A stretch of 60,962 nucleotides of DNA, filler included, from Basidiobolus ranarum (Eukaryota), in assembly GCA_040143965.1 (NCBI GenBank). It is 15 parts of 15 records of this genome, joined end to end, with 100 filler letters (N's around TTAATTAATTAA, not from the genome) between each part and the next. Parts side by side here need not be neighbours in the genome. Positions count along the whole stretch, not along the records: positions 48,880 to 52,841 come from JASJQH010009067.1; 14 more parts are not named here. The stretch is one strand, 5' to 3'. The notes below the pieces were generated by a model, which saw only the letters and a list, made by a program, of their open reading frames with translations, was not told the DNA's origin and did no database searches. How positions within the stretch are numbered: the stretch's first letter is position 1; each line of letters begins with the position of its first letter. The position numbers and the translations under genes were made by a program. This document shows positions 1 to 60,962 of this stretch, piece by piece.

Positions 1-423
1 TTGTGGGGTATCTGCCAGATAGCTGGAAGAATGTTGATTTAGCAATGTTAATACAATGATGGGCTTTGATGGAGATATTGATACAAACCTGTGTTGGACA
101 TGAGTTAAACCTAGGGTATGAAGAACTGTGTGGTAATCTTCAGGAGAATGTATTAAAGAAACTAGGATTTTGAAGGTGACAAATTGGCATTTAAGTGCTT
201 AATTTGAAAAATCCGAGTCATGTTTTTTGTGCACATGTTTATCCATATTTCTCTGAGATTGTAGCCAGTCATGCGCAACTATTTTGCAAGATCTGAAATT
301 TCACTCCTGAAACCAGAAAAACTGATTAAAATCAAATCTAACTAGATAATTTTATTTTGGTAAGCAAATGATCAATCCAAAATGGATTTAAATACAATAA
401 CAATCCTCAAATTTCTGTTAGGG
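1..423 (+). mobile_element. 3' part of dispersed repeat family X (CCC-terminated element), inserted in a copia relic
   Basis: Aligns by eye with the reverse complement of 50866-51305, 39212-39645 and 40158-40590, and with 37595-37870. Ends at ATTTCTGTTAGGG (423), after which copia pol sequence begins. Confidence 0.85.
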
Positions 424-1470
424 CTCAGAAGGGCTTAAATCAAATGTTGATAAGTCAGGATGCACTATCATTGATAAAAATGGGAGTTATTGAGCTTTGG
501 GAGAAAAGGATCAGAACTTATACAAAGTTACACATAATCCAAGAGGTTTACATATAAATATAAGTTATTCCAATCAAGCAACTATTCAATTATGGCATAA
601 GAGATTTTGCTATGTTGGATTTGATGATTGGAGCAAAATGATCAAAGATTACCTAATATCAGGAATTCAAATTAACCCCCAGCCAAAATTGAAATTTGTG
701 AGGCTTGTGTATATGGTAAACAAGCGGGAAACAATTCAAGAGCTCTGATTGAGTAAAATCAGTCAAAAAATGGAATCTGATTAATTCAGATTTGTGTAGG
801 CATATGCAAAATTGACCTTCAGGTGGAAAATGATGTCATATCACATTTATTGATGATAATACAAGATATGCTTGGGTCTGCTTTATGGAAAGAATGGAAG
901 AAGCACTCTCTATCAGGTGAGATTTTAAAACACTTTTAGAGACTGAAACTGAAGCTAAAATCAAAAAATACATACTGATATTGGTGGAGAATATACTTAA
1001 ACACTATTTAAGCACTTTTGCAAAGTTCATGGATTTAAGTAAGAAAGTACTGCTCACAATTCACCTCAATAACATAGAGCTGTTGAAAGAGCTAACAGGA
1101 TTATAATTGAAATGGCAAGATCTATAGTAATACTATAAAATTTATCTCATAAGTTTTAGGCAGAATCTGTTGCTATAGCATATATCCGAAGAATAGGCAT
1201 TTTACTAGAAGTCTTTCTAACTCTACACCATATCAAGCTTGGCTTGGAGTTCAACCTGATGCACAACACTTGAGGACCTTCGGATGCATTGCTTGTGGCA
1301 AAATTATGACAAAAAATTGGTTTAAATTTGATCCAAAGAGTAAAACATGTATATTTCTAGGTTATTGTACTCTAATTGAGGCAAGCAGAGTCTATGATAC
1401 TGAAATTGAAAAGTTTATCAAGTCAAGGGATGTTTTGTTCAGTGAAAATGAAAAATTTGACTCCAAATGA
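424..1470 (+). mobile_element. Degenerate Ty1/copia pol: GAG-pre-integrase and integrase core
   Basis: Motif remnants LWHKRF, TFIDDNTRYAWV, TDIGGEY, ERANRII-EMARS and LRTFGC...KFDPKSKTCIFLGY, with many stops and frameshifts. Confidence 0.9.
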
Positions 1471-3797
1471 GCTCTGATAATTACAAAAATCAATTTCATC
1501 CTGATCAAATGATTCACATTGATTCACATCAAAACAATGAAGAAAATAGCACTCTTGTGTAACCTTCAACCAAATTTTGCCTACCAAAGTGCCCAATGCA
1601 ATGCCAGAAGTAGTAGTACCATTATCCCAAATCAAGAGATCAAGTCAGATCAGAAATGGCCATGATAACTATACCCTAGCAAAAAGTAAATTGATTTGAT
1701 CCAGTTTGTATCCAACCTTGTGGATTGCAAAATCATCAGAAAACCATCACAATATTGGTAGCTTGCATTCTGCCAGTGATTTAGATGGTGATATGGTGGC
1801 TTCTTAATGTCATTTTTACAGTATTCATACACAGTGAAATATTGATCCTCATATTGGGCATGTGTTATTTATTTTCTAACAATTTTTGCGAAAATCAAAT
1901 TTTCAATTAGCAAATAAATGGTTTTACTGCTGTAGGAATTTGAATCAATATGCATGCCTTTATTTATATGTTTTAGGCTTTGTATTCTAGCCATAATGAA
2001 AATCAAAAAATTCAAGAATCTTGTCATGTTCAGTTTATACATATGCACATACTTGATTGCTCAGACACAACTCATCAATATTTATATGCCTTATCAGCTA
2101 ACTTACAATGGAAAATTGCTTAACATCTGAAATTTTGAATGGCACCAACACTTTGCAAATAACTGGCTCTTGTTACACTCACAATGAGAATAAGCTCTTA
2201 GATTTTGGCAAATTCCTGTAAAGAACTCTGCCAAAGTATTCTTAACTGAAGTCAGCAAAGGTCCTGCCACAAGTAGATATGTTGTTGCTTGAATAGATTA
2301 CCCCATAGCTCACATAATAACACAGTGTGTCTTGATTTATCTCACCAAGAAGTCTGCCATGCAGCATTCCTGCAAACACCAACAGATTATCACACAATGA
2401 AATTAGTTGGAATTATAAAGGTACTTGCTCAGTGTGCATCGATTGGATTTTTTGCTATTATTGTGCTCAAACAATGCAAAAACCTGTGTGCACATTGGAA
2501 GGAGCCCTTTGTTAGATAGATAATATAGTCGGAAGTCTTTGTAACCCATTGCATTGGATCCGTAACTGATTTTGCTAATACATTATTAATCAGATTAGCA
2601 TACAGTAATACTGACAGTGTCACATGGTGTAGTGTGGGACAGGGGTGTTAACTTAAATATACAGTAATAGAGCTTAATCCTACTACAAATCTCCAGCAAA
2701 GCTGAATTTTTATACTTTAAGCTTAAACATATTGATAGGAGTTATTCTTCACTCTATTTTTAAAGGGTAAAGACACACTATAGTATGTCAATAGCTTGAA
2801 GACTTTCTGAGAAAAGATTAATTCCAATAATAGAACTATCAAGAATTTTCAATAGTACAAGGGAAGATAAAACTATGATGGTTTCTCTATCTTGAAGGCT
2901 GAAGAAAAAGATATAGTTCTTTTTAAATTAGCAAAGACTTTGATTAACAGTAGATATATTTTTTGACTGTAAAAGTCAAGATGACTATGAAAGAATCTGA
3001 ACTGCAATCTTCTATAGTTAAGCCTAGTTGAGTTGCAATAGGAATCTTTAGTATCCTACTACAATAAAAGGTTGAATATCAAGTAAAAAAAGGGTCAGGA
3101 ATATGGTGCAGTTTTGGATGGTGCTAAGGCTTGAAGTTTTTCACTAGGGGGAAGTGTTGCTTGTTTAAAGAAATAGCTCAGAATAAATACAATGAAATGG
3201 TGGCTCAGAACTAATGCTCTGAGTGGGTGGCTTAGCATCAAAGTCCTAACAAGATCACTAATATAGCGGTTATGGCTTTGAAAATTTTGACACAGTAGCA
3301 TTCAGTACTATCACAGCTCTATGAAAAATTTGAAAAGAATCCATTTGCTGGTTCAAAAGTTACTGCTAATTTCACAAGCATCTTGAGGTCCTGAATTCCT
3401 GAATATATGCCAGTGTTTATTTTTATGTTAGCATTTTTGAAGTAGTTGTAGCTCCACCAATGATTGTTCAATTCTTACAGTTCTTGCATGGTTGCAAAGC
3501 TTCAGTTCAGAGGTTTATGATTTTGGCAGGAGTTACTGTAAATAGTCAAGTACTGCTGCAACAATGAGCAACTAATCATTTTTATTCTTTTTCTTGATCT
3601 GTAAAAATATTATATGATAGCAATGGATAATATTCTTCATGAATATTATGTGCAACATAATGTTGGAATACTTCCAACACTATAATGGAGCAGTTTTTCA
3701 CTGCAGCTGCACTCAATTGCAAACTCCCAGAATGTATAGCAAGGGCCTATAATCTCTAAGCATTGTGATAGATGCACCTGGGAATGTATTGAATACA

Positions 3798-3982
3798 TGT
3801 TGAAGTTTATTGTCTTTATCATATTTGTTACCTCTATCTTTATACACCTAACTATTTCATATATCACATATAAGTTAGTTAACATTACTTAGTCAAATAT
3901 CACTTAGCTGAAAATTGGAACATATATTATATATATATGTGAATTATGTGAGAATTAGCAATTACATATTGGAAATTTCAAA
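3798..3982 (+). mobile_element. LTR family B, partial (cut by contig end)
   Basis: Starts TGTTGAAG. Near-identical to the reverse complement of 52300-52482, and similarity stops exactly at TGTTG. Confidence 0.8.
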
Positions 3983-4082
3983 NNNNNNNNNNNNNNNNNN
4001 NNNNNNNNNNNNNNNNNNNNNNNNNNTTAATTAATTAANNNNNNNNNNNNNNNNNNNNNNNNNNNNNNNNNNNNNNNNNNNN
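3983..4082. other. Artificial 100-nt contig spacer (N44-TTAATTAATTAA-N44); first of 14
   Basis: The same spacer recurs starting at 8064, 12143, 16221, 20299, 24374, 28447, 32517, 36584, 40650, 44716, 48780, 52842 and 56903. TTAATTAATTAA gives stops in all six frames, and contig lengths never increase along the window. Confidence 0.98.
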
Positions 4083-5847
4083 TCGTAGCGAGTCTGCCCC
4101 ACCAGAAGCAGAAGAGCCTGAAAGTAAGGCGGGTAAACCGAAAGTAGCCAGAAGACCAGCTTGGGATACAAAGGGTCGTCTTGAAGATATGGAGGAGCTT
4201 ACATTCTTTCTAAAGCAACAAATCACACAATCTACTGATTCCATGTCTGATATGCACGGTAAATTATCAGATAGTGAATTGAAAATAAGAGAGTTGGAGA
4301 ACTTCCGACGTGGTTTAGAGACTAAGGTGGAGGTTAAAGAGCAGGAAAATACAAAGATTAATCTAAAGGCGTCAGATTTAGAATTCAAGTTATCTCAGAT
4401 TGAACGACAAAACGAGGATGAAATGAAATTACTCAAGTTAAAGCATGAAAATGAACTAGAAGAAATTTCCCGCCAAAAGGAAAGAATATTGAGAGAGAAA
4501 GAAGATCTCACTAATGATTTGGCTAAAACGAAGGAGCTACTTAGACAACAAGAAGACACTAATCTTCAACTTCGTAACACGATTTCATCACAATCTGCCA
4601 ACTATCTTCAGTTGGAGAGTGATCATCGTGCTATGAAAAATAATCTTGAAACCACCGAAAGTACACTGGCAAAGAGAGAATCTCGTATTGCTGAATTAGA
4701 GGCATTGCTTCATACTGCCAATGAAACAGTCGTAACTATAGAGAGCAAACTTCGTGATGAAGAAACCCAAAGACGTAAACTTCACAATACCATCCAGGAG
4801 TTGAAGGGGAATATCCGGGTATTTTGTAGAGTACGCCCATTGCTTGGTGCCGAGTTATCCGATAGTATGTCGCATATTTATTTTGCTGAGGATCAGAAGT
4901 CAATTGAGTTGAATCAATCCCAAACCTCAGCCGATGGCTCTAAAACCACCTCCAAGACATTCCCCTTCCAATTTGACAAAGTATTTCAACCATCAATTAC
5001 TCAGACCGAGGTGTTCGGAGAGATTTCCCAACTTGTTCAATCTGCACTGGACGGTTATCCAGTGTGTATCTTTGCTTATGGGCAAACGGGTAGCGGTAAA
5101 ACCTTCACCATGGAGGGGCCTGATCATCCCAATGCTGATAACATGGGAATGATCCCACGCGCGGTATTGCAGATTTACCAGACAGCCACTGCTCTGGAAG
5201 AAAAGGGGTGGAAATACGCCATGGAGGGCCAATTTGTAGAGATTTACAACGAAACCATTCATGATTTGTTGGGAACCGGAGAAATCGGTAAGAAGCACGA
5301 CATTCGCCATTTAGCGAATGGTAAGACGATTGTAACAGATGTTACTACTCTGATGCTGGATGGCCCGAACAAGGTCTCTGAATTGATGAAGAAAGCTGGG
5401 CAAAACCGGGCAGTCGCTTCTACGCAATGCAATGATCGTTCATCACGTAGTCACTCGGTTTTTACTCTTCGTTTAACAGGTAGCAATGTGCTTACTGGTG
5501 AGATATCCGAAGGAATATTAAATTTGATTGATCTTGCTGGGTCTGAGCGACTATCTTCGTCAAAGGCCACTGGTGACAGACTCAGAGAAACCCAGGCGAT
5601 TAACAAGAGTTTGAGTTCATTGGGAGATGTTATCTACGCATTAGCTAACAAGGAAAACCATATTCCATACAGAAACTCCAAGCTCACCTATTTATTACAA
5701 AATTCTCTGGGTGGCAACTCTAAAACCCTCATGTTCGTCAACATCAGTCCGTTACCCTCCAACTTTGGAGAGACTTTGTGCTCCTTGAGATTCGCAACCA
5801 AGGTGAATAACTGTCAAATTGGAACAGCCCGAAAGGTTGTCAAATGA
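4083..5847 (+). CDS. KAR3: Kinesin-14 (C-terminal motor, Kar3/Ncd-like); 5' end missing
   Basis: Coiled coil, then the neck [15 protein letters not shown]-loop GQTGSGKT, switch I SSRSH and switch II DLAGSE. Frame is open back to the contig edge. Confidence 0.93.
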
Positions 5848-6037
5848 TTGTCGCTCTGATTTTCCTTAACAGACACCCTCAATGGTGTTTGCTTGTAAAA
5901 ATTGCTCACTTATTCGTCTAGTATTCATTAAAGAAATAGATTTTCTTCCAATCGGGTGATTATTATCGGGTGATTATTTTCTCACTGCAAGAATAAAATC
6001 ATCTATGTAGTACTTCTTTGTTTAATACATGTTTTAT

Positions 6038-7376
6038 TTAATTGGCTGATATGGCCCCGACTTGCATAACTAGGTCTAGCACCTGGAGGTGCTCATCACC
6101 ACCATCCACCAGGCACTTGTCGACATCGCTTAATACCAAAGCCATCTTGGCCTTCTGTATAGAAGTAAAGCGTAGATCTTCGACAATCGCCTCATGGAGT
6201 TGTGCGAGAATTTGAGTTCCAGAGTATCCGCTCCAGATAACCTCTTTTACGGCTTGGCTAATCTCGTCATAAGAGTTACTACGTATACTCGACATCAGTG
6301 ATTGAATCACTTCATTAGGAATAACCTATATCGGAGTGTGGTTAGACATCAGCGGGAGTAAGTAGAAATATACATGAAATCAAGTTACTCCAGCAATTTC
6401 TTGAAAATGATCATCAATGATCTCTACGTTTTTGTACAGACGGTGTGCACTTTGCAAGTACATAATAGCTCTTCTTAAATCTCCATTTGCCACCTTGACA
6501 AGTGTGTCTATCGCCTAAATAAGTGACAAGTCTTTGAATCAACTCTGAGATATCAAATCATTAGATTGCAGCCTACCTGCTTGGAACAGCGGATCCCCTC
6601 TTGCTCGCACACATAATTGACTCTTTCTATACTAGACTCGATTGCTAATGGCTTGAATCGGAATTTCGCACATCTAGATGCCAACGGTTCGATGATACGA
6701 CTAACATAATTACAAATTAAACAGAATCGAGTGATCTTAGAATAGGTTTCCATGGTTCTTCTAAGTGCTGCTTGCGCATCCGTAGTCATTGAATCGGCTT
6801 CATCCAATATAATTAATTTGTATGGAGGGCATGGATATCCAGGAACACTCTGAGTTACCGCGGTTCTTGCGAAATTTTTCACCTTCTCTCTAACGATTCC
6901 AATACCTCGCTCATCTGAGGCATTCAATTCTAAAACTCGAGACTTTACAAGTTCAGGTCTATTGAAATTTTCAGTTAGAGAATAATATACTGAGAAAACT
7001 ACGGTACTTGGGAGTACATACCCGTATAGTTCTCTTGCTAGAGCAAGAATAGTCGAGGTCTTACCGGTACCAGGGGGACCATAGAAGAGTAGGTGAGGCA
7101 ACTGAAGTAGAATCGATGGTTGATTAGAGCGGAGTAACTTATGACTAGAATACGTCAAGAACTTACATTGTGAGATTCTAGAGTACGTTTGAGCACGTTG
7201 ACGGTTTCTTCTTGTGAAGAGATATCATCCATTTTCTTTGGACGACTGATAAAGTCTGTTTAGTTTCTGAATAAACAGCAGGAATTTCGAAAAGCTTACT
7301 ATTTCTCTACCCATGGCTTCGAATCAACATCCTTGTTTGGTTGCTTTGTGGTTGTTACTTTCTGGAAGAAACTCAT
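6038..7376 (-). CDS. RFC2: Replication factor C small subunit (yeast Rfc2 / human RFC4), multi-exon
   Basis: ATG at 7376 (MSFFQK...PWVEKY), [42 protein letters not shown]. Several short GT-AG introns. Confidence 0.93.
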
Positions 7377-7697
7377 TTAAATAATAACAATGATACTGTA
7401 TAACAAAGAGGATAAGCCTAATGCCAGTTCATTTTTCTAACCATGATGGTGCAAAACAAATCAATAAACATACATCCTTGAGCCCCGCATCAACCAATAC
7501 CATGGAAGGGAAATCAATCTACAAAACAATTCATTTCTTCATCTGATTCCGTAGTTCATCTGGAAATGGCTCTCACGTGACTGGTGACAGTAAGAAAATT
7601 TAGATTGGTGGAAGATTTGAAGGATCCGAGGAGTAATAAAAGTGAGTAATTCGTAAGAATGTCTCCCTCTTTCATCCATTTCATATCCTAATTCAAT

Positions 7698-8063
7698 ATG
7701 GGTAAGTAACCTCACTGCTATTATTTTCATTACCTGATGGATGTTACGATAGTATACATTCGATCTATTCAGGGACCATTTAACTAACGGTTGTAATCAA
7801 TTCTAGGTAAGGGTAAGCCTAGAGGTCTTCAAGCCGCTCGCAAACTTCGCAACCACCGTCGTGAAGAACGTTGGGCTGACAAGCAATACAAGAAGCGTGC
7901 TCTTGGTACCGCTTTCAAATCTTCCCCCTTCGGTGGTTCTTCCCACGCTAAGGGAATTGTTTTGGAAAAGATTGGTGTTGAAGCTAAACAACCTAACTCC
8001 GCTATTCGTAAGTGTGTTCGTGGCCAACTTATCAAGAACGGTAAGAAGATCACTGCTTTCGTT
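7698..8063 (+). CDS. RPS23: 40S ribosomal protein S23 (uS12); 3' end missing
   Basis: Exon 1 ATGG (7698-7701), intron 7702-7806 (GTAAGT...ACTAAC...TAG), then [20 protein letters not shown]...[14 protein letters not shown]. Confidence 0.96.
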
Positions 8064-8949
8064 NNNNNNNNNNNNNNNNNNNNNNNNNNNNNNNNNNNNN
8101 NNNNNNNTTAATTAATTAANNNNNNNNNNNNNNNNNNNNNNNNNNNNNNNNNNNNNNNNNNNNGGACTTGACTGGCTCAAAGGAAGTACTGACAGGTAGT
8201 TGTTATATTTCTGATACTTTATATACATTTCCCTAACTTTGTCTCTATAGGCAAGGAACATTTCAAATTCTTGGTCAAGTAAATACTAGTGCATTCTCAT
8301 TCAAGACCCTGCTAGCCTAGTTTGCAATTGTTTTTAATGGGATATATTCTTTTTGTCTGAACATTCTCAAAGGATGTTGAAGCCACCAGCATAGTTTTTG
8401 ACAAAAAGCTGTACATTGCTTTGTGTTTCATCAGGCCTTAGACATTTCTACAGGCTTGATTCCCTTGCAAAAAGACCCCAGAGGCAGAGACAGACCAATA
8501 TCATAGTACATCCCAGAGTTATTTAACTGTGGTTGTTGCATCCTTTGAACACTGCACATAACCCTTAAGATATTGCAGTTATAGTTGCTGCTTATGTACT
8601 AAAAAGCTACATCACAACACAGTTATATAAGTGGGCCCTGCTTTTATTGTCTAAAACTCTTGTGTTATGAGAGCTGCAGGCTTGATATAAAAGATCACCA
8701 CAAGTACAGTCACTGAACAAAGCCACCAGCTGTGCAAAGCCTGGTGAATATCAATAGTAATAAGTGCACAAAAACAACTTGAGTTTTGCCTACTGAGTCT
8801 ATTGATAATTCTTTACCTTGAATTTTGGCAACAGTGCCAAAAGTAAATACACTGTGGAGTTACCTTGAATATATGACCAGAAAGATGTAGGTAAAAGTGT
8901 AATTGTGATCAACCCAGTTAGTCCTGAAAATATTGAAGAAATGCTTCTA

Positions 8950-9660
8950 GATATTGACCTTGAGTATTCCAGTACTGATGGCCAGGCTAATCTAGCAGGG
9001 AAGATTAGGCTTTGTACCATTAAGCCTACTCAATAACCCAAAATTGCTTGGGTACTTGAAAATAGCAATCTCACAGCAAAACCAGCAAGCCAAAAGACTC
9101 TAAATGTCAGAGCAGCTCTCACTTGCAATGATAACAAATGGTTTAACATTTGGGAAACTATGAACAATTTTGCCCAAAATTATCACAATTTGAGCCAATC
9201 AGGGAGAATGCAGCTAAAGAAGTAATGAAGGAGCAGGAAGTTGGTAGGACCAAGATAAAAGCAAAGGAGGCAGTGATCTTAGGCTCTGTTTTTCTGCTTC
9301 TCAAACTCTTCACAGCATTATAAGGATCTCTATTTCTGGAGTCAGTTATACCAGCAGATGTATGGGCAAACAGGCTTGATTTTACAATATAACTGGGTAC
9401 ACCAGTTGGAAGCATGCAAAAGTCAGAAGTTTTTCTAACATCTGGCATCTGTCAGCAAGCCAAAATACAACCTTAAAAGCTCACAGTTCTCCAACTTCAA
9501 CTGATACATTTCAAAATGTTCAAATAGGCCCAAACTTAAAGGGAAGGAAAAAGCTACTCAAATACAACAAAGCACCCTCAGTAGTGTCACAATACAAGGA
9601 TTAGCAAAAATGATGAAAATGCTTGAAGGATATTTTCAGACAGAATTCAATTCTAAATAA
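8950..9660 (+). mobile_element. Repeat family X, internally deleted copy of the ORF region
   Basis: Translates NLAGKIRLCTIKPTQ*PKIAW...KPASQKTLNVRAALTCNDNKWFNIWET...AQN, homologous to 37060-37500 and 51400-52100. Boundaries approximate. Confidence 0.8.
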
Positions 9661-9819
9661 TCAGAATAAGAATAAACTAACTCCTAAACAGCAAGTTGCT
9701 ATTTACCTAATTTCAACATTCCCACTCAACTAATTATTTTGTATTACTCTTGAACCTAACTTCTATCTTAATAATTCAAATTGTGCCTAAGCTTAAGGTT
9801 TGGTTAAGATGTCAGCAAT

Positions 9820-10945
9820 CACTTCTTCAGTAGGGCATTAGACATGTTCATTCAAAGCATTTTCTATTGCTTCTCTAACAAAATGATATCAATATCTCTA
9901 TGCTTTTTTCTAGCATGAAATAAAGAATTCTTAGCTAATGAAACACTACTTTGAATATGTTCAAATACAGTAATAGCACATTTTTGCAAGTATCCAAAGT
10001 CTCTGAATAACTTTCTTAATCACATGGCTTCTTGTGTAACAGGAGAGGAAGCAATATACACTGCTTCTGTAGTGAAAAGTGCTATGGATGGTTACTTCTT
10101 ACTATTGCCAATTATGGATGCTTCACCAAAGAAAGAGTGTATGTAGTTGTTTATCTCCTATCATCAAGTTTTCTTCCCCTTTCTGTATCACTGTACCATT
10201 TAACATATGTGCATGCAGAGTACCAAAATATTCTAGAACTTACTCTACACTACTTCTCATATACCAGACTATTTGTTTTACTGCAGTTTGTGCTCAGATC
10301 CTGGATTTTTAAGATATTAGTTTAGAGTTCCTACTGCAACAGCAATGTTTGCATGTGTTCAAACATCTGTATTCATAAAACTAATCACCGTGGTTTGATA
10401 AAGGAACTCCTGGCTTTGATTTAGGTCCATTTGAGCTAAATCAGATAAAATTAAGATTCTGTTCACATTGGGCTCTTTTGGCATTGATACAGATTTGCTA
10501 TTCTCCATGTTAAAGTATCTTAAGATGTCTAGGATGTGTCTGGACTGAATTAACATGATTTTTTGGTTAGGTTTAATTGTGTTGATTTGAATTTCAAGGA
10601 AATAGCATGATTCACCCATATTGATTATCTGAACTTGGTTTGATAAGCTACGTTTCATCAGATTAGGTGCTTCTAGATTATTTGCAGCTATGATCAAGTC
10701 TTCTACATACACAGCTAATGCATGGATCCTATTTCAGGTATTTTTGATGATAATTAAGGTTCCCAAATGCTGAGGGTGCCAGAATGAATCTAATGGAACT
10801 AAGCTCAGCAACTGGAGCAAATTTTGATTGAAATTCACTCCTGGAGTTTGGGAATATCTTTTTGCAACTATTCTTGCTTTGTACCTTTCTGTGGTTCCAT
10901 CAGCTTGGTTTATGACTTTATTGACCCTTTTACAGCCTATAGGCT
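9820..10945 (-). mobile_element. Degenerate Ty1/copia reverse transcriptase-RNase H
   Basis: GEPIGCK...DGTTERYKARIVAKRYSQTPGVNF, a YVEDLII (YVDD-like) motif and an RNase H remnant (STEAVYIAS). Confidence 0.85.
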
Positions 10946-11076
10946 CTCCGCCTGATGGTAGAACACTTAATAGTAAGGTAAAAATAGGACATATTCAATT
11001 CAAACAACTTAAGTGTTTAATTCATAAATCTAAATCTTGTCCTAAACATTTCCAAATCCCCTTAACACTGTTATCT

Positions 11077-12030
11077 GGTTGTGAGCCCCAAGCTAGCTGT
11101 TAAAGGAATGTATACCAGTACTATTACCAACGTTTTTACATTCACAGGGAAGTTTGATGGCAAAGCCTTTAATCTTTGTAAGTTAAGGATGGAATTGGTC
11201 CTAGAAGACAAAGATCTCTGGGGATATGCTACAGGTGAAGAAATAGAGCCAAAGGGACCTCCAGAAGCCATCCTGGCCTTTATCAAGAAGCAGAGGAAAG
11301 CACTCTCTACACTCTGTCTACATCTCAGAGACTCTGCATTGAAGGACATACAATCACCCAGATATGTCCAAATTGCCTTGGAAACACTTGAGGGACTATA
11401 TGAGACTAAGCATCTGGCCAAGAGGTTATATGTTAGGTGAAAATTATTCTCAATTCAGGCAAGTTCTGATTGTATGCCTCATCATATAAATTGGCTGAAA
11501 ACCATGGCTGATCAGCTCTCATTGATTGAAGCACCTCTAAATTAAGACGACTTAGTTACAACACTACTTGGAAGCCTGCCAGATAAGTTTGGAAACCTCA
11601 TGATTGCACTAGAATTCAAATCAGAGCTATTAACAGTGGTTGTATTGGTGCTAGGCTTTTGAATGAGAAATTAAGGAGATCTAATTCTCAGCAAAATAGT
11701 GCAGATTCGGCATTTCTTGGAGCTGTAACATGGGCAACAGGCTTCAATAATGGAGCTCCTAATAGAAAATCAATCATCTGCAAGTAATGCAAGAAACTTG
11801 GCCATTTAATCAAAGATTCCAGAAAAAGATTTGCTGAAAAGCAAAAATATGAGCAAGCCAATCAAGCTCTGATAGGGATCACCTGTTTAAGTCTGCCCTA
11901 TCAGTATGCACTAAAGAAGACTGAGCAGTGTGGTATATTGATTTAGGAGTTTCCCAGCATATGCCAGACAAGAACAATGGGTTTTCCAGCTCAAAACCTG
12001 TCCAAATAAGGAGAGTATACTTAGGTCAAG
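11077..12030 (+). mobile_element. Degenerate Ty1/copia PBS-gag-protease
   Basis: PBS-like GGTTGTGAGCCC (11077-11088); gag KFDGKAFNLCKLRMELVLEDKDLWG, LLGSLPDKF; zinc knuckle CK*CKKLGHLIKD; protease WYIDLGVSQHM (cf. WYIDSGASQHM). Confidence 0.9.
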
Positions 12031-12032
12031 AC

Positions 12033-12142
12033 TGTTGAAATTAGGTAAATAGCAACTCATTATTTAGTAGTTAGTTTATTCATATTCTGATTATTTAGTA
12101 CTCAATTCTGTCATTCAAAAACATGTGTTTATTGCTCTAATT
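12033..12142 (+). mobile_element. Probable start of another LTR nested in the copia protease region
   Basis: Coding relic stops abruptly and TGTTGAAAT begins an AT-rich stretch that runs to the contig end. Confidence 0.45.
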
Positions 12143-12467
12143 NNNNNNNNNNNNNNNNNNNNNNNNNNNNNNNNNNNNNNNNNNNNTTAATTAATTAANN
12201 NNNNNNNNNNNNNNNNNNNNNNNNNNNNNNNNNNNNNNNNNNGGAGTTTGTGTAATAAGATAAAATACAGAAGTCGGGGTAATAAGACATACTTGCTATT
12301 TAGATACAGAGATATTCCTATTTAGAATATAGGGGCTATAGATATGTTGCTTTATGTTTCTAATATATGTATCATAACTAAAGTTAACTATGATGTTGAA
12401 TAAAGATTAATTATCCAACAAAAAGTTCCATAAATTGGAGAAATAGACATTACATAGAGTACAAGCT

Positions 12468-12481
12468 CAGGGCTCATAACC
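12468..12481 (-). promoter_or_regulatory. Primer-binding site GGTTATGAGCCCTG, complementary to the anticodon arm of initiator tRNA-Met
   Basis: Directly abuts the LTR end (...TTTAACA|GGTTATGAGCCCTG on the minus strand). The plus strand reads CAGGGCTCATAACC, as in fungal tRNAi-Met. Confidence 0.85.
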
Positions 12482-12829
12482 TGTTAAAGTATTTGGGAGC
12501 ATGCTGCAAGTGGTTTGGAGAATTAGAGGAATTGATGGTTTTCACTTATTGATTTATTGAGTAAAAAGTTGACATGGATAGTTTTGTCACAGTGTAAACA
12601 AGCTAACATGTAGAATGTGTTAAGGAAGGTCCCAGGAACATGTGTGCAAAGATTGGGACTTCTAGCACAAGTTTGAAAAATCTATATATCTGAGAACTTC
12701 CAAGTTGGTGTCAATATTCTAAGTAAATACCAATTGAGAATAAGGGATAATATCTTAGTTCAATGTAAGATAACTAAGTACTAAGCTATATATGACTTTA
12801 TAGGTGTTTAGGCAATGGTAATTTCATCA
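12482..12829 (-). mobile_element. LTR family A (5' LTR of a copia element), 348 bp
   Basis: Plus strand TGTTAAAG...TTTCATCA. Homologous to 21403-21715 and 28238-28446. PBS adjacent. Confidence 0.88.
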
Positions 12830-15460
12830 CTCTCACTCAACTGGCTTCAACAAGCATTACCATGATATAGCAAATTGTTATATTTTTAAGATTCAAAGTA
12901 GTTTAGATCTGCTGATTTACCTTGCATAAATAGGTCATAGACCTGGCACTTGACTCCTGCTTACTTATGATTTAAATATAACACATGGCATTGATAGAGA
13001 TAGTCACAAAAGACAGAGTTGAATCTTGATATATAAAAGCAAAGAAATAGTAGACAAAGAGTACAAAGCTAGATAAACATCTGAGAATGCATTCTTCATT
13101 TGTTCCATCAGAATAGAGGTCCTGAATCAATGTTACACAGAGCAAGATTGCATCCAAGGGCCCTGAATAGTGATAATTAGATAAATATCATATAGATATA
13201 GCTTGATAAGATGGCAATCCTATATAAAGATGACCTTGATTAGTCTAGCGGCTGCCTGAAAGGGGAATGAGAGCATATTTCCATGGCCAAATTACATATA
13301 TTACTGCTCACTGTGCTGAACAATTCACCAAATATCACTGCACTCTTAGCCAAAATGTGGTATTGATGTTAAGTAGATCCTAATGGGCACTGGAAATCTC
13401 GGATGTGGATGCAGTCATATTCAGTGATCAAATAGTATCTTTAGAAATATCCGCAGTCAATAAGAATCTTGAGGATGCAGTACTTGAAATGCACTATATG
13501 TCTGCGGATATCTTAGGAGCTATATTTAAGCCCAGCAGTGCTTACAAAAAAATTCATTCAGTAAAATGTCTACACGGATCGTTCACTACGCCATTGATGC
13601 TGCACTTGTTTCTACGGTCCTAGCAGGAATTAAACATTCCACTGGTTTAACGTAAGTAGAGCTTCTATGAGTTTTTCGGAATTGGCACTTAGTGATTTGT
13701 TTGCTTCAGCTTAGCACTGGATAAAATCGAGAATACCACTGTCCGATCGACAATAGCAACATATCTGTCCATAGGAGACTATTGCTTTGATAAAGTTGTG
13801 GAAACCTTGAAAAGCTCTGGGTTCAGCAAAAAGGAGGATTGATTGAGTACCTCCTAACTCTCGGGACACGCAGAGCCTCATCAGATTCATCCAGAACAGC
13901 AAGGTAATGGTAGTTAGAGTTCACCTTTTTTTAAAGCAACTCTATGAAACTCAACAAACATAAATAAAAAATGGAATAAAGAACAATATGTGTAGCGTCT
14001 CCGTTTAACCCCTCACACAAGAACAAGGCTTCCTCCATCCATAGATATACAATGAGGCTAAATGTTTACACAATTGTGATTAAACCGAAGCCGACCAATT
14101 GGTCTCTTGTCAACAAAGAGCTATCTAATGGTGTAGAGCTTAATTGCTGTGTTGACCATCATCGGGGCCGCAATTGAAGTCGGTGCTATTGGATATATAC
14201 TTTAATCAAGTTTCTAGCCCCGAACCTAATCACGAATATATTGGAGTGAGATCACTTGTCTGCAGCAGTTTAGAGCTGGTCTAGGTGGTTGACATGACCA
14301 AAAAGCACAAGTACCGAGTTGCATTATATTGCTGGTCCATATATGGCAGCACGAAGTCTTGGTTTTCTATTTTGGACTCTTGCGCGCACAATACTATCCA
14401 ACCCACCTGACCGATGTGATTGGCCACCTCTGCGACTCAAGCATGTTATTCGAGCCTTTCTCTTTGTGTCCAAGCAAATGGGACTGGGACTGGCTTCAAT
14501 TATATCAATAAAACGCTGATTCTCGACAGATCAACTAAGCATACTCATCACGAGATACAGGTGAGCTGGCTCAACCGCTGATTGGCGAGGTGCTTTCTGG
14601 TGTATCAGATTTGACCCGCCAGGGCTTTGCCATTCGCTTGAGATTCCTTTTCTTAAGCTCAACCTCCATGCACACCTTGACATATCTCAGGCGTTGACAC
14701 ATACTTTACAGCTCACAGCTAATCAGCAGCGTGTTCCAGTCTGGGTAAAGATCACCTACTGCACACCATTAATATCAGATTACTGTGATCTCATTGTATT
14801 TCCTAACTCTTTGGTTTTGGAGACATCGGAATGCGAGGAAACTACTCAAAATACCAACCTTTGTACAAATCAGCATACATTTGGTTCGATCTTGGTTGGA
14901 TCCTATTTCATCGATCCCTTTCACAGCATATCTCTGTCGATACCTCTTAAGTCCTCTCTTTTCCCTATTATGATCTGTAGTCTTTCAGATTTGCGCCCCT
15001 ATCTTCACGATTGACTATATCCATACTATCCTCTCTGGCTTCCACTATTTGTGCACCTCATTCAGTTCCTCCATTCTTAACTCGAAACCGAGTAACCTTG
15101 TAAGAATTGGTTTATCATATACTGCCTTGATTTTTTACAGCCAGTGCAGAAGCCTTGCTATCGCTTTGGTGACTGTCATTCCGTTATTATACTTTATTAA
15201 TGATTACTCTTCTTAGCCCTGGAAGCTAATCGGAGATTTTTCGAATCTTTTTAAAGTGTGTTAGTGCTAATAGCTTTGTTTCTTTTTTCAAAAGCACCTA
15301 AAGAAACAAGAGTAATTTGAAGTTTATCACACCGGTTCCATCGTCAACTCGGAAATATATACACGTGATATATATTTGTTGACTTGTCATCACTTGGATC
15401 TATTTTCAACTTGCTCTTCATTCCTAGCAGGATACAGAGCAGTCTGTAACTGCCAAATCC

Positions 15461-16180
15461 TTGCTTGTCTCCAATTCTATCCCGCCTATTTTGTCCAATT
15501 TATTATTCAAAGTGGGGGCAACTTGTTCCGTCTGTGCTAATGATCACGACCGCTCCAAGCGGTCGTATGGGAAACGTAAAGAGTTTGACTCTCGATACCG
15601 GAACTTAAGTCACAGTGATTCAGCGCTGAATCAAACTTATCCTGGTTCAGGAGACAGAGATAATGGACCTTCTTTGTCTCGACATTTTAGCCGCTCTAAG
15701 AGGCATATCAATAAACCACGGAAAACTCTATTCCCTAACGGAGTAATTCAAAACATTGGACGACCAACCGATATAGAGCACGGTGTTCATATGGAATTTA
15801 ATCCAGACAGCGGAAAGTTTATGGTACGTCTTCTTAATACGAGTTTATGCTATTTATCAAGGCTTTCCACTTACTCCACCACTCACAATTCGTAATTAAG
15901 GGTGTCCCTGATGTATGGCATAAAACCATTCCGAGTGATGACCTGCTCAATACCAAGTACATACATCCTTCTTTAGTTCCGCCATTACCACAGCCCCAGC
16001 TACCGCAAAACCACACTCAGAAAGCCTCTGTAAATATAACTCCTATAGGTAAGCCACTTAATGAAATATATATTTTTCCAACCTGAAGGTACTAATTATC
16101 GTCCTCCAGAACTTGGATTAATCAGCCACCCCTTTAACGTTAAGCATAAGCTACATATTGATGCCAATAATCCTGGCGAG
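15461..16180 (+). CDS. N-terminal exons of a CRIB (p21-binding) domain protein, probably a PAK/Ste20-family kinase; start uncertain, 3' end missing
   Basis: IGRPTDIEHGVHMEFNPDSGKFM|GVPDVW and, after intron 16049-16088, ISHPFNVKHKLHI. The kinase domain is not in the contig. Confidence 0.7.
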
Positions 16181-16799
16181 GTAATCGAGCGAGTGTTGTT
16201 AGTTTCGTTGTTTTTTATGCNNNNNNNNNNNNNNNNNNNNNNNNNNNNNNNNNNNNNNNNNNNNTTAATTAATTAANNNNNNNNNNNNNNNNNNNNNNNN
16301 NNNNNNNNNNNNNNNNNNNNATATTTTGAATGGCATGCAGACTAGCAATTTATTGCTTAATCCAACACTTGTTAGTGATGATGTCTCTGCTGATCAGACT
16401 CACAATGAGGAAGAAATTGGGAGCAATAGGTATGACAAACAAAGGATTAACTAAGTAGATATATCAATATCTGGATGTAGTGATCCACACTCATATGAGC
16501 CAGTCATTGCACATAATTGTTCCAATGAACCCAGTTTAGTTGAATAAGAAGAAGATAGTCATAATGATAATGATGAAACAAGAACTGCATTTAAGAGGCC
16601 AAGTACAAGTTAAGTATAAAAATTATGAAGCATATCACGCAAAACTCATCTTATCAGGCTTGTATTGGTTTTGCTGTACCATCATAGACGGTTAAGTAAG
16701 TAGAGTTCTACTAACAAGAGATTACATATTTGAAAATTTCTCTTAGCTATTCAATTTCAGCTGTGTCCTATTATGAGTTATGCACACAGATTGGACTGC

Positions 16800-17400
16800 T
16801 TATGATAACATTAGCTGAGATATCTGGACAAGGTTATTCATGCATGGCAGTTCTGCCCTTGATGAAGTGCATCATCATGTTTGGTGGCTTCTCACATGAG
16901 CATTTACAGCAGAGGAATTTAAAAATTGACTGGAGAATAGGAAGACCAAAATATTATCTACAGCAATTTGCTACCTATAGTAATATTGGTTGTTAAATGC
17001 AAGCAATCCCCATCTTTCCTGTAAATGCAATCCAATTGCCAATTGGTGAAACAGTTGTGCTGCCAATGATGAATGTCTATCTGTATTTGGTGAATTTTAT
17101 CTCACTACCCTTGAAAATGTAGATCCTAGTGTTATTCAGGTGATGGAATTTCAAGATAACCACAGCAAATGCACTGTTACTACCATCCAGACAAGTGGAT
17201 TTTTGGGACATCAACTAAATATGCGATCTGCCCATAGTTGGTCAACACTCACTCATGCCTATGACCAATTATTTCTTCTTGGAGGATATCAATCTCAGCA
17301 GAACTCTACAGAAGAGAATATGCTTAAGTAATTTTATTGTTTTAACTTGATGTCATATACTTGGGAGAAACTCTTTATCCACTCCAAAATTTGCACCTTA
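16800..17400 (+). pseudogene. Degenerate Kelch-repeat region
   Basis: CIIMFGGF and RSAHSWS...DQLFLLGGY...*FYCFNLMSYTWEKL fit Kelch blades (GG, aromatic, W spacing); interrupted by stops. Confidence 0.6.
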
Positions 17401-17599
17401 GCCACAACATTTACAGGGTTGGTGAATCAGTTTGGTAATTCAATTTAATATGAATAAGATGCCTATACTAGCTTTATTTACAATGCTGACAGCCAAATGT
17501 GGGTTTATCCTCCTATTTGAAGCACAACATCTTAGCACACAGCAGCTTTTGGGGCAAATTACCAATGAGATTGGGTTTACAGCAAATAATTTTTCATCA

Positions 17600-18807
17600 C
17601 AGAGAATTCCACTCAGATATTTATCCAATTTGAAGGTGCAACTGAAAGATCATCAGAAAGTAGGAGTATTATGGCTTAAACGGACCAAAGCATGCCATCA
17701 TAAAGTGTTGTTAGCTGATGCAATGGGATTAGGAAAAACAACACAAGTGTTAAGTCTGATATTAGAAACACCAGAATTGCATCCCAATTTAATTGTGGTT
17801 CCACCCAGTTTAATCCTCAATAAGATGGAGGAGATTATGGAAGAAATCAACATCACTCAAGATAAAATTCACATATTTCATAGGCAATACTGTGCTATGT
17901 GACCAGATATCTGGAACAAAAGTGGATAGTTGTCACCACTTATGGAACATTGAGTATTGAAGCAATTGATGGTCACTTGCCTCTTTGGCATATTAAGTTC
18001 CAGCATATTATAGCTGACAAAGCAGATGTTCTAAAAAACTCCATTGGCTTGAGTTTAAATAGCATTATAAAATTTTACACTTGCAAAATGCTACTTATTA
18101 CTGCTACCCCATTTCAAAACAACTTTATCAATTTGTGCTTATATTTCTGTTTGTAGAAAGTTTACCAAGCAACACAAAGAAACTTCAAACAAATAATAAT
18201 ATAGGAAAAGAATGCCAACAGACTTGCAGAATGGGTGACTCAAAATATTGGTCACCTTGTATTGCCCCATGAAAAATATGGGGATGAATACCAGGGGAAA
18301 ACCAGAGAAAACACAAATATAGAGGTAGGAATACCATAAGAAAATAAAAGGAAAAAAAGACTGGTAGGGAAACCATAAGAAGATTGTTGCAATACCAGCA
18401 TAATACCATTATAAAACAGTAAGAAAATAGTATAAAATGCAAATCTAAATTTTTTTTGTTAGGGATTGTGGCACCTGCCAGAATCAAGGCTTATGGGTGA
18501 GAAAATCATTGAAATACCCCTCATTAGGCAACATATTACAGTATGCCACTTTAATGATGAAGAGCGGGCTTTATGTAATCAACTGGTGTTAGATTTACCA
18601 ATGGATATTGGACCAATGGGTGCGACAACTTACTTGCGTTTATTTGCATGTCATCCGTTCATGTATTCTTGGAGTATGGAGAAAAACGCTGTCCAACAGG
18701 AGTTTTTTGAGGCTGAAGGATCCGATAACAATCAAGAGCAGGATACAAATGTTTCAGGCATTGTTAGGGGGGGATCAAATGCACCACATAGTGTGGACTT
18801 TATTTAG
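17600..18807 (+). pseudogene. Degenerate SNF2-family ATPase N-terminal domain
   Basis: LKDHQKVGVLWL, LLADAMGLGKT (motif I), LIVVPPSLI (Ia), IVVTTY, IIADKAD (decayed DEAH), ITATPFQNN (III) and LRLFACHP, broken by frameshifts. Confidence 0.85.
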
Positions 18808-20398
18808 GGTATAGATGTTCTGGTAAGGGTAAGGATGAACAGAGGGGGTTTGGGGGATGCAATCCCCCAGGTACACCCTTCTATCACAACATACTCAAGT
18901 CACCAATATTTGGGAAGAATTGGGCTTGCCCAAATTTTCCAAAGGTCAGTTCTCTGACCTTTGACACCCCTGAGGAAGAGACACTGCTTCAAACATTATA
19001 ACACAGCCTATTCTAGCTTTCATGAATTTAGAGAAATTTCTCAGAGATTGAATATTTTGTTAATTTGCACATCTCTGGGAAACCAAAGTGCAAATGTTTT
19101 CCTTCAGACTCTGAAAGCTTTTAAGTGTTTTGATTTTACCATAAGTAGGCTGGCTGCTTGTTAGCTTAATAATTCACAGTTTACTTATTGAGAAAATCCT
19201 TTATGTACTATTAAGGGTAACAAGGAAATTTGATTAACTTTATGAATTAGTATTATTTGCAAGAACTTTGTGAAGTTTACAAGATTAAACAAAGAAAAAA
19301 GTATATATTGGAGATGTCTTAATCATATTACAATTCTAGAAATATTGAAAGTGTTGATAAAAAGCTTTCTACTCATGTTTTACAAATATTGACATATCAC
19401 TAGCACAAGCTCCATACATGTTTATTTCTATACAAAACAACAAAATATTTATTAAAATAAACTTTTGGGCTATATAGCCTGCACAACACAAAGGTGCTAC
19501 AAATTTAACAGGCTGTATAAAATGCAATGTATTTGTAAATAAGGTATTCTAAGCAGTATAAATAAAAGCAACATTCACACAGAACTTTTATAATTTCAAA
19601 AACATACTAACTTTTGAGCTGCATAGTACTGGAAACATGCCTTTATGCATTGCCCCTGATTTTATATGGGCTATGTTGGTGGTACAAATACTTCTCATCC
19701 CTTGACATGCACTACAAACATGAGTCTCTCTTTAAAAATATACAAACTTTTTGCATGCATATAACACATACCCTGTGATGATATGTCACTTTTGACTTTA
19801 TTGGACTTACAAGACTATACATCTCTCAACATGCACTATAAATGTGAGCCACTTTTTTATAAAAATCTATTTACTTTTAGCATTTTATTACAGATACTAT
19901 GTCTTTATTTTTAATTCTGATTATGAAGGAGTAAAGAAGATCATAAATTATTAAATGCACACCAAAAATATGATCAACTTTTTAAAAACTGTATTTCTTT
20001 GGCTTGCATAATACAATGACCATGTTGTAATCTTGCTCTTCATGTGATGTTCTCAAACCTGAAAATATTTGAAGTTACCAAATTTCCATATTCACTTTGA
20101 TAGGTTGGCACATGTAACAACTAATGATTAACATGGTGATTACAGACAAGCCACAGCATATTTCAATTACTCCAGAGAAATACAATAGCTATACTTTATC
20201 ATTACAGGTGGAATGTCAAGATTTACAAAGTATACTATTGATGAAAGATGAGAGTAAAGATCATGGCTAGGTATGATAGCTGATATGATGAAGCATGCNN
20301 NNNNNNNNNNNNNNNNNNNNNNNNNNNNNNNNNNNNNNNNNNTTAATTAATTAANNNNNNNNNNNNNNNNNNNNNNNNNNNNNNNNNNNNNNNNNNNN

Positions 20399-20548
20399 CT
20401 ATTCATACTAAAAGGCGTAGTTTTATATGCTAAGCAACTATTCATACTAAAAGGCGTAGTTTTATATGCTAAGCAACTATTCATACTAAAAGGCGTAGTT
20501 TTATATGCTAAGCAACTATTCATACTAAAAGGCGTAGTTTTATATGCT
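20399..20548 (+). repeat. 39-bp perfect tandem repeat, about 3.8 copies, running off the contig start
   Basis: Unit CTATTCATACTAAAAGGCGTAGTTTTATATGCTAAGCAA, head to tail with no spacers. Confidence 0.95.
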
Positions 20549-20687
20549 TTCTCTGGTGCTGTATACTAATTATTCTCTGTTGTGCGAGGTATATAGAAAC
20601 TTCGAATGATTGCAAATCAAACCAACAGGAAGTTTCGGAGCTATTTGCTTCCGGCTTTTTGCATTAGGTTTTATATATGTAAAGCAG

Positions 20688-21194
20688 ATCACAATCGTTG
20701 TAGGTGGATTAGATGATGACCAAGCTATTTTGGGTGCTTTGGATGGTGTTGATGCGGTGATCTCTGCCTTGGGTCCAATATTTCAACATCCACCTGGGCT
20801 GCCTATTCTTAACGGATACAAGAATATTATCAAATGTATGGAGCAAAAGGACGTCAAGCGTCTTATTGCTTTATCCACCACAAGCTTTCCTGATAAACAA
20901 AACGACAAATTCTCTTTTATTTCTTCATTATTGATCACTGGTATCAAATGCTTCCAGAATCAAGCTTATCAAGAGATCGTTGGATCTGGAGAGGCTATTA
21001 CAACTTCAAACCTTGACTGGACTATATTCAGAGTTTATTTATTGACTAATAGCACGGCTGACACAAATTGGAAAGCAGGACATGTTGGTACCCACGGTCT
21101 CTTCATCTCTAGAAAAGACATTGCCAAATTTTGTATTGACGAAGTTGAGAACAATGAATTTGCTAAAAAAATGCCAGTTATATATTCCGAATAA
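20688..21194 (+). CDS. NAD(P)-binding atypical SDR / flavin reductase (BVR-B-like), last exon
   Basis: ITIVVGGLDD...ALDGVDAVISALGP...VKRLIALST...SNLDWTIFR...ISRKDIAKF. Probable acceptor CAG at 20685-20687; the N-terminal nucleotide-binding exon was not identified. Confidence 0.8.
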   Translation: MTIVVGGLDDDQAILGALDGVDAVISALGPIFQHPPGLPILNGYKNIIKCMEQKDVKRLIALSTTSFPDKQNDKFSFISSLLITGIKCFQNQAYQEIVGSGEAITTSNLDWTIFRVYLLTNSTADTNWKAGHVGTHGLFISRKDIAKFCIDEVENNEFAKKMPVIYSE

Positions 21195-21402
21195 AATCAA
21201 CATATTTGAAATGCCTGATTAATTTGGAATTCATCATGTATATACTATGTGATGTGTATTGTTGGAATTGAAAAAGCTGTACCTACTGGGTTTGCAGTCA
21301 GGGTGCCAGAGTAAGTATTATGTGTCATTGTATACTGCTTGTCAGAGAATATAGCTGCATAATTGGAAGGCTTTCTCTTTGGGCTAGGGTTAGGGAGATG
21401 AT

Positions 21403-21715
21403 TGTTAAAGTATTTTGGGAGTTTGTTGGAAGTGGTTTGGAGAACTAGAGGAAGTGGTGGATATCACTTATTGAGTAGTAAGTTGACATTTATAGTTTTA
21501 GCAAGAGATAAACAAGCAAACGTGTAGAATGTGTTAAGGAAGGTCCCAGGAACATGTGTGCAATGTTTGGGGCTTCTTTGAAAAATCTATATATCTTCAA
21601 GTTTCTAAGTAAATTCCTCCTAAGAATAGTGGGTGATATCGTAGTTCAATATAGGATAACTAAATACTAAGTTATATATGACTATAAAGGTGTTTAGGCA
21701 ATGTTACTTTCAACA
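21403..21715 (-). mobile_element. LTR family A copy, 313 bp
   Basis: TGTTAAAG...TTTCAACA termini, homologous to 12482-12829. No matching 5-bp TSD. Confidence 0.88.
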
Positions 21716-22249
21716 GTTTGATCCAAGTCTTTGTACTTGAGTTGGAGATTGGGAAAAACAGTGACTGACATGTGTTTCTGGGATGTTCAGAAAGTTGCGG
21801 CTAAGGTTTGGTATATGCATAGAAAAATGGGCAATTTAGCGGTATGAACTCAAAATTACTGAGATCCTACCTACATGTTAGACATGGATATTTATTATTT
21901 TCTTGTTGAAATCAGTAATCTAAGAACAAACATTAAATGAATATCAGATTTGGGGTTGAGTTTGTTAATATCTTGGTATATATTCATGATACACAAAGAG
22001 TGCTCATTGAAGTGTCTTATTCTATTTTGCTATATATCTCATAGCTATAGCATACCGATTGAGGTTCAATAACACTGATAGCAAATCATACAGATCAATA
22101 TACGCACTCTGCAATATTAAAACTTGACTGTGTAAGCACTAAATTGAGCAAACAATGATATTCTCTGATACACTGTGAGCGTGCAAATTGCTCAAATACT
22201 AAAGTTTATTTTGCAATATATGTGGGAAGTATTGGTTTTGCTATTTCAC

Positions 22250-22738
22250 TTACTGTTCAATAGAGGGATTGCTCTGCTCTGACTGTTCAATAGAGAGATT
22301 GCTCTGCTCTGACTGTATCGGTTCAGTTTGAGTGTAAGGTAACACTTGGCCAAACTGCTCTTGTCCAAATACAGGATTAAATGCGTGGTCACCACTGCGC
22401 TTCTTGGCATATACTGAAGCAGTTTGCTCTCCTTCAATTTCAGCGCTGGGTCCATCCTGGTATTTAACCCTAGCGGATTTCTTATTGCTAGCTTTGGCAG
22501 TATTGAGATTATCGTGCTTACGGGTAGTGGTGACAAATTTCTGTCTTAGTATTGGGACACTAACGGCCGGTACTACTCGCGTTTGACTACAAAGATATCC
22601 TTGTTGGATACATGGACTACCCACATAGTGACCATACACCTGTGGGCTATATTGGTGAGGATAATAACTGACTGGAACACCCAAGGCGCCTTGGAAGAGA
22701 ACGCCACAAGAGGCAAGTACGGTGATGAATAGTTGCAT
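22250..22738 (-). CDS. Small secreted protein (162 aa) of unknown function
   Basis: Signal-peptide-like MQLFITVLASCGVLFQGALG-VP, a KKR dibasic site, a C-terminal 10-aa repeat, and TATATATA about 60 nt upstream. Confidence 0.65.
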   Translation of the reverse strand: MQLFITVLASCGVLFQGALGVPVSYYPHQYSPQVYGHYVGSPCIQQGYLCSQTRVVPAVSVPILRQKFVTTTRKHDNLNTAKASNKKSARVKYQDGPSAEIEGEQTASVYAKKRSGDHAFNPVFGQEQFGQVLPYTQTEPIQSEQSNLSIEQSEQSNPSIEQ

Positions 22739-24169
22739 AGTAGGTAGATGTTTACGTAGCTAAGGCTGGTTACTTGATAGTAAGGATACAAAGGCGATAT
22801 ATATACTAGGATACCAGTCAGAGCTTATTTCATGCAACTAGGTAAAAAAGTATAATATGCTCAGGAAGTAAAATATACCGTATAATGTGATTGATGTACA
22901 TTGTCACTAATATATCCATATTAACTTCGACTATTTAGCCTAATAATATTAGCTTTTGTCACTAAATGCTAGTAGTAGTTCAAATCAGCAGTAGTTGTTC
23001 AAATCTTATTCAAAAGAAAATATCTATACTACGTCTAGCGAGACCAAAAGTTTGCACACGTGTGATGCTGGGGATGCTTTTGTTCAATGGTCTTTAAAAG
23101 TATATACGGTCATGATTATCTACTACTAATATTTCTACTACTACTACTAATATTTCTACTACTAATATTGCATAACCTTTAGTTTCTGAGGGAACCAATT
23201 CCATCCGTTAAGTTGGATGTTCGATGGCTTCAAATCATTAATACTAGCGTTCCAGATACTCAAGAATGATGCCTAACTATGCCAACGATGAAGCAGTCTT
23301 ACTTGTCAAACAATAAATTTATTCTTTATCTATCTGGGTATAACTAGTGGTAGATTCTATTCTTTATCTATCTGGGTATAGCTAATGGTAGATTCTGTCG
23401 TAGGTTTCAGGCTTATTAACACATTAACTATCTTTATCTACTGTTTGGGGATATTGCAGTTTAGTAAACGTTCACTAATGACCATATTCTCCCTACTTCA
23501 GGCAGTTCCTAGAACACTGTGCATGATGATGTCGGTTTTATTAGTAAATATGATTTGTTTGATGTTGTGATGGCTAATACGGACTAATCCTAGCAATGGT
23601 CAATAGCTTGCTTAGTAATATCATCATCCAAGTCTCAATATGTTCAAATAGTAGTTCTTTGACAAAGTTCTCTACCCTAATGCTGACATTCTCATCTCAG
23701 CATACCCAACATAATAATGATGCCATGCCTAAGAATATGAGTTCATGAGTGATATGTACACTATATCTGTCTTTTAGTTGCGAAATTGAAATGTTACGTA
23801 ATCTCTTTCATTAAAGTGTTATATATATCTCTACAGGTAACGATATGCTTTATATTGATTTTGCTGAAAGGTTCTATTTCCTATGGCAAACTCCTATGTC
23901 AACCCTTTATAGACTTAGAAGAGTCATTTGTTCGGTGGTACTGACACATATCGATCTATACTGATCACCGGTAACTATGAAATATACAGTGTTTTGCATT
24001 GATCAAAACACAACATGGCGACGTTTCTATGTCCTCGATGTTCCAAGACATCGTATTACCAAAATAAAAGTAGTATTGTTTGGCAAAATTTCAATTTATT
24101 TGCTACTGTTCTCTAAGGGACAACTCTGGGTATAGCTAATGGTAAATTTAGTGTAAAAGAAGAAGTTGC

Positions 24170-24373
24170 TTAATATTTGTTATAGTTCTGGTTTCCGCCA
24201 TGACCGCCACCGTATTTCTTGCCATGTCCATCGTAATCATCTCCACCGCCTCCGTACTTCTTCCCTCTACCTCCTCCATGCTTGTAATCGTCTCCATCAC
24301 CATTACCGTCATAGTCATCATCATAATCATCGCCACCACCACCACCACTACCGCCATATTTTTTTCATCGTCC
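24170..24373 (-). CDS. C-terminus of a Gly/Tyr/Asp/Lys-rich repeat protein (KKYGG motifs); not in the ORF track
   Basis: Reads KKYGGSGGGGDDYDDDYDGNGDGDDYKHGGGRGKKYGGGGDDYDGHGKKYGGGHGGNQNYNKY*, with synonymous codon variation between repeats. Confidence 0.7.
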
Positions 24374-24473
24374 NNNNNNNNNNNNNNNNNNNNNNNNNNN
24401 NNNNNNNNNNNNNNNNNTTAATTAATTAANNNNNNNNNNNNNNNNNNNNNNNNNNNNNNNNNNNNNNNNNNNN

Positions 24474-25603
24474 ATTTATGACGCCTCGGTGCTCCACCAT
24501 CCCCCCTTTTGGATTGCCAGTGGAGCCAGAAGTGTAGATTACATAAGCGAGATGGTGTGAAGACAACTCTAAATTATTTGGATTAGTAGTCGGCCATGTT
24601 GTCTGCAAATTTGGATCGAGAATGGTCAAAGTGTGAGCCTCACTATTTAGTACGCTGCGTCCAACTTCATCTGCTAGCAATACCATTGGGGCGGCATCAT
24701 TCAGTATATAAGCCAGACGATTGCTAGGATATGCTGGGTCTAGTGGAACATATGCACCACCAGCTTTCAAGATAGAGAGCAATCCTACCACCATGGCTGG
24801 AGAGCGTTCCACGCAGATTGCTATACGCATATCTGGCTTGATACCCAGACTTATTAGCTGATGTGCCAGTCGGTTGGCACGCATATTTAGTTCTTCATAA
24901 CTCCATACTTGATCCTCATATACCAAGGCAGTGGCATTCGGAGTATGCATCACTTGATGTTCGAACAACTGGTGAATGCAAAGATGTTCCTGGTATTGTA
25001 TTTGCGTCTCATTCCATGTTTCTACCAAGAGTTTACGCTCAGACGGGTCTATGATGTTGATTGTATGAACAGATCTGGTAGGATCGTCCATCATCTTTTG
25101 GATACGTCTGCATTTACCTGAGCTTCCTGCATACAAGCTCGGACTAGGTCAAGCAACTCAATTGTACTTGGTTCACCCGAGAGGTCGACACGTAACGGTA
25201 ACCAATCGTCAAAACTACCACCCATAGATTCATTCACACCACGGTTGTGTTTGGTTCTTGGTATTCCTATGACAAGATCCACTTGGCCAGAGAGACGTGA
25301 GAGCACCGCACTCCAAGCAACCAGCAATATTATGAATTGGGTCGAGTCGTTCTCTTGATTCAGTAACTTGAGGGAATCCGTGATTTGTATATTAAATTGG
25401 ACCATCGACATAGGCTCAGCAAAGGATTGCTGAAGTGGACGAGGACGATCGGTAGGCAGATTTAACAGGACAGGAGCATCTGTCAGTGTTTTGTGCCAAT
25501 ACCCACTATCAGTCCAAGAAAATTTGCCATCTGACGGTGTAAAGTCAGGCCGGCGGTTTACGCGTGATGAACTGTGTATGTCATTCGAAGTGCTGGTTGA
25601 CAT
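24474..25603 (-). CDS. Bacterial-type NRPS, N-terminal part (partial condensation domain + adenylation domain), with a frame break near 25100; 3' end missing
   Basis: LNLPTDRPRPLQQSF, VIGIP, LPLRVDLSGEP; then CIHQLFEHQV, SYEELNMRANRLA, LKAGGAYVPLDPAYP and the A3 motif LAYVIYTSGSTGNPKG. Confidence 0.9.
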
Positions 25604-28237
25604 GGCTCACTTACAGTAATTAGAGTCAGAGAACCAGTATCTAGGGCAGGAGTTTCAAGACACGCGAAGTAAAAGTCAAGTGCAGGCATTCAATTGATGG
25701 ACAGCATTGAGTTAAATAGCTCATTTTTTATTAAAAAATGATCATCAAGCATTATGCATACTCAAGAAGTTTGGATGTAGAAGGGATTTGGGAAGGGGGT
25801 CGGCAGGGTGCTCGAATCAGAGTCGGATATGCTGTTTATAATTGATCCATACTCGGTCACTAGAAGAATAGTAAATTGTCAACTTCCAATTTGGTTGATC
25901 AGTTATGCTATTACGAAGCAACTGCTACAAAATCACAGGTGGGGGGAGAGGGATTGGACAGCAGCTGGTCAAGCAATCAAATTCTCTTCTTAGAAGATTC
26001 AGGACAGAACTCCGAGTCTGAGTAGACAACAGCAGAGAACAAGAAGCTATTGCGACAACTTAGGAGGCAAACCTGCTTATACTAGAAAATACCATATCGC
26101 GCAGGGATTGGCCTCCAAATGCGGTATATATACGGTTCAGAGAAACCAATTGGTGTATGGGACTACGACGAAGCTCAAGATTCACATGGGCACCAGTTGC
26201 GAATGAAAGTATATTATTAGCAAAGAATCAATTAAAATTGAAGCTTTCAGCCAATACACAGACATACAACATGACAACCTTGGAGTACGAAATCTAAGAC
26301 TATACACTAGCTACGAGCCCGCACAGTTACCACTTATATCCCTCCACATCAATGATATCTATGTATTCATTGTGTGAGGCGGGTTACTCAGTAATAGAAG
26401 TATTCTCTATTGTTCAATTGTCTCTGAATAGAAACCGTTCCGCCTGTCCTTTATGAATCTCGAGAGAAATGTTTTCTTTTGATAAAAGTTTGCTTAGAAA
26501 ATGTGATCAATATGTGTGGCCAGCATATTCACAAGTAGGGTCTTATAGTTGTTGTAGTAATTCAGCAATAGTGAACTTCTCAGGTGACTACCTAATGCCA
26601 CTGCATGTCCAAGTTAAATATATAAGCCCGTACTCTTTAGAACTGAGACATTTGGTCTCGTCGAGTAAGTGAAGTTCACGGGCTGGGTTGTAATCCGCAT
26701 TTTTACTTTCCCAGATTTGTATCTTCGTTGTGTGACGAATGAATGTTTGAAGATCAAGGATCTGGAAGCATGCGAAAAGCAGCTTTTTGCACACTCGCTA
26801 ATATCTCTACGTTAGGTTCGACATCCCAAAAAGCGTACCAATAATCCCATAAAGACTACCATGGCTCCATGCCCATAAGAGAGTGAATCTGAAGCAAATA
26901 TGACTGGTCCAAAATCAACATCACTTAAAATCCCCTTTTTGTCCCTCTTCAGTATGCAATTTGAGATATTCCATATAGCCGTCATATTCTCATTTATGGC
27001 CATTGAACAAAAGCATAGTTCAGATGGAAAAGATGACAGGGCCGGCCACTATCCTTACTGATAAGTATATGACTTTGGCTCTTTTCTGCTGAGGTCCCCA
27101 CCATACATTTACAATAACTATACAATCAACGGGCCATGGAAACAAAAAGTTAATATACAAGTGGCATTAATGAACCTCAAAGATACTTTCAAGTCGTGAA
27201 AGGCGAATCAATTCCGCCCGTTATGAGTCAGGAGTGTACCGTGTGAGTCTATGTGTGCGTACATACACAGTACATATGCATGTCTGTATTTTGTCTATGA
27301 TGAAATAAGCTTTCACATGGAGCAGAAAATCACCTTAAATTTGGATATGCATACATAAGTATATGATACTGTGATTTTAAGTCTCTTCTAGTACGTTTTT
27401 TACAATATGAAAAATCTTTGCTCATAATCTCACACATGCAGCACTAACTTGAATCGTGTCAGAGCTGGATTAGGATGAAGATCGTCGCTGATCGAAGGGT
27501 TAGGACTGTATCTGCATTTCGGTAAGTATAGCAGTCATCAATAAATCGGGGTTAGGGTTAGGGATCCATGCTTGATTAAACTTACCACAATAAACATGCT
27601 TGTTTGTTGAGTGGAAATTGGTACATTCTTGTGAGGCAATTGCCTAAACATGAAATCAATGGTGATGGCCCACCGATAATGGTCCAATAGTCACTACTTC
27701 CAGGATTAATGAATTACTTCTGTACAACCGTTGGTTAATTACATTCTATTTTGGCACGTATGCAGTTCTGTGAGATATTGACAGCCTAGATCCTTTTTTT
27801 CCACTGCGTCCAGTAGTTTAGGCTATATGTAAATAGTTCATATTGTTAGTTTAACCTTAGGGGAGGGGGTGATAAGCCCCAGAAGGCGTGATAAGCCCCA
27901 GAAGGCGTAATATGTATTTATCAATATAAACAAAGTCAATAAATAAATAAGCCAAGTTAGAATATAAAATTCAAATGCAAAGTCAAGATGTTAACAGAGC
28001 AAAGTTTCCTAGTAAGCCAGGCCAAAGAGTATTTCAGATAGGATGGAGCCAAGAGTAAAGTATTCCTAAAGGAATGGGGCCTGAGTAGAGTTTTCCACAA
28101 GGTATGGAGCTTTAGGGAGGATGAAAAGCACCATATGGTGTGGACTTTGTTTAGCATAAAAAATAATCTAAACAAAGTGACAATCAAGACATTAATCTTT
28201 TAAGATATTGTGACAATACTGGATCATACCCATACTT

Positions 28238-28446
28238 TGTTAAAGTATTTAGGTGCCTTTTGGAAGTGGTTTGGAGAATTAGAGGAATTGGTGGTTTTCA
28301 CTTATTGATTTATTGAGTAGAAAGTTGACATTTATAGTTTTGTCAAGATGTAGCAGATTAACATATAGAATGTGTTAAAGAAGGTCCCAGGAACATGTGT
28401 GCAAAGTTTGGGGCTTCTAGCACAAGTTTGAAAATCTATATATCTG
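28238..28446 (-). mobile_element. LTR family A copy, truncated by contig end
   Basis: Starts TGTTAAAGTATTT on the plus strand and matches 12482-12692. Confidence 0.88.
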
Positions 28447-29110
28447 NNNNNNNNNNNNNNNNNNNNNNNNNNNNNNNNNNNNNNNNNNNNTTAATTAATT
28501 AANNNNNNNNNNNNNNNNNNNNNNNNNNNNNNNNNNNNNNNNNNNNCTGCAAGTCTGGAGTCGCGGGTTATCGATAGGATATTGTCACATATGTATACGC
28601 TTGTAATTTATTGGCGAGTTTTTTAATGAAGTACATTATGGATGGTATTCTGTATCAGCTGAAGTGCTCACCATGTCAACGCCACGAACTCAAGAAGGAT
28701 TTGCTTATCTTACAGCGGTTTGTTGAAAGCAGAATGAGCATAGTGCAATTGTGGCACTTCAGAGCGACATATATAGTTATAGGAAGTAGTTCATTTTGAG
28801 TCGTATCAATAATCTTTCTCTAGTAAAATGAAAAGCAGTGATAATACCAATATTTAATGTCATCTTGATTGTGGGTCTAATTTAGCGAAGAAGAGTTTCA
28901 ACAGTATGTATTATGGTTGATTACTTAGTTGGTATTCTTGCATAATTTGTTGCTTGTTTACGTCAAAGTGAATAAGGTCCGAGTTTAAACATTGAAATAT
29001 CATCAAAGGTGACATTAGAACACACGAGGTGGAGTCATCAGTGCTTTATCAAGGAGGTAGGAATACCGATTTGTTATAAAAATAGGATAATGGTACGGCA
29101 TTCTCAAATG

Positions 29111-31393
29111 TCAATCGTTGATATTCAGGTTGGAGGTTGTCATATTCTTAGTGTATATATCTAATAGAGCTTCAATAGATGGCTGGAGGTGTCCTCTATT
29201 TGTATGTAAAACTGACTCGCATATCTCTGGGCTGATATTTGTAAACATGTCTTGTAAAATGGCCAGGGCTTTACTGTAGTCAACTGATGAGCTGGGAGTT
29301 TGATTAGAAGTGGGCGATTTACGCATGGGTGTAGTAGGGTAGATGGGTCCGACTGTAGATGATCTTTTGCGTACATTTGAGGTAGTGAGCGTACTATTAA
29401 TATCACGTACTTCTCGTAAACTAGAGCTACTTTGTTTGTCGCCGCCTCTTGGGAGGCTACGTGAAGGTGATGATTGAGTAGGTGGAGATTTACTCTGGAT
29501 TTCCTCCATATCCTCATCTTCGATATGAAAAAGAAAGCGAGATACTACACCAGCAAAATGGCGGCGAGTATTAGAGTTGCGAGATGGACCTAGTCTATGC
29601 TGATTATGTTCGAATGTAGGATTAATTGTAGCATCGCAACTCTGAGACCTGATTAGTGGTTCAGGAGACGGTTCATTCGGGCATGTTCTATCTACTGCCT
29701 GATCTATATGTCTATTGAAAGTGCAAAACAAAGGTTATTACCAGTATCATTGCGAATATGGCTACGATATCAACCTGTTGAACTCTTCTTCGGAGATGGA
29801 AAGCGAGGTACGGTCCATATTCTCCACGAAAGAGATTGCTCCCATCTAATATATAGTGGTAATTATTAGCTTTGGTTGGAGACCAGATTAAACAGTAAAC
29901 GTACTAGATTTGTTAAGTAATAGCCTGCTTCAGATTGTAGTTTGTCCGGATTTCGGAATCGAGAAATATATCTAGAAATATCCAAACGTTATGCACAACA
30001 TTAACTACTTCGAGATATATGTAGAGCTTACGCACTGTACATTTGATATCAGTTTGGGTGGATTGGATTTTAGGACTACAAAGATCAGAATGGGTAAAAA
30101 TCTATCAGCGCTTGCCTCGGTATTTAAATGCTTCAATAGGCGTTTCTCAGAGTTAAAGATTCAAGTACATAAGACTGATTCAATGGAAAGTACAATACGA
30201 AAAGGATATCAAAGATTATGATACAGCAGTTTAAAATACAAATAAGTTTGTCGCGCGGGGCTTTGTAATGGTTCAGCTTTAAAAGTTCTGAGATAGCGAT
30301 AATACCTGCAGTTAGGACCACTAGTCACTTCATCAACATGATACGTGAATTGCTTACCAGCTTGGGCAAATTGTAGAAACGAATCATTATGAGCATTTAC
30401 AGGGATATCGAGATGTTCTTCACGAACCCACCTATAAAGATGGATTCTTTGGCTTAACGCTGCATCTTGCTCTGCATCATCGGTGGTGGCTGGGCAAAAG
30501 GCACTAAGAAAGTATTAAGACTGAGGACGTTTCAACAATGATCATATATTCTTACTATTTGTAAAGTCGATTCATAACCAATTTCTCCATTCCCTCAGTA
30601 CCATTTTCGAATTCTTTTTCTGATACTCCTCGCCAGAGCTCACATGCTTGCATCTTCATTGTGATACTCTGTTTCGATTTAAGTCATCTGTCAATCATTC
30701 AAAACTGAAAATCAAGATGGAATCTCTTACATCCAAAAAATCGTGAATAGTTTTGACTTGTTCGTCGACTGGCATGGGCTTACGGCCAAAGTCCCTCAAA
30801 AAACTGTAACAAGACAATAAATCAAACTTCATGGTGCTATTTTTACTTATAGAAACCTACCTTTTTAAGTAGCGTACTATAGGTGATGCACTTTTATCTC
30901 TCAACTGCTCCAAAAAACGGTTGTATTCAAACCGCTCTGGTTCTTGGCGAGATGATAGATCTGGAGTGATGTTTCTAGCTGTATCCGAATCTTCACTTTG
31001 TACTGGACTGATGGGACTGGAAAACCCAGAATAAAGACCCGGCATCTCCTTTGCTTCTGGTGAGATATCCCCTGAATCCAAGTGTCTAGGTAAATCTTGA
31101 GCATTAAAATTGGATTCCGTCTTTTTTCCAACTAGCCTAACAGGAACAGATGAGATCTCTTAAAACAAAGAGAAGTTAAAAATGGTTTGCTTCGTTGGTA
31201 GTGAATATTCATTTTTACCAGAGAAAAAAAGTGGGCTTGCAAGAGGTTTTGGTGAAGTGTTCGATACGATACTACTTGCAGACGAGTGGAAAAGATCTCG
31301 CCACGCAGTATTTCCTAGGTTGGTAGTTAGTTCAGTGAAGGGAGAGCCTGCTGGAGTGTGAGGGATTTCGGGTTTTTTCGGCACACTGCACAA
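29111..31393 (-). CDS. VPS9: VPS9-domain Rab5 GEF with C-terminal CUE domain, multi-exon; start codon uncertain
   Basis: FEYNRFLEQLR, EGMEKLVMNRLY, ELLKLNHYKAPRDKLICILNCC, ADRFLPILIFVVLKSNPP, SEAGYYLTNL; CUE LQDMFTNISPEICESVL. Confidence 0.9.
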
Positions 31394-32616
31394 ATAAGAA
31401 GTTTATGAGAAGTGGAACGAAAGAAAAAGATAGTTGAAGAAATCGTTTTGTAATTTTCAATAAGTGAACTCAGACGTGAAACTTATCCGAAGTATATAGT
31501 TCTTACTTTTTTGGTTGTTGACTGAAACGATAGGAGTTGATATATTTTTGGGTAAGTGGACTTGGTGGGCAGCCCACCCAAGGATTTTCTTCAGATTCGT
31601 CGGTCGTATTCTGACCTAATTCATTTGAACTAAATTTCTTTTGCATTCTCTCTAAAATTGATATATATATGTGTTCTTGATGCGATAGGAATGACTTGGC
31701 GCCACTTCTCCAAGTACAGCCTATTTGAAGTTCACAAGGTCTCCTAAGTAAGCAGTTTACCTTAACTCAAGAGCACCTTCAATGAGTCTTGCTTCAGGGT
31801 AAGTGTCAAGTACAAGTCTATTTACCCTACTAAGTTCGTAGGAGAAGCTCCAACTGAATATAGCTCTCTTTCAAGAATAAACTGTCGTGGATGGATATGT
31901 CTCAAAAAGATTACTGGGTATTCGGTTGGGACAAATATCAACCCACAAAGTCAAACTAAACCGCCGTATTGCGTTGAAAAGTATAAAGTAATAAATATAG
32001 AGTGGGGTAGAAATGTCTCAGCAAGCAGGTATAGAATATTTCTGAAAAAACGATGTAAGTTTCTAACTCATCATCGGACATCATGTTTCGATGGATGAGC
32101 CTATTTCGGCTAATAAATATGAGGATTTGAACGGCACTACATGTATACAATGGCAACAATGAATTTGATTAATTAGAAAGGATCAATATCTACCTTGTTA
32201 TGGAGTAAGCATACATATAGTGAGAAGAGAAGTTCATTGGGTAAGAAGTACGGCTTTAAAAAATCATATACAAATGAAGACACTAAGAATACTGTGCATA
32301 TATTGGAATCTGACATATTAGCAGGTAATTACAAACTCTGCTATAGCCAGGTATAAGTAATCTGGACTGCATGCAGTCAAACTTCCTTGACAATAAATTG
32401 GAGTAAATCTGTACGAGTAAAATCCTGTTTCAGGGTATAAACCAGATTGCTCCAATACTAATAAGTGGTACTTCAAGTCTCTAACGATTTAGAAAAGCTA
32501 GCCACAGTGTGTCGTGNNNNNNNNNNNNNNNNNNNNNNNNNNNNNNNNNNNNNNNNNNNNTTAATTAATTAANNNNNNNNNNNNNNNNNNNNNNNNNNNN
32601 NNNNNNNNNNNNNNNN

Positions 32617-34437
32617 ACCAAGGCGTTCATGGAGGCTCTCCCTGCCGGTGCTGATGTCTCTATGATTGGTCAATTCGGTGTCGGTTTCTACTCTGCCTAT
32701 CTTGTTGCTGATAGAGTTCAACTTATCACCAAGCACAATGATGATGAACAATACATCTGGGAGTCCGCTGCCGGTGGTTCTTTCACCATTGCTCTTGATA
32801 CCGTCAACGAGCCTATCGGCCGTGGTACTGAGCTCAGACTTTTCTTGAAGGAAGACCAACTTGAATACCTCGAGGAGAAGACCATCAAGGATATCGTCAA
32901 GAAGCACTCCGAATTCATCGGTTATCCTATCCAACTTGTTGTTGAGAAGGAAGTCGAGACCGAAATTCCTGATGACGAAGCCGAAGAGGAAGTCAAGGAA
33001 GAAGAAGACAACAAGGATGAAACCAGCGCCAAGATCGAAGAGATCGAGGATGAGGAAGAAGACAAGGATAAGAAGAAGACCAAGAAGATCAAGGAGATCA
33101 AGAAGGAGACCGAGGAACTTAACAAGACCAAGCCTCTCTGGACCCGTAACCCTGATGATGTTACTGCTGAAGAGTACTCTGCTTTCTACAAGGCTCTCAG
33201 CAACGATTGGGAAGATCATCTTTCCGTCAAGCACTTCTCCGTTGAAGGTCAACTTGAGTTCCGTGCTCTCCTTTACGTTCCCAAGCGTGCTCCTTTCGAT
33301 CTCTTCGAGACCAAGAAGAAGAGAAACAACATCAAGCTTTATGTCCGTCGTGTCTTCATCATGGATGACTGTGAAGATTTGATCCCCGAATGGCTTAACT
33401 TCGTCAAGGGTGTTGTTGACTCTGAAGATTTACCTCTTAACATTTCTCGTGAAATCCTTCAACAAAACAAGATTCTTAAGGTTATCCGTAAGAACCTCGT
33501 CAAGAAGTGCCTCGAGATGTTCGCTGAAATTGCCGAAGACAAGGAGAGCTTCAACAAGTTCTATGAAGCTTTCGGTAAGAACATCAAGCTTGGTATTCAC
33601 GAAGATACCCAAAACCGTCAAAAGTTGGCTGACTTACTCCGTTACCAATCTACCAAGTCTGGTGATGAAGTCACTTCCCTTAAGGACTACGTTACCCGTA
33701 TGCCCGAAAAGCAAAAGAACATCTACTACATCACTGGTGAATCCAAGCAAGCTGTTGAGAACTCTCCCTTCTTGGAAGTTTTGAAGAAGAAGGGCTTCGA
33801 AGTTTTGTACATGGTTGACCCCATTGATGAGTATGCCGTCCAACAACTTAAGGAATACGACGGTAAGAAGCTCATGTGCGCTACCAAGGAAGGTCTTGAA
33901 CTTGAGGAAGATGAGGAAGAGAAGAAGCAATGGGAAGAGCAAAAGGAAGCCTACGAAGAATTGTGCAAGCAAATCAAGGAAATCCTTGGTGATAAGGTTG
34001 AGAAGGTTACCATCTCTAACCGTGTCGTTGCTTCCCCATGCGTCTTGGTTACCGGTCAATTCGGTTGGTCCGCTAACATGGAACGTATCATGAAGGCTCA
34101 AGCTCTTCGTGATTCCTCCATGTCCTCCTACATGGCCTCCAAGAAGACTATGGAATTGAACCCCAGTCATTCCATTGTCAAATCCCTCAAGGAGAGAGTC
34201 GATGCTGACAAGAACGATAAGACCGTTAAGGACTTGACCTTCTTGTTGTACGAAACCTCCCTTCTTGCTTCCGGATTCTCCTTGGATGATCCTTCTGGTT
34301 TCGCTAGCCGTATCCACCGTATGATCAAGTTGGGTTTAAGCATTGATGAGGAAGAGCCAGTTCAAGAAGATGCCCCCGCTGATATTCCTGCTCTTGACGA
34401 AGTCGATGAAGCTTCCAAGATGGAAGAAGTTGATTAA
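32617..34437 (+). CDS. HSP90: Cytosolic HSP90; N-terminal part missing
   Basis: [15 protein letters not shown], charged linker, [25 protein letters not shown] and C-terminal MEEVD; strong codon bias. Confidence 0.98.
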
Positions 34438-34718
34438 ATTTCTTATGAAGTCTTAGTCAACATTGTTAAATAGTTTTATTTACGCTGAATCGCTTTGTAC
34501 TCTGATTAACTACCTCCTCATAATTGCATAGATTCATAAATAACATTTTGCGATTGTCGATCTTTGTTTATTCTCTAATAAAGTAATCAAAAGCAAAAAT
34601 CATTGATGTTCGATTTATATTTTGTTACGTGTTTGAAGAAAGTCAATTTCGAGCTGATAATACTCTTTAGGTAATAATGGTCCTTACGTTTACTAGGTAA
34701 AATATAGAACTTGGAAAG

Positions 34719-35483
34719 TCAATAGAATATCTGCTGTCTAGATGCAGATTTACTGGTTTTGGACTGTAAACATGGATTATTATGAAAGCTAGTATACATA
34801 GCAGGGTTGGGGATTAACGAAGGTGAAGTCATCGGTATGAAGGTTGATTGACAATTTGGAAATTTCCATTTCCAAACTTCCTGACCCGTACTTGCTTTCA
34901 AAGCAAATACTCGACATTTACAAGTCATAAAGAGAATTGAATTTTGGTGATCTAATAGTAATAATGGAATACCAGTCTGTACATTAGGTAAACATATTTT
35001 CCATCGAATACTACCAGTTTCTTTGTCAATTGCTCTTACGTCTGATAAAGAGGCGACAAATATTAGACCGGGGTCAAGAGTGGGTTGTATATTGTGAGCA
35101 GTGTTGTTGGGATATACAGATATTTCTGTATTCCCTGTTTCACTCGGTGTTGATGTTTCTTCCATGGTTGATAATTCATACGATGGTGGTAGAGCAGACC
35201 TGACCTGAGCTGGTACCGAAGGGGTAGCTAGAACACTAACGTGATAATATCCTAAATCTGAAACGTGATTACGCCAAACCTCTTCTCCATTGCTAAGACG
35301 TAATGCTCTTATCTTTCCCTCCACACCGCAAATCACTAGGTCTGAAGGGGCCGGACAACAGTACAAGGATAAGGAGAGTTCAGAACCGCAGACTTTAGAT
35401 TTCCATACTATTTTTCCGGTAAGTTTTTCAAAAGCATAAACAATTCCCTGTGCACCACAAAGTAACAACGTACTAAAGTCCAT
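34719..35483 (-). CDS. PQQ-like beta-propeller repeat protein (254 aa from the first ATG), intronless
   Basis: Four A-x-[DEK/R]-x-x-[TN]-G-x-x-x-W type motifs: AFEKLTGKIVW, ALRLSNGEEVW, AIDKETGSIRW, ALKASTGQEVW. Confidence 0.75.
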   Translation of the reverse strand: MDFSTLLLCGAQGIVYAFEKLTGKIVWKSKVCGSELSLSLYCCPAPSDLVICGVEGKIRALRLSNGEEVWRNHVSDLGYYHVSVLATPSVPAQVRSALPPSYELSTMEETSTPSETGNTEISVYPNNTAHNIQPTLDPGLIFVASLSDVRAIDKETGSIRWKICLPNVQTGIPLLLLDHQNSILFMTCKCRVFALKASTGQEVWKWKFPNCQSTFIPMTSPSLIPNPAMYTSFHNNPCLQSKTSKSASRQQIFY

Positions 35484-36018
35484 TTCTTTGATATTCACTA
35501 AAGTCTCATTTATCAACAGACAATTCTTCAAATTTAAAGAGTTATAACTAGTTTAGTCGAAGATAAGGTATTGATCATATAAATGGTTACCCGGAGTCAA
35601 TACTATGAAACAAGAAACGTAATAGCTTATCTGAATCAAGCATCTAGCCTCAAGCAGCAGCAGTCTCTCCAGTGATGCACAATGCACGTGTTACATTACG
35701 GGAAAACTCAATTGTAAAAGCGGGGAAAAAAGGGAATTTTGGATTTCATGATATATACATATAGTACAAGATATTTGATATAAGTATACTCCAGCAATGA
35801 GAAAGAACTAGCGATTTTTGGAGTGCATTTCCTGTATCTATCAAGTACATAATTTGAGACATGAAGGATTGTATACTTTATAGAATTGTGAACGCCAATA
35901 CACTTTCAAATAAAAATAGTCATTATTCACCAGGGATTAGCAAATTTGAAGTATATCTTTATTGAAAGATAATCAACATTACGTTGTAGATAGATATTTG
36001 ATATGGTTATGTGTTCAT

Positions 36019-36583
36019 TTAACAAACACCCAAGTCGGTCCAAACATTTTGACTATTATTTCCGGGGGTATCATTCTGTGTCCACCACTTAGCTTGCCAA
36101 AGATGACCATTGTAGGTGGTTTTTTGTGCCCCATTGTATGCGACGCTAGAACTCCAAGCAGCAACTCCAACACACACTCCAGTTCCTGGAGTAGATGTAG
36201 TTGATGGTTTAGTGGTGGTAGGGGAAGTGGTTGAGGTAGAGATGACGCTTGAGGTTGAAGTTTTTGTTTGGGAAGATAGAGAAGAGGAGATAGAGCTTGC
36301 GCTGGAGGTTGGAGTTACAGTAGATGAAGGTGGAGTAGCGGTAACAGTTGATCCAGGTTGACGGATATCTTGGAGAACATTCAGTAACTCATCATTAGCA
36401 TCATTGGTCATATCCCAGAACATGACACCACGAAGCCCTTGTTGTTTAGTGTAGTCCACTTTGGCTTTGAGTGACTGAGGATCGTCGTAGGAAATATACG
36501 TCTTGCTAGTAGCACTAAATAACCAGGGGGTTTGGGTGGTATTATCCCAGTAGCGACTCCATCCAGAAATAGGGGTGGTAGGT
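36019..36583 (-). CDS. GH18 chitinase C-terminal part with Ser/Thr linker and CBM5/12 (ChtBD3) module
   Basis: YWDNTTQTPWLF...YISYDDPQSLKAKVDY...GVMFW, an S/T-rich linker, then AWSSSVAYNG...YNGHLWQAKWWTQ. Confidence 0.92.
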
Positions 36584-36683
36584 NNNNNNNNNNNNNNNNN
36601 NNNNNNNNNNNNNNNNNNNNNNNNNNNTTAATTAATTAANNNNNNNNNNNNNNNNNNNNNNNNNNNNNNNNNNNNNNNNNNNN

Positions 36684-36988
36684 TACATCTAGTTCTGGAA
36701 TACTCTGCCACTCCTGATGCACAAAATTCTGAAGGCTACAGTGATGTAGACTGGGGAAGCAATCTTGACAATAGAAGATCCACAACTGGGTACACTTTTC
36801 TCTATGGTAATGGAGCCATAACTTGGAGTAGTAACAAGCAACCAACTGTAGCACTTTCCACTACAGAAGCAGAATATATGGCAGCCTCTGTTACTACACT
36901 AGAAGCTTTGGGGTTAGGGAAGCTACTTACAGACTTAGGATACATGCAAAAATGTGCTATTATTGTATTTGAAGATAATCAAAGTTGC
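36684..36988 (+). mobile_element. Ty1/copia RNase H relic
   Basis: GYSDVDWGSNLDNRRSTTGY...ITWSSNKQPTVALSTTEAEYMA...FEDNQS. Confidence 0.92.
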
Positions 36989-37870
36989 CAACATGCTGCT
37001 CCCTCTATCCACTCTCATATGGAACTTCAGTAGTCCAGCACCAAACATATCAACATCACTTTGACAATCTGGCAGAGCATAAAATGTGTAAGACCATTAA
37101 GGGTATATAACAACCCATAGTTGCTTTGGCACATGAAAGTAGAAATCTCATAAGAAAACCAGCTAAACCAAAGACTCTGAGTATCAGAGCTATGGTCACT
37201 TGCTCTGATGAAGAATGGTTTAACAATGTTGAAACTGTGCAGAATCTTGCCCAAAATCATATTGATTTGAGCTACTTGTGGGAAAACCAAAAACTAGGTG
37301 TTACTCAGAAGGTTCTTGACTTATTTAATGTGGCTAAATGTGAATTTTTGCAAGCAAATGCCAACTATGCTATTATAGGCTGTTCATGGAACATCTCAAA
37401 AACATATTTAATTATTCACTTAGAAAAGAAAGAAAAGCAGCTAAAGATGAACTCAAGAAGCAGGAAGTTTGTAAACCCAAGGGAAAAGCAAAGGAGCCAG
37501 TGAGTTTAGGCTCTACTGTCCCACACACCAAATTATCACCAAGATCTTTATATCCAGAGTCAGATATACCAGCATATACACTGGCAAAAAGCAACATTCA
37601 AGTGATAAATGTATACAATTTGAGTTATGTTTTTTGCACATGTGTTGTTTGTAGTTTTTGGAGATTGTAGCCAATCATGTGTAACTATTTTGCAAGATCT
37701 TCAACTTCACTCCCAAAACTGAAAAAATTGATTATAATCAAATATAACTAAACAATCTTCTGAGGATCAGTAAACAGTCAATCCAAAAATTGTAGTGGTG
37801 AGTAAACAGTTAGGCCAAGATGTATTAAAAATGTGATGGTTTTCCTACAATAAGAATGCTCAAATTTCTG
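36989..37870 (+). mobile_element. Repeat family X, internally deleted copy
   Basis: QHAAPSIHSHM...DNLAE...KPAKPKTL...EEWFN...LAQNHIDLSYLWENQK...KPKGKAKEPVSLG, followed by the shared non-coding tail. Confidence 0.85.
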
Positions 37871-38079
37871 TCCTGGTTGACTATATAGGTGTTTAGGCAA
37901 TACTAATTTCAACAATTTTGACTTTGGTGACTTTGATGGTCTTGAAGCATGGGCTGTGATCAGTATTACTACAATGAAAGAGATGTTTAATAAAGATCTG
38001 ATAGATTTTTGTTTTCCATGGAGAAGGAACCTATTCAAGGCTGTTTAGACCTCACTGTAGGTATAAACTTGATGTGCTT

Positions 38080-38490
38080 TTCCTTAAGCATTATATTCTG
38101 TTGGTTGATTCATGTATTTATCATAATCAATTTGTTCATTAAGAATTGCTCTCTTAATATTCATATGTACAATTGGCATACCTTGGTGAGTAACAATAGC
38201 TAAGATTCATCTGATTGAGCCAAACTTAGCAATGCCTGAAAATGTTTCATCATAGTCAATATGATGTTTCTGAGCATGACCTCTTACTACTAGCCTTAAT
38301 ATGTATTGGTTGATATATCCATGTGAGTTGTGATTCAGCTTCAGCACCCATCTGTTACTGATAGTTTCTCCTCCAGTTGGTAGAGTCATGTGCATCTATG
38401 TGTTCTTCTTGGTTAGGGAGTGAATTTCATCTTCAGTAGCATTTCCCCATTCTTTCACTTTATCAGATTTTGGAGCAACACCAAAATTTC
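38080..38490 (-). mobile_element. Ty1/copia reverse transcriptase N-terminal relic
   Basis: LPTGGETISNRWVLK...RLVVRGHAQKHHIDYDETFSGIAK. A short LTR-A end remnant lies nearby at about 37880-37914. Confidence 0.85.
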
Positions 38491-39211
38491 TAGTTCAGAA
38501 AGGCAATATGTGCTGATGTATTCCATCCTTTTTCTGCAATGAATCTACTGAATTTATACTCCTATTTGAGACATCCAAAATCCTTGGTAGAAATGTCAGA
38601 GCTCTCACTTTTAGTACACTTGAGATTTTCACTTTGTAGGATTTCTGAGACCTGATTGCCTGAATGTTGTGAGGAATTGTATACTTGCCATGCTTGATTG
38701 GATACTTCTAACAGTTACTTGCATTTTATATCAGCTATATTACAGGTAGGATATTTCTTATGCATATGATTGTTAGGAGTGTTGTGACCATTTTTCCAAG
38801 ACTAACTTCCAGATTCCCAATTATTTGGAAAAATATTCTTTTCCTGATTTTTTTATTATTTATTAGCAGATCTTACAAAGCTGATTCTAAATTATCAGTA
38901 TTTTCAGAGTAAATATTGGGTTTTTTGGTATTCATTGAAGCATTTCCAGTGTTGCCCAATGCTCACTGTTGTGTAGCTCCTTGATTCTGGAATATCAAAT
39001 TAGATTAATTCCTTAGTTTTAACACTGAGAGTGAAGCTTCAGCCAGGATTATTGCTTGTTTGTTTTCTATCAAGTATGCACACCTCAGGGATTTGTAATG
39101 ATCTGAGCATTGTCATGCAATCATTTGTGTATGTTATCTTAGACCAGATATGTCATTTTCTAAATTGACATTATATTATTAGATAGTTTCAAGGTCCAAA
39201 TTTAGCCTTAA

Positions 39212-40157
39212 CCCTAACAGAAATTTGAGTATAGTTATTTTAAAAAAACCATCACATTTTTACTACATCTTGGGCTAACTGTTTACTTACCTTTTTATTA
39301 TTGTCAAGTTAGGTTTGCTTTTAATCAATTTTTTTATTTCCAGAGTGAAATTTTGAGATCCTGCAAAGTAGTCGCACAAGATTGCCTACAATATAAGAAA
39401 ACAATAGATCAACACATGTATGATAACTCAAATTTTGAATATTTACTACTTGAATGCTATTACATCATCTATGAAATATCCAGTTTCCTACATATATTCT
39501 CTTGAATATTATTACAGAGTACTTCATATCCAAGGTTTAGCTCATATCCAAGACATGCTTGTATTAGTATCACCATCAAAGCCCACCAATGTACTAACAT
39601 TGCTGAATCAACATTCTTCTAGCTCTCAGGCAGATACCCTGCAATATTATGCTACTCTGTATTCTGTGCATCTGTGATATCTGCAAGGTTAACCCCACAC
39701 TGGATGTCACATTGAATATTCTTTTTCTGAAGCCACTTGTTTCATATTTGTGCTGAGTTCTTTCTTCAAACATCTGAAAATACTCTTCAATCACTTTTGC
39801 TAATATTTACATCCTGGTATCTTGCCACTACTCAGTATATTTTCTGATTTGGGCAACTCTTGGGTTGCCTTTAGATTTGGGGCTAACTTCAACACTTTGA
39901 AGAGTACCAGTTAAAGTTTGCAAGACATGAGTTTATTTGCTGTTGTTTCAGCTAGTTCAGAGGTCCCAGGTGTTGCGTAATCTTTTAAAGTTTGAATTCT
40001 TCCAACAGATGCAATTGGTTGTGTTGTGAAACAAAGACTTTTTGACAGTATATCTGCTAGTATGTCCACCTGAGGAAATGGAGGCTTTTATAATAGAGTG
40101 CCAAAATTGCTGGGTGGAACAGCAGTGCTAACATTACTAGCTCCATTGCTTTCCCTT
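39212..40157 (-). mobile_element. Repeat family X copy
   Basis: Plus strand begins CCCTAACAGAAATTTGAG; homologous to 50866-51720. Confidence 0.85.
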
Positions 40158-40605
40158 TCCTAACAGAAATTTGAGGATTGTTACTGTAGTAAAACCATCA
40201 CAAATTTGATCCATTTGGGATTTACTGTTTACTTACTGTCATAAAATCCAGTTAGATTTGATTTTAATCAATTTTTTCAGTTTCAGGAGAGAAATTTCAA
40301 GATCTTGCAAAATAGTTGCACATGATGGGCTACAATCTCAGAAAACTTTAGAGCAGCACATGTGTAAAAAACATAACTCAAATTTTACACAATTGCCACT
40401 TGAATGCTAATTTGTCCCCTTCAAGATCCTAGGTCTCTCTGATATATTCTCCTGAATATTTTTATGGAGTTCTTCATACCAAAGGTTTAGCTCATACCCA
40501 ACATGAGTTTGTATCAATATCCCATCAAAGCCCACCATTGTATTAATGTTACTGAATCAACACTCTTCCAGCTATCTGGTGGATACCACAATATCCCTCT
40601 CATGC
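40158..40605 (-). mobile_element. Repeat family X copy abutting or nested in the previous copy
   Basis: Begins TCCTAACAGAAATTTGAG inside the ORF region of the 39212 copy; homologous to 1-423. Confidence 0.82.
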
Positions 40606-41869
40606 CACAACACAAACATTCAAAGAAGCTGTGCTACTATTGTCACAAANNNNNNNNNNNNNNNNNNNNNNNNNNNNNNNNNNNNNNNNNNNNTTAATTA
40701 ATTAANNNNNNNNNNNNNNNNNNNNNNNNNNNNNNNNNNNNNNNNNNNNCTGATGCCTGACTTGCCTGAGACTCCCTATGATCATGCTCTGAATGGAACT
40801 TTTGGATTCTTCCCATATCATATTAGAGTAGTTTTACTCAGGGCAAGATTTCTACTCCAACTAAATGACTGCAGAAATCCACTGATTAAGAAGTGGCTAG
40901 CCACACCATCATCAAATGCACTATCATGCTGGAAATTGATACAAGATGATTCTCTTGTTTCTGAGTTAGCTTTACAGCTGCATGAAACAAAACAGCCTAA
41001 AATTGTTGCTATAGACTTCTAGCTAGACTCTAGGAAGCAATATCTTGCCTCCAAGACATCTTTTTTGATCTCTATTATTCCAGGTTTTTGTCCTATTGTC
41101 CATTTGGTTTGTATTGAGTATATTCCTATCTGCTTACCACCTGTGCCCCTTAACACTATATTTACATCCTCAGAACTGGATTACATTGGTCATCAAGTTA
41201 AGAATGGGTATGATCCAGTTTTGTCATAATTTCTTGGAAGATTGATGTCATGATTGTCACTTTGTTTAGATTTGTACATAAGCTAAATAAAGTCCACACC
41301 ACCTGATGCTTTTCATCCCCCCTAAGACTATACCTGATGATGCAAATTAAGACATCATCACTCTCTTGTTTGTCCATAAGGTTAACAACTTCTCAAATTC
41401 CTTTTTCAAGGCTAAATATGTTGCTATTATGAAAATGACTCATCCTCATTTTATTGAAACACCTCAAGCTATTATATCTGTCTATGATACTTACATTGAG
41501 ATTGAGTTTTTTCATACAGTCACTACTGAGGAAATTATTGAAGATAGATTGAACAGCATAGATTATTTCTTATTCTATGGGAATCACGAGCATATAGTGA
41601 TAAATTGACAAATCAAAAGTGAAGTTAATGCAGTCATGCTCTGGAACTGACACTATCCATGCCCACCAATCTACAAACGGTTCGAATGCAAAAAGTTTGT
41701 ATGGTTCAGCAAATAGCACCCTAATGCGGGTTGATTAAAGACTTCTTTGGGATTTAGTAAGAGACTAGAATAGTGTGGCTGTGATGGAGCTTGTGGATAT
41801 TATTCATCATTTCCCAAACTCTTAACTCCTTCGCTTTTCCACCCATATTTCACACTCAAGCTAGGTTTG

Positions 41870-44715
41870 ATGAATAGTTTTTTTTCAAAAGGCTGGTTAA
41901 CTTGCTCTGATCCCGAGGGATGGGTAAGTGCTATTTAAGCAAACCTGACGAATCTTCTAATCCTAGTATGTCCTATAAGGGTCCTTGGTCTTTCCGTACA
42001 TCCGACTTTACACTGTGTTTTGAATATGGGTACAACGAAACTAGATGTCTCTGCTATGTGCAATTCTAATATTCCACTCTTCCAGCTTTGTATTATTGGT
42101 TCCAACGCTATTTTTGTTTATTTTCGGAATACCCCGTTTACAACGACTTCGTCAAAATATTGAACTGCCCCAAGACTATTTAGTAAAAATTCACTACTGG
42201 GCTAAGATGGTAATGGTTGTCAACTGCATCTCCAGACGATAATTAATCACTCCTGCTTTTTGTAGCTTACCCTTCTTGCAATTTTCGGACTGAACATAAC
42301 CCTAGACGTAACATTTGCTCTGAAACTGAAGGGCAAAGGGTCTGCTTGGTGGAACGAGATCAGTATTATCTCGAATTTGGTTGTTACTCTCAGTATGGTA
42401 TGCATTTACCAAGTCTTTATCATTATTCCTTTGTTCAAACATTATTCATTATCCACCATTAGTTCTTGATTTTTATTCTTCATCGATTGGAGCATACTCG
42501 TAGTCGCAAAGCCTCATCGGTTCTCCTGCTATATTGGTCATTCAAACTTGGTGCCAATGCAATCTATCTCCGCACATTGATGGCATCCGGTTACCGCCAG
42601 AGGCACCCATCAGAATTCATACGTATTGCCGTTGTGGCTTCCCTCGAGGTACTCATCTTTGCCTTGGAGCTAATCCCCAAACATAAGCTTGATTACTTGC
42701 TTCCAGGAGAAGATGCAAATGTCTGTCCGGAGAAGTACGCCAACGTATTCTCATTGATTACCTTCAGCTGGATGAATTCACTTTTAAAGACCGGAAGTAA
42801 GAAGCCTTTGGTAGAGGAGGATCTTTGGACTTTGGAGGATCAGTATAAAGCGAGACAGATCTCAGACCAGTTCCAAGATGTATGGCAACGCGAGTTACGT
42901 CAAGAAAAGAAAGATCCATCGATGGCGTGGACTCTTGCTAAATCCTTTGGTGTTCCATTCTTGTACGGTGCATTCTTCAAAGTCCTTGAAGATATTCTCG
43001 CGTTCGTTCAGCCTCAGTTGCTGAAGCAATTGATGAGCTTCGTTGGAAGTCACTCTACGGAAAACCCTGAACTCGCCTACCGTGGCTATACAATTGCTGG
43101 TAAGTGTTCATCAGGCGTAAGTTGGGCAACGAAAACCAACTAATAGCAGTCATTGATAGGTGCCATGTTTTTAACCGCTCTCATGCAAACCATCTTTTCG
43201 CAGCAGTATTTCCAACGCTCCACTGTGGCTGGCATGAAGCTCTATGGTGCGTTGGTCACCGCTATTTATCGAAAGACCTTGGTGCTATCCAATACCGCGA
43301 GACACAACTACACAGTTGGTGAAATCGTCAATCATATGACTGTTGATGCTCAACGTGTCCAAGACTTATGCATGTATGGCAATATTGTTTGGAGTGGACC
43401 ATTCCAAATAGGGCTTTCACTCTACTTCTTGTACCAAACTCTGGGTCCGAGCATATTTGCCGGAGTGGGTATCATGATTCTATCGATTCCTCTAAACAGC
43501 TTGCTTGCACGAAAGATGCATGCTCTTCAAAAGGCTCAAATGAAGAACAAAGACGCACGTATCAAGCTGACTGATGAACTACTGAACGGAATTAAGGTCA
43601 TCAAATTGTATGCATGGGAAAAAAGTTTCCTCAGCAGAATTTTCCACGTTCGTAACGATCAAGAGATCGAGACACTGAAGAAATACGGCTACGCTTCCGC
43701 CATTCAAAATTTCTTTACTGGCTGCGTTCCTTTCTTGGTGTCTTTATCGATTTTCGGTATATACTCACTTGTTGGCGAAAATGATCCATTGACCCCTGAC
43801 CTGGTGTTCGTCGCTTTATCGCTTTTCAATCTTCTTCAATTTCCCCTCACCATGTTCCCTCACGCCATATCTGCTTTGGTCGAAGCCTCCGTAGCATATA
43901 GACGTTTATACAAATTCTTAATCTGCGAGGAATTAGACCCCGAGGCTGTTCAGCGGATTGCCAATAGCAGTGACTCAAGATTGGGCAGAGTTAACGAGGA
44001 TACTGATCTTGATGACGAGCAAGGTCGCAAAAAGTCAATGATTCAGATTCGACACGGCACTTTCCGCTGGGACAAAACTTCCCCAGTACCCACATTGAGC
44101 GATATCGACCTCTCATGCAAAAAGGGAGAATTACTCACAGTTGTGGGAAGAGTTGGCTCTGGCAAATCTTCGTTGATTTCCTCCTTACTTGGTGAAATGG
44201 AGAAGTCCCCAGCTAGCAATATTCTGATCAGAGGCAATGTAGCTTATGCGCCCCAGCAACCCTGGCTTATGAATGCTACAGTGAAAGAAAACATTCTTTT
44301 TGGACATCGCTACGACGAGCAATTTTACTGGGAAACCATCAATGCGTGTGCTTTAGGCAGCGATCTCCAGATGTTGCCAGATGGAGATATGACCGAAATT
44401 GGTGAAAAGGGAATCAATTTATAGGTGGCCAAAAGGCTCGTATCTCATTGGCTAGAGCCGTTTACCATCGAGCTGATGTTTATTTGCTTGACGACCCACT
44501 ATCTGCTGTTGATGCACATGTTGGACGCCATATTTTCGACCAAGTGATTGGGCCGAAAGGATTGTTGCAAACCAAGGCCCGTATTTTTGTTACCCATGGT
44601 ATCGCTTACGCCAAGGACGCCAATCAAGTTATTGTACTTGGAGATGGTCAAATCATCGAGAAGGGTGGATTCCGCGATCTCATGGAGAAGAGGAACGAAT
44701 TCTATAACCTTATTT
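41870..44715 (+). CDS. YCF1: ABCC/MRP transporter (Ycf1-like, with TMD0), multi-exon; 1-nt frameshift at about 44423; 3' half missing
   Basis: CSDPEGW|GPW...DFTLCF, ANVFSLITFSWMN, GEIVNHMTVDAQR, Walker A GRVGSGKS, GEKGINL(S)GGQKARISLARAVY, Walker B LLDDPLSAVD. Confidence 0.88.
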
Positions 44716-45557
44716 NNNNNNNNNNNNNNNNNNNNNNNNNNNNNNNNNNNNNNNNNNNNTTAATTAATTAANNNNNNNNNNNNNNNNNNNNNNNNNNNNN
44801 NNNNNNNNNNNNNNNTGCTTATTTTGACAGTAGCAGCAGTATCAGCAATTTCACTGATGACTATATGATATCTAACTTTAACATAGATATTACAATGATC
44901 AATTAGTAGGCAAGGTATTGCTGGCAACAAATAGAATGTTGTGGAGATGCATAGAGTAATTATTGAAGAGTGTGATAGGTAGGTGAGACTGATTGGCAGT
45001 TCTTAGGATAGTTAAAATGAATAATTGATTTGAGCTTTTAGCATATTTGATTAAAAAACTAATAATACTTTCATTGCATAGAAATGACAACTATTTTGTT
45101 TTGTTAACATGTTAGGAAATGAATGAGGAGGTTTTAGACGAGTTCAAGAACCCTATTACAATTAACAACATTTGTGAAATATATGGAAAATAGAAGTTAC
45201 AGTTATGATCTCAGTATTCAGGAAATAATGATTAAAAATACCAAATAATAAGCATAATGTAGATTTATTTTAGTGCCTAACATTAATAGTTTAGCAGAAT
45301 GATGACTCAACACTAATTATCTTATTACAGCTGAATATCAATTGAAGTCATGAATACTAAATATAGGGATGTGTTCTAAGGGTGTCTGCGGAAGGGAAAC
45401 ACGCGAATAAATTTGAATTTTATATATATACATAGTATGGATAAGGTATCAAGGGAATATATGTACACATTCTATCCTATTAAATCCTAAACACTAGTAA
45501 ATTTACGGGAGAAGGGTTAGGGTTAGGGTTAAGGTTAAAGTGCAAATTAGTGAAATC

Positions 45558-46839
45558 TCATTTAAGGATTTCTGACATAGTAGGCTCATTACGCTCTAGA
45601 TCTGATACACTGGTGTATGGATTGGAGATAGGTTGATCTTTGGATGAGGATAACAATCTCACGCCAAATACTAAGGTGATGACTCCAATCAAGATCATGA
45701 CTAATACCCACCATGGATAAAGGTGGAATTGGTCCAGATACACACAGGTGTTTAGTAATCCGACACAGGTGTAAAAGCAGTAGAATAATGGAATCACGAC
45801 TACGGAATTTGCATACTTGAGTCCGCTGTTTAAGCAATAGATCTAGAGGTAAAGTATTAGTGTAATGCTTCAGTAGAAAGTTGGGTGTATTGTATGTACC
45901 TGCAATATGGCAGTGAAGGCCAATCCAATAACAATAAATATAGATAGTCCGTTGGTGAATTGATTATCGCCTGAAAGTGAAATAGATAGTAGACGAATCC
46001 TGTAAAGTGGAAGAGGTTTAGTAAGTGTTTCCAATCGTGTATATATACACTGGTCTACATACCCACTCTTTGCTAACAGAAGAGTTTCACTTGCGAATAA
46101 ACCACCAATACAAGCAAATGCCATCCCAATCAAACGGATCAATCGAGTCTCTTCCATGGATTTGACTAGCCAATTCTTGGTGTTATTTTCGAGTAGATAT
46201 TTGGTATAAACAACGAATACGAAGCCTCCGATGGTGGTCAAGTTTAGCATACTGAAGTATCCAATGAAGACAGGTCGGTAGTACAACAGGTTTAAGGTCT
46301 CTAGAGTTAAGTTGTCTTCGTCTGATATAATAAGGGTAAGTAAGGTGCCTCCTCAAAGAAAAGCAATATGAACTTACAGTCATCTCCTTGTCCAAGTCCC
46401 CCAAATACAACCACCCATATGACACTGGCTATCACGATAGCAGTTCCATACAGGTCATTCTTCGTAATGGGTGTGCCCACTAGAAGTCTGGCGAAGATAA
46501 AGTTGAAAATAAGAGCGACGGAGCCAAGTGGAGCAACCCACTGGGTTTTTAAAAAATCTAGTAAGAGGCAACGATATAAATATCTTGAAGTGAAGATAGA
46601 AGAAGCTGGTGAGTCTTACTTAGTGCTACTGAACTTCCAATTACTTGACTTCCAATGTAACAATATAGCCCCAGGTGCCAGCCCCACCGAAGAAATTCAT
46701 GCTTACGTTGGTCTGGTGGCAGCATTTCGTTTCGAGAGTGGTCTCGTTTCATAAGGTTTGTACCAAAGGCGTCGATGATAGAGGCGCATAACGAAACTAT
46801 AAAACCGATAATGTAGTTTGCGATCATCGATGTAGGCAT
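45558..46839 (-). CDS. NIPA-like (DMT superfamily) membrane transporter, multi-exon
   Basis: WGWHLGLYCYIGSQVIG, VAPLGSVALIFNFIFARLLVGTPIT, ETLLLAKSG, LNSGLKYANSVVVIPLFY. Confidence 0.8.
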
Positions 46840-47046
46840 GACTCTAGTGTAACAGATAACTAGCTATACAGTTGATCTCGATAAAAGAAAAATAGATATA
46901 CAAGTGAAAATGCAGACGAGGCGATCGACTCCAATATAAAGGAGACAGGCTTACTAAAAGGATTTACAGTGTCGATTTTCATTCGGCGCCAGAATCGACT
47001 TTTAAGGGAATCACAAGTTTGCTGATTGTATTATATTGTGTACGGT

Positions 47047-47138
47047 ATTGTGTATTGATGGAAGAATGACTAATTTGGGACTAAGTGGATTGTGTATTGA
47101 TGGAAGAATGACTAATTTGGGACTAAGTGGATTGTGTA
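47047..47138 (+). repeat. 42-bp tandem duplication
   Basis: ATTGTGTATTGATGGAAGAATGACTAATTTGGGACTAAGTGG twice, plus a partial third copy. Confidence 0.85.
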
Positions 47139-47577
47139 GATTGCGTAGATTGCGCTGAAGCAGAATCTGTGAAGCAAATTACAAATTTTAACATGATATC
47201 CATGAAAATCCATCCTGGATTGGAAGGAAAAATTAAATCCGAAAGTATTGCCGGGACGTGGCTAACAAAAGGGGAAATGTCGGAAGTAATTTTTGTCGGC
47301 TTGTTAACATAGTACTCCCGAGGATGAGTGTGTTGATGTAGTACTTCCGACGGTAAAGAAAAAACCACAAGAAATTCTTAGATTTGTACCACCTATGATG
47401 TAGATGGCAGTGGTAATGTGAGTGGCAATACATCGAGTTAAAGTTGTCATATTTATTCTTATTTTTACTATTTATTCGTAACACTGTTTGAAGATTGAGT
47501 TGAACAACCTTGACTATTTAAAGCCATTTTCACTAGAAATATTCGAATTTGGATTTCCTGGTAATTATTGATGAAGC

Positions 47578-48779
47578 CTACTGGCCCACGGAGGCGAGTA
47601 ATAAAGCACGATAATCACCACTGGTTTCTCCGTGGATACGATTATACAGTGATTTTCCATATTTACGTTGATATGCTTGCTTCACATGGGGCATAGTGTG
47701 AGGATGTCTGAAACGAATAGTTAATCGTGATAGCTTTTCTTCACGCGTGCCGAATCCTCTCATCGACTCTTCAAATTGATCGGCCGCCCATTCATATCGA
47801 TTTTGAACATATCCCACTACATTCAATAAACCACGTTCGATATCTCCAGAGAACTCGCTTTTTATCACTTTTTGTATCGGTTTTCCATATTTGATTTGAT
47901 ATTGTGAGAATACCTGGGCTAAATGTGTTTCTGATCTCGAACAAAGGATGGAGATAAACGCAGCCTCATCAGTACCAAATCTCTTCTCACCAGCACGGTA
48001 CAAAGCCTCAACATCAGCACTGGTATCATACACCTGCTGGGACTCATCACGTCCACCCTAAAGTTAGACCAATATTTAGTTACCTTGTGTAAATAATTCT
48101 ATGGGCAAATACACCGGTATTTACCTGTAGCAGGGCAACCAGAAGTCTTTTGAAATCGCGACTTGTATCATGAGCAATTTCACGCTCTAAATCCCGATTA
48201 TACATATATCTGTAGCATTGCTTCAAGTTATTCATTTCTGAATTGGTACGACCAACAATGAGTTCAATCAATGTGTCTTCATCTGTTCCTAACCCAGCGA
48301 TACAATTATGAATACATCTACATTCGAATTCTGGTTGAGGAAAAGCAAAGCCTTGTAATAAGTAACCAAAGTCCCCTGATGTTTCACTACGAAATTCTTC
48401 CCCTAGAGATTTGCCATAGTTAGCTTTGAAGGCTTGCGATAGCGTGGCGATCTGCTCGGGTGTACGTTGCGCAACAATATTGATGATAGCTTTTTCATCG
48501 GTTCTATTAATAAATGTGTAAATACGAATCTCCATTCTAATATAACTAAATGCTCTATTACCCAAAGCCTTTCATAGCACTTCGTAAAGCCTGTGCATCT
48601 TGATTTGCTTGATGGGCTGTGTACGCTGAACCATACATGTTACCACCATATTGGGGGCCTTGATTGAAGGTACCACCCATAGGTGGGCCTTGTGGTGGGG
48701 GTCTTGAGTAGTTGGAGGCGTTATGAGGAGGTTGGCCATACGCAGGGGCTGGGGGGCCTTGATGTGGAGCAGAGGGGTA
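47578..48779 (-). CDS. Annexin with Pro/Gly/Tyr/Gln-rich N-terminus; 5' end missing
   Basis: Four annexin repeats (MKGFG|TDEKAII, GLGTDE, EKRFGTDE, RGFGTRE; ETSGDF / EFSGD / ETSGDY) and two short introns. Confidence 0.95.
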
Positions 48780-50865
48780 NNNNNNNNNNNNNNNNNNNNN
48801 NNNNNNNNNNNNNNNNNNNNNNNTTAATTAATTAANNNNNNNNNNNNNNNNNNNNNNNNNNNNNNNNNNNNNNNNNNNNTTAATGTTTTACAGTAATGCA
48901 AATGAAAGTTCAGCAGAACAGTAATACTATTTTGATTGGAGTAGCTTGAAATTTTACACATAACATGTAGCCAGTGATAAACCAAAGATATGAAATTAAT
49001 GTAGATATTTCTCAGGTGGCAGAAGGTTAGCCCGCGGTTTTAGGGCTAAGCACCTTTTGTTGTATGCGTTCTCCAACAATAAAAGTAATTTCTAATCTTA
49101 CTGAGCGTTCTTGTTTGCCCCGTTATAGAAAATGTAGTACAATAGTGGGCTGTGAACTCCTTACTTTGAACAATCGCCTGGATTAAGTGCCTGAAGCAGT
49201 GTCTATGCTACTTCAATATTCTTAATCAAAAACTAGCATGGATGCTCTATAGCAAATGTATCAGCCCGCTGCGCACTTGATCACGACACATACATTAGCC
49301 AAGTTTTGTTAGTACCTACGTTTGCTAATTGATTTTACAGGCTCAATTAACAGGTTCAGACAACAGATTCACATTGTAAACTCATGGAGAAATGTGGAGA
49401 TATAGAGCGTCAATTGTCAAGAGCACTTGATAACTGAAAATAGCCCACTAACTGCATATGCGATATGAAACACCACATGTCCGCAGATTTATTGGTTTCA
49501 AGCTGTTCTGGTTTGCAAAAATAGTACCTAAGCATATTCCCTCTTTGAATAGCAAATATGGTACATCCTACTCCTTCCACACCTTTTTGCTTTATCTTGC
49601 CATGTAATATCCTCAAATAGGCTACTTTTTATCATGCTATCTCTGGGCTAGCCATGATGGCTTATAGGTAAATCAATTTGAAAAAGGAAACCCCGCCTGT
49701 TTCATTTTTTGACACCTGTAAACCAAACTTGAAATTCCTCATATTAGTGATGTAAAAGCGACCAGAAAAGGGAACATCCATTCCTTTTCCCTTCGAAAAG
49801 TATTATTTATGATAGAGCACTTGTAAACAATTCACCATAGAATATGAATATGCTATAGTTACTGGCGATTTGCAAATTCAATTTTATGAAGCTTTTTCTA
49901 CAACATATAAATAGCAGCATATGAAACAAAGCAGGCTAAGAATATAGCTACAATGCACTATGGAATTGGAACAAAATTGAAGTTCAGAGCGGATGGACCT
50001 GAGATCATGTTTCGCTAATAACCAAGCTTGATACTGTACTGAATCTCGGGCTGATACACTCACTGCTTCACCATCCAATTGCACCAAAGCCTTCTAACTC
50101 CAGAGTTGTAGATATTGCGGAAGCGGAAACTGCTAAAACTTGCGGCCGCAGTAGTTCTCTAGATCCATCAAATAGTTTTAGTTGGTCTACTTCAGCCCAT
50201 CAATAAAGGTACTCCAATGCAATTGTGTTCTTTTTCATAGTAAATTTGCCAATTAAGGCTAATCTGCTTACAGATACATGCTAGATCTTTTTTTGAAATT
50301 CTTTCTAATGGTAGCTCCAACAGAAAAATAAATGTGGAGTAATACCAAATTCTTTATTATTTACCTCTGTGCTGAAAAAACTTAAAAACAGTAGCAAATA
50401 TCAGGTGTAGAATAAGAAATCTTATACCTACTTTACACAACCTTGAGATATTAGCTCCTCTGATTATATTTGTACACTTTACACATATGCTGCACATGTC
50501 TCCATATTAAATAGGCATTTTCTGAACATCTGCTGTTAATCAAATTACAAGCAATATTTGAGATTTGCATAAGTGTTAAGGTTATGACAATGGTTATAGT
50601 AGTAAGACATTTGTTTTGTAGCATTAAACATACATATGCAGATATGGAGAATTTGGCTGGTTGGATTATAAATACAAATTTAATTCATGTAAGTGTTTTA
50701 GCTTTTTACTGTCCAGACCTAGTATTTCATGTACAAGCAGCTATTGCCTGATATGGGTAATAAGCACAAAGTCTGCCATTATACAATAACAGAGAGGCCA
50801 TATCAAGGTTATATATGTCCAAGTATCATAGGAGAGTATATCTCATCATATGTTGATGTTTAGAT

Positions 50866-52841
50866 CCCTGACAGATATGTGAGCATTGTTATTCTAGGAA
50901 AACCATCACAATTTTAATCCATTTGGGATTGACCATTTACTTGTCATCATAAAATTGTCAAGTTAGATTTGATTTGAATCAATTTTTTCAGTTTCAGGAG
51001 TGAAATTTCAAGATCTTGCAAAATAGATGCACATGATTGGCTACAATCCCAGATAACTATGGATCAATGCATGTGCAAAAAATGTAACTTAAATTTACAC
51101 ATTTACCACTCAAATGCTAATTTGTCACCTTCAAAATTTCTAGTTTCTTTGATATATTCTCCTGAATATTTTTATAGAGTTTTTCATACCCAAGGTTTAG
51201 CTCATATTCAACACAAGTTTGTATCAATATCTCCATCAAAGCCCACAGTTGTATTAACATTGCTGAATCCACATTCTTCTAGCTATCTGGTTGATACCCT
51301 GCAATATTATGCCACTCAGTATTAAGTTCTTCCCAGATATCTGCACAGTCAACACCAGATTGAATGTCAACTTGAATGTTCTTCCTCTGAAGTCACTACT
51401 GAGGGTGCTTTGTGGTGTTTGTTTGGCTTTTTGCTTGCCTTTAACTTTGGGGCTAATTTCAACACTCTCAAAAGTACCAATTGAGGTTGGAGTGCCATGA
51501 GTTTTATTTGCCAGTGTTTTGACTTGTTGATAGGTGCTAGGTGTCAGATAAACTTCCAAATTTAGCACTCTTCCAACTGGTGTACCTGGTTCCATGGTCA
51601 AATTAAGCTTTTTTACCAGTATATCTGACTCTGGAAATGTAGATCTTTGTAATTGTGTGAAGAATTAGGTAAGTGGGACAGTAAAGCCTAAACTCACTGG
51701 CTCCTTTGCTTTTCCCTTGGGTTTACTAACTTCCTGCTCCTTGAGTACTTCTATAGCTGCTTTTCTTTCTTTTCCAAGTTGATAATTGCGTCCATTTTTG
51801 AGATGTTTCATGAATTGGATATTACTAGTCCAATAGCCATTTGCTTGCAAAAACCCAGGATAAGCCCCATGAAATAAGTCAAGAACCTTCAGAGTGATGC
51901 CTGGTTTTTGGTTTTTCCACAATTGGCTCAAATCAAGGTGATTTTGGGCAAGATTCCACACAGTTTCCAAAATGTTAAACCACTCATCATCAGAGCAAGT
52001 GATGGCAGCTCTGTCACTCAGAGTCTTTTGATTTGCCGGTTTTCCTACAAGATTTCTAATTTCATTTGCCCAAGCAATGTTGGGTTGTTGTGTAGGCTTA
52101 ATGATCCTATTGGGAAATTATGAGCTGTTTGGAGGAACTTGAGAAAAGTGGAGTTGTGAATAGCTTTGTAAGATAATTATTTATTGTCCAGAAATAAAGC
52201 ATTTATACATTTTTGTGGTAATAGAGAAAACTAACACTGGGTTTGTGTTCAGAACATCTGTGGGAGTAAAATGTGCTATCTTTGGGGCAATTTGGACAAG
52301 TTTGAAATTTCCAATATAATTACTAATTCACACATTATTCACATATATATATGATATGTGTTACAATTTTCAGTTAAGTGTTATTTGTCTAAGTAATGTT
52401 AACTAACTTATATGTGATATATGAAATAGTTAGGTGTATAAAGATAGAAATAACAAAGATGATAAGACAATAAACTTCAACAGGTCCAACACATATTCTG
52501 CTCTGCTAGATTGTCACAGTGGCATTCATATGTATGGTGTGGGATTGATTGAAATCCCATATGAGAATGGATGGAGGGAGCAGCATGTTGCTCTAGCTCA
52601 AGTACAGCATTTTGAAAGTCTTGTATCATTGTTGAGTGACTCTCTAACTGCTGACCAGTTGTTTCCAAATGCTGCATCAATTGTGATATTGTGGCATTAT
52701 TGCTTGTCATGGCCTGTAATGCAACTTCATAGTTTTTACTTATGATTGCATACAAATCATTGTGGTATTCAGCCTGAAATTTCCTTGTTGTAATAACTCT
52801 ATCCCAATCCTCTATGGAGGGTTGTTCAATAGTGAGCAAAG
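50866..52841 (-). mobile_element. Repeat family X, longest copy, interrupted by a solo LTR
   Basis: Plus-strand terminus CCCTGACAG at 50866. ORF pieces 52839-52483, 52102-51665 and 51601 onward share one frame once the LTR and one TSD copy are removed. Confidence 0.88.
52108..52482 (-). mobile_element. Solo LTR, family B (375 bp), with a 5-bp TSD
   Basis: Plus strand TATTG (decayed TGTTG)...CAACA, flanked by GATCC (52103-52107) and GGTCC (52483-52487). The empty site matches the uninterrupted X copy at about 37060-37100. Confidence 0.88.
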
Positions 52842-54184
52842 NNNNNNNNNNNNNNNNNNNNNNNNNNNNNNNNNNNNNNNNNNNNTTAATTAATTAANNN
52901 NNNNNNNNNNNNNNNNNNNNNNNNNNNNNNNNNNNNNNNNNCGTGACTACCCTAAGTAGCACCTAAAACAACCCACTTATACCTCTCTGAAAACTTTGGA
53001 GTCTCTTGTAAACAAATTAATGTGTTCTCTAGCATATAAAATCACAATCATCAATGTTGTGGATCACGTTTTGGCTAGTGTTTGAGTATTGAGTGGCACA
53101 AGATACGCTCATCATACTTCCAACATGTTAAGTATCCCATGATTCAAGGTTCTATTAAGCATACTTATATTACCATTGCATTGTGTTCAAGTTTTGTTAC
53201 AAGTGGTATGAGGTGATTGAATAGATTCAACAAGTAATATGAAGAATAATTGAATGCCATTTGCTAATTTCTTGGCTTGTGTATCTTACAATTAATCAGT
53301 AGATACATCTCTTCTCAGCAAATTCTGCCTAGCGTTAGTAGCAAATGCTGAACCCTAAACACAAAGGATTTCATATGTATTTATTTCCAATCATCATTGA
53401 ATTGCGGTAGATTGGTCTCTAGCGACTATATCACACACCCCCTTCCAATTGAAATCTAAAGCTTCCTACACAGGAGCTTAGATCATAAACTTTCATCAAG
53501 CAATATCTCTTCCATTTGGTGAGCAAGGATAAAATTCTCTTAGATTGAGCACACATTTGACTCTGAATCTTAACTTAACTACGGAGCATTTGTGCTACCA
53601 TCCATCAATTGAAAGCCAGTTTCGGGAGGTGGATAGCATGAAATTCGATGGCATCTCTTCGTTATTTGAATATTGGAAAGGATGCGGTGTTTACATTGTA
53701 GAAGGGCTCCCCCTTGCCGATGGAAATGCTTGATTTAATAACATTGCATTACTGAAATCATCCCCTTTAAAGACAAATATTTGAGGAAATTAGGTTGAGA
53801 AAACCCCGTCCTCGTCCACAGTGCGAAAAAGGAGGCTTTTCCCTTGAAAAGATTCAATCGCCATAACCATTGAATGATGAGGGGATATAGTTGAGATCAT
53901 ATGAAGCTGATGGAAATAAGAAAATACATATGCTGTAGGTGACTATTACTATACAAAGGATAAAAGACAATCAATTAAATACAACAAAATAGAATTGGAT
54001 ATATGAGGAAATGGAGTAAACTTATATCTTCTGAATCGAAGATAGTAGATTCAGAGGTACATACATATAAAGATCTAGTAAAAACTTCCGGGATTTTTGA
54101 GCCACTTTTGCGAATTTTTTTGTGCTTTTCTGAAGACAAACATTTTCGGTGGGAATAGCATAGATATTAGTCATTGATCGTGCT

Positions 54185-55201
54185 TCATACCAGTTGGCAC
54201 CCTTTTTCGAGATGACGTGCTAGAGCATCTCGTCTAGAAAACTCTTTCTCACACTCTCCGCAATGATACAAGGATGTAGCTTTGTGAACAGCAGCCAAAT
54301 GCCGAGTTAAATCGTGCTTTCTGCCAAACGCCTTTGGACATTCCGAACACTTGAATGGACGCGCCAGTTCAGGATAGTGGCTCCGGACGTGAACGTTCAG
54401 GTTGAACTTGCGAGCAAAGCTCTTGTTACAACCTTGATGTGAACAGATATACTTTTTGCTTTTAGCCGCTGCTAATCGTGACTTGGATGATTCTTGAGGC
54501 GCAGGGGCGGTGAAAATATCACTATCAGGTGAGTTAGAGGTGGAGGATTCAGAATCCTGGTGTGATTTGGCTATCTCCTCCAGCGGGGCAAATAATGAAA
54601 AAGACTGTGGATTTTTATCAGCTTTACATATTTCATTATACAAGCCAGCTTCATTGCCAAATTGTAGATAGTTTATATTGTTGATGGCATTAATGGCTGC
54701 TGGATCAACTGGAGTACCTGGGGCAGAGAAATTATCGCACTCAAAATCGGTGGCTGGCGTAAGGAAAGGTGTTAGATCAATTCCTTCCGAGTACAAGCTA
54801 GGAGTGGCATTAAGCATGTCTGGGGAGAAAGTGTCCAAGGATGGGTGGATAGGGGTGCCAGAAAATGTGCCCATTCCAAACTCATTGACATCTTCGAGGA
54901 ATGGTGTATCCAACATTGAGACGGGAGCAAAAAGACCTGGCATACCATAAGAGTTGGGATCTGCTGATAAGGGCTTAGTATCGAACCCATCTAAACTCAA
55001 GGTCAACGGTGTATCAATGGAGGTAGCATTCGACATCGACAAATCAAAATCATTTAGAGAGGGAATATAGGGTGTGGAGAAGAGTGGTATACCACCTTCA
55101 TAACACAAATCTGGACTGTAGGGGATTGTAATGTCATTAAAACATCCAATAGCAGGAGTAAAAGGAGTTGATAACAACGAAAGCATTGGATGGCTATACA
55201 T
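54185..55201 (-). CDS. C2H2 zinc-finger transcription factor (three C-terminal fingers, acidic/Pro-rich N-terminus)
   Basis: CSHQGCNKSFARKFNLNVHVRSH, CSECPKAFGRKHDLTRHLAAVH, CGECEKEFSRRDALARH. Confidence 0.9.
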   Translation of the reverse strand: MYSHPMLSLLSTPFTPAIGCFNDITIPYSPDLCYEGGIPLFSTPYIPSLNDFDLSMSNATSIDTPLTLSLDGFDTKPLSADPNSYGMPGLFAPVSMLDTPFLEDVNEFGMGTFSGTPIHPSLDTFSPDMLNATPSLYSEGIDLTPFLTPATDFECDNFSAPGTPVDPAAINAINNINYLQFGNEAGLYNEICKADKNPQSFSLFAPLEEIAKSHQDSESSTSNSPDSDIFTAPAPQESSKSRLAAAKSKKYICSHQGCNKSFARKFNLNVHVRSHYPELARPFKCSECPKAFGRKHDLTRHLAAVHKATSLYHCGECEKEFSRRDALARHLEKGCQLV

Positions 55202-55226
55202 ATGTATATGAGCTTGACAATCTTAC

Positions 55227-56038
55227 CAATTAAGTCGTACATAGACCAAAAGCCCCACACTAATCTTGCACAGAAAAATACTCCGATGAGAACGATACCA
55301 TTAATCATTTGAAGCAAACTACCCGTGTATCCAAGTTTATCCTAAAGTGAGGGTTAGCTTTGATAGGTGTATAGTACGTTCTTACAAGAGTTACATACCA
55401 TGAACCAATGGAAATTCAAAAACGGTGTACTCAATTCGAACATCAAGAATACGCATCCAAAATACATTAAAAATGGTCGCTACAACAATCAATTTGTTAT
55501 TAACAGGACAGGGGGAGTGAGATATAATTACTTGCTCACTTACGTAAGAATTTATCCCTAAACAGAAACAAGCAACTCCATGAACCGCAAAGCCGATGCC
55601 AAATTCTTTGAGATGGGAGACATGGAATATAGTATCCCATAGGAAATATCTATGCGAGATAATGATTAGCAACAATAATATGAGCTAATTTGGTTCTTTC
55701 TGTACTGACCCTGAGGCAATCGCATAAACTTCACCGGTCCTTTCGCTGTAGCCATAGATTTTATCACGTACTAACTCCGGGTCCCAATGAAGTGGGAACG
55801 CTAATGTACAAATTACAATACAATGCACCAGAGAAACGACATGGACGTCCCAACTAAGGCGCTTAATACTTTTCAAACTACCGTAAGCCTTTGGAAACAG
55901 TAGTGGAGATACCATGCGCGAGGCATAAATAATGAGCTGACAAGTTAAGGTCGATAATAATAAGGTCGGCCAGTGATGTGCCAACTTAGAGAGGCCAAAC
56001 TGATCAAAGAAATCTTCGGAACTCAAAGAGTACTCCAT
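55227..56038 (-). CDS. TLC (TRAM/LAG1/CLN8)-domain membrane protein, TMEM56-like; four exons, final exon(s) absent
   Basis: WDVHVVSLVH, ASG|YFLWD, GFAVHG, RPFLMYFG...FELSTPFLNFHWFM|DKLG...INGIVLIGVFFCARLVWG, then donor GTAAGA with no TLC C-terminus after it. Confidence 0.85.
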
Positions 56039-57131
56039 AGCTTTCTATTCCAACAAGGTAACTAGGTATATTGCACAAGGAAATAAAGAATGATGATAGA
56101 GAAGGAGTACCAAACTGAGTTTATTAGATTGGTAAGTTAACCAATTCGCACGAGACTAACAAAATTCTCTCTCACCAAGCAAAATCTTATAATTCAAACT
56201 TTCCCCTGCACATGAACTCGGGGCTACCTTCACTGCTCCAAATGGTATATAATGAACACATTTAGAAATTTAACCAAACAGCTCCAAGAAATCTCAGAAT
56301 CAGATCAATAGTGGCTACGGTTTGAACTTCTTTGGTCAAGTTTAATTAACCTGATTCATCCCAAAATTGGATGTTGTGAGTACCTGTGCATAGCAAATGG
56401 AACTGGTTGAATGCTGGCTCGGGGGCTACGCCTCCTATTATTATGTGCCAAATCAACCTCATCAAGGGATTCTATTGAGATCAGCTATTCATCAAAGAGT
56501 GATCTAGAGAATGAAGTCACTAATTGATTTATTGCGACTTGACTTTTTCAATCAGGGGCAATGGGCTAGCTCAGCTTCCACCAAGCTATAGATACACTTA
56601 GGTTAGGGTGGATTCTGCAGCAGGCCAGTGACGAATCCATTACTCAGTGACATGGTCTATCATCAGATTCCACATATCAATTCAGGCACGTGATCAGGGC
56701 TATTGATATGCTATTTCCCACAGCACAATCCGTGAATTCAGTAAGAGAAAATTATAACGGCCCACACACACGATATATATGTCACACGCTGTTCCTGATT
56801 GAAAAAGAATTGAAAGGAGCATCTTTGACTGTAAATAAGGTTCTTCCTTCACCTGAACAATACAAGATTGGGACATTAAAGGCGAGTCTGAAAACCAGCA
56901 TANNNNNNNNNNNNNNNNNNNNNNNNNNNNNNNNNNNNNNNNNNNNTTAATTAATTAANNNNNNNNNNNNNNNNNNNNNNNNNNNNNNNNNNNNNNNNNN
57001 NNGAACCTTTTGGTTTAGTGTGTGTCTCAACGAATATAGGATCTCAACACTTCTCAGTGTTCCTCAACAAATTCAATATTCCTCTCTCATTTCTATCCAA
57101 GCCTAGTATCCACCTAGTGAACGTCATTTAG

Positions 57132-58514
57132 TCGAGGAGTTTTTGGTGAATTTACACTATGTCAGTGGTCCATATGATGATGATAAGTCCTTCCAAAACT
57201 TGAATGAATACCTGGAAAGACTCGCCGGAGACAACCTCGAGACCAACAGAGTGTTTTATATGGCATTACCCCCATCCGTTTTCATTCCTGTTGCTCAACA
57301 GATCAAAAAGAATGTATACACTAATAAGGGTTTCAATCGACTTATCGTTGAAAAGCCATTTGGCAAAGACTCCCACTCCTCCAAGGTTCTTTTAAACGCA
57401 TTAGGCTCCTGCTTTAAGGAAGAAGAGGTAAGCTTAGCTGCACAGATAGCAACTTGAATCCAAGGACTGACTAAGGTTTTATTTAGATTTATCGTATTGA
57501 TCATTACTTGGGTAAAGAAATGGTGAAAAATATCATGTCCCTCCGTTTCGCCAATATCTTTCTAGGAGCTATCTGGAATCGTGAATATATTGAGAATGTA
57601 CAGATTACGTTCAAGGAACCTTTCGGTACCGAAGGACGTGGTGGTTACTTTGATGAATTTGGAATTATTCGTGATGTCATGCAAAATCGTTAGTACTTTC
57701 ATATCATACTTTATTATTTATCATTCCCCTCTAACTGGTACATCTTTAAGATCTTCTACAGATTTTATCTTTGGTGGCTATGGAGAGTCCTGCTTCTTTG
57801 GATGCTGAAGATATTCGTTCTGCTAAAGTTAGCGTCTTGAAGTGCATTGCACCAATTACCAAAGACAACATTCTGGTTGGGCAGTACGTTAAAAGTGCTG
57901 ATGGTTCTAAGCCTGGTTATCTTGATGATGACACAGTCCCTCAGGGTTCAAACACTCCTACTTATGCTGTGGCATCCATGTTTGTTGATAACAAAAGATG
58001 GAAAGGAGTCCCATTCATCCTTAAGTGTGGTAAGGCCCTCAATGAGCAAAAAGCCGAGATTCGCATTCAATTCCGTGACGTTAAAGATTGCATCTTCCCT
58101 AATCACTCCCGCAATGAATTAGTTATACGGGTTCAACCCAATGAATCAGTCTATATGAAGATCATGAACAAGAAGCCTGGGCTCTCTATGGATACAGTGA
58201 TATCGGAATTGGATCTGAGTTACAGACGCCGATTCTCTGACATGAAGATCCCTGAAGCATATGAATCTCTCATCTTGGACGGGTTACAAGGCGATCATTC
58301 CAACTTTGTTCGAGATGATGAGTTGGATGAAGCTTGGAGAATCTTTACACCAATCCTCCATCAACTTGAGCGAGAACAAGTTCAGCCATTAAAATATGTA
58401 TATGGATCTCGTGGGCCTGAAGAGGCTACCCACTTTATTGAGAGCCGCGGCTTTGAAAGAGATAGACAGGAATATATTTGGACTGAAGATAGCCATGCTT
58501 CACCCAAGCTGTGA
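57132..58514 (+). CDS. ZWF1: Glucose-6-phosphate 1-dehydrogenase; 5' exons missing
   Basis: [59 protein letters not shown]; two introns. Confidence 0.97.
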
Positions 58515-60962
58515 AATCCAGTGGGATGCTTTCTTCGTAAACCTAGGATATACTAATGCAATAAGTTTCATTCATTACCGTTACCATGGGCGTGATGGGG
58601 GAATTTCTTGACCGTAAATATTCGAATTTCCAGCCATTTAGTTGGTTGGTGTGTTGGAATCAATTAGGATTCGATCTCACTGTAAAATATACGTTTTTCT
58701 CTTCACTCTAAATCCATTCAACATCAAATAAATATCGTGATAGTTTGGTAATCGAATTCACTAGCACACTACAAGAATCTTTCTAATGCTGTTCATCCCT
58801 GCCCTAGCCCCCCGCTTTGTCATTTTTTTTCTTATCGGTGTGGTACAAGATTACCTTTGGGATATACTCTTGTTGTACAAAATGCATGCATAGTCCTGGG
58901 TCTCGCGAGAAAGGCTGTATTCCTGATTTCATCTGACAATCAGGTCTGGAAATTTTGGAAGAAAAAAAGTTTGCCATCCCAGCTGACACTACTCCTTCAT
59001 TGTAAGGTTCATGTGACGATATTGTATTCAGAGAATTTGGGGGATACCAATATTTTTAGAATCAGAGGATTTTGATTGGTTTACTTCTATTTGTTAGTAT
59101 CTGTCAGATGGATTTCCTTCCGAATCTACCAACTCATCGACTTTTGAAGATTCACCTATTATTGCTACCTAATCCCCGCCTTTACACGTCTTTACATGCT
59201 ACCTTCCATGAGCGCTTCTATTTACCTAGGTTGGCGATCTTTCTGAAATCCACATTGGTTGATGGATGCGGTGGTATTCTCTCTCCCATCACTAGAAGGA
59301 ATGGTCACTCCCATTAGTATCTGTAGTTCATTCAAATGCTAGCCACAACCACTCAGAAAAGATGATCGATTCTTTGGAAGCATGGAAAAGGTGCAAATTC
59401 CACGTCACCTAAAACGCCCATTCTTATCAATAGCATTTGTAAACCATTCTAATGTGACTACTAAAGCGCCCACATCTTTCTATCCTTACACTTGCGAGCA
59501 TTTTGGAACTGGCGTTCATCACCTAACCCTACGTTAGTTATTCATCTACCAGTTCTTGAATATTTACTGGTCGTGTTCATTAATCTTTCTACCCTGCATC
59601 TTGTGATGACCGTGACCGGGTGATACATGGATGGTGCTATCCTGGTAATTCTGTATTAGGTAAAGGAAGGTCCAATTCAAACTCTGTATATACATTGATT
59701 AGCTTATAATCTCCATTTGGCTCCATATTACCTAAAGTGTCATCTATAGCCAATGTAAAGCTCCGAATTCTCATCAGAGCAACGTCATCTAGGAGAGAAT
59801 GATCTTTATGGATATTTAGATCGAAGATGACCGTGTTATCTCTACCCTTAGCCTATTTTGTTTGATCCTGATGCATCAGTGTGCATTAATCTATATTCAT
59901 ATATATGCAGCAAATATACCCCCTTCGCTTTCATGGTTGACTCACCTCGTAGCAGATAATGCTGTATATGGCGTTATATAAAGTTGCCATTATCCAGCAC
60001 TCTCCAGTTGGATGGAACAAGTCCAGTGCACCATTATAACAGATCTATTGGAGATGTATACATTGATAGTGCACTTGAAACCTCCATCCTATGCTTGGTA
60101 AGTGCATTGTATTCTAACTGGAAATTCAAGATGTTCGCAATATAGCCGTGGGAATATAGAACTGATATATGGAGTCTTCATATCAGTGGTGCATTGCAAG
60201 TCTTCCGGATTGCTGTAACTTAACATGACTTGGAAGTACTTTGAATACTTTGAATGAATTTTATTTAGATCAGAGTATTTCATTAGTTTTCAACACTTTC
60301 ATAAAGCGTACCCATATTTTTTATTGATTAATGATGTAATCAGTTTGTGATCAACTAACATATTTGTCATAGTCTCTTCTCTGCCTTGGCTTTTCTTATG
60401 GTCAATACTTGAGTACCATGCTGCTCTCTAGCCCTATATCTTTGCCTCCACTACTCGTCTCAATTCACTACTTTGACAACAGTAAAGTGTGGATATGGAT
60501 TTTAATAAAAGTTGGCAAACTAGTTCAGCTTATGGTACTAAAGTAACGTTTTCCAGAATTGTTGTCGGAGGAAACCTACACTATGTTGAGTGCTAAGTAT
60601 ATTAAGTGTTTGCTATTGCTGTATAGCACAGAGAGAGTTGAATAGGCACCTGGGCATAGTTCTTACCGAGATTTATGATAAGGATACTAAGAGAAAACCA
60701 AAAAGAAAAACTTGAGTTCGCTGAATTGGGCTAACTTTGGAGTAAAATGTAACTTACATCCGAGTTTTCACTATAGGTTTAGTTATTGGCATTAATATTA
60801 GTGGTAATAATCTGAATCCGATCATTCTTTCGTAAGTGAATCCCATTAAAAGGCAAGAAATTGGGCTAATACTCAATATTCTGTGAGCGTAAAGTAGCTT
60901 ACATCTTCATTTATTCGCTTGTCCTAGAAATAATATGTTGGAATGTATGATTTCAGGTATAG

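Follow-up and report, generated by a model that had tools for sequence, protein, structure and literature searches.

A 5.2-kb, high-copy transposon of probable EnSpm/CACTA type with CCC termini and a second gene head-to-head with its transposase in Basidiobolus ranarum

The DNA analyzed here, referred to as the window, is a stretch of 60,962 nucleotides from Basidiobolus ranarum (GCA_040143965.1). It comprises 15 unlinked contigs of approximately 4 kb each, which carry fungal genes and CpG-poor repeats. Fragments of a single repeat element were identified in 4 of the 15 contigs by self-BLAST and by mapping onto a reconstructed map of the element, at the places where a first-pass annotation had reported them, and cover 6,373 of the 59,730 non-N bases. 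The flagged segment, 50866-52841, contains one end of this element together with most of a gene, here called ORF2. The assigned features are listed below, where "map" denotes position on the element map.

50866 to 50878, plus strand: left terminal inverted repeat of the flagged copy, 13 bp, starting with CCC, at map position 1
50879 to 51116, plus strand: left subterminal region, 3' of ORF2, with decayed ACCGTC-type motifs (element map)
51117 to 52841, minus strand: ORF2 remnant, approximately codons 107-585 of 585, with stops, a deletion and a solo LTR inside, reaching the contig end
52108 to 52482, minus strand: solo LTR of 375 bp that interrupts ORF2 and is bordered by an imperfect duplication of 5 bp
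1 to 423, minus strand: left end of a second copy with its terminus at 423, map 1-434 (element map)
1674 to 2627, minus strand: right terminal inverted repeat, with its terminus at 1674, together with the 3' portion of the transposase gene, map 4245-5201 (element map)
3687 to 3796, minus strand: the same transposase piece continued, map 4137-4246, adjoined by an LTR fragment at 3795-3982 (self-BLAST and map)
8635 to 8981, plus strand: 5' portion of the transposase gene, covering map 2247-2594 (element map)
8989 to 9638, plus strand (ORF2 reads on plus): rearranged ORF2 pieces, map 571-992 and 1142-1361, reversed relative to the map (element map)
36989 to 37871, plus strand: internally deleted copy with the middle of ORF2 (map 848-1439, reading on plus) and a degenerate left end (map 6-249) (self-BLAST and map)
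39212 to 40157, plus strand: left end and 3' part of ORF2, map 1-947, 76% identical to the map (element map)
40158 to 40649, plus strand: further left end, abutting the copy at 39212-40157 at map 946 and followed by map 2207-2268 (element map)

Four copies end at a shared terminus, at 423, 39212, 40158 (as TCC) and 50866, and are bordered by unrelated flanks, as had been claimed; a fifth, degenerate terminus lies near 37871. Pieces of the transposase gene were found at 1674-2627, 3687-3796, 8635-8981 and 40588-40649, distributed over three contigs. The earlier statement that no DDE motif is visible thus holds within the flagged stretch but not for the window, which elsewhere carries these transposase pieces and the right terminus at 1674. 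Compared with other copies, approximately 90 bp are missing near 51394 in the ORF2 of the flagged copy. The solo LTR at 52108-52482 and its duplication could likewise be verified, as the insert is absent from other copies spanning the site, in which both sides overlap by 5 bp, and the duplication reads GATCC/GGTCC. This 375-bp LTR had 15 full-length matches, with the window copy counted twice, and represents a family which we take to be copia-like, other copies being flanked by a PBS-like and a PPT-like motif. The abundant LTR family often sits inside the transposon (window 52108-52482 and 3795-3982; L002, L084, L155, L194, L222 and L235); some of its copies retain PBS-like or PPT-like flanks, and 5-bp duplications were seen.

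The complete element was reconstructed by walking outward from the left terminus through the genome (65 Mb, 13,754 contigs), and a majority map built from 126 loci and CpG-restored had a length of 5,201 bp. The ends form a 13-bp inverted repeat with one mismatch, starting CCCTAACA. The far end is a sharp second end carrying the inverted CCCTAACA and lies beyond a gene on the opposite strand. Two genes, ORF2 and a Transposase_21 (Tnp2) gene, are arranged head-to-head with approximately 210 bp between them and are the only long ORFs on the complete map. The map carries ACCGTCA at two positions close to either end and at one internal position, and ACCGTC-type motifs are found in both subterminal regions. 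ORF2 and the Transposase_21 gene are linked in four single contigs (L191, L192, L194 and L195), among which L191 spans map 70-5045 with one insertion. An insertion of approximately 282 bp was located in ORF2 at L191:5982-6263. Exact matches to the left-end 18-mer and the right-end 20-mer numbered 692 and 542 in the element's own genome, respectively, with 0 for the reversed control of the former and 0 for the control of the latter. A full-length copy with both ends and matching flanks was found neither in the window nor among 279 loci, searched with a long internal query and extended fetches; L004 holds both ends with flanks that do not match.

The first-pass annotation had read the flagged segment as the accessory gene and one terminus of a high-copy DNA transposon. 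This reading is borne out, since the segment comprises the left end and second gene of an element of approximately 5.2 kb, and both the opposite inverted CCC terminus and the linkage to a Transposase_21 ORF, which had been named as checks, were found. The ORF predicted at more than 450 codons has 585 codons on the majority map, with stops at positions that differ between copies.

Copies were 75-99% identical to the map, with a median of 92.8% over 180 alignments of at least 500 bp. CG was retained at 541 of 6,791 map-CpG positions and the remainder read mostly TG or CA; restoring CpG in the map makes this count circular in part. None of the copies in the short-read contigs retained both genes intact, and as such contigs break in young repeats, activity of the family is still conceivable. 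Six of the ten proteins looked up are NCBI hypothetical proteins of Basidiobolus ranarum.

The transposase gene assigns the element to a known group. A stop-free piece of a genome copy matched Transposase_21 (PF02992) with an E-value of 1.8e-16 and 60.4 bits at a cut-off of 28.6, and the other nine of the ten pieces scanned had no Pfam match above cut-off. PF02992 was also above cut-off for a stop-free relative of 698 aa encoded on a 5,233-bp public contig. This 698-aa protein is 90% identical to the map transposase. Further matches are 25-36% identical, and the named ones among them are fungal Tnp2 proteins (25-31%), except for one labelled dynein. Assuming removal of a 58-nt GT-AG intron, the transposase comprises approximately 880 codons; its start codon is uncertain because the public relative begins approximately 60 codons later. 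A D, D, C(2)C, H(3)H, E pattern, assigned by pattern rather than by alignment to reference transposases, was found in the translation, and this pattern characterizes the CMCT clade in the sections of PMC12730594 used here. No solved relative was found for the CMC transposases.

Taken with the inverted ends and the linked second gene, these data make it very probable that the flagged copy belongs to a class II transposon, 5.2 kb long and of the EnSpm/CACTA (CMC/CMCT) type, which multiplied to well above 1000 ends in a Basidiobolus-type fungus and later decayed via CpG deamination, nesting and LTR insertion. A piggyBac element with CCC termini and a 4-bp duplication would likewise start with CCC, and the apparent overlap of 4 bp and the AT-rich 4-mers at the targets, TTAA being one of them, would fit it. 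However, the transposase is PF02992 and not of the piggyBac family, and the TTAA check proposed earlier revealed no fixed TTAA in the flanks, so that piggyBac is highly improbable and was refuted by Pfam assignment and flank composition.

Tandem and inverted terminal repeats occur in many loci, and the element termini read TTAGGG and resemble one telomere unit, as might be expected of a retroelement (Penelope-like, DIRS/Ngaro or LINE) with the shared terminus as its 3' end and the flagged ORF as its gag or ORF1. The complete map with inverted ends and a DDE transposase, on which no long ORF other than ORF2 and the transposase is present, speaks against this. The tandem and inverted forms of the terminal region consist of ends that landed at scattered positions in other copies. 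A search for head-to-tail fusions of ends within 6 bp gave 0 matches and, on the gag/ORF1 alternative raised in the first-pass annotation, no gag, ORF1 or other Pfam family scored above cut-off. Discovery of the inverted far end and the transposase led us to discard the Penelope, DIRS and LINE readings, which we consider extremely improbable. Two consecutive TTAGGG-like units, possibly a telomere-type repeat, were observed at G000:C7:59083-59108, and their likeness to the transposon ends may be coincidence.

As no whole copy with matching flanks was found, the target-site duplication was read from nested insertions, in which an end lies in another copy and the empty site is known from the map. 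Among the pattern-picked termini, 22 of 71 had landed in other copies, and 126 of 292 junctions from 359 loci led into the element's own sequence. Partner junctions were sought by motif searches in three intervals, and distinct site pairs, which do not come from single molecules, were counted at overlaps from -25 to +30. Among the 70 self-target site pairs, overlaps of 4, 2 and 3 bp occurred in 7, 3 and 3 pairs, respectively, and other offsets averaged 1.08. Overlaps of 2-4 bp thus made up 13 of the 70 pairs compared to approximately 3 expected, and the 4-bp excess had a Poisson p of 1.3e-4 uncorrected and approximately 0.007 after 56 offsets. Two of the seven 4-bp pairs rest on positions read from the listing, which leaves 5 without them. 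The letters across the seven pairs were identical in three, differed by one base in one and by two bases in two, and were not compared in one; five pairs had compatible left/right ends, one was right/right and one had an untyped partner. The 4-bp overlaps lie at seven separate places along the element. In 13 pairs at non-self targets, a 2-bp overlap occurred in 3 (two of which share a junction) and a 4-bp overlap in 1.

Base composition around the joints was also biased. With motif-selected loci excluded, 41 of the 98 sites had G at +3 beyond the joint, a preference with p=4.5e-7. The mirrored C was split between -7 (62 of 254 flanks, p=0.006) and -5 (64 of 254, p=0.003), both uncorrected, a division that staggers of 4 and 2 bp occurring together would produce. 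Recurrent sites were found in the transposase gene at map 4215 (8 junctions, end type unchecked), 4307 (3) and 4327 (2), with both end types present at 4307 and 4327. They occur in L300, L301, L303, L309 and L317, and CCC directly precedes the site at 4215. Some of the junctions at recurrent sites may descend from one nested founder.

A duplication of mainly 4 bp, and sometimes 2-3 bp, is therefore likely rather than proven, and the 2-3 bp expected in the first-pass annotation are not what the junction data favor. The same element might instead be of the ordinary TRC type and duplicate 2 bp (or 3 bp), in which case the excess at 4 bp would result from a few recurrent sites, amplified nested composites and end nibbling. 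Its CCC termini match those of animal TRC elements, which have 2-bp repeats according to the portion of PMC1636069 consulted; three self and three non-self pairs overlap by 2 bp, C is equally enriched at -5 and -7, and the several junctions that recur at one site may share a founding event. Yet the counts are of distinct sites, among which 4-bp pairs outnumber both other classes even with the 5 that are free of listing-derived positions, and they come from seven separate places. We regard the TRC-type explanation as unlikely, and the 2-bp repeat of TRC elements is not clearly matched by the element, with 7 (4 bp) vs 3 self pairs and 1/13 vs 3/13 (2 bp) non-self pairs. No report of an EnSpm element with a 4-bp duplication was found in the literature searched, with Repbase Reports, most subscription papers and the supplements of PMC12730594 outside its scope.

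The ORF2 region was covered by 32-50 loci across the element map. A profile built from 10 copies was searched against 1.84 billion representatives at E<=0.001 and gave 13 matches, of which 8 are close fragments of the same family, 1 is a weaker Basidiobolus match and 1 is bacterial low-complexity noise. The remaining 3 are diverged unnamed proteins with 43-46% identity over 113-202 residues and a best E-value of 2.8e-42. Since these homologues have diverged to 43-46% identity, ORF2 is a conserved coding gene. The protein opens with a basic N-terminus and a region rich in serine and threonine; a long helix comes next, then a middle domain that is also helical, and a linker leads to a C-terminal helical block. 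The long N-terminal helix was predicted with a pLDDT of approximately 80 and is probably a coiled coil. By features, the middle domain lies near unnamed Basidiomycota Atlas clusters (0.93-0.94), and by structure near unnamed Basidiomycota, Mucoromycota and Streptophyta Atlas clusters, with TM of 0.67, 0.58 and 0.57, respectively; these neighbors are leads only. Named Atlas clusters gave no usable feature match to ORF2.

No Pfam family was above cut-off for ORF2, and the plant TnpA-associated families were unlike it at E<=1. The best PDB match by sequence had an E-value of 0.018 and was leucine-rich-repeat and coiled-coil noise. Two AlphaFold models had mean pLDDT of 47.5 and 46.1; with these low-confidence models, which lie short of the C-terminal helical block, Foldseek gave nothing at E<=0.001 and a wide structure search nothing at Z>=5, and such blank fold searches are not evidence of a new fold. 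Word-seeded searches retrieved nothing among longer proteins and otherwise ORF2 itself alone, two scans of metagenomes confirmed 0 loci with ORF2, and neither a dioxygenase nor another enzyme motif was found in it. A BEN-domain idea was unsupported by Pfam, PDB, fold and literature searches.

We rate it an even call that ORF2 acts as a TnpA-like helper, which would oligomerize via its coiled coil and bind CpG-containing subterminal motifs by its helical domain. The proposed role is drawn by analogy to plant TnpA/ORF2 because Pfam, PDB sequence and the two low-confidence folds gave nothing usable, so that DNA binding by ORF2 has neither a fold nor a family in its favor. Plant En/Spm elements carry repeated subterminal motifs. 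ORF2 could alternatively be dispensable for transposition, serving as an anti-silencing or chromatin factor or being neutral cargo, which we find doubtful though not implausible. Its unlikeness to plant TnpA-associated families, the methylation of CpG in repeats by the host and the TET/JBP anti-methylation cargo described for other fungal EnSpm families in parts of PMC12730594 would fit such a role. Against it, ORF2 is a fixed part of the element map at the coverage given above, showed no enzyme motif and is conserved to 43-46% identity, which argues against neutral cargo, and CACTA elements normally have a further ORF that assists transposition (PMC4158355).

By the features tested, the element is a member of the CMCT clade and would work like En/Spm, with Transposase_21, short TIRs, a linked second ORF of 585 codons and a duplication in the 2-5-bp range, the last being indirect (13/70 pairs). 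Duplications of 2-5 bp are given for the CMCT clade in the available sections of PMC12730594. As its termini start with CCCTA, it is not a strict plant CACTA element, and the 3-bp duplication of plant CACTA elements compares here with 3 pairs at 3 bp vs 7 at 4 bp, counted without a whole copy. Plant En/Spm (CACTA) elements, with TnpD and TnpA/ORF2, likewise combine Tnp2 with a second ORF and short TIRs (PMC4158355 and PMC1636069, in part). However, they have CACTA termini and a 3-bp duplication, whereas here ORF2 is without a Pfam family and lies head-to-head with the transposase.

The TRC elements (SmTRC1 of Schistosoma mansoni, and those of Tribolium and Aedes) are alike in Transposase_21, CCC TIRs, size and a poorly conserved second protein, with the Tribolium element measuring approximately 5.2 kb and having CCCTAG termini (PMC1636069, as excerpted). 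In the same excerpts, TRC second proteins arise via alternative splicing and the repeat is 2 bp, while the ORF2 described here forms a gene of its own on the other strand and the duplication is apparently mainly 4 bp. Fungal EnSpm, ESTA and Plavaka elements (PMC12730594) and Cryptococcus CNIRT6/CNEST (10.1101/2025.05.19.654958) share with it, in the passages seen, a DDE core that includes C(2)C and H(3-4)H motifs. The fungal CMCT lineages described there carry CAC, CATCA or TGT termini, 2-3-bp duplications and in some cases TET/JBP, in contrast to the CCC termini found here. Huge CMC-EnSpm expansions in Basidiobolus genomes, defined by PF02992 and related domains, are reported in PMC5751038 and belong to the same group, and the passages concerned give counts but not termini, duplication length or a second gene. 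The family is of high copy number, as had been proposed, but with these expansions in print the label "undescribed" is not supported in a broad sense.

The following mechanism would be consistent with these observations. Judging from its family, the Tnp2 transposase would cut at both TIRs and paste the element elsewhere. The junctions suggest a staggered cut of mostly 4 bp that is flexible, contact with a G lying three bases beyond each joint, and insertions that often hit repeat-rich DNA, the element's own sequence among it; the preference for G three bases past the joint would give rise to recurrent sites. By analogy with related systems, ORF2 may bind CpG-containing subterminal motifs and help to pair the ends, a shared two-way promoter may drive ORF2, and host CpG methylation may have silenced the family. 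We advance only tentatively that the element represents a separate fungal CMC lineage, defined by Tnp2, CCC termini, a staggered cut of mainly 4 bp that can vary between 2 and 4 bp and is set by the G contact, recurrent self sites and a divergently transcribed helper. The helical domain of this helper would define a family of DNA-binding proteins that is carried by transposons and has no name, with further members in Basidiomycota, Mucoromycota and plant-labelled clusters.

The family itself is ordinary, with a probable variant duplication length and a second protein of no named family. Its reconstruction supplies repeat libraries with an entry that covers roughly one tenth of the sequence sampled and accounts for many spurious "hypothetical proteins". 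Chapaev, a different CMC lineage, has a 4-bp duplication. Since duplication length and termini are used to classify such elements, the combination of Tnp2, CCC ends and a mainly 4-bp duplication, if true, would blur the diagnostics of EnSpm, Chapaev and piggyBac. If the stagger is indeed flexible and its target preference can be mapped, this would offer a handle on how CMC transposases engage target DNA, and ORF2 offers a candidate function for an unnamed fungal domain.

Other sequences were observed in the window. Another repeat family, 75-89% identical and outside the transposon map, occurs at 12482-12829, 21402-21715, 28100-28446, 41200-41335 and 37878-37918. Presumed Copia-type gag and pol remnants lie at 10359-11454 and 36684-36985. 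One contig starts with a perfect direct duplication of 72 bp (20399-20548), which the assembly itself may have produced. The interval 24426-25606 of a fungal contig contains what we take to be non-ribosomal peptide synthetase fragments, adenylation- and condensation-like, and exons of an MRP/ABCC-type transporter are located at 42463-44771 on a contig without a copy of the element.
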